Positions 1 to 64,000 of a DNA stretch of 64,000 nucleotides are shown here, in pieces. A program made the translations under genes and the position numbers. Source of the DNA: Cyanophora paradoxa CCMP329 (lineage: Eukaryota; Plantae; Glaucophyta); contig QPMI01000602.1 of the NCBI GenBank assembly GCA_004431415.1, positions 124,001 through 188,000 on the forward strand. The letters are read 5' to 3'. The notes beneath the pieces are model-generated. The model was not told the DNA's origin and ran no database searches. It worked only from the letters and a program-made list of their open reading frames with translations. Position 1 is the stretch's first letter. The number at the start of each line of letters is the position of its first letter.

Positions 1-867
1 TCCCGCCGCGAGCTCACTGGCAGCGCAGTGCCGGCATCGCGCAAGCCCCCGACTGAGATCGTGCTCATCTCGCACCTCAAGAGGCCTTTCACCGAGCCTT
101 CGGCGCGCCCAGCTGCCCTCCGTATTAGCGCGCCCTCTCATCGCTGATCCCGTACTCAGCTCCGTGAGCTCCTCTCGGGCTTTGGAAAGGTGCAGAACGT
201 ATGGCTCGACTCGATCAAGTCCAAGTGCTTCGCAACGGTGCGCCACCCCAGGCAGGCCAGCACGGCCTGCTTGCCCCTCATCCCTTTCGGCAGTTTGAGA
301 GCGCAGAGGAGGGCGCCGCGTGCCGCGAGGGGCTCTACAATCTCCTGTGGCCCCCGAGGACAGGGCAGAAGCTGCACGTGGAGTTCTTCACAGAAGCAGA
401 GGTGCACCGCTCGCGTCCAAGAACATCCCGAGCCTGAAGCCCTGTGCAGATGCAGCGCGCCATCGAAGGGAGCCAGGCATCGGCTAGCAGCGCCCCTACA
501 CGCCGCGGGCCGCAGGGCGGCGTCGCGGCAGCAGCGGCCGCTGCTGCCGCTTCCGTGCGTCCCCAGGAGGGGGCTCGCCGGGAGAGGGATGGGGGCCCAG
601 CCGCTGCCAAAGCCACACACGATCAAGGGGCGCGCCATCGCGAGGTACGCGCCACCCACGTGTGCGTTCACCTTTCCCGCTGCTGAGCTGCTGCAGCGCG
701 AGGAAGCTGCAGGGCCACGGTCGCTGGACGAGCTGTTCCGCAAGACGCGCACACGACCTCACATCTACTGGCTCCCGCTGGACCCAGCTGTGGTCGCGGC
801 CAAGCGGGCTGCACAAGCAGCCGTCACAGGCGGCTCCCCTGAGCTCGATGAGAAGGCCGCAGAGTAA
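1..867 (+). CDS. ACIN1: Acinus-like splicing factor, 3' part (RRM + RSB motif); 5' end lies outside the window
   Basis: Spliced exons read ISHLKRPFT / LRELLSGFGKVQNVWLDSIKSKCF / CREGLYNLLWP...KLHVEF and SLDELFRKTRTRPHIYWLPL (RNPS1-SAP18-binding motif); stop at 865-867. Confidence 0.85.
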
Positions 868-1154
868 TGTATTGATCTGTGTCACACAGAGGAACGTATT
901 GCATGTGCATCGCTGCGTGCACTGTGTCATGCACTGTGGCATGCTCCTCTGCATGCGCACTCGATTTTAATGCGATTTCAAGGTGGGCGGCTTGCGTTTG
1001 TTCAACTGTTCGAATTCAATTTCAATGCGCTGTGAGCGCGCAGCATTCCTCACTGCCAGTCAAATTGCAAGCTGACATCAATGAAATAAGACATTTATTT
1101 GTCTGATGGATTAAGCCATGACTATGTCCAAAACGATTGCAATCATCCGCGCCT

Positions 1155-2203
1155 CTAAGCAGCAGGAACCGGTGGAAGCAAACTGCATACGACCTCCAGC
1201 AGAGCACAAATATTCTCCTGCAGGGAGGCGCTGTCAGAGAGAATGAGCGCATTCAGAAAACAGAAATTTAAAGAACCTGCAGCTGCGTCTTCTGCCCATC
1301 TGATGCGGAGACCTTCACGAGCAAGAAGGCGACAGTGTGAGAAGGTGTGAGAAAGAGAAAATAGCAGCAGCACCTCAGAGATGGAATCCTTTGTTTTCTG
1401 AATGAGAACTCTTAAAGTGTCTCTTTCCTTGGAAAGCCTGGCTAGTCGTGTAGAGGCTCTTGACTCCTCAATCGATGCCCTGCAATCTCGCATGCGGGCA
1501 ACTTCATCTTCTGATCCGGAAACAGCCTTGTTCTCGAGCTCCGAAATGCGAGCATGCGCGGTGGCTAAGTCTTGCCCCATTGCGGTCAGAGCCCGCTCCA
1601 GGGCCGCATTGGCCTGCTTGAATGCAATTATGCGAGTCTCGCTGCGCGCCTCGGATTCCTTGAGTGCCGAAATCTCTTGTTGAAGGGTTCCAGCCCGGCG
1701 CTCAATCCGCTCATGCTCCGAGTCAAGAGCGGCCCTCAGCTGTGTATTTTTATTACAGGCGCTTCGCAGGCCAGGGCAGCGACGCACTTCAGTTTGAATT
1801 TCCAATAGTTCCTGTCGCTGCGCCGCTGCGGTTTCAATCCTTGCAAAGTTTTGAATTTGGTTTTCGCGAGTCTTCTCTAATCTGATGCCGTACGTCCGGT
1901 CAACACGCGCGCCGCAGCGCATGTGCGCGCGCGAACGTACTCCAACTGCAATTGCCTGACGCGCTCCTCGAGCTGACGCTTGTCTTCAGCGAGCGACTTG
2001 ACCTGTTCGAATTCAATGCGCTGTCAGCGCGCCGCATTGTGGCTACAGCGCCAGCGCTCCTACACCTTTTGCAGCAGGAGCAGGCTCGAAGCGTCCGGCT
2101 GGCGCACGCGAGGGGACCCATCTCGCGGCGAGTCGCAGAACGCGGTCGCGTCGATGCTGTTGCGCCGCGGCGTTGGCGACGCTGGTGCCTCCGCCTGTGC
2201 CAT
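1155..2203 (-). CDS. Hypothetical coiled-coil protein (multi-exon; 3' end approximate)
   Basis: ATG at 2203 (MAQAEAPASPTPRRNSID...), GT-AG introns, long heptad-rich exon within ORF 1155-1922. Confidence 0.55.
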
Positions 2204-2532
2204 CGCTTGCACCTTGCGATAGTGTGCTTATCGGTGTCGCTCAGCGTGCTCCGTTCAATTTACGCTTCAATCCCTCCCTGGGTTAGGCCAAGGAACCCCC
2301 AACCTCGAAACTCGAACCTCGAACTAGGCTCGAAGAGCTCGAGGGGTACACGAGCAGGGGGGAGGGGAGGGACATAGGTCGAGGCTGGGGCATGCATGCG
2401 GTGCACTTGGAGACTGACTGAGGCTACATGAGAAGGGTTACACGACCGGCTCCAGGGGGCAAGGGGGTGAAGAGACAAAGACTGGGGATTTGGTAGATGC
2501 ACGTGTGGCTGCAGGCCTGTGGGGGGCTACCA

Positions 2533-4655
2533 CTACATGCGCTCTCCAAGCTCCAGGGTGCGGGTGAACTCCTCCTCGGTGAATGCAAGAAGTCGCGCCG
2601 CCTCAATATGAACCTGCCAACATTGGCTGATGCTGCTACCAGTATAGCTATCCGTTGGGAGGGGCAACCTCGTACCTTCTGGCGCTTGAGTACATCAATC
2701 AGTTTCAACTGCTTTTTGAAAGCAAGAAGCAGCTCCGCCTGTTGCAAAGGTATCAATGCAGGACGGTATATGTATTTGCAACAATGGAATCACCTTTTGG
2801 CGTTCAAGTCGTTTAGCATCTTGTTGTGCCTTTTCCAGAGCTTTTCTGCAGTGGCTCTCAATCACCCGGGGCGCTAGCGCTGCACATACGATGCTACAGA
2901 CCTGACAGAATCGGACGTTTCTCTTCCCTGTGAACGGGCTTCTTTCAGCTGCCCCTTCAGCTTCTCCACATCTTCAAGTGCACGGTTTAACCTGCAGGTG
3001 CAAAAATAAATTCTCACAATGCTGCACTTAAAGAGGACTCGCACCGAACTTCTCGGTTTCCAGACTCGCTCTCTAGCGTCTTTTGAATGCGCTGTGCCGT
3101 ATCCAGATCCTTGATACGGTTCGAAAAAGTCACTACACTACATAGAAATACATAGAAATCACTTTTTTTGCTACTCACCTTTTTCGTCACCATAAGTTGC
3201 CGCTCAAGGAGCTCATTCTTCTTTTGAGCTTCCTCAGCTGCTCGTTTTGATTTTTCTGCAACTGCCTGCAGGTCGCTTACAGGTGAGAATTTCGTGACAG
3301 CGAAACAGGCAACGTGCTCAAACCTCCAGAGCTGCATTCGCCTTCAGAAGCTTTTGCCGCTCCTGTTGGGAGATTAAGATTTGCAAACCTTTCGAAATGT
3401 TAGAGATTAGAACTCTACCTCGGCAATCTCAGCGAGAGTCTTGCTAGTCTCCGCAAAAGTGGCGTCCTGTTGAGGTTTGTCAGCAAGAAGATGACACAAA
3501 AGTAAGCGGAAGCACCCTCTGTTTTATCTCCGAAAGTGCTGTCACGGAAAACAGTATGAGCAGAACTAGGGAGAGATACCGCCGCAGAGCAGAGTAAATA
3601 CCTCTGTCAAGCTCCTGCTGGAGAACTGCCACCTTCGCCTTTAGAAGACGCACGGCCGCCTCTGCAAAATTGGTTTGAAGGGAAACCTGGCATTCATACC
3701 ATCAGTCTCACCTGGGCCCAGTCCGTCGGAGTCTACATCAGCTGCTGCATCACGCAATGGCGAAGATCCTCTGCACCAAAAGTTGGCGAGGCATTTACAA
3801 CACAAGTCAAAAAGTCGCCTCACCTGGGCTGTGGCTCGAATTCAGTTGAAGCCGATGCTAGGACAGATGCCATCACATCTCGCTCCCGGCCAGATCGTGG
3901 CCTTTCAATCGATGCAAGCATTAAGCCTTTCATCGCCTCAGCGAAGAGAGAATCACACCTTGCTGTGGAGCTCGTTGGCGGTCTGGATGACGAGCCCTGC
4001 AAGAAACAAATAAATGTTGATTGGAGATGATCAGAAAGCCGACCGGCTAGTACCGGTCGTGGTGCAGCAACGCGAATCGGTGAAGGCGGTGCATCCGCAG
4101 AGGAAGCTGCGGACATCGGCCTGGGTCGAAGCAGGCGTGAGTCTACGGCCTCCACACTCAGCATAAACACAAAACCGAACACCGCATTGGCCCCTGCGGC
4201 GTTGCGCCGCGAGCAAGTTTTTCTTCCTGGTCACGCTGCCGTCAAAGAGATTAGCTGTGGAGGGCTCGGCAAGTTTGCCGAGCACGAACCAGCGCTGCCT
4301 CAGCTTGCCGCATCGCACTCTGCTTCTTGGCTTCCAGTTGCTCATTGAGGCGCCTGAGCATCTGTGTAAGCGTGCGTCGTCGACAAAACGAGCCGTGAGG
4401 GCTCGCCTGAGCTCCACCTCTCGCTGAGACAGCTGGCTCCCAACATCGGACCCAGCGCTTCGTATGTATGTGTCTGCGCGCAGATGAGTATTGCAGCGGC
4501 ACTCCCTGCCTCCGCCAGCGCGCTGGCCGCTCACCGCCCTCGTCCGCGTAGGTGCTCGCAGAGTACTGGCTGTTCCCTGCGCTGCCGCGATCTAAACGCG
4601 CTATACAACGCATCGACCGCAGAAGACGGAAGCGCGCACCGCTAGGGCCCTCCAT
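2533..4655 (-). CDS. TEX9: Testis-expressed protein 9-like centrosomal/ciliary coiled-coil protein
   Basis: C-terminus FKKQLKLIDVLKRQK / VHIEAARLLAFTEEEFTRTLELGERM*; N-terminal RRLNEQLEAKK; many short introns. Confidence 0.8.
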
Positions 4656-4708
4656 CAAATTCAATTTTCTTCACGGCGTACCCCGGAAGGCAGCCTAAAC
4701 TTGCAAAG

Positions 4709-7700
4709 ATGGCGGAGCCCGTCTCTGGGGCCGATTTCTTGCCCCCGTTTGCCAACTCAGCTAACAAAAAGCTTCATTTCGAGGTGCGGTGCCCCCTGCG
4801 AACGCTCCCGATGCGCCGCGCCCTCCGCCGGAGGCAACGCGCCTGGGGCACCGCTGATAGCTGTAGCATACTGTCGTCAGTCAAGCTAAGCTTTACGGGC
4901 TCTTGCGCTGTTCATGCAGTCTGTGCCAGGCTCGTCTCGCAGTCAGGGCGCCTCAGCTAACACGTACTTGCCCGCAGATCAAAGATGCAGAGAAGAGGAT
5001 CTCTATGGTGGATGTGGAGCAAGATGCAAACGCGGAGCGCGTGCGCGTCATGGAGGAGCACCTCAAGAACGTGCAGATGGAGCTGCTGAACACGCAGAGG
5101 CTCGTCGACGCAAAGAACAAGGAGATCGAAACGGAAGATCACTTGAAGCAGCTAGCCGAGCGCGAGACGGGGCGGGTCAAGTCGGATATAGTCAAACTGA
5201 CGAAGCGTGCAACCGAGCTGCAGGACCAGGTGCGCGCTATGCCGGCTGAAATTTCCATTTAAAATACCTGACGCCGCATCGTTACGGCTGCAGCTGAATA
5301 TCGTCCAAAATGCTATCTTTCGTGGCAACGAGAAGATGGATCAATTCAAGCTGCTTATGAACTGGAATCAAGAAGAGATTGAGCAGTGGGCTCTTGCTGC
5401 TCGCCAGAAGGAAGACGATAATTTAGCTCTGCAGAAGTGCGCGCAGCACTACGCCATAGCCATCCGTTTCTAAGTTCAGTGCTGCAGATATATGAGAGCA
5501 GACGAGCTCAAGCTCAAGGAGCTGAACCTTCAAATCGAGAAGCTTGCGAAGGAGGTTCAAACTAAGAAACGAGAACTGGAATCTGAGGTGAGCTGATCTG
5601 CTTGCGCCAGTTTCTCGCTCTAATCTGGCAAACAGGTCACCGAAACGCAAGCAGCACAAATAGAGCTGGACAAGACGGCTGAAGATTTCCGCCAGCTGCA
5701 CCATGAGCGGCAGGAGCTTGTAACGCAGTGGGAGGAGGCCATTAATGCTATGCAGAAGCGTGATGAAGCGATCCGCGTTGCTGGCGAACACTACGCTGAT
5801 GGCAAGGTGAACGCTCAGTATAGTCCTTGACTTGGCATGAGGACTGGATTTCGATATTCTGCTCTGCAGATGGAGCTAAAAAAACGGCAAGACGTCCTCA
5901 CCGAGAAGAGCAACTTCCTGGAGACGATGAAGGCTAACAATCGGGAAGAGGAAAGCAAGATACAGGTGCACAATTGCAAACGGGAACGTTTAGAACGACC
6001 AGCATTTCTTGCAGCAACGAACGAATAACACATGTCGTTCAGGTTCAGGAGCGCAACCTCGCGAAAATGCGCCTACAGCTGGTTGGGGACCAGCAGGCTC
6101 TGGTCACATTCCAAGATGAGGTCGAAGTCGTAAAGAACACACTCGCCAAGGTGATCTTTATCCTTGATAAGGAAAGACTGCTCTGTTTTTCGCACTGTTT
6201 AAATTGTGCCGCGATTAGGTTGCAACAGACTTGGCTGGAAAAAGAGCAGAAGTTGTCCTTCTTAGGCAAGAGTTGGAAGACAAGAAGCGGAGGTCCGCAT
6301 GACGTTGTTTTGCATATCGCTTTCACAAATTTCATGCGTGCACAGACTCGAGAAGGGCCAGAAGAGTCTCACGTATACAAAGCAGCGGCTGGAGGGTGAG
6401 ATTTCAGCAGCATCATCATTGGAGCAGCGCAGTAAAGAGGCAAGTCAGTGGTTCTGGTACACCCTGCATGCGTTGACTTTTATATGTATCAGGTGGATGA
6501 GATGCACAGGGCTGAGGAGTTAAGGCTGAAGGCCGTTGAAAAAGAGCTGAATGAGCTGAAGGAGAACATGTTCAAGCAGTCTCAAGAGCTTTTTAAGCTG
6601 CGCCAGGAGGAGGCGAACCTGATTGCCGAAATTAGTGGAGCCCAGACTGCCAACAAGAACCTCCAATTGAAAATTCACCGCTTGGATCAGGAGACCTTGA
6701 AGCAGCAAGGTGCGAAGTGCTCGTCGCTCTATGCACACACGTAATCACTGTTAGTACACACGCAGAGCTGATTTACAATGCGGAGTTCCAAATTCAGCAG
6801 CTTGAGCGGAAGGTTTGCAGAGTAGCTGTTTTGTGCCCCGATTTCCTGACACACTTCCAGGTGGCACGTGCTGGTGGTGAGCGGACAGACGAAGAGAAGA
6901 AGGCTCTGAACGCAAGGATAGCTGAACTGCAGAAGCAGTTGGATGAACAGTCTGCTCAGGTACAATTCGAACTAACAAGACCTTTTAACTGTGCTAATAT
7001 GGGGAACACAGTACACAATGCTGGTGCAGCAGTCAAAGAGGCTGGCCGATGAGCTGCGTGCAGCACGCCGTAAAGTTGCGGAGCAAGCACGTGATCGTAG
7101 TACTCTTCAGGAGAAAATTGCGGATCTCAACTTGCAGGTCAGCATTTGTTGCACAAATGAACTCTTCCATGCGCTGATTAGCGGAGTAGAATGAAACCCT
7201 TGGCCGGAAGCTCAAGCAGACCATCCGCTCGAAGGAGGACGTCATGGTACGACTTACCTACTGTCAGAAGGGGAGGAGCGATTCTAAAAGTCGTTCCGTA
7301 ACAGGTTCAGCATGACGTGCTCAAGCTTGATGTCAAACGCTTGCGGGAGCAGCTGGCCTTGCGTGCAGATGAGGTTTACGGGCTTGAAAACCGCAAGTTC
7401 CAGCTGCAGCAGTCCATGGAGCAGCGTGAAAAGGAAGTTCGTATTCTGCTCGACCAACTGAAGATGGAGCTTGTGCGCGCCATTTACTTCAGCAGTCGCG
7501 TGCTTATGCCTTCTAACCTATCCGCATGTTTAGCGATTGGCAGAGGACGAGCGTCATCGCTGCCAGATGGAGCTCAACGAAAAAAGCATGAGAGTGAGAT
7601 CCCTTTTTACTGCTCCGCATGCAATACGCCTCTGATAGGATGGGGCGGACCAGGTTGACAAGCTGGAGAAGAAGTATGAAATCATGCTATCAAGAATTCC

Positions 7701-8718
7701 GCAAGAGGAGGGTGAAGGAGAGAGGACACAAGCGTATTATGTGATCAAAGCTGCCCAAGAACGGGAAGAACTGCAACGGCATGCCTTGCATCGATATGCC
7801 ATCAATGCAAAACTTTTGGCTGACTGCCCCTTGACGTTGTGCAGGGAGGGAGATGAGCTTGATGGGAAAATCCGAAAGCTGGAGCGCGAGGTGAAAGCTC
7901 TGCAGAGTACGCTGGACAAGCTTGTGGTGGCCAACACTGAGTGCGATCGCATGGTTTTCTGCTCCCTTGCAATGCCCTTATGGTTGCTGCGTGCAGCTAT
8001 AGGACAAGCTTCCAGAGGGCAGGAACAAGCGACGAGTCCTTCACTGAAAAGCAACAGCTGGAAGAACAATATGACAAGGTCGTGCGGACAGCGAAGTACC
8101 GGAGACGTGAGCAGGAGGCTCTTGAGCAGGATGTTGGAGCTCTAGACAGCAGGCTTCAGAACCTTGCGCGAGAGGAGGGTGGACTCCGCCAGCGTGTCGC
8201 TGAAGCAGATGCTCGCCGTACCCAGCTTGAACGCGAGGTATTGCTGTTGCATGGGTGCTAGCTTCCCGCTCATTTGGGATCTGACGACAATCTCGCAGAT
8301 TGCTGAGCAGATGGAGAAGAGGGATCGTGCATCACGCACACTTCAGCGGTTGACACGAGAACTGCGGAAAGGGTCAGGGGTGTCGGAGTCGCAGCAGCTT
8401 CCAGTGGAGGTGGACATCCGCCTGCAGGAGATGAAGCTGACGTCGAAGCAAATTCTCTACGCGCTTTCGCAATTGTCGAATGACTATCCAGATGTGGCAA
8501 GCTCATTCGAGCTGGCATGTGCGGAGCATGGCATCAAGCCACCCTCACGGCCACCTTCAGTAGCAGGCGATCGTCCTGGGACACCTGGCTCTGTTCGCTC
8601 CTTGGGCAGTGCTGGATCTCGTGGCTCAGCAGGCTCGCGGCAATCTGCATCATCTCGTGTTTCGCAAGGCAGCCGAGCAGCGCCCCGCCCTGTGGCAACA
8701 GTGCAGCTTGGGTTGTAG
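4709..8718 (+). CDS. CCDC39: CCDC39/FAP59 axonemal ruler protein
   Basis: [73 protein letters not shown]; ~20 short introns. Confidence 0.92.
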
Positions 8719-8911
8719 CCTCTTTCCCATCACAGCTTCTTTCCACCACTCTGGACACTAGCCTTCAAACCCCCAATCTTGACGACCCTCCCTGTTACCA
8801 CACCCCCCTCTCGTTCACATGCCTAGTGTTGTGTCATCCACTTCCTCTCGCTCACATCCCAACACTGTTGTCCCCTGTTTCTGGCCAGAACGACATTTGA
8901 ACAGTCTTGTG

Positions 8912-10690
8912 CTAGCTACTCGATTTCATGGGTCTGCAGAACTCGGCACCCACCGGTGCACCTTCAGACGTCAGGATAGAGAGTGGATAGATCGGACCAC
9001 CCTGCCATGGCAGTTAATACTTCATCGCTCAACACTCTATCGTGCACACCTTCGCTACGTAATTGCACCAGACTCGGGGTTCCTCTCCACGTAAAGGCAG
9101 TGAATCGATCTGAAAGTCGAAACATGTCACATACTCTGAAGTACACGTTGAGTGAGTGGATAGGAAACCTGTTCAACATCAACCCAAGCAGCCCCGATGC
9201 TTTCAAAGTCTGGGATTTGCTTGGGACTCGCATCTTGATCAACGGGCTCGCCACAAAAAATTACTCTCATTCTGCAGTGTCCCTGTTCAAACATCAGAAA
9301 TCAGGTGCTAAACACTGTCGATAGAACGCACCCGATGTGGTGAGAATTCTACTCTCAAAATCCCTGTTGGTCGGACATCCACATTCGCCTCCTCGCGTGT
9401 CTCCCGAATGCATGCTGCGAGTGGCTGTTCGCCTGCATCAACGTGCCCACCAGGAAGCCTGCCACAAACTTGAGTGCCAAGCAGATTTTTGGCCTGCACG
9501 GGACATACCACCATCCCCAATCAGCAACTTCATGGACGAGCAGGAACTTTCCATCTTTTCGTCGGCAGACCATCAAAGCAAACACTGCAAAAAGGTCATC
9601 GTAGAAAAACCTAAATCGTTCAGAATGCCAACCGTAGAGTTCAGTGCCTCTGTCTCCATCACCACGAATTTCTCCTCTCCCGATTGGCCCATGTGACTCG
9701 TGCAAGTGCACGGCAAAGTTCTGTTGGGGGGGGGGGGGGGTCAAGGCATGGCTTCTCTTTCTTCGAAAAGCTCTGGCGGAAGAGCTGACCTTCTGCTCCC
9801 TTGAGCAAATCGGGCATTTCGCAGATATGTTCTTGTCCTTGCCTGGGGACAGCAGAGGTTGAATTCTCAAGGACAGCAAGACGGGAGGGAAGAAGAATGG
9901 GCACCGTGAAAAAGCGGCATATGGTGCCAAAGTTGATCCTCGGACATTCCTTGACGTCCGCAGTCTGGGCAGCGAAAGGTCTTGTCGTTCCGACTGCGAA
10001 ACGGGTTCCTTGAAGAACTTGCCGAATTTTCTATGTGCGCGTCAGTGAAAGGCATTCGAGATCGTCGAATTGCTGACCGGCGCCTCGAAGAGAGTCCGTG
10101 GCGCGCTTGAGAGCAGCGCACAGCACGTCTGGAAAGGCTCAAAAAATACAAGAATCGAAATACACGAAAAACAAATCCCTGCACCGATATCGTGTGTGTA
10201 CACGTGCGAGCCCTGCGGTGGACCAGATCAAGACCCACAGGTGCGGCGGGGCCGGCCGGAGCCGCCCCGGTGGGGGCCGACGCGCGGTGGCCGCTGAGCG
10301 CTGGAGAGACGTACGGCCCGCGACAACACTGTGCGAGAAACCGCATCGCGAGAGGCTTCCGAGGGGTCGTATGTAATGCACAGTGTCCGCTCGTTACTCC
10401 GATGCTTCGCCTCCTCCTGTGGGGGCGCGCGTCACGCCAAGAAACCAGGCGTACGTAAGATCATACGCTAGCACCAGCGTTTGCTTCACTTCAGCGAGGC
10501 TTGCAGCCCGCGCATCAAGCACGAGAATTTCGTAATCCTCGCGCTTGAGCTGATCCGCGACGAGGCCGGCGTCGAAGTTTACCATAGAGAGGGAGGCTCC
10601 CGAATCAATGGCAGCACACACTGGCTCGCGCAGGGACGGCCCGGCCGAGGCGCTGCCGTCAGCTGCAGTGACCAGCAGGACCCTCGCCAT
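8912..10690 (-). CDS. Nudix hydrolase with N-terminal C2H2-type zinc fingers (5' exons less certain)
   Basis: Nudix box LPGGHVDAGEQPLAACIRETREEANV; CPDC..LWHHMPLFH and CPIC..FAVHLHESH; tail LRGEEPRVWCNYVAK/GGPIYPLSIL. Confidence 0.75.
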
Positions 10691-10861
10691 GCGCCGGCGT
10701 AAAGCTTCGCACGCCCCCTAGGTTGTACCCCTAAAACGAGTTGACAGTTCACTCCACAAACCGCAGTGCACATCCCACGCTTGTAGCCCGGGCTTGCTAC
10801 TATACAGTACGTGTCGACGTCAACTGCTTCGCATTCCTTCAACTAGTACTGGCCACAGATG

Positions 10862-10942
10862 AGCCCCCAGGCAAAACTGTCCAGAACTAATGTACTGGCC
10901 TGGCCAGCCCCCAGGCGAAACTGTCGAGAACTAATGTTCTGG
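10862..10942. repeat. 37-bp direct repeat pair
   Basis: agcccccaggc(a/g)aaactgtc(c/g)agaactaatgt(a/t)ctgg at 10862 and 10906. Confidence 0.8.
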
Positions 10943-10971
10943 AGACAATAAAAATATGCAAATCCAGCAAC

Positions 10972-12950
10972 CTACTCGGAGCCCTTGGCCGGTGAGCCGT
11001 CATCCATGTCAGAATACGAGAGGACGGCATTCAGTTCGCCTCGGATGGCAGCCAGAAGCAGGACCGATCCAAGGCAGCAAGGAACCAGGTAGAGGAGGGC
11101 AGGCTGAGAGGAATGTGTTGAGTGAATGATTACGGGTAAAAAATGAAAAAAGTTCAGGCAGCCTTAAAAAAGTTGGGGGCACCTGGGCAGCCTTAAAAAA
11201 GTTCATGATGGCGACTGTTGCAACGAGTCCAGCAACATATCCTCCAAAGACCGTATAGAAGTACCTTGGAAGCGAGTCGGGATTGCGGGGCAGGAACCAT
11301 ACATAAGCCCAGCGAGCTTACGGCTTTGGCAGGCCATTCAGAGAAGGGCCCAATGCCGATATATGGCTCGCGGCCTTCAGAGAGCGGTCAAAAGGAGACA
11401 GCTTTTCAGTGAAAAGCACAGCACCTCATCCTTCAATGACTCCTTTGACTTGTCCTTCAACTTGTCCTTCGATTTTTCGTTCTCGTCCTTTGTCTTGTCC
11501 TTGGCACCTCCACGGGGCTTTGCGAGTGCGCGGTGCACGTCCATCCGGAGCAGCAAGGCAATGAAAACGCCTGCAGCAGCAGTCAGAGAATGGGGAATAG
11601 GAAGCGGTCGGGCACGGACCTGGAATCACGACATCCCCGAGGCCCAGCATATTGAACTGCAACAAGGCGCTCAAAAAGCACACACGGCAGCAAAGAGAAA
11701 AGACAGGGTGACGGACCTGAGGAGGGGCGGCAAGCAGATCACGGGGGAAGAGGAACTTGATCGGGGCATCAAACTTCTTGGCCACAGTGACCTGCTCATG
11801 GCTCATCTACTCTCGGCTGGAAACAAGAAGACGGAAAAAGATGTTTACCATGACATCCGTGCCGAAAACCCAGAAGATGTCATAGAAGAACTGTGAGTGC
11901 CGCTCAGGAGAATTCGGCAAATGCAGTTTGCTGGCATACCAGGCCGCAGAGGAGGATGAGACCGACCTGCATGTATATGAGGCACTGATAGCAGCTGTAA
12001 GCGAGCGGGAAGTGAATACTTTGAAGGAGCCGAGCGAGATCATTTCGATGCCTTGTATGCAGAAGGCCATCCTGGAAAGCCGAGACGTCAAGAGGAGAGA
12101 GAGAAGGCAAGAGATGAGCAGCTGCACCCAAAGAGGTTGTTGGCAGTCCAGTGCTTCTTTGCAACATACCTGGGAGGTGGCTTAGTGTTCTACCTGCTGA
12201 TTCCAAGGGCACACACCAGGCAGAAAAGGCGACCGCGAAAATCCATCGCAGCAGGTCGCCGGGGGTCGTGGAGAATTGAATGCCGGATGAGCCTGGTTTT
12301 GAACGCCAGAAAGGGATTGGGATGCAGCCCTCGATGCGGCGCTCATAGACTGCATCCGGAAGCACGTAATCGAACACAGTGGCTGATGCGCCCGCAAATG
12401 CAATGACCCCTGCGACCTGCGTAAGTGGCGATTTCGCACCCTTGTGGCGAGCTCGAGGCCCTACCAATTACTATGATGTATGCTGTGAGCAGCAAATTGA
12501 CTGCAAGGCGCGGTGTCAGGGAACACAATGGGGCGCAATGTGAGAAGAGGGACGGAGCCTCACTCAGGTCTGGGCTGAACAGCTTGAAGAGAACGTAGAG
12601 GCCAAAGAGGGCGCACGAGGCGATGAGGGGGAATCTGCACACAGGTCGCATTCCCTCAGACTTCAACAACGCATTCGATCGGATATGCGCACTTGTACGC
12701 ATCTGACTCCTGCACGACGCTTTCCGCCTTCTGCTCCTCCGGCACATGTACGCTCTTGTGCGCTGCGCGCTCAAGCGATCGGTTCGGACGCGTGCGAGCG
12801 CGTGCGCGGGCGCTCACCGCCGATGTAGATGCACGCGCAGCTGACGAGCAGCATGTGCGCTGGAACGGGTACTTGCACGAGGCTGTAAGGGAAGAACACG
12901 CTGCCGATGAGCAGGGCATGCAGGACCATGCAAAAGTCAGGCCCTGCCAT
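10972..12950 (-). CDS. SPP: Signal peptide peptidase (GxGD aspartyl protease, A22B)
   Basis: FFYDIFWVFGTDVMV, KKFDAPIK, MLGLGDVVIPG, AAQ/PALLYLVP; stop at 10972-10974. Confidence 0.92.
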
Positions 12951-13160
12951 GGCTGCTTCGGACGCGGCGCGCGCCGCTGAAGAACTTCAGATGTGGTTCG
13001 TCCCCGTGCTCCTCGTCGTTCTAGTGCTCCGCGCCGAAGCAAAGCCGGTCTGCTGCGAAGCAAAAAGCCGATGCTGAATCGCCGGCGAGGGGCTCGAGGG
13101 GATGCCAAAGCTTAAGCTGCGGTCGGGACCACGAACTGCGAGCCGTGTACCCCTTCATGA

Positions 13161-13361
13161 GAAAAGCTGTTTTTAGTCTTTTTTTGTGACCTCCTTGTTT
13201 CAAAACTCCAATTACAAAGAGTTCTTTAGCTCCAGAATTATCAGCACAATGTAATCTTGTACCGATAGTTATACCTGCTGATCTTTTTAAATATGTTTTA
13301 TTCATTTCTTAACTACTTTCAATACTACGTGGCTCTTTATTTTTGATAGTCTTCTTTCTGA
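13161..13361 (-). pseudogene. rps17-rpl14: AT-rich foreign fragment: 3' end of uS17 overlapping (ATGA) the 5' part of an archaeal-type uL14
   Basis: SERRLSKIKSHVVLKVVKK* followed by MNKTYLKRSAGITIGTRLHCADNSGAKELFVIGVLKQGGHKKRLKTAF; sharp GC drop; no introns. Confidence 0.75.
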
Positions 13362-13593
13362 TCATGATCTCTCCTGCTCTTTACACGGTAGCTACACGCC
13401 CACATGCTACGTGCTGGTACCCGGGGGATGCCGGGCCCGTAGGGGGATAGTAGAGCAGTGCCAAGCTCGCAAGCCCCGAAGAACGAGGCGCAAACCGGGC
13501 TACCCCCGTCTGCGAGGCCTATCCTTGGAAGGCGGCCTACGCGATGAAGAAGAAAATAATACTACGGGCTATTCTAACCTAAGCTATCGCCGC

Positions 13594-13661
13594 GAAGACC
13601 TGCCGCGATCTTAAGCTAACCGGGCTAATACTACGTGAAGACCTGCCGCGATCTTAAGCTA
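13594..13661. repeat. 25-bp direct repeat pair
   Basis: gaagacctgccgcgatcttaagcta twice, 43 bp apart. Confidence 0.8.
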
Positions 13662-13715
13662 TCCATGGCCAGAACTTGATCGTAATTCTGATCAGTCGAC
13701 CTGGCCTTTGTCCTG

Positions 13716-13870
13716 GGGAGGGACCGGACTCTGTGGAAAAGTTGCAGGTGGCCGAGTTTGACACGGAGTGTAATCGTTGGTCCTTTTTGTTGGTTACAGA
13801 TGCCCCAAATGCCCGTACCGCATTTTCTGTCGCCGTCGTGGGCCAGACTCTTTACGTCTTAGGAGGAAAA
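13716..13870 (+). pseudogene. Isolated kelch-repeat exon fragment
   Basis: VAEFDTECNRWSFL..APNARTAFSVAVVGQTLYVLGG; no flanking gene model found. Confidence 0.55.
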
Positions 13871-14656
13871 GGTCTCCTTCAGCTCAACCTCGCCCTTCTC
13901 CCCCTGCAGCTGGGCCCTCCCTGCCCCTTAGCTAGCCTGTTTGTCTTTGCAACGAGATATATTTGCAATTGCTAAAGGAAGGAACAGACTATGAGAAACT
14001 TCGCAATAGCAAAGAAAGGCCTGCTACAACCTCCTCTGGCTTCATTATATAGTTAGACAAGCGAGTCCCGGGTCCCTGCGGAGCAGGAGTGGCCTTGGGG
14101 TCTTGGGGCTTCAAGGCGTGAGGGTGGCTGCTCTTTGTTTTAACCGGGGGCGCGCAACCGCGCGCGGTTACACAGGCGAGGGGGAGAGAAACAGGGGGGC
14201 CACTCAGCAAGGGTATACGTACACTCTCAAATGAGGTCCAAATTTTTTTTCTATAATCTCATTTCAAGTTCTGAAGTTTGCCAGAGGACAGGCACAGACC
14301 TAAGGGCCTCTCCTTTCCTGGCCCCAAGGTCGATATACGAATTTCGCTTTCTAAACTTTTGTACATGTTACCATAGTACAAGTGACCAATATTAATTAAT
14401 AATGCGCATGCAACATGTACAGACCTACTAGGCTAAGGGCCTCTCCTTTCCCCAAGGCCGCCCGGGCCCCGAGACGACCCCCCGCCGCCACAAGACGCGA
14501 GCGATGTATACGTATGCACCACGCCGTTTTAGGGGCCTCTGCGGCGCTGCTATACCTTTTCACCCTGGTCCACGGGCGTGTCTTTTGCTTCATCTCTCTC
14601 TCGTTAACGTTTGGGCACCTGCTGCTGCAGCTATAGCTATAGCTAGCTAGATCTAG

Positions 14657-15185
14657 AGTGTCCGCGGGGAGGCGCATTACTCTCCTTGGGGGCCACGCAG
14701 GGCCCAGCGCTAGCCGGCCAGCTTGCTGGTGGGCGCGGCTGGGCCCGCGGCCGCGGCGGCCGCTGTGTACATTCCCACACTCAGTGACTTGTAGCCCGGA
14801 CCTGCGTTTTAGTATGTGTCCCAATGCAAGACTAGACCCCCCTACATATACGTATATGCCATCCTTGCACAGCAACATCAAAAATTCCATGCAATTGGCA
14901 AGGTCGGACTTTGAATTCAATTTCGATTACGACTTGGTTGGGCTCCGCCACCGCCCTCAGACGACCCCGCCACTTCAAGATGCGATGCTGCGCCCGCAAT
15001 GCGGGCACCTCAGGGCCTGTAGCCAGTGTCCGCGGGAAGGCGCATTACTTCCCTCTGCAGCCGGGGGAACGCAGAGCCTGGCGCCGGCCGGCCAGCTTGC
15101 TGACATGGTGGGCTGGGCCCGCGGCGACGGCGGTCGCAGTGTACATCCCACACTTGTAGCCCAAATGTGTCCAAACGCTAGACCG
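14657..15185 (+). repeat. Two copies of a dispersed ~170-bp non-coding repeat family (core GTGTACATCCCACACTTGTAGCCCGGAC)
   Basis: Copies at 14657-14836 and 15025-15185; reverse copies at ~47328-47500, ~50206-50380, ~53344-53500, ~62430-62520; forward copies at 63318-63461. Confidence 0.8.
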
Positions 15186-15309
15186 AAGTCCATGACTCTC
15201 GCTCTGCAGACACCAGTGCCGAGTATTCCTGATCTGCAAGACTGTCCGCCTCCACGTCCACCTCGCTCTGAGAACAGCGTAGAAAGAGAAAACAGGTCAG
15301 ACGGTGGCT

Positions 15310-16934
15310 CAGAATTGAAGCTTCAAGCTGGAAAAACAAACGTTGATTTCTTCCAAATGTGTGCTCGTGTCACCAACATCGCTCAAGTAGGGAACGAAGG
15401 ATTCTTGCACCTCCGCCTGACCCTCTGCGTCCGCCACTGTCTGGGCCTTTTCGTCCAGAGCCACTGTACATGTATGCAGTTACTCAGTGGGGCGTGACTC
15501 AGTTTTTCGGATGTCAAAAACACGCACAGATCCTGAAGACAGTGCCATTGTCTTTCCCACCGCACATTTGCCGATCATCGCCTGTGCATGGAAGCTTGCA
15601 GGTTCCAGCTTTTTCCCCATACCTGCCGCACATGAGTAGACAAGAGAAGGGGGAAAGAGAGGGGGGGGAAGGGGGGGGAGGGAGGGAAGGGGGGGGGGGG
15701 GGGTTGGAATCCTCACTTCGCTACTTGTGGCCAAGCTCTTGAAGTGGGCAGCGTTATGTCAGAGAAAGAACGACGAGAGAAACCGACGAGAGAAACCGAT
15801 CACTTTTCGGCGTAGCACTTGTTCCCCTCCCTCAAGGAGATGAAATCCCCTGCTACAAACCCCTTCTGCAAACCGAGAGGCGCTCAACGACCGGCAAAGG
15901 GGGCTCTCGGCAGCCTCAGGACCACGCACTGCTTTTGCATTCGCCTGTCCCGAGGGATTGGGGAGTAGGTGAGGGGCGTGCACCAGACGACGCAGAGGCT
16001 CGCATCCAACTGGACACAGCGGCGGCTTACCAAGCACTTCGAGATGGTCATGGTCTTCGATGTCTTCACGAGGGTGCGTGCGGCAGGGTCGGCAGGGGAG
16101 TCTCCAAAGCAGCCTGCACCCGGCTCGCGTCTGAGCGCGGGGCAGGGCGGGACAGGGCCGGCCGGGTGGAAAGCACCGATATATTGAGCTATAGGGGTCG
16201 TCTTGTACAAGGACAAATGCCCGAAGCCGCCGCACTTTGTCGTCTCTCCCGAGCACGTTGCGGGACACTTGTCCGCGGGGGCGCCGCCCGGGCTGTGCTT
16301 CAGGGCGAGCCGCAACTCGTTCTAGACGGGAGCAGCGGCGCGTGAGTATGAGCATGCGCGCCGTAGACGCGCGCAGCGGCGCGTGAGAACGATGGATCTG
16401 GGCCGTGCGTGGCAGCACCAGGCGCACCGTGCCCCAGCACTGCGTCCCGTACTGCCCTTGCTCCAGCCCGAACACGCGGAACTGTAGGAGCGTGCGTCAG
16501 TGCTGCGAGCTCAGTCTGCCCGCAGCGGAGGCACTGGGCTTACACCGTGGAACTTCGCTAGCTCGTTACACTTCCCAGAGTTCATCTGTGGCCCCTGGCC
16601 GAGATAGCTGCGACGGCAATGTAAGCGAAGGGCTTTTTGCGAGTACGATTTAGAGCGCTGCTAGGACTAGGGCGCCGAGGCTGGGGCGGACTAGGGGGCC
16701 GCGCGATCCTCCTTGAAGTCGGCGCTGCGAACAGCAGTCAGAGGTGACTGCGCATCTCACGTGACTAATGCAGGATCTGGCGCACTAGCATCCAAGATAC
16801 AGCTCCGGCGGAAGCGCTTTCGGCGATGCGAAGGCAGACGCGGCCGCCTGAGCTGCCGCTGCAACTGCCGTTGTCGAGGTAGCAGCTGATGTCACCGGTG
16901 CAACTGATGCAGTCGGTGCAACGGCCGCGGCCAT
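15310..16934 (-). CDS. WSC-domain (carbohydrate-binding) protein with two WSC repeats; both ends approximate
   Basis: Spliced: PPELYLGCY/ADFKEDRAAPY/YLGQGPQMNSGKCNELAKFH/FRVFGLEQGQYGTQCWG..KCPATCSGETTKCGGFGHLSLY; second repeat YIG/CFGDSP..MTISKC..CKLPCTGDDRQMCGGKDNGTVFRI; Ala/Thr/Ser-rich N-terminus. Confidence 0.78.
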
Positions 16935-17416
16935 GGTGCACAGCAGGCGCTAGCTGCGGCCGGCCGCCGACTGCCACACTGACAGCAGGCGCTGATGAAA
17001 GGTCCGGACGCGGTATCCCCCCCTCGGTGCACAGTGCACACTGCACAACTCCGCTGTCGGCGACCGGGCACGCCTGCGTGCTCTTGGCTTCTCCTAGCGA
17101 ACCGCTGATCGAGTTAGAGCGCCGCGGAAGCGCTGCAGCGAGTTGGGCGCGCCAGTTGGCGGCGCGTCGCCGACCAGCCACTTGAGCCACTGAGCCAGCC
17201 GGAGCGACCAGCGCCGCTTAGGTCAGCAGTGGCATCGCTGAGCTGAGCAATTCGAGCAAGCGAAACGCAACACGGACGTTTTTTTTGCTAAGCGTCCAGC
17301 CGCTGAGCGTCCGAATCAGGCAGCACTGTTTCGCGCCCAGTACGTTCGGCTGGCATAAGCGCTCGAAAGCAAGCCAAAGCTAGAGCGGACGGCGGTCGGC
17401 CTCCAGGCCGCTTGAG

Positions 17417-20385
17417 ATGGGAGGCGGCCGGTCGAAGCCGCGCCCGCCTCCGGTCTGCTGCCATGCGCTCGCTGCTCCGTCAATGCCCCCTCTGACGCAT
17501 ATCGCTGCCTGCGCTTCGGTTATCTTTGATGCAGCCGCCCCCAGTGCGTCGCCTCCCTCGACGCAACTCGCTCATATTGTTTGCTGAGGGCCGCTCGCAG
17601 GTCCACCCGAAGCCCATCCCTCCGCCCCCGCCCCCGCCCCCGCCGCCCCCTCCTCCACCTCCCCCGCGTACTCGGCCCGTGCCCCGCTCGCACGCCGCGC
17701 CGCTGAGCGCGACCTTCGCGCAGCGCCCCCGCCGCCCATCCTGATCAAGCCGCCCGATGGCCCTGCCGTCACGGAGACTGCGTCGGTCCCGCGGCAGCTC
17801 CCGAACGGCCGGGAGATTTACACAGCGGGAACGCCCCAGTTCTCCAGTGAGCACCGCCCCGCGCGCCCTCCGCGCACCCCGCAGGCCCCCGAATCCGACG
17901 GACGGCAGGGGGCGAGGTGAAAACGCTCATCCGGGACATATTCAAGGGGGATCTCGACCTGGCCAAGGTGCGGCGGGGCGGCGTCCCCGCCCTCGACCGG
18001 CGCTCTGACCCGGGGGGTGCAGGTGGAGCTGGGCAAGGACAACCCGAAGGTCCTCAGCATACCGCAGGCCGTCCGCTCGTGCGCCGTCCCGGCCGCTGCC
18101 GCGCCCGCCCGCGGCGGCGGCCGAGCCGGCGGTCTGCAGCTACATGAAGGCGCTGTGCCAGGGGTCGCCCCGCTTCGGCGGCGACAAGCTGCCCCTCAAG
18201 CTCGATTGCACGGTCAACTCCACCCCGCCCCGCCCCCCCCCCCGCCGGCCCTCGGCGAGGCGCGCGGCGTGACGCTCCGCCAGATGGCCGGCAACGACCT
18301 CGAGAACAGTCCTGACTTCGCCGTCACGCCGGGCGAGTTCAAGGTCCGGCCCCGGCCCCTCCCCACCCCGCCTACCGGCCGCACTGACGACACTCTCGCG
18401 CAGTATCTGAAGCTAGCACCCCCCAGTGCGGCCCCGCCTCCGCCGTGCACAAGCCCCGAGTACTGTATCTGAATGGGCCTGCGCTCTTTCCGGCAGGCGG
18501 GCGCCCCGGCCAGGTCGTGCACGCGTGTGCGTCTCCTATTTTTCCCCCTCCCACCCCCTCCCCCCCCTCCCTCCCCCCCTCCCCCCCTCATCCTCCCCCC
18601 TTCGACGCGCCCGGGCCGCAGCTGCGGAGAACGACAGCCCGCTGCCCCAGACGGAGACCATCTCGAAGTCGACCATCGTGAAGGAGTCGCGTGCGTGTAC
18701 CCCCGCCGCCCGCCGCCCGCTGCCGCACGACGCGCGCTATTTGCGCACATGCTGCAGATTCGTTCAAATCGTCGAAGAGGTGAGGCGGAGCCCGCGCCCG
18801 CGCCCGCGCTTCGAAAAGGGAGAGCCGACCCGCCCCCGCCGGCAGCATCGACACGGGCACGAAGACAGAGGCGGTGGCGGACGTGAAGGTTCGCGCCCCG
18901 CGGCGGCCGCCGCCCGCGGCCTGTACCCCTGAGCCCCGCGCCAGATCCCCGCGACCGGCGCCTCGGCCACCTCCCGGGCCTCCGCGTACTTCTCGGTACC
19001 CCGCCCGCCCGCCCGCCGGCCCGCCGGCCCGGTCTCGTGACGTCCCCGGCAGTTCAAGACGAGCGAGGACAAGGCGCAGACGGTCGAGACGACGTCGAAG
19101 CTGGAGCTCACCAAGGCGCGCGCCTCGCCGCCCAGGCGGCCACGCGGGGCTCACCCGGGGCGCGCAGGTCGTCAACCTTCCTCCCTACTCCAAGGCGGAC
19201 GTGGTGTGGACGGTGACGGAGGGGAACGTCGACCTCCCCTGGGAGCTCAAGGTCGACATCCAGGGGTACCGCGACACCGCGTCTCCGCGGCGGCCTCCTA
19301 GCTCACGCCGGGGCGCAGCAACTTCCGGTTCTTCACGTACAAGATGCCGACGGACCGCTTCCAGCTGAACTACTGCGGGCACGCGATGCGCGCTTACTTC
19401 GAGCAGGCCCGCCGACACCGCCGCTTGCCCCGCCCATCCCCCTCCCTCGCCCCCTTACCCTCCCCGTCATGCGAGCAGAAGCACTTCTACGCGGACGGCG
19501 GTGCGAACATGGCGGACGGGCTCCCCGACTACCTCCAGACGTGCGGCCTCAACTTCGTCACCATACCCGTCTGCGAGGCCCTGGTGCACCACGCCCGCCC
19601 CTCCTCTCCCCAGCACTTGAGCTCGCCTCATTCCGGCCGCCCCCCTCCGTCCCACCTCCCTCCCTCCCCCTCTCCAGGTCTGGTACAAGAAAGTGAAGCC
19701 GGAGGGCGCGGCGTCAGACTTCCGCAAGTGCACGTTCACCATCCCCGGGCGATACAAGCGCGCCCCAACGCTTTCCCCTCGAAACGAGGACGTGGGGCTG
19801 ACGGCCGCCGCGCAGAGGCGTGACGGCAACTCGCGTCAAGGCACAGGTCGAGGTGCGCTTCGCGCCCGACACGTGATTCGCCACCCCCCCCTCTCCCCCC
19901 TCCCTTCCACACACACACAACCCCCCCCTTCCCCCCCCCCTCTTCGCCGAGCGCGAGGGGCGACGCGGCGGTAGACGAAGCCGCTGGACGAGGAGCTGGA
20001 CGACTGGCAGGAGGCGCTGTACCGTGGCCAGAAGCTCGCCCCGCACCAGAGCATGCAGCTCCCCAAGCACGACAAGGCGCGCCGCCCGCGCCGCTTCCGC
20101 CTGCGCCGCTCACGCCGGCCGGGCCGCACAGCTCGTGGATATCGATGCTCATGTCGTCCCTTACGACGCGGCGGAGGCCGTCGAGCCCCACGCCGTATCT
20201 GACCCAAGGTCCGCGTCCGCTGTTGTGAAGAGCTCGCCTCAATCCGCCGCCCCTGCCCACGCGCGCCCCCCAGCGCCCTGGAGGACGCTTTCGCGGAGGG
20301 CGAGGCAGGGGCCTTCCTCACCGCCATCGCGGACCACTCGGCGATCCACATACACCTCGAGGACTACAGCCACCCAATCGCATGA
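17417..20385 (+). CDS. Aerolysin/ETX-MTX2-like beta-pore-forming protein A (MGGGRS start, poly-Pro)
   Basis: ~20 small exons: ENDSPLPQTETISKSTIVKES..IDTGTKTEAVADVK/IPATGASATSRASAYFS/FKTSEDKAQTVETTSKLELTK/VVNLPPYSKADVVWTVTEGNVDLPWELKV..IPGRYK/GVTATRVKAQVE. Confidence 0.72.
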
Positions 20386-21499
20386 CCCGTCGCGTCGCCT
20401 CTTTTTGAAAAATTCTTAAAGCGATGGTTGCATTGCTGCGGCCCAGCCTGGCAGAACCACGCTTCTCGTGCTGCCGGAGCACACCTCGAAGGCCCCACTT
20501 ACCTTCAGCGAAGAGCCCCTGATCATGAGCAAGGCCGTGCATTCCAAGGCTTCAGTGGTGCTCGAGTTCACCTGGTGTGGCCGCTAGGCCATGCATGATG
20601 CACTGCCAGGCTGCCAGGCTGCCGTGCTGGTGCCCGGCCGGTAAAGGACCCGGGAAATGATCTCCAGTAACTCACTGTCAGTCAGGGCCACCGTGATTAA
20701 TATTGAAGTCGGGCCGCCGGGCTCCGGATCCGAGGCTCATGATCAACCGGATCTCAGTGTGATTCAGTGTGCGACGGCGGAGGGGGGGGGGGGGGGGGGG
20801 GGGGGGTGCGTGGCCACGGGGGGCCCTAGCTATAGGCCTAGCTATAGGCGGGCCTCAAGCTCACGCCGTGACGTGCATTATATATATGTATCGGATATCA
20901 CTATACGTATATATACGTCTATAATTACGATCGCGATCATGTCACGTGCACGGGATCCGGGGGAGCACTATATATAGCCTAGTAGCTACCTGGCCGCCGA
21001 GCCGGCCACCTTCATCTGTTGCGCGAGGTGCACCTGCACTGCGGCAGCTGCAGATCTGGATGATGCGGTCGGCAGCCTGCCGCGGCCGGCCTGAACCGGA
21101 TCCGTCGGACTGCCGGACTCGGCTGGGCCCTCTGCAGCTGCTTTCCATTCCCCTCCGCTCTGCTTTCTGCCAGGGGCCCCACTGACTCACTGCCACTCGC
21201 TCCTCCCACCCGTCGGCACGGCGACCGCGCCCCCACCCGGAGTTCCCAACGGCGCTGAGTATGACAGCAGAGGGGGCAGCACCTCTGCAGGTCCGCCATG
21301 GCCAGGCGCACCGCATGCGCATGCAGTCCGAGCTCCGGCGGCCCGGAGCGGTCTGGAGCCCCAGAGCGGATCCTGGACCGCCAAGCAGCGCAGAATACCC
21401 ATAGTAATGTAGAACTGATGTATACCGGGCGAGATTCGGGGGCAATGTACAGGTGGCCTGGCGAGCCACTGGCGGGGCGGGACGCGTGGAAGACGGGGG

Positions 21500-22127
21500 C
21501 TAGCAAAGCCGCGGCATCTGTTGCGCTGGCGGATGAGCAAATGGAGCGATGAGGACGGAGCGCCCGGGAAGGCGCACCTTGATGCCAAGGTGCGCCTCCA
21601 TGACAGAATGAAGGCTCGGCGGCATCTGCTCAGCATTCGCGGGATCTGCGCGCGGCAAAGCGGGTGAGAACGACCGCATGACCGCAAACCAGCGCTCGTT
21701 GGCCCCGCACCGCCGAGGATGTCCTCGAATGTCAGGTCGTCGTCGACGCCAAGCATTGTGTCCAAGGCGACGAACGAGCTCTGCAAGCCTGGTAGCCGGT
21801 GGAACTGCGAGAGGATCTTCTGCTCCATCTGTTGCCTGAGCGGGAACTGCGCGCCGTAGACGTTCGACAGCATGGCCTGCTTCTGCTCATGGCAGAGGTT
21901 CCGCCACTGCGGGGCCGTCAGAGGCGCGAGGTCCCGCCCACGATGCCACGCCGCACCGTCTTCTGCACGACCGCAACGGGATGTACGGATGTGCATTCGG
22001 CCTTGACGGAGCTGAAGCCCTCGCGGAGAGGGTCCGCCAGGTAACCCGTCTTCAGCTGCGCGATCTGCTCCTGCGTTGGCTGTCAGGGCGAGCCGGGACA
22101 TCGGAGGCAGACGAGGCCGCGGACCAT
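21500..22127 (-). CDS. UMP1: Proteasome maturation factor UMP1/POMP
   Basis: DPLREGFSSVK..HPV, LSNVYGAQFPLRQQMEQKILSQFHRLPGLQSSFVALDTMLG.DDDLTFEDIL; first coding exon is the ATG alone. Confidence 0.88.
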
Positions 22128-22357
22128 TTGCCTTGCTCGGACTAGGTCGAAGTGCTGTACCCCGCTCAAACTTCTCCGACAGGGAGGTGCGTGCGCAAAT
22201 CTGTTCATTTGATCATTAGCCCTCCGATCGAGCATCGTCAATGGCGACTTGATTCGCAAGCTGCAGAGCCCCGGGCACCGAGGAGCGACAAAGAGGGAGT
22301 ACAGCGAAATCCTGAAGAGCCACGTGGGGGGTACGCTCCGCACTTCTGTTCGGTAAA

Positions 22358-24425
22358 ATGTCGGCGGCTTTCGCGGTCACCGCGCTCCCGGTTGCGGCCA
22401 AGGCGGTTGCGGGTGCCTCGAGCACCGTCTGCACGGCCTCGCCGAAGGTAACCGCCGCCCCGGACCGGCCGCGCGCATCTCCTCGCTGAATTATTATCGG
22501 CTAGGTCTCGCGGTCGCAGCTCCAGGCCAAGCAGTTCGTTGGCCTTAAGGCCACCAATGGCCTGTTCAAGAGCGCCAACCCGAACGCGACCCTGTTCGAG
22601 GCGGCTGCCCCGGCGAACGACACCCGCATGCGCATGTCGGCGAGCAGCACTGCCACCGGGCCGATCGAGAAGTCGCTGGCCGACAAGTTCAACGACCTGC
22701 GTGCGTTGCGCACTAGATCGTGATCGCATAGATGATCGCCGATCTTGTCGGCCACGGCTGATCGCGGATGCTTCCGCCCTCCCTCGCAGCCCAGGGCGGC
22801 AAGATCATGGCCGAGTACGTCTGGATCGACGGCACTGGCGAGAACACTCGGTCCAAGACCCGGGTAATCACCGCGCAGTCGTCGATCCGACATATCTCCG
22901 TCTCTTACGCAGCCGCGCGCGCCCAGACCCTGACGTCCATCCCCAAGTCGCCCGCGGATCTCCCCCTCTGGAACTTCGGTGCGCCGCAGACCCAGAGCTG
23001 CGGGCTAGATGCATCTTAAGGTCGGATCGGAGCCCGAGGGGCGATAGATCGCTACGCAACCGCTGTTTGTCGTTCAGTTTAGCAGGAGGCCGTGCAAGAA
23101 GACCGAACCCGCTAGCTCGGGCGGCGTCGGTGGATCGGATCTCACGCGCGGCTCGCAGATGGCTCCAGCACTGGCCAGGCCCCCGGCAACGACTCTGAGG
23201 TCATCCTCAAGCCTCAGGCCATCTACCGCGACCCGTTCCGCCGTGGCGACAACATCATTGTGCGCGCTGCTTCGTGCAAGCAGTTGCACACCGCCCCCGC
23301 TCACGCGTTTTTGTGCACAGGTCCTCTGCGACTGCTACAGTGCGCGACGCCGCGTCTGAGCGGGCCCGGCCGAGCTCCTTTCTCACGTAGCGCCGCTCGC
23401 CCGCAGAGCCCAACGGCGAGCCGATCGACAACAACACCCGCTTCAACGCCGAGAAGGCCATGAACGCCGCCAAGGATCTGAAGCCGTGGTTCGGCATTGA
23501 GCAGGAGTACACCCTGTTCTCGGTCCGCGCCTGCTCGAGCGCTCCTTTCCCCGCCCGGGCTCACGGTCGGCGCTGGGGAGCAGAAGTCGAAGTGGCCGCT
23601 CGGCTGGCCGGAGGGCGGCTACCCCGGCCCCCAGGGCCCGTACTACTGCGGCGCTGGCTACGATAAGGTTTTCGGCCGTGAGGTCGCGGACGCGCACTAC
23701 AAGGCCCGCCCCGCTCTCTCTCTCTTCCTTTCCTTTCCTTTCCGCGCGGTCGCCTGACTTGGACGCGCGCAGGCGTGCCTGTACGCCGGCGTGAACATCT
23801 CCGGTGTCAACGCCGAGGTCATGCCCGGCCAGTGGGAGTTCCAGGTGGGCCCCTGCGAGGGCATCGCCGGCGGCGACCAGATCTGGATCGCCCGCTACCT
23901 CATGGAGCGCGTCTGCGAGGAGATCGGCGTGATCGTCTCGTTCGACCCGAAGCCGATGGAGGGCGACTGGAACGGCGCCGGCTGCCACACCAACTACTCC
24001 ACCGAGCCGATGCGTAACGAGGGCGGCTGGGAGATCATCAAGCAGGCCCTCGAGAAGCTCGAGAAGAAGCACATGGAGCACATCGCCGTCTACGGCCGCG
24101 GCAACGAGCGCCGCCTCACCGGCAAGCACGAGACCGCGCCGATCACCCAGTTCTCCTGGGGCGTCGCCAACCGCGGCTGTGCGCAATCTCGCCCCCCTTC
24201 TCCCGCCCCTCTCTGAGTCTACGAGCGCGCAGGCTCCATCCGCATCCCGCGGAGCACCGAGGCGGAGGGCAAGGGCTACCTCGAGGACCGCCGCCCGGCC
24301 TCCAACATGGACCCGTACATCGTCACTGCCAAGCTCGTCGAGACCACCTGCCGTGCGCCCCATTCAAATCTTCCCAGCAGCTGAAGTGACGCACGCCTCA
24401 CCGTCTCTTCAACGCCGCAGTGTAA
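22358..24425 (+). CDS. GLN: Glutamine synthetase type II with plastid transit peptide
   Basis: MSAAFAV..; [75 protein letters not shown]. Confidence 0.96.
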
Positions 24426-25096
24426 AGGCTCGGCCCCTCTTCGGACCCTGTACCAACATTTGCTTTGCAATTTTGCTTACGAAGTCCGCGGCCAGCTTCA
24501 AGGCTTAGGTCCAGGTCGCACATGTCCGTCAGTTCGCATGTTCGCAGTTCCAGGGCTAGGGCGGCCCAGCGCCCAGGCTTTTTACTGTTGTTTCAACTTG
24601 CAAGTGTACAATTTTCGTGGCGGACGCTGTCGGGCGCTTCGTGGCAAATTAATTTTTCTTGATTTCATCACCTTTACCTGGCTCAGCGGCTCAGTCCCGG
24701 GAGCCTCAGGGCGTAGGAGATCTAGAGCATGCCATGATGCATCTGCCATGCCCCGCCATTTCATCATTGCATGATCAGTCAGCGTCCGACGGTTGATATT
24801 ATTACTAAGTTATCATGGTCATGGCATGCGTGTTTATCATGATCATAGTATACGTACGAGCTGGTGATCCGACGATCGGCCCGTCGGCGCACGCAGCCTG
24901 GCTCCGGCCGCCGGCGCCGGGCCGCGCCGGGCATGCGCAGCCGCCGGCCGCTGACTCTGAGGCTCAGTGAGCTCTGCAACTTGGCAACGCGTACGGCCGC
25001 GGCCGCCGCATTGTAGCATTGTACATGTGTACGTACGTGTACGTATACGTGCACGAGCCGTGTTGCTAGGGCCCTTTACTAGTTATCGCGAGCTCT

Positions 25097-25745
25097 AGGG
25101 CTTTTTGCGATTACGATTTAGAGCGCTGCTAGGACTAGCCTAGTAGGGCGCCGAGGCTGGGGCGGACTAGGGGGCCGCGCGATCCGATGATCTTCCTTGA
25201 AGTCGGCGCTGCGAACAGCAGTCAGATCTGAAGGTGACTGCGCATCTCACGTGACTAATGCAGGATCTGGCGCACTAGCATCCAAGATACAGCTCCGGCG
25301 GAAGCGCTTTCGGCGATGCGAAGGCAGACGCGGCCGCCTGAGCTGCCGCTGCAACTGCCGTTGTCGAGGTAGCAGCTGATGTCACCGGTGCAACTGATGC
25401 AGCCGGTGCAACGGCCGCGGCCATTGTGCACAGCAGGCGCTGCGGCCGGCCGCCGACTGCCACACAGGCCCACACTGACAGCAGGCGCTGATGAAAGGTC
25501 CGGACGCGGTATCCCCCCCTCGGTGCACACTGCACAACTCCGCTCTCGGCGACCGGGCACGCCTGCGCGCTCTTGGCTTCTCCTAGCGAACCGCTGATCG
25601 AGTTAGAGCTCCGCGGAAGCGCTGCAGCGAGTTGGGCGGGCCAGTTGGCGGCGCCTCGAACCCCAGCCCAGCTGTGGGAGCCGGCCAGAGCAATAGGCGT
25701 TGTCTGATCTGACAATTGCTGAGCTGGGCGATCCGAGCAAGCGGC
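25097..25745 (-). pseudogene. Duplicated 5' part and upstream region of the WSC gene (copy of ~16629-17270)
   Basis: Near-identical to 16629-17165; truncated at 25097; +8 insertion at 25185-25192 frameshifts the ADFKEDR exon. Confidence 0.8.
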
Positions 25746-25847
25746 TGCACGTCACGCTGGAGCGGCGGGGACATACTCCATCTAGCGCGTCAAGCTAGCG
25801 ATTGGAAGCGCCGCGCGTCCGACACTCAAGCTAAATAACCACCACGG

Positions 25848-28800
25848 ATGGGTGGAGGAAGATCCCGGCATCGCCGGCCGTCGCCGCCGCCGCGGCCGGC
25901 AGCGCCATGGAGGCCACCGCCGCCGAAGCCCCCGCCGCCGCCGCCTCCGCCGCCCAAGCCCCTCCCCCCACGTACGATGACCTTCTCCCATCGCCTTCTG
26001 CGTCTCTTTACACGGCGCACTTGTCGCAGCTCCGCCGCGGCCTGCCGTAGTGCCGCCGCCGCCTCAGCAGCCCGACCAGACTGTCAGAGTCGAAGCGATT
26101 GACCCTCGCCTGTCGGTTCCAGGTCAAGAACTGTATGCGAATGGCCCTCTCCTGTGCGTATGCTGCTTCGCTGCACTCGGCCGCCGCTGATCATCGCGTC
26201 GGGCTGCGGCAGATTCGGCAAGAAGGAGGCAAGCGCCATGCCGCACGGGCTTGCGATGAAGCGGCTCACGCTTCCCCTGTTCGCAGGTGGTCTCCATGAT
26301 CAAGGATATCTTGAAGTCCCAGATCGACATGGATAAAAGTGAGACGCAGCTGCGAGGCCGCCGCGCCTCGCTCCGAGGCTTGGAGCAGCCCTGAAGCGCC
26401 CCTCGCAGTCAAGGCCCCCACGAGCGACAAGATCATGAGCATACCCGAGACAGTACAGCGATACACGCGAGGGCTGTGCCAGGTGCGTGTCGAGCACGGA
26501 CCCGCGAGAGACCGCGCTCCGAGGAGAACTCATTGGTGCGGGGCGCGGGGTGCGCAGGGGAACGAGCGCGTGGGCGGGACAGGCGGAACTGTCGTGAAGG
26601 CGGGGACGAAGTGCCAGGTGAATGGCCCTCCGCCGCGCGCCCGGCGTGGCGGCCTGACGGGCGCCCAGGTGTGGGGCAACGACCTGAAGGACTCGGCGGA
26701 CTTCAAGGTGCGCGCCGGCCAGTGGCCTCCACGGCCCCCACGCGCCTTCCAGCTCCCGACCCGCCTCTCCGCAGGTCGAGATCGACGACTTCCGATACGG
26801 GAAGCTGCGGAAGGACCCCGGTCGCGCCGCGCCGCCCCCCGGCCCTTGCGTTCTGGAACCGCCTCGCTCACGCCGGCCGGCCGCAGAAGTCCGCCCCTCG
26901 TCGACGGTCACGGCCGGTGCGCGGCGCCCTCGTTTTTCACGCGGGCCGCGGGGCGCGAGACGCTGCGCCCCGCAGACTCGGACAACGACTCGCCCGAGTG
27001 GCAAGTCGAGAAGGTGGGGGCGCCTCTGCGCCCTCCTCGGGGCCCGCTCTGGCCGACGCGCCGCCCCGCCAGGTCGCGCGCACGGTGACGGTCCGGGAGA
27101 AGTCCCACTTCAAGATCTCCTCGGGGTGCAGGCGGGGCAGCGATGGGCGAGGGTCCGTCGGGGCGACGGTCTCACGCGGGGCGCAGCATCCAGGCGGGGG
27201 CGCAGCTCTCCGTCAGCGCCGGCGTGTGCAACGACATCGCGTGCGCCAAGGCCGGCACCTCCTTCAACCCGGGGGTGCGCCGCCGGCCCCGCAGAGGGGC
27301 CCCGCCCCGCCCGGACCCATGCCCGCCCTTATCCCCGTGCCGCCCAGGTCGACACCACGAAGGAGGTAGCAGATTGACGTGGCCGAAGATCGGAATCGAC
27401 ACTAACGGGCTCGGCGCAGGACACGAACAAGAAGGACACGGAGACGACCCTGCACCTCGAGAAGACCGTTAACGTGCCCCCCTTCGGCCACGCAGGCGAG
27501 CCGCGCCCCCCATCCCTGTAGCAGTAGCCCCTTGCCGGTGTCAGACGGGGCCTCCAGACGTCGTGTGGACGATCTTCGAGAGGGAGGTGGACATCCCGTG
27601 GGAGGCCAAGGCCACCATCTCCGGGTTCGCGCCCGCCCTCCTCGCTGTCGTTTTGCGCCCGCCCTCCTCGCTGTCGTCGTGACACCGAGCCAGAAACTTC
27701 AACATGTACTACTGGGACGCCCCCCAGGGGCGCTTCGACCAGAACGCATGCGCCCAGGCGCGCCCGCCCTCCCCCGCCGCCGTGCGCTGGGGCGCGGGCG
27801 GTGCTGAGCATCGGGGGCGGGGCGGCAGATCATCCGGGCGTTCGTGGAACAGAAGGTGGTGCACGGGGAGGAGTACCGGGGGATGCCGTCCTACCTGGAG
27901 AGCTGCGGCCTGCACATCGTCAAGATCCCCGTCTGCGAGGCCCTCATCTGGTCCAAGAAGATCCGCCCCGAGAACGCGGAGAAGGACCAGAGCAAGTGCT
28001 GGTACACGATCGACGGCTCCTACGAGGGCGTCAAGGCCTCCGACTGGAAGTCGCAGGTCCAGGCGAGCAGCGCCTGCTCTCCTCTCCGCCGCCCCCGCTC
28101 AGCTGAGCGCCCCGGGCCTCCCCGCAGACGCGGCCGATCTCGTCGAAGATGTCGTGGTGGCAGGCAGCCCGTTACCACGGCACCGGCCTCGAGGTGCCGC
28201 CCCTGCCCCTGCCCCCGCCCTCCGTCCGGCGCGTCCAGCCCGTCTCATGTTGCGGCGCAGGACCTCGAGCCGACAGAAGAGTCCCTCGAGCGCATGGCTC
28301 GTCCCTTGCAGCTTCTCGCCGCCTCTCTCTTTCTTCCCTTGACCCGCCACTGCAGCGCGAGTACGTGAAGGGCAAGCCCTTCGGCCCGCGGGCCGACGCG
28401 AGAAAGACGACGAAGCAGGCGAGCAGTACCGGGTCCCATCCCCCCCGTGCTTCTCGAGATCTCAGTTGCGCCCGCAGATACTGCAGGAGAAGGAGGCCCG
28501 CCGGGCGGCCCGCAAGTCCGAGCGTGAGAAGCACGAGAAGACAAAGGTCCGTTTCCCGCCGCGCTCCCCACATTCATCGCGCGGTACCCCGCGAGCCCCG
28601 CCCCCGCAGCACCTGCGGACGAAGGAGAAGTGGGCCCACCGCGTGGACCACGAGGGCCAGCAGGCCGAGGTGCCCCACCGCCGCGCTCTCTCGCGCGTCT
28701 TCGCCACCGACTGACTGCACCCTTCGAAGCCCAATGCTGAAGCGAACCTCTCCTTGAGCTCTGAACAACAGGAAGTGCACCCATACAGTCCTGCGGGGGC

Positions 28801-29033
28801 CGACGGGACAAGCGGCGCGGTCCGCCAGGGTGCCCTTCCCCCTCACATCGCGTTCCCCAACGCCGAGCGCGCAGGGGACGCTGGGCTCGGAGGCCGCATT
28901 CTTGGGGGAGCTTGTCGAGGACGACGCCGGCGGCGCCGCCATGTCGATGCTCGCTGCCGGCGATGCGGGGATCGATACTCCAGACGCGGTCGCCTTCGCC
29001 CACGAATCTCACTGCGCCGTGCACTTGTGCTGA
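25848..29033 (+). CDS. Aerolysin/ETX-MTX2-like beta-pore-forming protein B (MGGGRS start, poly-Pro)
   Basis: DNDSPEWQVEK/VARTVTVREKSHFKISSG/IQAGAQLSVSAG..DTETTLHLEKTVNVPPFGHA/DVVWTIFEGEVDIPWEAKATISG..SYLESCGLHIVKIPVCEAL..TIDGSYEGVKAS; colinear with protein A. Confidence 0.72.
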
Positions 29034-29265
29034 CGCTTTAGTACCCGTGACAGTGTGTTCGCCCCTACTCATCCCGCCCTGTGCATCCTGAAATTGAATC
29101 CTGGTATCTAACGACTTCGGGCCTATCATGGCAGGGGGTTGAAAGGCGCCATGATCACTGCACGTGGAGAACAAAAATGGATGGGGACGAGGCTCAGGGA
29201 GGGAGGGGCGGCGGAGACGGGGGAGGGGCCTGCAGGGGAAGCGGCCGGAGAGCTTGGGGGACTGA

Positions 29266-30419
29266 CTACCAGCGGGGTTGGCCGACGAAGTCCAGGGACT
29301 CCTTCGGGGCGAAGAAGACGACACGCTGCCACTCGGGCGAGTCGGTGTCCTCCATGCGCTTCATGAGCTCCTCGAACGCGCCGACCTGACCGCGCGGGGA
29401 TTAGCTCCCGACCGAAAGAAGGAAAGAAAGGGCAGGCGGCGGGCGTGCCTCGATGCGCGGCTGCGGGGACATTGCGGGGTTGCCGCGGCGCATCTCCGCC
29501 CAGGCCGCCTCGAGGTCCTCCTTCGTGAAGAAGAGGGGGATGAACTGGCGAGTGTCGTTGCCCTGGCGCATTGTGAGACCCTCCGCCTGGTAGATGGGCG
29601 TCCCGTTGAAGTGCGTGACCTTCGCGAAGAGACCTGTCAGCACGAGAAGATCAGGAGGGAAGCGGGGCGGCGAACCTTGCGGCCCTGAGTCTTGAGGACG
29701 TCGACGGCGTTCTTGATCTGCTTTGCAACGGGCACGTAGCGAGCCTGGATGCCGGCATCCGAGCCGGCATCCACAGCGGCGCCGCTCTTCGCCGCAGCCT
29801 CGGCGTCCTTCGTCAGCTTGTACGCCTTGTCAAGACCAACGGTCATAACCTTGAGGTTCTTGCCGGGCTGGCCAGCGCGAGCCTTGGGGAGCGCAGCCAT
29901 GGCATCCTTGCGACTGAAGTAGAAGACGACAAAGCGGCCCTTCTCCTCGCCCCAGTTCGAGGCCACGATCGGCTTATTGCTCGCGTCGACAATCGTGAAG
30001 ACCGGAACCTCGCTGAGCTGCTTAGTGAGAGTCGCACGATCGATAGCCTCGGCGCTTTCGGACTGAGTCATAACGCCGAACGCAGCGATGCCGGCGACAC
30101 CGGCCACCGCGATCGCGGCGCCCGCAAGCTTGCTCCGAGCCTCGCTGGTCTCCTCCCCGCTGACGTCCTCCTCCTTGAGAGACATGGAGATGGTCGGAAC
30201 GCTCACGGGCCGGAAAACGGGGCGGGAGTCAGCCGCAGCCCTCACTCCGAAGAAATCCGAACGCTTGCTCGCGCCGAACAGACGCGAGCTGGCGGGCTGC
30301 CGCGCCGGCACGGACTCCGCAGAGCGCTGGCGTGCTGGCGCCGCGCATACAGCGGATGTGATCAGCTGCACGCCCGCCGCCGCGACGGCACAGGGCACGG
30401 TAGCTGCGAACGAGGCCAT
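29266..30419 (-). CDS. TIC22: Tic22-family plastid import chaperone with bipartite presequence
   Basis: MASFAA..; LSEVPVFTIVD, FYFSRKDA, VGLDKAYKL, FNGTPIYQAEGL, IPLFFTKEDL. Confidence 0.88.
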
Positions 30420-30537
30420 TGGGGTGTAAATCCGCTGCCCTGGGTACACTGCAAGGAGCGCACTGCGTACCCCCTCCGCGCAGCAGCCGCTGAGCAGCGC
30501 GCGGCCAGCGCGGATGAAGGCGCGCAAGCAATCGGCT

Positions 30538-33500
30538 ATGGATGCCATCGAAGAGGGCGCGACCAAGTTCGCGGGCCAGCTAGAGCGTGGCGCGGGCCAG
30601 ATGCTTGCCCACGTCGAAGAGGGAGCAACCAAGTTCGCGGGCCAGCTAGAGCGTGGGGCCGGCCAGATGCTTGCCCACGTAGGCGCTCTTCTGGTCGACC
30701 GGGAGAAAGTAGAGCCGATGGTGATGAAGCTCAGTCCGGTACGCCCGCCCGCTTATGCGTGGCCTGCGGCACCACCGACGCGCCCGCAGTACGTTCCGGA
30801 GTACTGCTTGAGACGATTCGCTACCGGAAAGCCTATGTGCGTACGCCGCGTTCGTCCGGAAGCCCGCGTTGACTTATCAACGACCTCAGGCGGGAGATGC
30901 CCGAACATGGGCAGTTGTTCGGAGGTGCAGATGCTTGAACGCTCGCTTGCTTGCGCAAGGGTGTACCGCGGCGCTAAACCGCGCCTTCGTCCGCAGCGAT
31001 TCTCTTCACTGACATCAGTGGGTTCACGCCCCTCTGCGAAAAGTTCGGGAAAATGGGCGCCGCTGGAGCTGAGCGTGTCCGCGACCACCTGAGTGCCTAC
31101 TTCGGCCGCCTTATTCCTATCATCGTGGGCCACGGAGGCGGTCCGCGTCCCAACTGAACCGACCGCGTTCGCCGCCCGCTGATGTCCGACGGTCCTCACA
31201 TGCGTAGATGTTATCAAGTTTGCTGGAGGTGCCGCGATGGAGGCCACTGCGCGTGTGCTAGCTGACACGCTTACCCAGACGCCCTCATTTCTCTCTTCTG
31301 GGGCAACGACGAGAGCGACCTGGCGCACTGCACGCTTAGTGCCACAGCCTGTGCATTGCAAGCTCTTTCTCAGCTATCAACATACGACGCGGACGGTGAG
31401 CCGGATCGAGTCATGGTATGCTGCCTTCGAGGCGAGCCCGGCGCAGGCGTTACCCTTCAAATGCACATCGGTGTCGGCGCTGGAAAGCTAAGCTATCTGT
31501 GCGTTGCTTTGCTCTTTGTCGCTGACCTAAAATGCTGACGAAGCGCGACTATCCAGCTACGTGGGCAGCACGAACAGGCGAGAGTTCCTTATTGCCGGCG
31601 ACGCGCTGACGCAGATCGCTTCTGCCGAGGCGGACGCGAAGTCCGCGCAAGATCCCCTCCTCTTCATCGAGAAGCCGGCCTCACCCCCTGCAGGTCGGGC
31701 GAGGTGTGCCTATCTCCGGAGGCGTGGCGACTCGTGCGCGGCCGCTGCCAGATGCGGCCCGTGTCGGGCTCGCAGAACATGATCGTCACGTCGATCATGG
31801 GCCCGCTGCCGGACTCGATCCGGTTCATACCGCGGGCGGAGGACATCCCAACCCCGATCGCCGCGGAGATGGAGCCCTGGTGGGCTCGGTAAGCTCGCAC
31901 GGCCCCCGCGCACCCGGCTGCTTTGCTATCTGAGTATAGCTGGGGTTGCCCCCCCTGGGTGCACAGGTACGCGGCCTGCTGGGGCTGCCGCACCTCCCGA
32001 GAGCCTCCCATCGACTCTGGCTTCATCCATTACGCGCGTCAGCTCTCGTGCGCCTTCCCGAGGCCTCCCGCCGCCCCCTCGCCGTTCGTCCTTCGAGGCC
32101 GCCGGGCGCAGGACGGACACGCTGGTGCACGTGCAAAGGGAGCTCGAGCGGTACGTCCCCTCGACAGTCCTCGTCAAGATGCGCACGGGGCAGGTGGGCC
32201 CGCCCCCGGCCCCCGCCCGCTGGCCGGCAGCGCGCGCGGGGCCTCAGGCACGTCTTGGGCGCAGTTCAAGTTCCTTGCCGAGCTGCGCGCCATCTCCGTC
32301 GTCTTCGTTTCCGTGCTCGGCCTCGACTACGACTCTGACGACGGTGATCCGCCCCGCCCCCGCCCCCGGCTGCGGCTCACACGGGGCGGTCGGCCTGGCA
32401 GGGCTGCGCCTCGCCAACTCGGCGGTGGCGGCGATGATCGAGGCGCTGGAGCAGTACGGCGGCTCCCTCCGCCAGTTCATCTCCGACGACAAGGGCTCCG
32501 GTGCGCGCGTGCCGGCGCGCCCGAGCGTTCGCAGCTGACCGCTGAGGTTTTCCCGGCAGTTCTCATCGGGATCTGGGGCCTGCCGCATGCGACGTACGAG
32601 GACAATCCGACGCGGGCGACGCTCTCCGCAATAGAAATCGGGCAGCGCCTCAAGAAGTTCTCCCTCGGCTGCTCCATCGGCGTGACGAGTGGGCGGGCCT
32701 TCTGTGGCACTGTCGGGAGCCCCATGCGGGTGCGCGGGCCGCCCGCGCCCTCGACCCAACCCAGGGGGGGCGCGCCGAGCCGAGCCGAGCCGGGGGCCGG
32801 GCCGCCAGATGGAGTACGCGGTCGTGGGGGACGTCGTGAACCTGTCTGCGCGCCTCATGTCCAACGCCAAGGGCGAGATGGGCAACATCCTCATCGACGA
32901 GGGTGCGCGCCGGCCCGGCCCGCCGAACTCGAATCCCCCCGCGCGCGCCGACGCCGCAGGGGGCGCGCAGCGACGTACACGGCGGCGAGCAGCAGCGTGA
33001 CGTGCAACCCGAAGGGCTCGATCAAGGTGAAGGGGAAGGAGCTGCCAATCAAAGTCTTCAACCCGCTCTTCAAGTACGCCGTCGGGCGTGGCGCCAGCAA
33101 CTCGGCCAGCGCCGCGAACCAGCGCAAGACTGCCCTCGTCGGGCGCAGCATAGAGGTCCCCTACCCCTCCCCGTCTGGGCGCCGGGGCCGGCCCTGACAT
33201 CCGGATGAAACAGGTGCAGCTGCTGAGCGAGGCGGCGAGCCGGCTGGTGCGGGAGCGGACGCACTTCCAGGGCCCGCGCGTGATCGTGGTGGAGGGCGAG
33301 TCGGGGGTGGGGAAGACGCGGCTGGTGCAGGAGGCGGTCGGGCTCGGCTCGGCGCACGGCAAGGAGGGCCGCTTCGTCTTCGACGCCTCGGCGACGGAGA
33401 TGGAGGCCGGCCAGCCGCTCGCCGTCTGGCGCCGCCTCTACTCCGCCATCGCCAACGAGCTCATGACCTCGCACGGCGGCGCCGCCGCCGCCGAGGCCGA

Positions 33501-35439
33501 GGCCGGGGCCGGGCCCGCCAAGGCCGGCTCCGCCAGCGGCGCCGCCGGCTCCCTCAAGAACCTCCAGTTCGTCTCCCAGATCAAGGCGAGCCGCCCAGCC
33601 GTCCCGCGCCCCACACCACCACCTCCGCCCCCCGCCTCTGATGCGTGCCGGTGGGGCGGGGCTGCAGGTGCGGACGCAGGGATGGATGGTGAACGTGAAG
33701 CGGCAGCGGTTCATGCAGCGGGTGGAGCAGCTGGGCGGGCGGGAGCTCGCGGAGCGCGTCTCGCTGCTGAACGGGCTGGTGCCCCTCGAGCTGCCCGAGT
33801 CCGAGGTGACGAAGAAGATGGCGGCGCGGAAGAGGCCCGAGGAGCTGCGGAGGCTGCTGGCGGACCTCACCGTCGCCCTCGCCGCGTACCTGCCGGTGAC
33901 GCTCATCATCGACGACGCGCACTGGATGGACGCTGAGAGCTGGGAGGTCCTCGAGGCCGTCATGAAGGCCTCCAAGAGCGTCCTCCTCGTCCTCGCCATG
34001 CGCGCCTGGAACGCCACGGCGCAGCGCAGCGTGCCCCCGCAGCTGCAGCGGTTCCTGCAGTCGGCGGGGCGGGGGGCGGACGGGGAGGCGCGGCGCGTGG
34101 CGCTGGCGCCGCTGGCGCGGGAGGACGTGCTGGCGATGATCGAGGACGCGCTGGCCGTCCGCGCCCTGCCGGAGACCTTCGCCTCGATGATCCTGCAGCG
34201 CGCCCAGGGCAACGCCTACTTCTCCCTCGAGCTCGCCTACGCGGCGCGCGACAAGGGCATCATCGAGATCCGCGACGCGCGCGCGACGATGTCCGCCTCG
34301 GCGGAGACCCTCTCCAACCTGGACGTGATCCTCCCGGCGACGCTGCAGGGGGTCATCTCCTCCCGCATCGACGGGCTGCCCCCCGGCCACCAGCTCGTCC
34401 TCAAGGTCGCCGCCTGCATCGGGCCCCAGTTCGAGTACGAGATCCTCCGCACCGTCTACCCCGTCGAGGCGGACAAGCCGGAGCTCCCGACCGTGATCGA
34501 GGCGCTCGAGGAGCGGGCCTTCATCGCGCGCGCCGCCAGCCCGCCCGAGGTCGCGCCGAGCCCCAAGACCCTCGTCGCCTCCATGCGCACGAAGCAGAGC
34601 AAGCTCGAAGGCGTCTCCTTCACGTTCTGCTCGACGCTCATCCGCGAGATCTGCTACGGGCAGCTCTCGCTCTCCAACCGGCGCGACCTCCACGCGGCGA
34701 TCGCCAGCGCGTACCGCGCCCTTTGCGAGAACGACGTGACCGCCGCCCGCCGCGCGGCGCTCTCCTTCCACGAGGCCAAGGCGGCGGACGAGATGCAGGG
34801 CACGCCGCCGGCCGAGACCAAGGAGAGGAGGCGGCCGGAGGGGCCGCGGCAGCCAGAGACGCCGCGGAGGGTGGCCGAGGTGGAGGAGGCACTGGCCGGG
34901 GGCGCGGCGCCGGCGGCGGGCGGGGCGGGCGGGGCGCAGACGAGGCGGCGGTCGACGCGGCCGGGCTCGGACCCGAGCGTCTGGCGCATGCCCCGTAGCG
35001 ACGAGCTGGTGTACGTGGAGAACCCGTACGGCTCGGGGCCTTCCGCCCTCCCGCCGGACCCGGCCCCGCTCCCCCCGCCGCCGCAGGCCCCGTATGCGCA
35101 CCCCGCATCGGTGCCCTCCTACGCTGGGGTCAGGCGGCCTCCGATCTCTATGCGGGGGATCCACGCGCCGGCGGAGGAGGGCCCGGACTCGCACCGGGGG
35201 CGGCGCCCCAGCGACCCCCACGCGGCGGACACGGTCGTCCGGCAGCGACCAGCGTCGGCACGCGATCCCACGCACTCGGGCAGCAGTACGAACCTCACCG
35301 CTAGCGGGGTGAGCGATGGCCCTCCCCTCCCCCTTGGGCAACTGCCTCCTCCCGCTCGCTCTGCTGACAGGATCGTTCGCTGCTGCAGAGTTGGGCCCCT
35401 CCTTCACGTATCTTCCGACCCCACGACTCCCTGCGATGA
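30538..35439 (+). CDS. Soluble adenylate-cyclase-like (ADCY10-type) protein: two class III cyclase domains + STAND/AAA ATPase
   Basis: ILFTDISGFTPL, VIKFAG/DAL, MHIGVGAG, FISDDKG, SIGVTSGRAFCG.VGS, EYAVVGDVVNLSARLM; Walker A GESGVGKT; Walker B LIIDDAHWMD; AQGNAYF. Confidence 0.9.
30548..30679 (+). repeat. 66-bp (22-aa) in-frame tandem duplication
   Basis: EEGATKFAGQLERGAGQMLAHV twice, differing only at synonymous sites. Confidence 0.9.
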
Positions 35440-35528
35440 GAGAGGGGCAGCTGCTTCGGGCATGGGCTGTGTTTTTCGGAGGCTTTGCTGTGTTTCCTCG
35501 AAGCTAAGCTTTTTGTAGTTTCTTTTAA

Positions 35529-35717
35529 GTTTAGTCGATGAGTTTAATGTAGCGCAGTGGTATAAGGTCGTGCTACGACCTCCCGGATTCCCGGGTTCGG
35601 TTCCTGCTGTTTCCGCTACGTTGTACTTCGAATCCCTGTGATTCCCGATACCGTGACTTGTATCCTCGTTGTGTACTACGAGTGGGCACGCCCACCGTAG
35701 ATCTTTTAAAAAAAAAA
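35529..35717 (+). mobile_element. Candidate tRNA-derived SINE
   Basis: A-box TAGCGCAGTGG 35550-35560, B-box-like GGTTCGGTTCC 35594-35604, A10 tail 35708-35717, TCTTTTAA at 35521 and 35702. Confidence 0.55.
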
Positions 35718-36132
35718 GTGACGCGACTCGATTAGATTAACGCAATCGGAAACTTGAATGGTAAAGGCATCGATATCGCTCGACGCGTACGCCGGCTCGT
35801 GCGATTGTACTTGTACCGCGCGGCACGCATTCGCACGCCACGCGTACGTGTAGCGCTAGCTATAGCCGCCGAGCTGCCTGACCATTAGTAGCGCATGCGC
35901 ACTGCATAACGCGTACGCTATCTAGAGGTAGCGCTCATGACAACCCCAACTTGGAATTCGAAGGAGTTTAACGAGGGCCGCTCGTCCAGAAACCGCTTGG
36001 CATTTGTACCCCCGAGCCGCGCGGCCGGGGCGGATAAAAGCTCTTAGCGCGCCGGCCGATCAACCCTGAAGAGTGTCAAGACGCCGTGGCGGGAGCTTGT
36101 ATCGGCTCCATACCGGCAGCGGTTTGTTCCAG

Positions 36133-37971
36133 ATGGCCGCGGATGCCCAAGAGCCGGCGACGCCGAGCAAGCGGCGGCGGCCCGGTAACGACGAGACGGG
36201 ACAGTCTCCGGCGCTTTTTCTGGAAACAGATGCGGCGCCGCCGCCGTTTGCACCCAGCTCTCGGGTGCGCCGTCTGGCGGCGGCGCGCAGATTCGGCCTC
36301 ACTTGCGGAACGCAGGGGTTCCAATTCCTTCCCACATGCACGTCGAGCGATCCTATGGAGGTCATTGAAGTGGGTGCGCGGTCCTCGCAACCTGAGCGTG
36401 AGTTGGAGCTCAACGCCGCCGCGCCGCGCAGATGCGGGAGGCACGATCTTTACTTCAACTCGTGGCACATTGTGCAGGTGAGAACGCCGGGTACTTCTCC
36501 CCGCCCCGTCTGCCCCCCTGAACTGGCGGCAGCGTGCCGGGGTCCCGGCTTGCGGCGGTGGTCGCAGGCAAGGTCGCGAGCCCGCGGCATAACTCGAGAA
36601 TCTTTCTGGACGTCGATCCCGGTCACTTCCGGATAGTGGTGCGCCCGTGCAGCGGTTTCGCTTCGCGCGTGGCTGACCAGTTTCCCCGCCACGCCCCGCA
36701 CCTTCGCCCTGCAGCTCAAGTGCGCGCCGTCCCCTCGTCAGATTCATGCCGCCGTCGCTGACTGGCCCGCAGCTGGCTCCGATACCCGTGCCCGCTGGAC
36801 AAGTGGGAGTTGGAGCCGGACCGCTCGGTGCTCCGCACCTTCGCGGCGCTGGGCCTGAGCCTGGAGGGCTACGGCATGGCGTCGTCGGCGCCGCGGCCGC
36901 TCACGGCGCGGCAGTCGGCCTCGTCGGCGAGCCCCTCGACGCCCTCGCCGGAGCCGGCCCTCGACGCCACCGTCTGCGTGATCGGCGGGCGCAACCGCGA
37001 GAACATCTTCGCCTCGATCGAGATGTACAAGGAGAGTGCCGGCTTCTGGAAGAACGCGGCGCCGACGCTCGCGGTGAGTCGCGAGGGCCACGCCTCGGTC
37101 GCCGTCGGGCCCAAGGTCTACACGCTGTGCGGGAGCCGCCGGATGCGCGGCTCCTCCTCCCCCGACGCCTTCCTCTCCTCCGTCGAGTGCTACGACTGCA
37201 GCTCCCACCAGTGGCTCTCCGTCCCGCCCCTCGCCACGCCCCGCTACGGCCTCGCCGCCGCCGCCCTCGGCACCACGATCTTTGCGATGGGCGGCTGGAA
37301 CGGGCGCGAGGTCACTGACAGCGTGGAGATCTTCGACGAGGGCTCGCAGTCGTGGCGCGCGGGGCCCTCCCTGCTCGAGCCCTCGGCTGGCCTGGGCGCC
37401 GTCGCCCTCGGCGGGCGCGTCTGGGCAGCCGGCGGGGGCCACCGGGGGCGCCCGACGTCGGACACGGTGCAGTTCTTCGACCCGGAGAAGGCGAAGTGGC
37501 TGGGCGGGGCGCCGATGCAGGTGCCGCGCGCCTCGCACGGGCTGGTGGCGCACGAGAACTGCCTCTACTCCTTCGGGGGCCTCTCGGGGGACGCCGAGTC
37601 GGCCGTCACCGAGTTTCTCGACGTGCGCGTCGGCCAGTGGCAGTTCCTCGGCCGCCTCGCCCTCGCCCGCCGCTGCCTCCAGGTCCCCGCCCCCGCCCGT
37701 TGCACTCGCCTCGGCCCTCCCCTCACCGCCCCTCCCCCGCAGGGCGCCGTCATCGCCGGCCGCCTCATGGCCATCGCCGGCTACGATGGGCAGTCGTGCG
37801 TGCCGCCACGGCCGCCCCGCGCGCCCGCCGCGCCGGCGCCGATCCGGCCGGCCGCCCCGCAGGTACCTGGACTGCTGCGAGCTCTTCGACGTGCCAGCGG
37901 GCAAGTGGCGCAAGGGCGCCCCCCTCTGCGACGCCCGCGGCGCCTTCTCCGCCGTCACCCTCGTCGCCTAG
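36133..37971 (+). CDS. Kelch beta-propeller protein with probable KCTD-type BTB-like N-terminal domain
   Basis: About six kelch repeats (VCVIGG, IFAMGGWNG, VWAAGG, LYSFGG, LMAIAGYDG); IFLDVDPGHFRIV..WLRY. Confidence 0.82.
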
Positions 37972-38402
37972 TGCAACCCACGTCGCCTAGTGTGCTTAGT
38001 TGTACCCTTCCCAAACGTTACCAGCTTAGTTTGTGGCATAATTTCAAGCATTTCCAAATAAATTAAAACCATTTCGAAACTGCTGAACCGCCGGGCCGAG
38101 TACCTGCCCCAGCTGCAGCACCTTCGCTGCGAGACTCATGATCACACGCGGCGCAATTGACCACATTCGTATATATAGCTGTATACTCAGTGACTGAACA
38201 AAGGTGTCTATGCACTGAACAAAATGTACATCCATGACCAGGATTCCCGGAGCCCCTCGCCGGAATTTGGAGCGGCTGGTCCGTCGGCGGTGTGTGCGCG
38301 CGCTGTTGCACCGGGGCGCGGTGTTGAGGACGGCTGGCCGGCCCGTCCCGCGGGCCCGGGGCACGAGGTGCCGGCCGGCCCGGCCATCCGGCACCTGGGG
38401 CC

Positions 38403-39727
38403 TCACGCAGGGGGCATGGCGTCGAGGCACGCCTTGAGCTCGGCGATCAGGTCCTGCACGTCCTCGATGCCCACCTGCCCGCCCGACCCGGTCGCGGCTC
38501 GAAGCAGGGGCCGGGCCGTGGCTCGGGGGTGGGCGCACGGAGAGGCGGATGAGCGTGTCGTCGATGCCGAGCTGCGCCCGCACCTGCCGGGCCGGCGGTG
38601 AGAGCCCCCCAACCGCAAGCCAAGCGATTCTCGCAAGGCACGTGCCTCGGGGGGCACGGAGGCGTGGGTCATGGTGGCGGGGTGCTCGATGAGCGACTCC
38701 ACGCCCCCGAGGCTCTCTGCCAGCGCGATCAGGCGGCAGCGCTCCAAAAAGGCCCGCGCCTGTGCGGCCACGGAGGTCCCGTCAGACCCGGCCCGCGCTC
38801 AAGCGAGATCTCTCGAGGGAAGGCCGAGGCGAGCCTGCGCCATGCCGCCCTTGACGAAGAACGTGATCTGCAGCGTCGGCGCGGGCCGGTACCCCCGTCA
38901 CGCGAGAAGCGGGGGGCGGCCGCAGGGGGAGGGGCCGTGCGCGCGCCATGCCCCCGAAGGAGCGCATCTGGCGGCTCGCCAGCGCGTGCTGCGGGTGGCT
39001 CGCCAGCCCGGGGTACGTCACCCGCTTCACCTGATCGCGAGAGCGGGCGCGCCTCAGCCGGGGCAACCGGGGGGGCACGCCGGGGGCAGCGGGCCTTGGG
39101 GTGTGCCTTGGAGGGGCCAGCCGATAGATCGGAGCATGCAGGCGTTAGCGCTAGCGCTTGCGCTTAGCGAAGGTCGGCCGACCTCGAGGAAGGCGGCGAC
39201 GGCCAAAGCGTTGCGCTCGTGCTCCCGCATCCGCACGTGGAGCGTCTTCAGGCCTGCCGCCCGCCCGGCGCTCGCACGGCCAGCGGGTTGAAGAGGGGGG
39301 CAGGGGAGGAGGAGGACGCGCCCCGCATGGCGAGGAAGCAGTCGAAGGGGGAGAGGATCGCCCCGATGCCGTTCTGCGGGCGGCGCTCTGACGAGAAGCG
39401 CAGAAGAGGACGGGGGCGAGGGCGGGGGCGGCTGGCGGGGCGGGCCTGGAGGAACTTGAGCCGCTCGTGGAGCTTCTCGTCGCTCGTCACCAGGCAGCCC
39501 CCGATCACTGCCCCGCGCCCCGCCCCGCCCCGCCCCGCCATCAGCTCCGCCCCGCCCGGCTCAGCCCGTCCATTCGGCGCTCGCGTGCACCGTCCGAGTG
39601 GCCCTGCGCGCGCCCCGGTCAGTCGCTCGCCCTTTCAGCGTCCAAGCGATCCAACGGGGGTACGCGCGTTGATGTATTTGGAGACCTGTCCGACCTCTGA
39701 GTCTCAGCGAGCGCTAGCGCGAGCGCG

Positions 39728-39766
<39 letters not shown>

Positions 39767-40894
39767 GGAGTGCATGACGATGCTCGCGCCGTGCTCCAAC
39801 GGCTGCTGCCCATACGGGCTGCGCATGCCGGCCGCACCGCGCGCTGAGTTCTGGCGGCGCGGCACGGCGACGCCCGGCTACAGGCGGACCTCATGAAGGT
39901 GTTGTCGACGACGAGGATGGCGCCCGTACCCTCCAGCGCCCGCGCCACCGCCGCGATGTCCACTAGCTGCGCCCTCGCCCGGGGCCGGCGCCCGATCCGG
40001 TCAGCCATGGCCAGGCCCGCCTCCAGGCCCTGGCGCGGGGCCTTCTTTTCCTCGCCTTCAGCGTGGGGTTCGTCGGTGTCTCGATCCAGACCATCCTCGT
40101 GTCTGGCGTCATGGCCTACCCGGCCCGACCCCGGCTTGGCTCTTAGAGCTGTCGCGTGCGGTTCCGCGGCGGCCGGCGCGCTCGCCTTGCGGACGTCGAC
40201 GGCGTCGTCCATGGGGATGAAGTCGAAGCGGACGCCCATGGGCGCCGCGATGCGCCGGAAGTACCGCTGCGTGCCCCCGTACACGTCGTCCACCACCAGG
40301 ACGTGGTCGCCGCTCTGCAGGGCGCGCGCGCGCGTGCGAGAGCTCGGCGCACAAGGAGGGGTCGTGGTGCGGCGCGCGCGGTGGACCTTCAAGAGGTGCA
40401 CGATAGTCGTTGTACACGCTAGGCCGCTGCTGAACGCAAGTCCAAACCTGCCCTTCTCCAGGGCCGCTATGCACTCCTCAAACGCCTGGCGCGTCGGGTT
40501 CCCCGATCGGCTGTAGTCATAGCCGGCATGGACGCCGGGACCGGCTTGCCGGAATGTTGTTGACAGCGAAACCGGCGGGATCTGCGGCGAAAATGAATGG
40601 GACTAAGCTATTTGCAGACCCTGCTGACGAAGCCTGAGCTCGCGCTGATGCAGCGCGGCCAAAGTCGCCGTCCCGTCAATGGCGCCGCGGCGCACCACGG
40701 CGCCAGTGCGAGGATCCGGCGGCTGTCCCGCGTGGATCGCGAGCGTGCCGAAGCCGAGCGAGCCGAGGTCAATCTCGTGCGGCGCGTCTGCGTGGCGCGC
40801 GGAGTCCGGTCAGGGGATTGGTCCGAGGCAGGACGCGCTGTATTTGTGCCCTACATGCACCCGGGTGCATGTACGCACCATGAACATGTGCCAT
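38403..40894 (-). CDS. CTH: Cystathionine gamma-lyase
   Basis: FGTLAIHAGQ, YDYSRSGNPTR, DDVYGGTQRYF, WIETPTNPTLK, VVDNTFM, HS/VSKYIN/GHSD (PLP Lys), LAESLGGVESL, LIRLS/VGIED. Confidence 0.95.
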
Positions 40895-40973
40895 TTTTGA
40901 GGGCGGAGAGACTCAGGGGGAACGTCCCGCTATGAGGGGTACGGGTACAGCAGTCAGGGGATATTCCATCAAA

Positions 40974-42761
40974 ATGTCCAGCACCGCGTTCCTGGCCCCC
41001 TCGACAGCGCTGCCGCAGCATGACCAGCTGCGCCGCGTGGACAACCTGCCGAAGGGCCTGCGCGCAGCCCAGGCTCCCAGCCTGAAGTGCAGCAAGCGCG
41101 CGGCTCCGGCGGCCCGTTTCGAAGTAACGTCGGCGACCCCCATCGTCGCGGAGGCGTCTGCGTCGGCTTCGTCGAGCAAGGGTGAGCGATAGCAGCGCCC
41201 CTCCCGCCCGCTGGGGCGCTTCGCGGTTTTCGGCTGTGATTGCGATTCGATGGGGCACTGAGCGCCGGCCTCCCGCTGTCCCCTGTGTCCCTCGCAGATG
41301 ATACTCCCATCCTGCTTCGTGCGGCGCGTGGCGAGCAGGTCGAGCGGCCCCCGGTGTGGATGATGCGTCAGGCCGGCCGGTATATGAAGGTCTACCAGGA
41401 CCTCGCTATCAAGCACCCGTCCTTCCGCGAGCGCTCGGAGAAGGTCGACCTCGCTGTTGAGATCTCGATGCAGGTCCGCAGCAGGCCCGCGCGCGCAGCC
41501 GCTTTCGAGCGCGGGGGCTGACGTCCTTCACTGGCAGCCGTTCCACGCTTTCAAGCCCGACGGTGTCATCATGTTCTCGGACATTCTCACCCCTCTCCCT
41601 GGCATCGGCATCCCGTTCGAGATTCTGGAGAAGCAGGGCCCGATCATCGACCCGCCCATCCGCACTTCCGCCCAGGTTGACGCGCTCACCGAGTTCGACC
41701 CCGAGAAGTCGATGCCGTTCATCAAGGAGATTCTCGGCGTGCGTCGCATCGTGTAACACGCACGCGCTTCGCCCGACGCCCTCCCGCAGCAACTCCGCGC
41801 GGAGGTCGGCAACCAGGCGACCGTCCTGGGCTTCGTCGGCGCGCCCTGGACGCTGGCCACTTACATTGTCGAGGGCAAGACCTCGAAGACCTACACCCGC
41901 ATCAAGTCGATGGCCTTCTCCGAGCCGGCCGCGCTCCACGCGCTGGTCCGTCCGCCCGCCCCCGCCCCCGCCAGCTCCGGCGCCGGCGCGGCCCTGACGC
42001 GCTTGCAGCTCGGCAAGCTGGCGGACGCCATTGCCGTCTACTGCCGCTACCAAATCGACTGCGGCGCTCAGGTCCTCCAGATGTTCGATTCGTGGTCGGG
42101 CCAGCTCTCGCCCCAGGTCCGCCGCTTCGCCGCGGCACACGCCCGCGCCTGTTGCCCCGCTGAGCGCGGCCGCAGGACTACGACGAGTTCGCGCTGCCGT
42201 ACCAGAAGCGTGTCATTGAGCAGGTGCGGCCGCCGGCGCAGCACGCCCCGGCCCCAATCGGCCCCGGCCTGAGCCGCCCTCGCAGGTGAAGAAGACGCAC
42301 CCGGACACGCCCCTGATCCTCTACATCTCCGGCTCGGCTGGCATCCTCGAGCGCATGGCCCAGTCCGGCGTGGACATCATCAGGTGCCGCGGCCCGGCCC
42401 CGGCGCCGCGCTCGCCCCGGAGATGCGAGCGGGGTGGGGCGCAGCGTGGACCACACCGTCGACATCGACGTCGCACGCAAGCGGATCGGCAACCTCGGTG
42501 TGCAGGGCAACATGGACCCGGCCGCCCTCTTCGGCTCGCACGACTTCATCCGCAACCGGTGGGCCCCGCCCCGCCCCGGCCCATCCCCAGCCCCTTCCCG
42601 CGGGCCGCACGTCGAGCGCCCCTTCCCGCAGTGTGATCGACACGATCAAGAAGGCGGGGACGCACAAGCATATCATGAACCTGGGCCACGGCGTGCTCGT
42701 CGGCACCCCCGAGGACGCCGTCGCCACCTACTTCCAGACCGTCCGCGACTACCGCTACTAG
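40974..42761 (+). CDS. hemE: Uroporphyrinogen decarboxylase, plastid-targeted
   Basis: MSSTAFLAP..; [49 protein letters not shown]. Confidence 0.96.
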
Positions 42762-43523
42762 TCTATTCTATAGCTAGACTAGCTGCTTGTGCATCGCATC
42801 CTGCAAATGCGATTTCGCACGAGTCCGACCTCCGCGGGGGGGCGGGGGGCGGCGGGGCCTAAGCGCCTATCCCCCACTACCGTGTCACAGTGTAATTATA
42901 AGACTTCACATATCCGGTCCGTAGTACTAGTACACTGTAGCTAGTACTAGTACTGCTCGCATTGCGGGCCCGCCAACGTACGTATACATGCCTTGGCATG
43001 AAGCCGGCAGTGCCATGGCCACGGTACGGCCCCCGCGCCGGCGGTGGCCCGGCACCGCCGGGCCGGGATCCGGACTGACCGAACACGCCGCGCCCGTGAT
43101 GCCCGCGGCCGTGACGAGAGAGCTCGAGCTCGAGACACTGCCGATCGAAGCCGATCGCGATCGACGTCGACTTCTTGCGGCGCCGACGTCCGACGGTCGA
43201 CCTGGCGCTGGCGCCGGCTGGCGCCGGCGGCCGCGCGCCGACCATATGCATCGCGATCGCTATCATAGCAGTCTCGTGGCGCCCGCATCGATGTGCACAA
43301 CGTATACGCTCCGATATGCATAGCCCCGAACCACTGGGCCGCGGGGAGACCGGGCCGTGGGCCCGTGGAGACCGCGATCGAGCCTGCACAGGTCTGCTTC
43401 CGCCAGGCGGCCGCACTTCGGGAGTGTGACAGGACGCCGCGATTCCATCGAAGGCATCTGAAGCCAAGATTCCAGCGCACGATCCAGCGTCGCTCTCTCT
43501 TGAGAACAAGCAGAGGCAGGAGA

Positions 43524-45298
43524 CTACAAGATAACGTCGTCTGGGTGGTACAGCTCCTGCAGCATGCGGTAAATGTAGGAGCTGTTGTTCGACGTGCTGC
43601 CGGGGAGGTGGGGCGGGCGTGAGCGAATGCGGGGGCGAGAGTCCCGGGGTACCGCACTGGTCGAAGACGTAGAGCTGGACGAGCTCGGGGGGCACGTAGT
43701 CGTAGACGGGATTGACGACGTGCACATCCTCGCTCCAATCTGGGGAGCGCTACTTCAGATTGCGGCGCCCGCTCAGAAAACACAAGCGCAGCCGACCCGA
43801 CGCGAAATTGAGGACGGGCGCCGGGCTGCGGAGCTCAGTGAAGGCGTCCTGGGACGACAGGCCGTCAGGGGCCGGGGCCAGCGGGCGGAGAGCGGCCTGC
43901 GGGCGCGCACCTGGTCGGCGGGGTACACGGGGCTCAGCTTGTAGAGCCCGACGGCCGCGACGAGGGGCACGGAGTAGTGCTTGGCGGCGGTGGCGAGCAC
44001 GTTGCCGCCTGCGTTGAGCACGAGCCCGCCGTTCGCCATTACTGGCGGCGCGTCAGGCCCGGGCCCCGCGGTCAAACGAGAGGGCGCCCGCGGACCGGCG
44101 TGGGCCCCAACGATGACTTTGTTCACTCGCGCCATCATCGCGAAGCTGCGCAGCAGCGCTCGCAAGGTCGCCGCCGGAGGCGAGCTCGGTAGGGCCGCGC
44201 GCACATGCAGGAGTCCGGAATGACAGTTGTCTGGATGCCCGCGGCCGCGAGGCGCACGGCCAGCTCGTGGCCCTCTTGCCTGCGCCGCCGCTCAGTATGC
44301 CGCCGGCTCGGAGCGGAGGCGCTTCGTCGCACAGCGGTCCGGTCTCGGCGATGAAGACCTCGAACTTCCGCTTCTTTGCGACGGCGAGCAGGAAGCGCTC
44401 GACGGTCCTCGAGGCACCGTAAGTCATGATGATCTCGCTGCGGAGGTGGCCGCGTCAGGACAGGCGCGCGGCCCTTAGACCGGACGACCGCACTTGGAGT
44501 GGATGTGCTCGTTGGCCACATAGCTGATCTCCTTCTCGGCGTTGGTGATCTCTTCGCTCAGGTCCGATATCCTCTCGATGACAGCCTGCCGCAGCTCTGC
44601 GGCGCGACAGGACCTCAGCTGGAAGCATCCGGCGGCTCCGGAACTGGGGCCGACGGCGGTGGCGCACTGGAGAAGGACTCGACGTACTGAACGGCGGCTG
44701 CGCTGCCATCTTCCATCAGGTTCCAGAGCTGCTTTTGCAGGCTCGACTGGGCTGACTGGGCGGAGGCGTGTGCGTCCGAGTGCTGCTCGCGCTGCGGCGG
44801 CGTGGGCGTGAGCGGTGGGCGCAGTCGCGTTTGCTCCAGCTGAGAGCGCACAGATCGCGAAGCCCCGACGTCGTCCTTCTCCCCCGAAGCGCCATCCTGC
44901 GCCTCCTTTCGCAAGCGCAAATACTCCTCGCGAATGATGTACAGAACGCGACGTATCGTGTTGCCGACCACGATGTCTGACGAGAACTCCCATGAGCGCA
45001 AGCCGCGCGCTCGCGCACAGCTGCGGGCGCACCGACGGGGTTGGCAGCGCCGAGTTTGCGTCCGGCCTGTTTGATGATGTCCATCAGCTGCTGGGCGTTC
45101 GACCAACGCCCCGACACCGTTAGCCGACACAGCTCGCAGGTCTTGAGGGCGAGGACCGCGGTGTCGGTGAACTCCCTGAGCGGTCCAGCACGAGGGCGCG
45201 GCGATCAGTTAGCACGCGGATGCAGCGCGGAAGATCGGCGCCGTGCCCGCGGACCTGCGGCGCAGCTGCGTCACGAATGTCTCGAGCGCCGACTCCAT
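43524..45298 (-). CDS. EIF2B2: Translation initiation factor eIF-2B subunit beta
   Basis: [82 protein letters not shown]. Confidence 0.93.
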
Positions 45299-45557
45299 CG
45301 CAGTGCTCCTAGCTGCTGATAGCGCTGGCGTCGCTCGGGCTCAAGGTCGCCGCCCGCTGCCTGTACCCGAGAAGACCAGGAGTTGGCTTGAAGTCGTGGC
45401 TTGATAAGGAGCTTGATGACTAGCATTGACTACTAAGTACCGGCTACGTATACGAATAATCTCGAGCGAGGACTCGCCGAGGAGGGGGGGGGGAGGGGAG
45501 GGGAGGGGGGGGGGGGGGCGAGCTGACTTGATCGGATCTAATCTGGCGCGCGTGCGC

Positions 45558-46815
45558 ATGCGCCCTTCACTCAATCTTGAGCTTTCAAAGCTGAGCTGTC
45601 GCCTGGACCAGCCTCGCTCAACTCAGTTCTTTGTCAAACGGGCTAGCTTTGAGCGTCCTAGCGCGCTGCTGCGGCGCACGTGCAGTCAACTGCCACTCGT
45701 ACACTCGTACCGGATCAACACTTCTGGTGCCTAGCAAGCATGCAGGACTCCTCCACAAGTACTCGCAGGCAGTCATCTGCTCCACGTACGTTGGTTGCCC
45801 CGCGAGCCTATGCGCTTTGCCACCGATCGCGTGCACGCACAGTGGCGCCGACGGACCTAGAACAGACTCCAATGATGTCGCATCTCTCTCTCGCCCAGAA
45901 CTTTCTGATCAAGCAGGTAACTAACTTTTGCTTGGAGCTCGAGCGGGGCAGCCGCTGACCGCGGTGCTTGTGCGCAGTACAACTTCTGGTCCCGCTGGAA
46001 GGATGCGCGGCTGTCTTCCGTCCAGAAGAGCGGAGGGAGCGCCCGCGCCGTTTCTGCTTCCCGAAAGCGCGCCGCCAGCTCCGAACTTCTTCCGGCAACG
46101 CGGCGATCCTCGAGGAGAGCCCGCCCAGTGCACAACTCCGAGTTCGAAGGAGAGACAGCGACAGTGGAAGCTGAGCCTGATCGGCCCGATCACCTGCCGC
46201 TGCAGCCTCCGACCGTCTCAGCTCCGACCAGCCCTTGCTTCGTTAGAAAGTTGCTGGCTTGCGCAGGGCGGAATCTCAGCATTTCTCAGGCTGAGATCTC
46301 TAAGATCGTCTCGGAAATCTCCGGCGACGGTGGCGAGCTCGAGCCGTCCGTGCACGGGTTGATCCTTCTTCTTCACCGGTGGTGAAATCCGTTTCTTTTT
46401 TGTCTGGTTTGCTGGGTCTCACCGCGTCTGCTGCACGCTTGTACGCAGGCCGTTCCGCATTGACCTCTGCGTCGAGATCAAGCGACTCCTCCTCTCCGTG
46501 CTGCGCGTGTCCAACATTCCGACGCATTTCGCGGTCGGCGACTTCTCCGTCGGTGACTCCTTTTCTGCAAATCGCCACGAATCGCACATCTGAATTTGCT
46601 CCGCAGGCGCATCCGTTCTCGAGCGCCTTTTCCAAGAGCAGGACAACTTTTCTTTAGTGGTGGAGGCACACCATTTCGAACAGCAAACACCGACTGGCAG
46701 AGGAATATGGTTGGAAGACGAGGACGAGGAGAACCTGGACGATGACCTGAAGCCAGCAGATCCCAATGCAGCCCCGGAGGTGTCCACTTTCTCTGTCGAT
46801 GATTTCTTCGCATGA
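45558..46815 (+). CDS. Hypothetical multi-exon protein with acidic C-terminus (start and frame uncertain)
   Basis: Splice-bounded exons; last exon ASVLERLFQEQDNFSLVVEAHHF..WLEDEDEENLDDD..FSVDDFFA*. Confidence 0.45.
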
Positions 46816-47923
46816 GGTAGACACTTGGCTTCGATCCTTTTCGCATTGGGAGCTTCTTTTGCATGTCTTTTTCTGATTTCAATTCAAATTATGCGTGTAC
46901 GTCACGCAATTCCAGATTTCAGGCAGAAAATTTTGATGAAAACAGCCAGTACTATAGCTATATATTTAGCATAGCTCGTTGCAGTAGATCTATATCTAGA
47001 GTTTCTCTTGTCTCTTGCTTGAGTACATCCGATGCATAGAATATCAATCACCTCAAGCTTGTCAAATTGAACTTGTAACATGGAAGGTGCCGCAGTGCAA
47101 AATATATTTGCAACTTTGCAAGATTGCGTGTATGTCCCTGCCCGTTCCCCGGGCCTGATTCGAATCCCTGCAGCGGCCGGTGATGCATATGCATCTACTA
47201 GGCTAGCGAGCACGTTGCAGTTGGCGCCAGCCCGTGTGTCATGATATACATGATCAATATCATGATCATGATGGAGCCTGGGAGCTCTCATTTGCAATTG
47301 GCTTATGTGCATGTCGCATATGCATATGCATTGGGACACGTACTAATTATAAAACGTTAACGCAGGTCCGGGCTACAAGTGTGGCCCATGGCCAGTGGGA
47401 AAGTACACTGCAGCTGCAGCTGCGGCCGCCGCGCGGCCGCGGGCCGGCGCCCATGGCCAGCCCACCAGCCTGGCAGCATGCGCAAGCTGGCCGACCGGGC
47501 CCTGCGTGTCTGCTTCGATTCAATGATTCTATTTATAATAATTATAGTTCTAGATCTAGCTATAGCTATATATATAGATCTACTGGGCTAGATCGATATT
47601 TGTTATCCGATGATCAATATTAATCATGGAATGTTGATCATCTGGCCGGCGGCAGTACGTCCGACCGATGACCGCGCGCGCTGCTGCGTGCACGTTCCAA
47701 GTTCTTCCAACGCATGCATGCATGCGCCGCGGCGCCGGGCTCGCGGGGTGCACGTGCTCGACTGAAAGAATCACCCAGCGGGGGTATACGTATACTTATC
47801 AGGTCAGGTCTCGGTAGTGTCCGAGCCCGCGACGGCCGCATCCATTAGCCAACGGTCGAACTGCAAGTAGCAGCAGCCCAACGAGCTTTCCAGGCGCAGC
47901 GCAGTTCGCTTCACATCGATATC

Positions 47924-48733
47924 ATGGAAGTTCTGAAACGTCCGCGCGCGGAGGAGTCCAACGGGCACAATGCTGCTGCTGAAGATCACGAGATCCGCGC
48001 CCTGATCGTCGAGTTCTGTAAGCAGGTGGGCGCGATCAATTCTTGCCGTGCCCACACCCCATGATCGTGTGCTCAGTTCTACACGCTCGGCTGGGTTTCT
48101 GGAACGGGAGGAGGAATTAGTGTGCGCTCGCCCAGCGGCCGTGTTTACGTCGCACCGAGTGGGGTGCGCCTGATCGATCCGGCGAGCCTCTCCTGCGTCG
48201 CGTCGACCGCCTCGCGGCAGGTACAAAAGGAGCGCATCTCCCCGGAGGATCTCTTTGTCCTGGACGCGAAAGGGGAGACTCTTCAGGCTCCTCTCAACCC
48301 GGACTTCAAGCCATCAGCATGCACGCCTTTGTTTATGAACGCGTACCGCATACGGAACGCAGGTGCAGACCCCTCTATAAACCGAGCACGCTTCGCACTG
48401 AATCCATCGAGCATATTAGGCGCTGTTATCCACAACCACAGCGTCTCGGCGGTGTTGGCCACTTTGCTGTTTCCGGGCAATGAGTTCAAGTGCACACATT
48501 TGGAAATGATCAAGGGTATCGAGGGGGCATGGCTACCACGACACGCTTGTCGTCCCCATTATCGAAAACAGTGCGTTATATAAGCAGTTTTTCTCAACTC
48601 TTGCGTAATTCTCTCTTCAGCCGCATACGAGTGCGATCTTGCCGACAGCTTGGCAGAGGCCATCGAGAAGTACCCTAAGTCCTCTGCTGTGCTTGTCAGA
48701 CGTCACGGAGTCTACGGTACGTGTCAGGTTCTG
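47924..48733 (+). pseudogene. APIP: APIP/MtnB copy 1, 3'-truncated
   Basis: Lacks the last exon; extra G at 48523-48527 shifts the frame (could be a homopolymer error). Confidence 0.85.
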
Positions 48734-48738
48734 ACTCC

Positions 48739-49693
48739 AACAGACTCCAATGATGTCGCATCTCTCTCTCGCCCAGAACTTTCTGATCAAGCAGGTAACT
48801 AACTTTTGCTTGGAGCTCGAGCGGGGCAGCCGCTGACCGCGGTGCTTGTGCGCAGTACAACTTCTGGTCCCGCTGGAAGGATGCGCGGCTGTCTTCCGTC
48901 CAGAAGAGCGGAGGGAGCGCCCGCGCCGTTTCTGCTTCCCGAAAGCGCGCCGCCAGCTCCGAACTTCTTCCGGCAACGCGGCGATCCTCGAGGAGAGCCC
49001 GCCCAGTGCACAACTCCGAGTTCGAAGGAGAGACAGCGACAGTGGAAGCTGAGCCTGATCGGCCCGATCACCTGCCGCTGCAGCCTCCGACCGTCTCAGC
49101 TCCGACCAGCCCTTGCTTCGTTAGAAAGTTGCTGGCTTGCGCAGGGCGGAATCTCAGCATTTCTCAGGCTGAGATCTCTAAGATCGTCTCGGAAATCTCC
49201 GGCGACGGTGGCGAGCTCGAGCCGTCCGTGCACGGGTTGATCCTTCTTCTTCACCGGTGGTGAAATCCGTTTCTTTTTTGTCTGGTTTGCTGGGTCTCAC
49301 CGCGTCTGCTGCACGCTTGTACGCAGGCCGTTCCGCATTGACCTCTGCGTCGAGATCAAGCGACTCCTCCTCTCCGTGCTGCGCGTGTCCAACATTCCAA
49401 CGCATTTCGCGGTCGGCGACTTCTCCGTCGGTGACTCCTTTTCTGCAAATCGCCACGAATCGCACATCTGAATTTGCTCCGCAGGCGCATCCGTTCTCGA
49501 GCGCCTTTTCCAAGAGCAGGACAACTTTTCTTTAGTGGTGGAGGCACACCATTTCGAACAGCAAACACCGACTGGCAGAGGAATATGGTTGGAAGACGAG
49601 GACGAGGAGAACCTGGACGATGACCTGAAGCCAGCAGATCCCAATGCAGCCCCGGAGGTGTCCACTTTCTCTGTCGATGATTTCTTCGCATGA
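48739..49693 (+). pseudogene. 5'-truncated copy of the 45558-46815 hypothetical gene
   Basis: Part of tandem unit 2. Confidence 0.5.
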
Positions 49694-50809
49694 GGTAGAC
49701 ACTTGGCTTCGATCCTTTTCGCATTGGGAGCTTCTTTTGCATGTCTTTTTCTGATTTCAATTCAAATTATGCGTGTACGTCACGCAATTCCAGATTTCAG
49801 GCAGAAAATTTTGATGAAAACAGCCAGTACTATAGCTATATATTTAGCATAGCTCGTTGCAGTAGATCTATATCTAGAGTTTCTCTTGTCTCTTGCTTGA
49901 GTACATCCGATGCATAGAATATCAATCACCTCAAGCTTGTCAAATTGAACTTGTAACATGGAAGGTGCCGCAGTGCAAAATATATTTGCAACTTTGCAAG
50001 ATTGCGTGTATGTCCCTGCCCGTCCCCCGGGCCTGATTCGAATCCCTGCAGCGGCCGGTGATGCATATGCATCTACTAGGCTAGCGAGCACGTTGCAGTT
50101 GGCGCCAGCCCGTGTGTCATGATATACATGATCAATATCATGATCATGATGGAGCCTGGGAGCTCTCATTTGCAATTGGCTTATGTGCATGTCGCATATG
50201 CATATGCATTGGGACACGTACTAATTATAAAACGTTAACGCAGGTCCGGGCTACAAGTGTGGCCCATGGCCAGTGGGAAAGTACACTGCAGCTGCAGCTG
50301 CGGCCGCCGCGCGGCCGCGGGCCGGCGCCCATGGCCAGCCCACCAGCTTGGCAGCATGCGCAAGCTGGCCGACCGGGCCCTGCGTGTCTGCTTCGATTCA
50401 ATGATTCTATTTACTAAGTTATAATAATTATAGTTCTAGATCTAGCTATAGCTATATATATAGATCTACTGGGCTAGATCGATATTTGTTATCCGATGAT
50501 CAATATTAATCATGGAATGTTGATCATCTGGCCGGCGGCAGTACGTCCGACCGATGACCGCGCGCGCTGCTGCGTGCACGTTCCAAGTTCTTCCAACGCA
50601 TGCATGCATGCGCCGCGGCGCCGGGCTCGCGGGGTGCACGTGCTCGACTGAAAGAATCACCCAGCGGGGGTATACGTATACTTATCAGGTCAGGTCTCGG
50701 TAGTGTCCGAGCCCGCGACGGCCGCATCCATTAGCCAACGGTCGAACTGCAAGTAGCAGCAGCCCAACGAGCTTTCCAGGCGCAGCGCAGTTCGCTTCAC
50801 ATCGATATC

Positions 50810-51874
50810 ATGGAAGTTCTGAAACGTCCGCGCGCGGAGGAGTCCAACGGGCACAATGCTGCTGCTGAAGATCACGAGATCCGCGCCCTGATCGTCGAGT
50901 TCTGTAAGCAGGTGGGCGCGATCAATTCTTGCCGTGCCCACACCCCATGATCGTGTGCTCAGTTCTACACGCTCGGCTGGGTTTCTGGAACGGGAGGAGG
51001 AATTAGTGTGCGCTCGCCCAGCGGCCGTGTTTACGTCGCACCGAAGAAGAAGAAGAGTATGTATAAGACACGCCCGAGCCGGTTGTGCGGTTTTGACGAA
51101 AGGCGAAGGACCCGAAGGCCCGAAGCACAATCGACAGTGAACCAACCAGACAAGGGTAGTGGCGGCGCAAACGCCTTACGGTCTACCATGTATGCCCCGG
51201 CGGTCCGGCGCTCATACACGCAGACACGGAAAGCAACCACAGACATCCCAATGCGGGCCTCTTCCTAATGCCGGCCTGGGGGAGTCCTGGTCACGACCTC
51301 ACGTGGTGCGCCTGATCGATCCGGCGAGCCTCTCCTGCGTCGCGTCGACCGCCTCGCGGCAGGTACAAAAGGAGCGCATCTCCCCGGAGGATCTCTTTGT
51401 CCTGGACGCGAAAGGGGAGACTCTTCAGGCTCCTCTCAACCCGGACTTCAAGCCATCAGCATGCACGCCTTTGTTTATGAACGCGTACCGCATACGGAAC
51501 GCAGGTGCAGACCCCTCTATAAACCGAGCACGCTTCGCACTGAATCCATCGAGCATATTAGGCGCTGTTATCCACAACCACAGCGTCTCGGCGGTGTTGG
51601 CCACTTTGCTGTTTCCGGGCAATGAGTTCAAGTGCACACATTTGGAAATGATCAAGGGTATCGAGGGGCATGGCTACCACGACACGCTTGTCGTCCCCAT
51701 TATCGAAAACAGTGCGTTATATAAGCAGTTTTTCTCAACTCTTGCGTAATTCTCTCTTCAGCCGCATACGAGTGCGATCTTGCCGACAGCTTGGCAGAGG
51801 CCATCGAGAAGTACCCTAAGTCCTCTGCTGTGCTTGTCAGACGTCACGGAGTCTACGGTACGTGTCAGGTTCTG
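50810..51874 (+). pseudogene. APIP: APIP/MtnB copy 2, 3'-truncated and interrupted by a 258-bp insertion
   Basis: Insertion inside the VAPSG codons; lacks the last exon. Confidence 0.88.
51045..51302 (-). mobile_element. Recent 258-bp insertion, probable 3' end of a non-LTR retroelement/SINE with (CTT)n tail
   Basis: Absent from the two sister copies; minus strand ends ..catactcttcttcttct; small target deletion, no TSD. Confidence 0.6.
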
Positions 51875-51879
51875 ACTCC

Positions 51880-52834
51880 AACAGACTCCAATGATGTCGC
51901 ATCTCTCTCTCGCCCAGAACTTTCTGATCAAGCAGGTAACTAACTTTTGCTTGGAGCTCGAGCGGGGCAGCCGCTGACCGCGGTGCTTGTGCGCAGTACA
52001 ACTTCTGGTCCCGCTGGAAGGATGCGCGGCTGTCTTCCGTCCAGAAGAGCGGAGGGAGCGCCCGCGCCGTTTCTGCTTCCCGAAAGCGCGCCGCCAGCTC
52101 CGAACTTCTTCCGGCAACGCGGCGATCCTCGAGGAGAGCCCGCCCAGTGCACAACTCCGAGTTCGAAGGAGAGACAGCGACAGTGGAAGCTGAGCCTGAT
52201 CGGCCCGATCACCTGCCGCTGCAGCCTCCGACCGTCTCAGCTCCGACCAGCCCTTGCTTCGTTAGAAAGTTGCTGGCTTGCGCAGGGCGGAATCTCAGCA
52301 TTTCTCAGGCTGAGATCTCTAAGATCGTCTCGGAAATCTCCGGCGACGGTGGCGAGCTCGAGCCGTCCGTGCACGGGTTGATCCTTCTTCTTCACCGGTG
52401 GTGAAATCCGTTTCTTTTTTGTCTGGTTTGCTGGGTCTCACCGCGTCTGCTGCACGCTTGTACGCAGGCCGTTCCGCATTGACCTCTGCGTCGAGATCAA
52501 GCGACTCCTCCTCTCCGTGCTGCGCGTGTCCAACATTCCGACGCATTTCGCGGTCAGCGACTTCTCCGTCGGTGACTCCTTTTCTGCAAATCGCCACGAA
52601 TCGCACATCTGAATTTGCTCCGCAGGCGCATCCGTTCTCGAGCGCCTTTTCCAAGAGCAGGACAACTTTTCTTTAGTGGTGGAGGCACACCATTTCGAAC
52701 AGCAAACACCGACTGGCAGAGGAATATGGTTGGAAGACGAGGACGAGGAGAACCTGGACGATGACCTGAAGCCAGCAGATCCCAATGCAGCCCCGGAGGT
52801 GTCCACTTTCTCTGTCGATGATTTCTTCGCATGA
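51880..52834 (+). pseudogene. Second 5'-truncated copy of the 45558-46815 hypothetical gene
   Basis: Part of tandem unit 3. Confidence 0.5.
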
Positions 52835-53922
52835 GGTAGACACTTGGCTTCGATCCTTTTCGCATTGGGAGCTTCTTTTGCATGTCTTTTTCTGATTTCA
52901 ATTCAAATTATGCGTGTACGTCACGCAATTCCAGATTTCAGGCAGAAAATTTTGATGAAAACAGCCAGTACTATAGCTATATATTTAGCATAGCTCGTTG
53001 CAGTAGATCTATATCTAGAGTTTCTCTTGTCTCTTGCTTGAGTACATCCGATGCATAGAATATCAATCACCTCAAGCTTGTCAAATTGAACTTGTAACAT
53101 GGAAGGTGCCGCAGTGCAAAATATATTTGCAACTTTGCAAGATTGCGTGTATGTCCCTGCCCGTTCCCCGGGCCTGATTCGAATCCCTGCAGCGGCCGGT
53201 GATGCATATGCATCTACTAGGCTAGCGAGCACGTTGCAGTTGGCGCCAGCCCGTGTGTCATGATATACATGATCAATATCATGATCATGATGGAGCCGCT
53301 GAGCCTGGGAGGTCTCATTTGGCTTATGTGCATGTCGCATATGCATTGGGACACGTACTAAAACGTTAACGCAGGTCCGGGCTACAAGTGTGGCCCATGG
53401 CCAGTACTAGTGGGAAAGTACACTGCAGCTGCAGCTGCAGCTGCGGCCGCCGCGCGGCCGCGGGCCGGCGCCCAGCCCACCAGCAAGCTGGCCGACCGGG
53501 CCCTGCGTGTCTGCTTCGATTCAATGATTCTATTTATAATAATTATAGTTCTAGATCTAGCTATAGCTATATATATAGATCTACTGGGCTAGATCGATAT
53601 TTGTTATATCCGATGATCAATATTAACAATGGAATGTTGATCATCTGGCGGCAGTACGTCCGACCGATGACCGCGCGCGCTGCTGCGTGCATGTTCCAAG
53701 TTCTTCCAACGCATGCATGCATGCGCCGCGGCGCCGGGCTCGCGGGGTGCACGTGCTCGACTGAAAGAATCACCCAGCGGGGGTATACGTATACTTATCA
53801 GGTCAGGTCTCGGTAGTGTCCGAGCCCGCGACGGCCGCATCCATTAGCCAACGGTCGAACTGCAAGTAGCAGCAGCCCAACGAGCTTTCCAGGCGCAGCG
53901 CAGTTCGCTTCACATCGATATC

Positions 53923-54886
53923 ATGGAAGTTCTGAAACGTCCGCGCGCGGAGGAGTCCAACGGGCACAATGCTGCTGCTGAAGATCACGAGATCCGCGCC
54001 CTGATCGTCGAGCTCTGTAAGCAGGTGGGCGCGATCAATTCTTGCCGTGCCCACACCCCATGATCGTGTGCTCAGTTCTACACGCTCGGCTGGGTTTCTG
54101 GAACGGGAGGAGGAATTAGTGTGCGCTCGCCCAGCGGCCGTGTTTACGTCGCACCGAGTGGGGTGCGCCTGATCGATCCGGCGAGCCTCTCCTGCGTCGC
54201 GTCGACCGCCTCGCGGCAGGTACAAAAGGAGCGCATCTCCCCGGAGGATCTCTTTGTCCTGGACGCGAAAGGGGAGACTCTTCAGGCTCCTCTCAACCCG
54301 GACTTCAAGCCATCAGCATGCACGCCTTTGTTTATGAACGCGTACCGCATACGGAACGCAGGTGCAGACCCCTCTATAAACGGAGCACGCTTCGCACTGA
54401 ATCCATCGAGCATATTAGGCGCTGTTATCCACAACCACAGCGTCTCGGCGGTGTTGGCCACTTTGCTGTTTCCGGGCAATGAGTTCAAGTGCACACATTT
54501 GGAAATGATCAAGGGTATTGAGGGGCATGGCTACCACGACACGCTTGTCGTCCCCATTATCGAAAACAGTGCGTTATATAAGCAGTTTTTCTCAACTCTT
54601 GCGTAATTCTCTCTCTCCAGCCGCATACGAGTGCGATCTTGCCGACAGCTTGGCAGAGGCCATCGAGAAGTACCCTAAGTCCTCTGCTGTGCTTGTCAGA
54701 CGTCACGGAGTCTACGGTACGTGTCAGGTTCTGTCGGTTTTGCACTCTCCAACGCCCCCTGTAGTGTGGGGAAAGGACTGGAAGCAGGCAAAGACTCATG
54801 CCGAATGCTACGACTATCTCTTCTCTGCAGCCGTGGAAATGAAGAAGTTAGGCTTCGACCCATCTGCAGTTCCGAAGGCGCAGTGA
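53923..54886 (+). CDS. APIP: Methylthioribulose-1-phosphate dehydratase (intact copy)
   Basis: [71 protein letters not shown]. Confidence 0.95.
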
Positions 54887-55382
54887 AAAAAACGTGTAGA
54901 ATTTTTAAATTAATTGGATGACAGCTGTGCTATCAGCTGCAGTCCGAGTTCGAAGGAGAGACAGCAGCCACAGTGAAAGCTAGAGAGTCGCTTTGCATGT
55001 GTGATTACAAGCGCCCCGTCTGCTAGTCGTAAGTCGTGGTTCAGATTATAATTATGCCTATAAAACGCATCTATCATATATAGACTGTAATACTGTCAGA
55101 AGCACAAGTACTGACTCAGTGAGAAAGACGATCTCGTTTTCGTCCAGAAGGACTCTGGGACTGCATTGACTCCCTATAGACTAGTACTGGTACTTGAGAG
55201 CGAGGGCGGCGACACTAGTACTATAGCTAGCTTCAAGCTTTCAAAGTTTAAAAACAGACCTTTGTGTATAGTACGATTGCCGCAGTGCGATTAGGCTGTA
55301 AGATCTACAATTGCAATTACTGAAGGAAGGCATGATAAGATCTAGAGCCTCGGAGCAGCCGTGACCCCCTTCCCCTCCTCAA

Positions 55383-55424
55383 CCCCCCCCCCCCCAACAC
55401 ACACACACACACACACACACACAC
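55383..55424. repeat. Poly-C plus (CA)n microsatellite
   Basis: Directly visible. Confidence 0.9.
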
Positions 55425-55511
55425 AGCAGCGGTAGTGGTTTTTGGTACCGGTTTCAAGCGCACGAAGGCTAGGAGTGTCTGGCGCGCCTGTAGCTAGAAA
55501 GAGCAGCTGTG

Positions 55512-57898
55512 CTAGGACCACATTCTGAAACTGCAATCAGAGCCACTCGAAAGGAGGTACTTGCCGAATGGGTCGAAGACTACAGACTGCACTGCATCCT
55601 CATGTCCCTTCAACTCTTGCACCAAGCGATTCTGCAGCATGTTGTATCTGCCAAGTGGTTGTCAGATTATCGAAACCATGTAGAAAGCAAGACATGAGTT
55701 GCGCACATCCGAATGATTGCATCGTCACAGGCAACAGCAAGAACGTGGCCACTCCTATCGAAAGCACACTTGTTTGCTGGATGCACGCTCGTCTGGAACT
55801 GTCCACGCTCCTGAACCATCCTCACATCCCACAGTTTCACCACACCATCCGCATCCGTGGAGGCTATAGTGTCACCCTTCACGCAAGGTGATCAGCCCAA
55901 TCTGAATTTGAAGCCAATACTGCTTACCTTGAGATTAAAAGTTGCATGGTTGCATGCATTCTGATGACCATAGAATGTCTGGATACACAGCCCAGTCCGA
56001 ATGTCCCACAGCGATACTGTCTTGTCTCCAGAGCCAGTGCAGACGAAGTTTGAGAAGGGCTGGAAGGTGACACAGTTGATGGAGTCTACGTGACCTCTTA
56101 AGGTCTGCCGGCACCGCTGACTGCTCCAGTGTCAGGGACCACGAATCAGGCGAGCAACTAGGATCACAAATCATACCTGTTGAGGTCCCACACCTTTGCC
56201 GTGTGATCCATAGATGCACTCACCAAAAAGTCACCAAGATCATGGAAAGCAACAGACCAGACAGCCTGTACAAGGCCGATGTGAATCAGGGGACCACACT
56301 GGGAACCAAAAAAGATTGAAGCTGACTTGAGTGTGGTCTGTAAATGTTGCGGCACACACAGAATGTGCAAAGTCCCAGACTTTGACAGTGCCATCGCCTG
56401 ATCCAGTAGCAAGATGAGTCCCCCTACAAGATATGTAAGATGTGTGCTCGGAAGCAAATTTTTGACAATTGAACTGGAGCACCTTGGGTGAAAGTCGCAG
56501 CCAGCAACCCAATCTTTGTGGCCATCGCCGCTCATAATTAAGTCGCCATTAGGCAATGCCCACATCTTCCATGTTGCATCATCTGATACAGTTGCGACAA
56601 TGGCCTTTTTGGGATGCAGCGCCATACTGCTGCCTGGGTGAGCATGTTTGACAGAAAATTCAACTGCAAAATGACCGTACGCGCTAATTGGCCTGGTGTG
56701 GCCCTTGAATGTCTTCGTCAAATTCATCCGCTCAGCATTCGCTGGTTCGAAGGAAAGGTTGAGATAGGGGTTGACCCTGTCCTCTGCAGGAAGAGTAGAA
56801 TCCTTCCCCTTCTTCTTAGCTTTCTTGTCTGTTTCGGCCTGTGCACTTGGTGCCTTCATCGCCTCAAGCTGCTTAATCGTGGCCTCCAGACCCTCCACCT
56901 AATTTGAATTTGAGGAAGCACCACATGGAGACGTGAGCGTGCACACCTTGGCGCTTAGCCGATCCCTCTCCAATCGCATGAGCATCTTCTCTTTCATCGC
57001 GACCTCGTATTTGTGTCGCAGCTCTGCTATGGCGGGTTCGTAATTCGAGTAGTGCTTCTTAACGCGTTTCAGATCCACGAGAAGCTTGTTCTTCTCTTGT
57101 ACGACGCGCTTGTGATGCATCCGATGAAAGTCCCTCTCTTTCCTAAGCTTTTCCCAAGTCCCTCTTGCTTTTCTGCGGTGTAGAACTTTTCAGAAAGTTG
57201 AATCAAATTCGAAGGCAGCCAAGGCCGCACTCCGCAACCTCCTTTGCGCGCTCCACTTCCGCTTGCATGCTGCTAATCATGTCCTCCAGCTGCTGGTTCT
57301 TTACATATATGTCCGGAACTGGCCCCATTTCGTCTGTACGTAGCTTTCCTTTGCGCGTGAGCTCGAACCATTCGGTCTGCTCGCAGTATCATCGGCCGAC
57401 AGCAAGAGCCCGTGCTTGCTCACTGACCTGGAACATGTCCAGAGTGCGCTGAAGCCCCATCTTCACCAAGAAGTTCCGGATGAAATCATCGATGAGCTCC
57501 TGGCGCCTCGCAAGGGAAGGCTCCGCAGGCGCCTTCACTGGCTGGCTCTGGATGCTCACTGCGGAGGCGTTGAGCCCTGCCCGCGGTGCGCAGTACGATG
57601 TAGGCGCACCTGCTGTTGTCTTCCGCTTCAACATTTCAAGAGCCTTCTCGAAGTCCTCTGGCTCCTCCTCGCTTTCACTCTCGTCCAAGGGCACTTCCTC
57701 GTACGTGCTGTGGGGGCTTAGCTATAAGCGCACCAAGCAGGCCGCAGGCCGCTAGCACTCACATATCGTCGTCATCGTCATCGAGCTCCACCTCTGCGCA
57801 GTGGGAGACGTAGCTAAGGGCCGGGAGGGGTGGGGCAGCGCCGGGTCCGGCGCACGTTCGAGCACGAAAGCCTCCTCGTCTTTCTTATCGTCAGCCAT
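55512..57898 (-). CDS. SPAG16: SPAG16/PF20 central-pair WD40 protein
   Basis: IDDFIRNFLVKMGLQRTLDMFQ/TEWFE, KERDFHRMHHKRVVQEKNKL, KEKMLMRLERDR, WD40 repeats, SGSDCSFRMWS*. Confidence 0.94.
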
Positions 57899-58190
57899 TG
57901 TCAAGCAACACCCGGAGCTACCGGGACAACCGCCCCCGCTTGCTCGCCCTCGAGGCGCTGATAGACGCTTCCAGGCTAGCGACGGCACGAGGTTTCAGAC
58001 GCTTTTGACCAACAGCTGCTTTCGCGCCCGGGGGGCACTGCACTGGGGCCTCGGCGCTCAGCAAAAATATGCGTGGTAGTGCTATACCCTGGACCGGGGC
58101 AGTGTACGTGTACCCGTTCGTCTAGGAAGTATCTCGCAGAAAGTGCGGTCCTCCTCCAGCTGCGCGCGCGCCCCGCTGACGCGCGCGCAG

Positions 58191-59060
58191 ATGGCCTTTG
58201 TCAACGTTGGTGCGGCTCTCGTTCGCGGCGCGGCGGTTCCGTCCGTCGCACCGTCGGCTGCCACCTGCGAGGCCAGCCCGGCCCGCCCGGCTGCCCGCGG
58301 CCGCACTTTCTTCGGCTTCGAGCGCCGCGCGGTTGTTCAGGAGTCGTCTTCCAGCGCCCGCTTCGTCCGCAGCGCGGCAGCCGTCAGCCAGGCCGGTGTA
58401 CGCATGGCGGTCGAGATTGCGGCCGCGACTGTGAAGGAGCTCCGCGAGCGCACTGGCGCGGGTATGATGGACTGCAAGAAGGCCCTGCAGGAGTGCAACG
58501 GCGACATGGACGAGGCCGCCGAGTTCCTCCGCAAGAAGGGTATCGTCTCGGCCGAGAAGAAGGCCTCCCGCGCGGCTAAGGACGGCCTCGTCGCCACTTA
58601 CATCCACCACTCGAACCGCCTTGGTGTGCTTGTCGAGGTCAACTGCGAAACCGACTTCGTGGCCCGCCGTGACGAGTTCCGGGAGATCGTCAACAACATT
58701 GCCATGCAGATCGCTGCGTCGGAGACCGTCGAGTACGTCTCCAGGAATGAGATCCCCGAGGATGTCCGCGCTAAGGAGGTTGAGATCGAGATGAAGCGCG
58801 AGGATCTGGCCAAGAAGCCCGAGAACATCCGCTCGAAGATCGTCGAGGGCCGCGTTGACAAGCTCATGCAGGAGCGCTGCCTCCTTGAGCAGCCTTTCCT
58901 CCGCGATGACAAGATCACCGTCGAGGAGTACATCAAGCAGGGCATTTCCCTCCTCGGCGAGAACATCCAGGTCCGAGACACTCTGAATTGCTCGCTTTTC
59001 TTCTTTTGATTAGTCGTTGCGAAGGTCCGGCGGTTCGCGAAGTTCGTCATTGGCGCGTAG
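58191..59060 (+). CDS. tsf: Plastid elongation factor Ts (short cyanobacterial type) with transit peptide
   Basis: MAFVNV..; VKELRERTGAGMMDCKKAL, LVEVNCETDFVARRDEF, LGENIQ/VRRFAKFVIGA*. Confidence 0.96.
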
Positions 59061-59346
59061 ATTCGATAGCTCGTAGGTTTTTTCAATTTAAGCGAATTGT
59101 CGTTCACCAGGCTCCGGAGGGGGAGGGGGAGGGGTTCCATCATCATAAGGCACAGCTCGAGGGCACGCGCAGGGCCGCAATGTTCGATCAACTCGTGGCA
59201 TGCGTATACGTAGGACCCATGAGCACATGAGATCATAATCCGATACACACATCGCAGTCTTCGATTGGAAAATTTATAGAACTCTTAAAGTACACGCCCT
59301 TGCAAAACTAGGGCACCCGTTGAGGGTAGACAGGGGATACCAGAAA

Positions 59347-61138
59347 TCAGCTGAGATCACTCCACGAGACAATGCCCCTCAGCACTCCGACAAACAGGCT
59401 GAACAGAACCTCCGCGTCCTTGGGGCCCGACGCGCTCTCCGGGTGGAACTGAACACTGAAGAAAGGCTTCGACTTGCATCGGATGCCCTCGCTAGAACCA
59501 TCGCTCGCATTGACAAAATAGGGTTCCCACTGCACAGTGCGACTGTCAGCACGATGAAACCAGAAAGAGTCATCATCGCACATCGGCCGGCAGAGTGTCG
59601 TTGTCAACAGCGAAGCCATGGTTCTGTACAGTGATGTAGGCCTTGCCAGTCGACACGTCCACGCATCTGGGCGCAGGTGTTCAAACAGCTAAGACGAGAA
59701 GGCGCGCGCAGGGCTTACGGCTGATTCTGTCCACGGTTCCCGAACTTCAGCTTATAGGTCTGAGCTCCAGCCGCCAAAGAGAGCAGCTGGTTGCCGAGGC
59801 AAATGCCGAAGATGGGCTTGTCCGTCTGCGTCGCAGCATGATGCGAGGAAACAAGGACTGACACGGGATGGCGGATACCTGGAGAGCCTTTTTGATGTTT
59901 GCAATGGTCGGCTCGCAGACGACGGGATCGCCAGGGCCGTTGCTGATGAACAGGCCGTCGTACTCTAGAGTGTTGAAGTCGTAGTCCCATGGGACGCGAA
60001 TGACCTCCGCACCGAAGCCCAGGAAGATCCGAATCTTTAGGTGGGAAAAAAGAAATCCTCTCAGAGAAGAACTTCATGGGGCAGGATGCACGCGACGAAC
60101 CATGTTGTTCTTCATTCCGCAATCAACGCAAACGACCTTGAGGGGCTTTCCATCCTTGTTCATAACGGGCGCGTCTGGCTTGTACCGCTGGACCTTGTCG
60201 ATACTGACTTCAGCGACGAGGTTACGCTTGTTGATGTCCTCGAACGGGATGTCCTCGTTGTTGAAGGTAATCCTAAAACCCGCGGCACTATGAGGGCAGA
60301 ACAAAACCAGCGGAGATTCGAGCGTACTTGGCAAGCATGGAGCCGGTCGAACGGAGCTTGCGCGTGAGGGAGCGAGTATCAACCCCGTAAAGAGCTGGAA
60401 TGTTGTTCTCAATAAGCCAGGACTTCAGAGACCGCGTCGCCTCCCAGTGGCTGTAGTTGTCGTTGTAGTTGCGGACGATGAGAGCCGCGCACTGAGGCGC
60501 GCTTAGGGAAACATTAACACTGGCGCCGGCCGCTCAAGTACCTGAATCTTGTCAGACTCGAACGTGTTCGGGAGGCCAAACTCGTCGAGCTCCCACTCGG
60601 GGACGCCATAGTTCCCGGCCTCCGGATACGTAAGGACGAGGATCTGGCCTGGCGTTGGAGAACGATGAGAGGCGTCCGAGAAGAGCCATTTGACGCCCCG
60701 CACCGCGCCACGACGGATCGGTCAGGATCTCAGGGTAGCCGACCATACCGGTCGTGAAGACGGCCTCTCCGGCGACGCTACGTTCGGCACCAAACGAGAA
60801 GCCCTCGATCACCGTGCCATCCTCGAGAGTGAGCTTGCCCTTGACGAGCTGAGGAAGGCGATCAGCACGACGAGTCGCGCAGCTCGAAAGGTCAGCACCT
60901 TCTCGGCCGCGACAGCGGGAGTCGCCGCAGGGGCAGCCTCCGCGGAGACGGCGAAGCGATGCTGGGGCCGAGCGCGTGCCTCGAAAGTGGGGACATGTGG
61001 CGCGAACGACCGCAGGCGACTCTGCCTGTTGACCTTCGGCGCTCGGGGTGCCTGGACGGCGGGGCACGCAGACGACGAAGCGGACGCAACGGCCTGCGAG
61101 CGGGCCGCGGTCTGGACTACGGGGCTGGTGAAGGCCAT
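59347..61138 (-). CDS. carA: Carbamoyl-phosphate synthase small (glutaminase) subunit with transit peptide
   Basis: MAFTSP..; [53 protein letters not shown]. Confidence 0.93.
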
Positions 61139-61328
61139 GACACAGTCAAGCGCGAACCGCTTAAACACCCCTACCCCCGGGCCCCGTCCCCGGTCCCCGC
61201 GGAGGGGGTATAAGTTCGCCCGAACTGGTGCGCGCGGTTAGCCAGGCGCTCCCTCGCGGGCCGTCGGAGCTGAACCTGCGATCTCGGATCTGACCCCGCG
61301 CGTGCCTTCCGCCCCGCAGATCTTCGTC

Positions 61329-62115
61329 ATGTCACAGAACGCGGCCGCTGCGTTCACGTTCGGGCCTGCAGCTCTGCTCAGCGGCAGCTGCAGCAGGGCT
61401 CCGGCAGTTCCGCGCAGCTCGGCGGTCTGCCTCGGCAGCCGGTCGGCGCGTCGCCTGCCACGTGCGGCGGGGCGTGCACGGACCGTGTTCAGCGCCGAGC
61501 CCGCTGTCCGGCTCGAGCTTCAGGGCACTCCTGTCGGCATTAGGGGCCAGAGCGTTGGCGACGCTTCCGCCGGCATCCGCGCCGAGCTCGACGAGCGCGC
61601 GAAGGCGGAGTCTAGCAAGGCGCCTCTCGTATTGGAGACTGAAATCATCGTTGAGGAGGATGAGGACGAGGATGAGAACGTTGCTGTGCGCGTCTGCCGC
61701 GCGCGCAGTCCGTGCGCGTCTGCCGTCTCTGAAACGCCCCCGCTTAGAACAAGTTGAACCGCGTGAGTGCCACGAGCGTGGGCGACTTCGATAATCCTAG
61801 CTTCGAGTGCCCTTATCCGAACGACAAGATCAAGGGCGGCCGCATCACCTTTGACGAGCAGGTGCCCTCCTCGCCCTTTCTAGTCGGACGCACGCTGATG
61901 CCCCGTCGGCGCAGGTCGCTATTGCGAAGCGCCTGACTGCGGACTGGGAGTACGACCGGTTGATGGAAGTGTACGAGCGGAAGCGTCTGTTTGGCATGAC
62001 TCCGCGCGCGGAAGTCATCAACGGCCGTGTGGCAATGCTGGGACTGCTCCTTGGCTGGCTCACGGAGCGCATCACAGGCTTCACGTTCCTGGAACAGATT
62101 GGGCTCGGAAACTAA
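61329..62115 (+). CDS. One-helix LHC-like protein (HLIP/OHP) with long N-terminal extension
   Basis: Transit peptide MSQNAAAAF..; C-terminal FGMTPRAEVINGRVAMLGLLLGWLTERITG. Confidence 0.85.
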
Positions 62116-62152
62116 TAACTTTCTTCTCCCCCTTGTGCATTTTTGTCTTCTC

Positions 62153-62361
62153 GTAATCGTAATCAAAAGACGTCCGACCTAAGCTCAGTCATCCAACCCC
62201 TAATCGTAATCGTAACTCAGTAATTCAAAGACGCCCAACCCCCCATGATCAGGGCCTTATCGTAATATTAATTCAAAGACGTCCGACCTAACTTAGTAAG
62301 CTCAGCCACATGGTCAGCCAACCCCTAATTATATAATCGTAATCGTAACTCAGTAATTCAA
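62153..62361. repeat. Degenerate tandem repeat (cgtaatcgtaat..aaagacgtccgacctaa..ccaacccctaa)
   Basis: 3-4 partial units differing by palindromic micro-insertions. Confidence 0.75.
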
Positions 62362-63489
62362 TCCTGTACACAGCGATTACAGTGCACATCCTATGCATAG
62401 AAACAAGGGGGAATTTGGGAGGATAGCATTTGGACACGAAGATCGCAACGTCCGGGCCGCCGGGCTACATGTACAAGTGCTAATGTGGAATGTGCACTGC
62501 TGCAGCTGCAGGCCAGCCCGGGCTGAGCCCAACGTTAACAAGCTTAAGCTCGCACCCTCGCCGGGGGAGCCCAGCTAGGCCTCGCGATCAGAGTACGTAT
62601 AGGAGGTTGTTGATTTCCGTAGTTCATTTATATTAATATTATATATAGCTAGGAGAGAGAGAGAAATGCAGTAGACACATCCACGCCAGCAAGACTGGGT
62701 ATGACAAAGCCGCAGAGGCCCCGAATGGGACGTGCAAGGCCCGTCAGGGACCCACTAGCGTGGGGAGTGAGTGGAAGCCACGTACAGGACCCTGGGCCAC
62801 CACCCCCAGGGCTATAGCTAGGCCTATAGCTATAGCTAGGCCTTTAAATTTGGCGGTCATCGGATGCCGTCACGATCATTGATCTTGCCAAGTTGAATTG
62901 ATGCCGTGATGCTGTCGGATGCCATTGGAGGCTTGACTCAGTGAGCTGTTAAGACGATCGAGCAGGTATACGTACCGGTACCGGTGCATGTGGAGACTAT
63001 ATAATATATATATATCTTAGTATCACTGTACATGTCTCATGGCATCAAAAGTCATGTGGCAATCACTGAATTGTGCATGCCATGCATATGATGCATTGCT
63101 CTGAGCTCGAGGCTCCGGGCCTCGCTGCTGCCAGGGCCCCGGCTGCCGCAGTGCGCCTGGTCCTTACTCTTACCTCCCGTACTCCCATTCCCGGTTCCTG
63201 GAACAGTTTGGGCTCAGAGACCTATGACTTTCTTCGAACTCTCCGATCATTTAATTCATCATATGAAGATGATTTGGGTTGGACGGGAGGTTGCCCAGAT
63301 TTGGACTCTCCATAGAGGCCCGCGGGAATGGCAGCCGTAGTGTACATCCCACACTTGTCACTTGCGATTGAAGTACGTGTCCAAATGCTTTAAAGAAAGG
63401 CCTACGAATACATGCGACGCGGCCACAGTGTACATCCCACACTTGTAGCCCGGACTTGCGTAACCAAATAATGGAAAAGTTGGAAAAGG

Positions 63490-64000
63490 TCAGCCAGTGT
63501 TACGGAGGCCAAGCGAGACAGCATTGATGGTCCTGAGGAGCATATCAACCGAATAACAGGCAAGCAAAGAACACAAACTGCCCCACCTGAGAAGGGGGTC
63601 CATCCACACCTTCCGCTCCTCTGGAGGAAGATCACGGCACCGCCGGAGAAGAACAAGTTGAATATAATTGAGAGGGTCGAGGTACATGTTGCGTCTCGCA
63701 AGTGAAAGAGCCCCAGCGGGGTCCTCCTCCATTAGACTAACAAGGTGCCCAGTCATGGTGATCTGCGTCATTAGTTCAGTGAGGATTGTAAAGCGGCACA
63801 AGCGGAAAGCATACCTGTGTGGAAGTACGTTCATACTCTGCACGGATGAGGGAGTAGATGCTGTCCTGCACGATGGGATCCTTGCAAAGTTTAGCATATT
63901 CACGAGCAATGTTCATTTCAGTCTTGAACATGGCCATCTGACTGTTGGAGAGCAGCGCAGAGAGGAATGGGAAGTTCTTGTACATTTCCCTGCAAAGAAC
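63490..64000 (-). CDS. ppc: Phosphoenolpyruvate carboxylase, 3' end (bacterial-type RNTG terminus)
   Basis: MYKNFPFLSALLSNSQMAMFK, RRNMYLDPLNYIQLVLL, TINAVSLGLRNTG*. Confidence 0.92.

Follow-up and report, generated by a model that had tools for sequence, protein, structure and literature searches.

The DNA of bacterial endosymbionts is found inserted in the nuclei of their hosts (e.g., Wolbachia in insects). Raw fragments of symbiont operons then lie within a host chromosome, as the fragment described here does; the donor in those cases is a known bacterium, whereas here it is of archaeal type and symbiosis is only one possibility. Insertions of organelle DNA (NUMTs and NUPTs) enter double-strand breaks by NHEJ according to PMC5570036, which also gives 178 NUMT and 374 NUPT BLAST hits for the likely host of the present locus, and cites one NUMT that formed a new promoter. 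The locus resembles such insertions, as outlined there, in being a short, AT-rich, intergenic piece of prokaryote-type DNA with truncated genes that was likely added by end-joining, but differs from them in that its protein is of the archaeal/eukaryote-cytosolic type and that no matching organelle contig is present in the sequencing runs. With the archaeal S10-spc cluster (TIGR03673 and NF006344; loci L001, L002 and L004–L033) it shares the gene order, a –4 overlap, a cysteine at residue 20 (Cys20) and the loop length, but it is a 201-base scrap that does not exceed 60% identity to a reference, has a far lower GC3 and is located in a eukaryotic chromosome. Finally, AT-rich ultra-reduced archaea occur together with eukaryotic algae, with hosts that are unknown, according to 10.1101/2025.05.02.651781. 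The Ca. Sukunaarchaeum mirabile and Sukuna-clade described there resemble the presumed donor as AT-rich, long-branched archaea found with a eukaryotic alga, and some analyses there put Sukunaarchaeum near Aenigmatarchaeota/Nanohalarchaeota, i.e., the region of the best placements of our locus. Unlike our locus, to which it is likened by description, Sukunaarchaeum (genome AP040136) is marine, has a whole circular genome and, within the sections of that source considered here, is not reported as integrated in a host nucleus. In the literature searched (including passages of PMC12644861), no case was described of an algal nucleus containing raw DNA from an archaeal operon.

The locus was found in a 64-kb stretch of DNA (the window, i.e., the whole stretch that was analysed) as a foreign AT-rich insert of 201 bp at 13161..13361, with a GC content of about 0.31 versus 0.62 and 0.55 in the 500 bases flanking it on the left and right, respectively. 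The lowest-GC 200-mer of the whole 64 kb is located at 13158–13357. On its minus strand the insert carries an archaeal-type uS17–uL14 operon junction fragment, in which uS17 is represented by its C-terminal 19 residues and uL14 by its N-terminal ~49. Both the GC figures and the reading frames thereby confirm the position and content of the ~200-bp AT-rich island that had been pointed out in the first-pass annotation. When two archaeal operon loci were compared with the window via tblastx, the island was the sole match and no sibling was found in the 64 kb. Moreover, no coding was recognisable by eye in the other AT-rich 200-mers of the window, and an Rfam search over 12000–16000 gave no credible match.

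On its left side, the insert is separated by about 205 bases from the downstream start codon of a host signal peptide peptidase gene (11090..12950, minus strand, lower end approximate), whose ATG is at 12950 and which displays YD, LGLGD and QPALL motifs near 11884, 11647 and 11106, respectively. A contig from a probable RNA run covers the 5′ region of this gene as far as 13145, stopping ten bases short of the insert's left junction. This probable RNA run (X22) gave no cover on the island itself, which has no bearing either way on its expression. On its right side, the insert is followed by a multi-copy host repeat (13375..13570, right end approximate) with a summed depth of up to about 30–55x that of a single locus. 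Two unannotated multi-copy repeats (13375–13570 and 14072–14176) are located by the island, with summed depths ranging from tens to more than a hundred times the single-locus depth and without an Rfam match. Host genes in the window have short, GC-rich introns, and the leader of a plastid-type EF-Ts encoded in the window starts with MAF and lacks a signal peptide, which we take to indicate a primary plastid. Introns and leader both fit the glaucophyte Cyanophora paradoxa as the likely host. The window also displays sharp GC domains (about 50–57% at 1000–15500 and 46500–57500 vs. 63–76% at 16000–46000), with expressed intron-bearing genes in both types of domain. The 45861–54733 region consists of three tandem copies (97–99.5%) of a unit of ~2.9–3.1 kb with AT-rich spacers, and this unit includes a gene that by eye resembles methylthioribulose-1-phosphate dehydratase.

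The second frame of the island (13159..13305, minus strand; 49 codons, MNKTYLKRSAGITIGTRLHCADNSGAKELFVIGVLKQGGHKKRLKTAFL) is beyond doubt uL14, starting from an ATG at 13305–13303 and displaying Cys20, the CADNSGAKEL motif and an 11-residue loop. It scored 26.5 bits against Pfam PF00238 (above the gathering cut-off of 23.6), reached a best E-value of 2.7e-6 in a PDB search, and matched a profile of 27 archaeal uL14 sequences with an E-value of 1.8e-10, the next piece of the window having an E-value of 1.9. The invariant uL14 residues are kept. The homology stops where the conserved GD is due, after which the frame continues into host DNA for a total of 94 codons.

As to the type of uL14, residues 4–47 of the fragment aligned without gaps to positions 4–47 of the archaeal NCBIfam profile NF006344 (33.1 bits), and the archaeal TIGR03673 and the bacterial/organellar TIGR01067 scored 32.1 and 20 bits, respectively; the whole-protein cut-offs of NF006344 and TIGR03673 (168 and 191 bits) are out of reach for a fragment of 50 residues. 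In the alignment, bacterial uL14 lacks the first ten residues and four residues of the loop. This ungapped archaeal profile fit, at 33.1 vs. 20 bits, supports the archaeal/eukaryote-cytosolic rather than bacterial type that had first been assigned from the N-terminal extension, CADNSGAK and the 11-residue loop. The cysteine of the motif is residue 20 in 91 of the 140 references that remained after dropping seven rows without the motif, and residue 28 in the one eukaryote; its occurrence at residue 20 in 27/27 of the operon loci is a biased count, as the start-codon finder first tried the codon 19 codons before the cysteine. Residue E28, the most frequent one in archaea, is shared by 94/147 references, the one eukaryote among them having N at this position, and eukaryotic uL14 alignments from PDB show GAKN or GARN at the motif. 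The VLKxGG loop also occurs in archaeal loci L015, L016, L026 and L032. The 10 best PDB matches were nevertheless eukaryotic uL14 proteins (30 bits, vs. 24.9 bits for the first archaeal entry), and the top Atlas cluster was labelled Eukaryota, with the Atlas matches being generic uL14 clusters only.

The other frame of the island (13302..13361, minus strand) holds the 3′ end of uS17, i.e., 19 codons (SERRLSKIKSHVVLKVVKK) running from 13361 to 13305, followed by a TGA stop at 13304–13302. Since library-wide searches miss so short a piece (19 residues, without a match in these searches), the uS17 call rests on a position-specific test. In this test, in which a profile of 27 archaeal uS17 C-termini was run against all six frames of the window, the piece ranked first among the 2227 pieces compared (E-value of 0.27 window-wide), and its score was reached by only 8/20,000 residue shuffles and 7/20,000 base shuffles. 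It aligned at the very end of the profile (positions 58–72 of 75), and displays the C-terminal R-x-L-S-K motif and then a short tail directly before uL14, which is exactly the place of uS17 in archaeal operons. We take the VLKV-K of this tail to resemble eukaryotic RPS11.

Both frames are joined by an ATGA (13305–13302, minus strand) in which the uS17 stop overlaps the uL14 start (–4). The frames, the shuffles and the alignment at the profile end thus uphold the original observation of a uS17-like C-terminus with its stop overlapping the start of uL14. A –4 overlap is also the commonest uS17–uL14 spacing among the archaeal loci compared (11/27), these being 26 loci from the Thermoplasmatota phylum plus L002, after six of 33 loci had been dropped (two duplicates of L001, two without a uL14 motif match and two without a uS17 match). 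The one bacterial locus compared has a 25-base gap between both genes. Since glaucophyte plastids share the gene order and have 30.5% GC (see below), a NUPT is excluded not by order and GC but by the protein type and the run data. The prokaryotic operon order put forward in the first-pass annotation is present together with its –4 overlap, but its occurrence in the glaucophyte plastid as well was missed there.

At both ends the insert abuts the hexamer TCATGA (13155..13160 and 13362..13367), as had been noticed at the outset, which could be a target-site duplication or a repair scar. Because two sites picked at random have some hexamer in common within 8 bases in 6% of cases, this pair points only weakly to a target-site duplication. 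Both homologies end at TCATGA, with the right copy containing a TGA that interrupts the uS17 frame upstream and uL14 losing its conserved GD at the left copy, which suits a 6-base duplication. No empty-site allele was seen, and the insertion is deduced from composition and homology. Separately, TCATGA is a palindromic restriction site that we take to be that of BspHI; restriction-mediated insertion was considered but is disfavoured, as the donor uS17 frame would then contain a stop at this site and a repeat of this kind has the 6% chance probability given above. A 7-base inverted repeat (CCGTGTA/TACACGG at 13143–13149 and 13381–13387) was spotted by eye a few bases outside each TCATGA, and is probably due to chance.

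All 17 sampled words were present in 20 sequencing runs that carry one organism label throughout, with no RNA run among them. A flag as possible assembly source is attached to 17 of these runs but not to the other three, which are rows from one 2012 sample. One contig spans 12300–13354 with zero differences in 4/4 runs, crossing the left junction and extending into the adjacent host gene, while a contig of 78 bases (13325–13402) bridges the right junction in X3, X4 and X5, and also in X1 and X9. The depth of this right-junction contig was 36.9, 47.6 and 60.4 in X3, X4 and X5, respectively, vs. 44.5, 44.1 and 67.4 for the main contig, and the depth across the island is that of a single locus. 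In total, five DNA runs from 2012 to 2024 have contigs bridging both junctions, so that the assembly chimera against which the first-pass annotation had advised a junction check is not supported. In each of three whole DNA runs, 13060–13385 was covered at 80% likeness by just three contigs, and none of these was a high-depth organelle-like contig or a longer donor contig on the island. This result also speaks against the organelle match that had been proposed as a check, albeit indirectly, through the contigs of these three runs.

A second, lower-depth contig has 30 bases in common with the island (13325..13354, plus strand) and diverges into different, GC-richer DNA after 13354, at a depth of 0.45 (X1), 0.23 (X4) or 0.56 (X9) relative to the main contig. 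Its continuation was not found in the 64-kb window. The first bases of this second path share CCTGCTCTT with 13373–13381, and its minus strand displays an acidic host-like frame with a stop inside the island. For the Cyanophora paradoxa genome, PMC6704402 reports a probably haploid state and duplicated features amounting to 34.7 Mb, so that a second partial copy and a rearranged sub-population are both possible. The second path is possibly a second partial copy or a (microhomology-driven) rearranged allele.

No close relative of the island uL14 was found, the best ungapped identity being 24/40 (60% over 40 residues) to L002, a metagenomic contig carrying a complete archaeal ribosomal operon. 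In comparison, the median nearest-neighbour identity among the references is 90%. L002 was also the only locus retrieved when metagenomes were scanned for CADNSGAKEL[FY][VI]I. Among 50% representatives, five matches were obtained, three of them unrelated repeat proteins, with P0004 as best match (50% identity). A scan of 48 of the 64 parts of GTDB yielded at least one locus, with the Thermoplasmata locus L001 likewise having 50% identity to the island uL14, and 55/61 Thermoplasmatota genomes matched at 30–52% identity. Moreover, a search of 5.8 billion clusters revealed no protein of 51–165 aa that has three 5-residue words in common with residues 1–48 of the island uL14. The viral contigs scanned contained no relatives and the plasmids gave only a bacterial rplN with an E-value of 0.7, which lends no support to a viral or plasmid carrier. 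As an aside, the core ribosomal operon is also present in 12 plasmid-labelled records of Clostridioides difficile, L034 (NZ_CP149721.1) and 11 similar ones, which are likely misfiled pieces of chromosome.

When 48 residues of uL14 were placed by likelihood on a fixed 59-taxon tree (ignoring gaps, and including one eukaryote and one bacterium), the best placement was as sister to P0004/P0006, followed by L002 (delta lnL of 2.0), and the sister differed by program (FastTree and IQ-TREE), being P0004/P0006 in one and L002 in the other. The AU test kept attachment to the eukaryote (delta lnL of 6.5, p-value of 0.30) and to the bacterium (delta lnL of 4.2, p-value of 0.31), as well as many other branches. 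Since the tree rejects neither of both, we base the archaeal call on the gene order, the indels and the fit to the profiles, from which the donor was probably an archaeon. Among the 147 references, K45 is common only to the island, P0004 and P0006, although long branches and AT bias could produce this sharing and either sister. P0004 and P0006 themselves are an orphan pair of lysine-rich archaeal-type uL14 proteins (84% mutual identity, at most 52% to anything else, long tree stem), and possibly represent another unsampled, fast-evolving archaeal lineage. Both this pair and L002 fall near Aenigmatarchaeota-labelled sequences, a lead that gives the donor roughly an even chance of having been DPANN-like.

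The codon usage of the island is that of an AT-rich donor. Its GC content by codon position is 0.39/0.37/0.15, with a GC3 of 10/67 (p-value of 0.0005 vs. shuffles) in comparison to 0.80 and 0.84 in two host genes. Since only 1/27 of the fourfold-degenerate sites in the island is G or C whereas host GC3 is about 0.8, the DNA appears to have barely been altered since its capture. Neither a stop codon nor a frameshift disrupts the coding sequence within the insert. Together, the AT codon bias, the intact frames and the invariant residues suggest that the amino-acid divergence mostly stems from an AT-rich donor under selection and that the capture was recent in evolutionary terms, though before 2012. 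A regression on 32 loci, by extrapolation, predicts a GC content of 0.31–0.33 for the donor operon. The capture from an AT-rich, archaeon-like donor that was initially suggested is supported by the profile scores, the register, the –4 overlap and E28, while a highly reduced donor, as judged from codon bias and divergence, is possible.

Among the alternatives, an ultra-reduced, Sukunaarchaeum-like archaeon in or on the alga might have shed several pieces into the nucleus, with the island being one of them. The extreme synonymous AT bias, the changes at conserved uL14 positions (e.g., P45K and G48F) and the lack of any 51–165 aa three-word sharer among the 5.8 billion clusters would suit such a symbiont, as would Sukunaarchaeum itself, for which 10.1101/2025.05.02.651781 gives 28.9% GC, a very long branch and enrichment with eukaryotes of 5–20 µm. 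Nevertheless, this scenario is doubtful, given that there is one 201-base piece with no sibling in the 64-kb window, that the Sukuna-clade is reported from the sea while the host is a freshwater alga, and that the predicted operon GC of 0.31–0.33 is also reached by ordinary free-living or archaea-hosted lineages. A eukaryotic donor whose genome is reduced and AT-rich, like that of a nucleomorph or a microsporidian-like parasite, and in which the genes of cytosolic RPS11 and RPL23 would abut by chance, would account for the eukaryotic top matches in PDB and Atlas, for the eukaryote placement kept in the AU test (p-value of 0.30) and for the LFVI after GAKx, which resembles eukaryotic uL14. However, it requires both the archaeal gene order and the archaeal –4 overlap to have arisen by chance, and is at odds with the archaeal-length N-terminus, the archaeal E28 and the VLKxGG loop found in archaeal loci. 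As the host moreover seems to have a primary plastid, and hence no nucleomorph, and the literature search gave nothing on an RPS11–RPL23 order in nucleomorphs, we regard a eukaryotic donor as improbable.

A decayed NUPT of the rps17–rpl14 junction of the host plastid (or a NUMT) has to be weighed as well, since rps17 and rpl14 are adjacent in glaucophyte plastids and Cyanophora plastids have about 30.5% GC according to PMC6330054, and NUPTs are common in the host genome according to PMC5570036. Yet, taking for granted that organelle contigs are present in the three whole DNA runs, these revealed at 80% likeness only the 30-base second path besides the main contigs, and the depth across the island is single-locus. 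The uL14 fragment also has a ~10-residue N-terminal extension, the CADN cysteine and a longer loop that are absent from the bacterial protein, is scored 13 bits lower by the bacterial than by the archaeal profile, and could not have obtained archaeal-length insertions through decay while its fourfold sites stayed 96% A/T, making an organellar origin highly improbable. Chimeric assembly, or the joining of contaminant DNA in silico or while the libraries were prepared, is more remote still: the BspHI-type palindrome at both island ends, the second path leaving the island at 13354 and the bacteria in cultures of the likely host (with 36 contigs removed, according to PMC6704402) would be compatible with it, but the junctions are identical in runs from 2012, 2019 and 2024 (with X1 and X3 not being flagged as assembly sources), and the contigs show zero differences and a depth equal to that of the flanking host gene.

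Directly seen are both frames with a –4 overlap between them, an N-terminus and a loop of archaeal length, a codon bias of donor type and the linkage to host DNA on either side. The island is a real 201-base piece of the chromosome, and we consider it likely that it came from an unsampled, AT-rich and fast-evolving archaeon and was pasted in by end-joining repair. In this course of events, DNA from an archaeal cell would have reached the algal nucleus, where end-joining closed a double-strand break with it and left a duplication of 6 bases, and the insert is predicted to have been tolerated upstream of the signal peptide peptidase gene. Since both genes are truncated, no working ribosomal protein would be made and the insert is likely non-coding. 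Its location just upstream of the signal peptide peptidase transcript makes it a candidate for promoter DNA, although it is unlikely that it supplies AT-rich promoter sequence to this gene.

Capture of foreign DNA at breaks is familiar for organelles and bacterial endosymbionts, and what is new here is the archaeal-type donor. The island suggests that archaea-type DNA reached a eukaryotic nucleus recently, from a lineage without a close relative among billions of sampled proteins, and would hint that AT-rich archaea live in close contact with algae. Should it be a lone scrap, the island would be a curiosity about the uptake of environmental DNA. If sibling fragments exist, however, eukaryotic assemblies may record associations between ultra-reduced archaea and their hosts, which would be testable in a cultured model alga. 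Finally, if the donor was an ultra-reduced symbiont or parasite of the alga, further fragments would make part of its genome readable and would tie an archaeon to a culturable eukaryotic host.

Follow-up and report, generated by a model that had tools for sequence, protein, structure and literature searches.

Two divergent genes of the glaucophyte Cyanophora paradoxa, here called A and B, encode proteins that are predicted to share the aerolysin/ETX-MTX2 fold of pore-forming toxins and that both open with the motif MGGGRS, a start which fits the consensus for N-myristoylation. They lie in the window, the whole stretch of 64,000 nucleotides that was analysed (Table 1). We assign a probability of about 0.45 to the following reading: the proteins would be Gly2-myristoylated latent monomers, held at the cytosolic side of the cell's own membranes, that form a beta-barrel pore once activated, probably in defence.

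Table 1. Features of the A and B genes and of their upstream regions (positions in the window)
Feature	Position	Strand	Description
Upstream block of A	16629..17169		promoter region, part of 5' UTR, 5' end of divergent gene; near-identical to the block at B
Copy of upstream block at B	25097..25658		with truncated copy of divergent gene
Gene A	17417..20385	+	ATG 17417, TGA 20385; 23 exons, 493 aa; ETX/MTX2-aerolysin-like
MGGGRSK start of A	17417..17437	+	predicted N-myristoylation motif, then basic residues
Poly-Pro linker of A	17438..17740	+	exons 1-4; 33 Pro in residues 1-60; exons 2-3 inferred
Aerolysin/ETX-type core of A	18056..19852	+	six-Cys head domain and beta-strand pore module; approximate limits; placed by aligning A with B and the paralogues
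Amphipathic insertion hairpin of A (predicted)	18758..19058	+	exons 12-15; alternation p=0.015, 5000 shuffles
C-terminal extension of A	19975..20385	+	conserved W..A..G helix, acidic low-complexity tail; candidate inhibitory propeptide
Gene B	25848..29033	+	ATG 25848, TGA 29033; 24 exons, 581 aa
MGGGRSR start of B	25848..25868	+	predicted N-myristoylation motif, then basic residues
Poly-Pro linker of B	25869..26070	+	30 Pro in residues 1-60
Aerolysin/ETX-type core of B	26438..28062	+	approximate limits; from PF01117, predicted model and fold matches
Amphipathic insertion hairpin of B (predicted)	27106..27353	+	alternation p=0.011; low pLDDT in model
C-terminal extension of B	28128..29033	+	a conserved and then a charged helix, followed by a disordered acidic tail; candidate inhibitory propeptide

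Gene models, transcripts and family

A preliminary description of this DNA had placed two micro-exon-rich paralogues here and proposed that their splicing be checked against transcripts. Public transcript contigs bear the models out, both in the joints of A and in the span of B. Splicing of the two genes is seen in these contigs and establishes their transcription (no listed run is on record as RNA), the A/B region being transcribed in 5/5 runs. Neither reading frame contains an internal stop. The median exon measures 63-64 nt, with 4 exons of A and 3 of B at 30 nt or less, and the introns range from 51 to 122 nt, with 35 GT and 10 GC donors. For gene A, all 11 contig joints agree with the model (10 in 4/4 runs, one in 3/4), as does a 487-letter contig span over the 3' part; exons 2 and 3 fall within a skipped poly-Pro repeat and exon 1 is not bridged to exon 4 by any contig, a link that we infer from splice sites and frame. 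For gene B, two runs each provide a single contig that extends from 25580 to past the stop codon. In them, the interval 25971-28874 is spliced to 1462 letters, in agreement with the final model; this rules out an alternative acceptor that would leave 1420. The 14 residues added by the corrected acceptor are also present, independently, in the public protein g20237.t1 of C. paradoxa, which corresponds to B from its residue 30 onward and differs at the N-terminus. No database record was found for the A protein, which the word-index protein searches did not retrieve.

Every ETX/MTX2-pattern motif named in the preliminary description was found in both genes, and its suggestion of a primary alga as host was supported as well. 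A and B are identical in 137/358 columns of the core (38%), their alignment scores 638 against a maximum of 74 in 300 shuffles, and they share 7 intron positions (the core has 17 in A and 16 in B). A recent tandem duplication was rejected as the origin of the pair, since A groups instead with g17525 (97/95), its nearest paralogue (49% over the core). This tree comprises five distant rows and has no true root (P0007, P0008 and near-copies were left out), and therefore no donor or transfer is claimed. The genome encodes at least five family members, A, B and three paralogues elsewhere, and two loci seem each to pair one A-type with one B-type gene; no third paralogue was found within the window. 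Only family members were matched by the word-index protein searches (1/3 candidates, 1/2850 and 3/7992 scored), and locus scans for relatives confirmed 0/68 pattern matches in metagenome contigs, 0/68 in viral contigs and 0/51 in prokaryote genome contigs. Rfam gave no match in 15500-30000.

Predicted fold, hairpin and C-terminal extension

The aerolysin/ETX-MTX2 fold of the A/B family is a prediction on which AlphaFold models, Foldseek, Pfam and the Atlas search agree, and a predicted structure without this fold, the outcome that the preliminary description had looked out for, did not occur. Two AlphaFold models were used, one of them a control made from Cyanophora rows alone. The predicted model matched the 26-kDa crystal protein of B. 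thuringiensis (2d42) with E 8e-12 in Foldseek and Z 14.2 in VIA (rmsd 4.2, 242/249 residues), epsilon toxin with Z 9.8 (rmsd 5.0, 228 aligned), and proaerolysin with Z 7.2 (rmsd 6.4, 222 aligned); the control model gave the same fold matches (E 1e-10). One Atlas search reached 0.97 to aerolysin clusters, and a second returned just bacterial clusters without names (0.91-0.93). Pfam lends the fold thin support: B scores 25 bits for PF01117 (cut-off 24.3) and g17525 scores 30.9 for PF03318 (cut-off 22); two of the four database paralogues are above a cut-off and two have no match. None of these four matches a lectin family. In the models, the core has five strands, and the variable loop that joins strands 4 and 5 is helical, rich in Cys and flanked by long strands; only poly-Pro, short helices or a low-confidence tail lie outside the core. 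A three-copy complex prediction scored 0.00, with the alignment unused and outside the calibration range, and carries no weight for or against a complex.

Set beside the ETX/MTX2 (Mpp) toxins, namely 2d42, Cry23Aa (4rhz), Cry51Aa (4pkm) and the epsilon toxin of C. perfringens (1uyj), the predicted core aligns over nearly the full chain (Z 9.8-14.2), and the single lobe without lectin fusion, the Ser/Thr-rich strands (20-31% S+T), the amphipathic loop and the post-strand extension are all shared. By contrast, sequence identity is 11-16%, the A/B genes are eukaryotic and intron-rich, and their products carry an MGxxxS-basic-poly-Pro head without signal peptide, six invariant head cysteines and an acidic tail of 100-200 residues. 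The likeness to proaerolysin of Aeromonas (1pre) lies in PF01117 for B, in a core that aligns to its residues 94-424, and in the predicted C-terminal extension; unlike proaerolysin, A and B have neither an N-terminal lectin lobe nor a secretion signal. This extension starts where the toxin structure alignments stop, takes the same place as the activation peptide and opens with a conserved helix. Across the tails of the paralogues, no cleavage site stands out as conserved. Aerolysin itself is activated by loss of its C-terminal peptide, according to passages of PMC3110756.

Polar/apolar alternation in the predicted hairpin (strands 2-3) exceeds that of shuffled sequences in 5/5 paralogues (p 0.0002-0.046; 5000 shuffles, p<0.05, loop limits set by hand), and the hairpin tip of B has an extra Cys pair otherwise found only in g17527. 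The top structural match is titled non-toxic, and the fold is thus by itself no proof of lysis. The proteins could then be membrane-tethered scaffolds or small regulated channels, whose poly-Pro would recruit profilin, WW or SH3 proteins, a role with which transcription in all five runs and the long poly-Pro of all five paralogues are also consistent. We nevertheless regard it as improbable, because the alternation is kept in every paralogue despite very low sequence conservation, as for a barrel-forming loop (PMC3110756, in the part available).

The N-terminal head, the cysteines and the site of action

All five paralogues start with MGGG(R/S)S, followed by basic residues (3-5 per protein at positions 2-15, His included) and poly-Pro, and all match the N-myristoylation consensus (Gly2, MGxxxS, no Pro at position 7; PROSITE PS00008). 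Only 2 of the 1658 ATGs in the window open an MGGGxS peptide, and these are the starts of A and B. The five codons after the ATG all differ silently between the two genes, which indicates that the MGGGRS peptide itself is conserved; the myristoylation-like start first noticed in A and B is a feature of the whole set. MGX3S is named as a myristoylation motif in part of PMC6362269, and membrane anchoring by myristate plus a polybasic stretch is described in an excerpt of PMC4972946; an N-terminal Gly is required for myristoylation, not predictive of it (PMC7373427, likewise in part).

The starts themselves are placed by transcribed sequence. In A, the transcribed 5' stretch from 17091 has in-frame stops and no ATG; in B, an in-frame stop lies just upstream and the contig runs without a break between 25580 and 25971. 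To begin at the public start (MEATA...), B would need a 73-nt intron, which would leave 1389 letters against the 1462 observed. Transcript length thus favours the MGGGRS start and corrects the N-terminus of the public gene model, which had hidden the motif. Hydropathy detected no signal-peptide-like stretch in residues 1-40 of the five paralogues (peak over 11 residues -1.11 to 0.69, no TM-like window) and no transmembrane segment (peak over 19 residues 1.39). The lack of a signal peptide proposed earlier is consistent with these low values and with the in-frame stop that fixes the B start, and the transcripts reveal no other N-terminus bearing one. This is not unusual in the superfamily, since a signal peptide is present in about 40% of 338 members, many of them fragments (passages of PMC3110756), and leaderless cytoplasmic aerolysin-domain proteins, the amaranthin-aerolysins, are already known in plants (part of PMC5554364).

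Aerolysin-type proteins are normally secreted and find their target through a lectin or receptor domain, and an acylation motif kept over five deep paralogues suggests another targeting logic. With a probable anchor motif and no export signal, A and B would probably pierce membranes from within the cell. In the reading that we prefer, a cytosolic N-myristoyltransferase would acylate Gly2; the myristate and the basic patch would bind anionic membrane, doing what a lectin or receptor domain does in other members, and the poly-Pro tract would serve as a spacer. The C-terminal extension would block ring formation until cleaved or displaced, like the C-terminal peptide of proaerolysin, after which rings could push their hairpins into the membrane and make it permeable, which would kill an infected cell or breach the compartment of an intruder. 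The leaderless proteins of other eukaryotes (plant amaranthin-aerolysins, fish Dln1/natterin-like proteins, lamprey immune protein and choanoflagellate SaroL-1) are likewise expanded within one lineage, and Dln1 is the best PDB sequence match (E 0.0012), but they target by lectin domains, where A and B have a predicted acylation motif instead. A precedent for an N-terminal lipid anchor on an aerolysin domain is the aerolysin-like lipoprotein of Bacteroides, a bacterial protein that a signal peptide directs to export and that bears its lipid on Cys (portions of PMC3110756), whereas the predicted Gly myristate of A and B would be added co-translationally in the cytosol.

As a possible effector of defence or cell death in glaucophytes, the A/B family is a concrete candidate; no earlier account of such an effector there came up in our literature searches. 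Gasdermins and MLKL-type executors are latent intracellular pore-formers with lipid-assisted binding, whose inhibitory C-terminal part is removed. A and B might resemble them in proposed logic only, the folds being unrelated, and no gasdermin- or MLKL-type fold occurs among the matches listed. It seems unlikely that the family has become, from an aerolysin-type toxin, a regulated executor of cell death or cell-autonomous immunity, myristoyl-tethered, tail-inhibited and acting as co-regulated A-type and B-type pairs; if true, this would be gasdermin-like logic on an unrelated beta-barrel fold in a glaucophyte.

The cysteines complicate the preferred, cytosolic reading. All six in the core are invariant (6/6, against 56/336 columns overall), they lie in the head domain without CxxC spacing, and they suggest disulfides. 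The Cys-containing insert described earlier as shared is present in both A and B, yet it is one part of this wider set. The core Trp are also invariant (4/4), and burial could account for part of the Cys invariance. Such disulfides would fit a purely cytosolic life poorly and an oxidising space better. They would suit a stored anti-grazer or allelopathic toxin, myristoylated and dormant in the alga and active after lysis or ingestion, when disulfides would form, foreign proteases would cut the tail and the lipid would hook the membrane of the consumer. The nearest folds are Bacillus Mpp/Cry23/Cry51 crystal protoxins, leaderless plant members are tied to insect defence (PMC3110756, in part), and the divergent hairpins of the five paralogues would fit varied targets. 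However, Pfam finds no lectin or other receptor-binding fusion, and a co-translational lipid anchor would presumably tether the protein to membranes of the producer; we rate this reading as rather doubtful.

A pore in an organelle envelope would reconcile the lipid motif, the missing leader and the six cysteines: myristate would aid import into the oxidising intermembrane space of the mitochondrion or cyanelle, where disulfides would form and the envelope be permeabilised or channelled. Against this, typical substrates of the Mic19-type import pathway are unlike the large, beta-rich A and B proteins. Yeast Mic19 does reach the mitochondrial intermembrane space by an MGX3S myristoyl and cysteine motif (part of PMC6362269), but the six cysteines lack a twin CX3C, CX9C or CX10C pattern, and we give this reading little credence.

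Upstream region and neighbouring genes

The 540-bp block upstream of A and B is recently copied, with 8 substitutions in 530 aligned pairs and 6 indels. A common transcription start at 17091/25580 was rejected: the contigs open 30 letters before the first copy difference, which marks an assembly branch. By the resemblance of a motif, the divergent gene in this region may be WSC-like; Pfam found WSC in 0/4 of its short unspliced stretches, and 0/2 stretches matched the PDB. WSC-type proteins are usually extracellular, and proline-rich stalks are common among algal wall proteins. Together with the invariant cysteines, this shared upstream region lends something to the idea of unconventional export, in which the head would be a sorting signal, myristoylated or not, and the poly-Pro a glycosylated stalk of a surface or secreted toxin. 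Toxoplasma MIC7 enters the secretory path myristoylated and without signal peptide (excerpt of PMC7373427), but it has a transmembrane segment, of which the A/B family has none, and we think such export has only a slim chance of being correct. Against the preferred, defensive reading, the neighbour genes identified, Ump1, glutamine synthetase and Tic22, are housekeeping genes.

Gene models and the start of gene B

Three-frame reading combined with splice-site placement resolves gene A into 23 exons encoding 493 amino acids and gene B into 24 exons encoding 581 amino acids, both free of internal stops. Their introns measure 51–122 nt, with GT at 35 donors and GC at 10. The splicing was checked against contigs from five public runs of three studies, which skip the introns of both genes and whose RNA origin is presumed. 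For gene A, 11/11 listed joints agree, as does a contig stretch of 487 letters in the 3' part, and the piece coordinates of the contigs fit an intron within a skipped repeat; we infer that exon 1 is joined to the body, the poly-proline exons 2 and 3 having no bridging contig. For gene B, one contig in each of two runs extends from 25580 past the stop codon and counts 1462 letters from 25971 to 28874. A model with an alternative acceptor gave 1420 letters and was discarded; the shifted acceptor gives 1462 and is also found in the public protein g20237.t1. The preliminary description had claimed two spliced genes, and the transcripts bear this out.

The protein g20237.t1, filed under Cyanophora paradoxa, was the one found with the longest exon of B as query. 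It agrees with B from its residue 30 onward, and its N-terminus, MEATA, is read in another frame. Within 25848–26122, this public model begins at an ATG downstream of the MGGGRSR start. To begin at MEATA, the transcript would have to lose a further 73-nt intron and would then count 1389 letters; the observed 1462 favour MGGGRSR. A stop codon lies in frame just 5' of the MGGGRSR ATG, and the transcribed 5' stretch of neither gene contains an upstream ATG.

Predicted fold and family

An aerolysin/ETX-MTX2 fold had been proposed for both proteins. In Pfam, B passes the aerolysin cut-off (25 vs 24.3) and its paralogue g17525 the ETX/MTX2 cut-off (30.9 vs 22); the remaining two of the four database paralogues have no match. 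The AlphaFold model of g20237.t1, built on 22 alignment rows, has a mean pLDDT of 60 and a pTM of 0.46, with values below 50 in the termini and the predicted insertion hairpin. Its best match is 2d42, the 26-kDa crystal protein of B. thuringiensis (E 8e-12, Z 14.2), followed by Cry23Aa (Z 12.3), Cry51Aa (12.0), epsilon toxin (9.8) and proaerolysin (7.2). Since ETX-like rows were present in that alignment, g17525 was folded from Cyanophora rows alone as a control, and this model (pLDDT 55) matched the same structural family (E 1e-10). An Atlas search agrees (score 0.97), in support of the proposed fold.

A HMMER search of 1.84 billion representative proteins (E<=0.001) returned ten matches: B itself, three Cyanophora paralogues at E<=1e-73 (g17525 and g17527 on one contig, g10282 on another), and six weak ones to tick and unnamed ETX/MTX2-like proteins. 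The five paralogues, A included, share 31–43% pairwise identity in local alignments, and a 100/100 branch sets them on one side of the tree, where A clusters with g17525 (97/95). Only B and g17527 carry a pair of Cys at the tip of the hairpin, although the tree does not resolve how these two are related. tig00021038 seems to carry an A-like gene (g17525) and a B-like gene (g17527) two gene numbers apart, which hints at a paired arrangement of A-type and B-type genes at a second locus.

The N-terminal head and the site of action

All five paralogues begin with MGGG(R/S)S, a count that, given their common ancestry, does not amount to five independent observations. The first 15 residues include 3–5 basic ones and the first 60 include 24–33 prolines. 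Hydropathy revealed no hydrophobic leader or transmembrane window in any of the five, in support of the MGGGRS-type start lacking a signal peptide, as first described. The five codons after the ATG all differ silently between A and B; the head peptide has therefore been kept by selection, not by recent copying. MGX3S is given as the myristoylation motif (PMC6362269) and a polybasic patch as a common companion of myristate (PMC4972946), while an N-terminal Gly alone is not predictive of acylation (PMC7373427). Acylation of Gly2 is accordingly graded as likely.

This analysis goes no further than establishing the two genes, the conservation of the head and a prediction of the fold. The favoured reading, at a probability of about 0.45, is a latent, myristoyl-tethered pore-former on cytosolic faces of the alga's own membranes. 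The lipid and basic patch would stand in for a lectin domain, and the poly-proline stretch would be a spacer for the core. The C-terminal extension, whose start coincides with the point where alignment to aerolysin and epsilon toxin stops, would prevent assembly for as long as it stays in place; after its removal, rings would insert into the membrane.

The core complicates this picture. Its six Cys are invariant (6/6), as are its four Trp (4/4), compared with 56/336 columns overall. These Cys lie within the head domain of the core, with a spacing that is not CxxC, and putative disulfides among them would imply an oxidising site. Such a site fits the tethered reading less well, since a leaderless, cytosolically acylated protein has no obvious route there. 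Three rivals that the invariant Cys would suit are therefore kept in play: that the proteins act once the cell has been lysed or ingested; that they are imported into an envelope space, in the manner of Mic19 (PMC6362269); and that they leave by unconventional export, for which MIC7 offers a precedent (PMC7373427).

The fold, the eukaryotic host and the absent leader are not new, because leaderless cytoplasmic aerolysin-domain proteins of plants (PMC5554364) and a lipid-anchored aerolysin-like protein of Bacteroides (PMC3110756) are already described. In the literature searched, mostly open access, no account was found of such pore-formers from Cyanophora or glaucophytes, or of the conserved myristoyl-type, lectin-free architecture; survey tables on aerolysin transfer could already include these proteins.

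Genomic setting

The coding regions of A and B have no nucleotide match (proteins 38% identical), whereas the blocks upstream of them are nearly identical. A divergent gene has its 5' end within the block and continues at the A side only; the copy at B keeps a truncated 5' piece of it. For these reasons B appears to have acquired A's upstream region recently, by promoter capture or conversion, and the shared block would co-regulate both genes. The two Cys motifs of the divergent gene appear to resemble WSC carbohydrate-binding repeats; Pfam and PDB searches with gene fragments gave no WSC match. Its product might partner the lectin-free pore-formers.

Features of the window around genes A and B
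Feature	Position	Strand	Remarks
RSB-motif match	148-864		
Divergent gene	15800-16934	minus	small; begins with an Ala/Thr-rich head, followed by two Cys motifs; 482 bp separate it from the ATG of A
Upstream block of A	16629-17169		540 bp
Copy of block before B	25097-25658		8 substitutions in 530 pairs
Gene A	17417-20385	plus	
Ump1 proteasome maturation factor	21500-22240	minus	between A and B
Glutamine synthetase	22359-24430	plus	between A and B, head to head with Ump1; likely plastid transit peptide
Gene B	25848-29033	plus	
Tic22-like gene	29100-30750	minus	converges on B; transcript contigs of both merge
Cyclase-like gene	31893-35518	plus	weak AAA_16 ATPase match after adenylyl-cyclase-like motifs
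Kelch-repeat match	36762-38063		
Cys/Met PLP enzyme match	39622-40602		
Tandem unit	45861-54733		three copies
WD40 match	56167-56898		
EF-Ts match	58080-59006		

With these features the cyclase-like gene resembles soluble adenylyl cyclase. The tandem unit, of about 2.9–3.1 kb with 97–99% identity between copies, lies in a lower-GC stretch.
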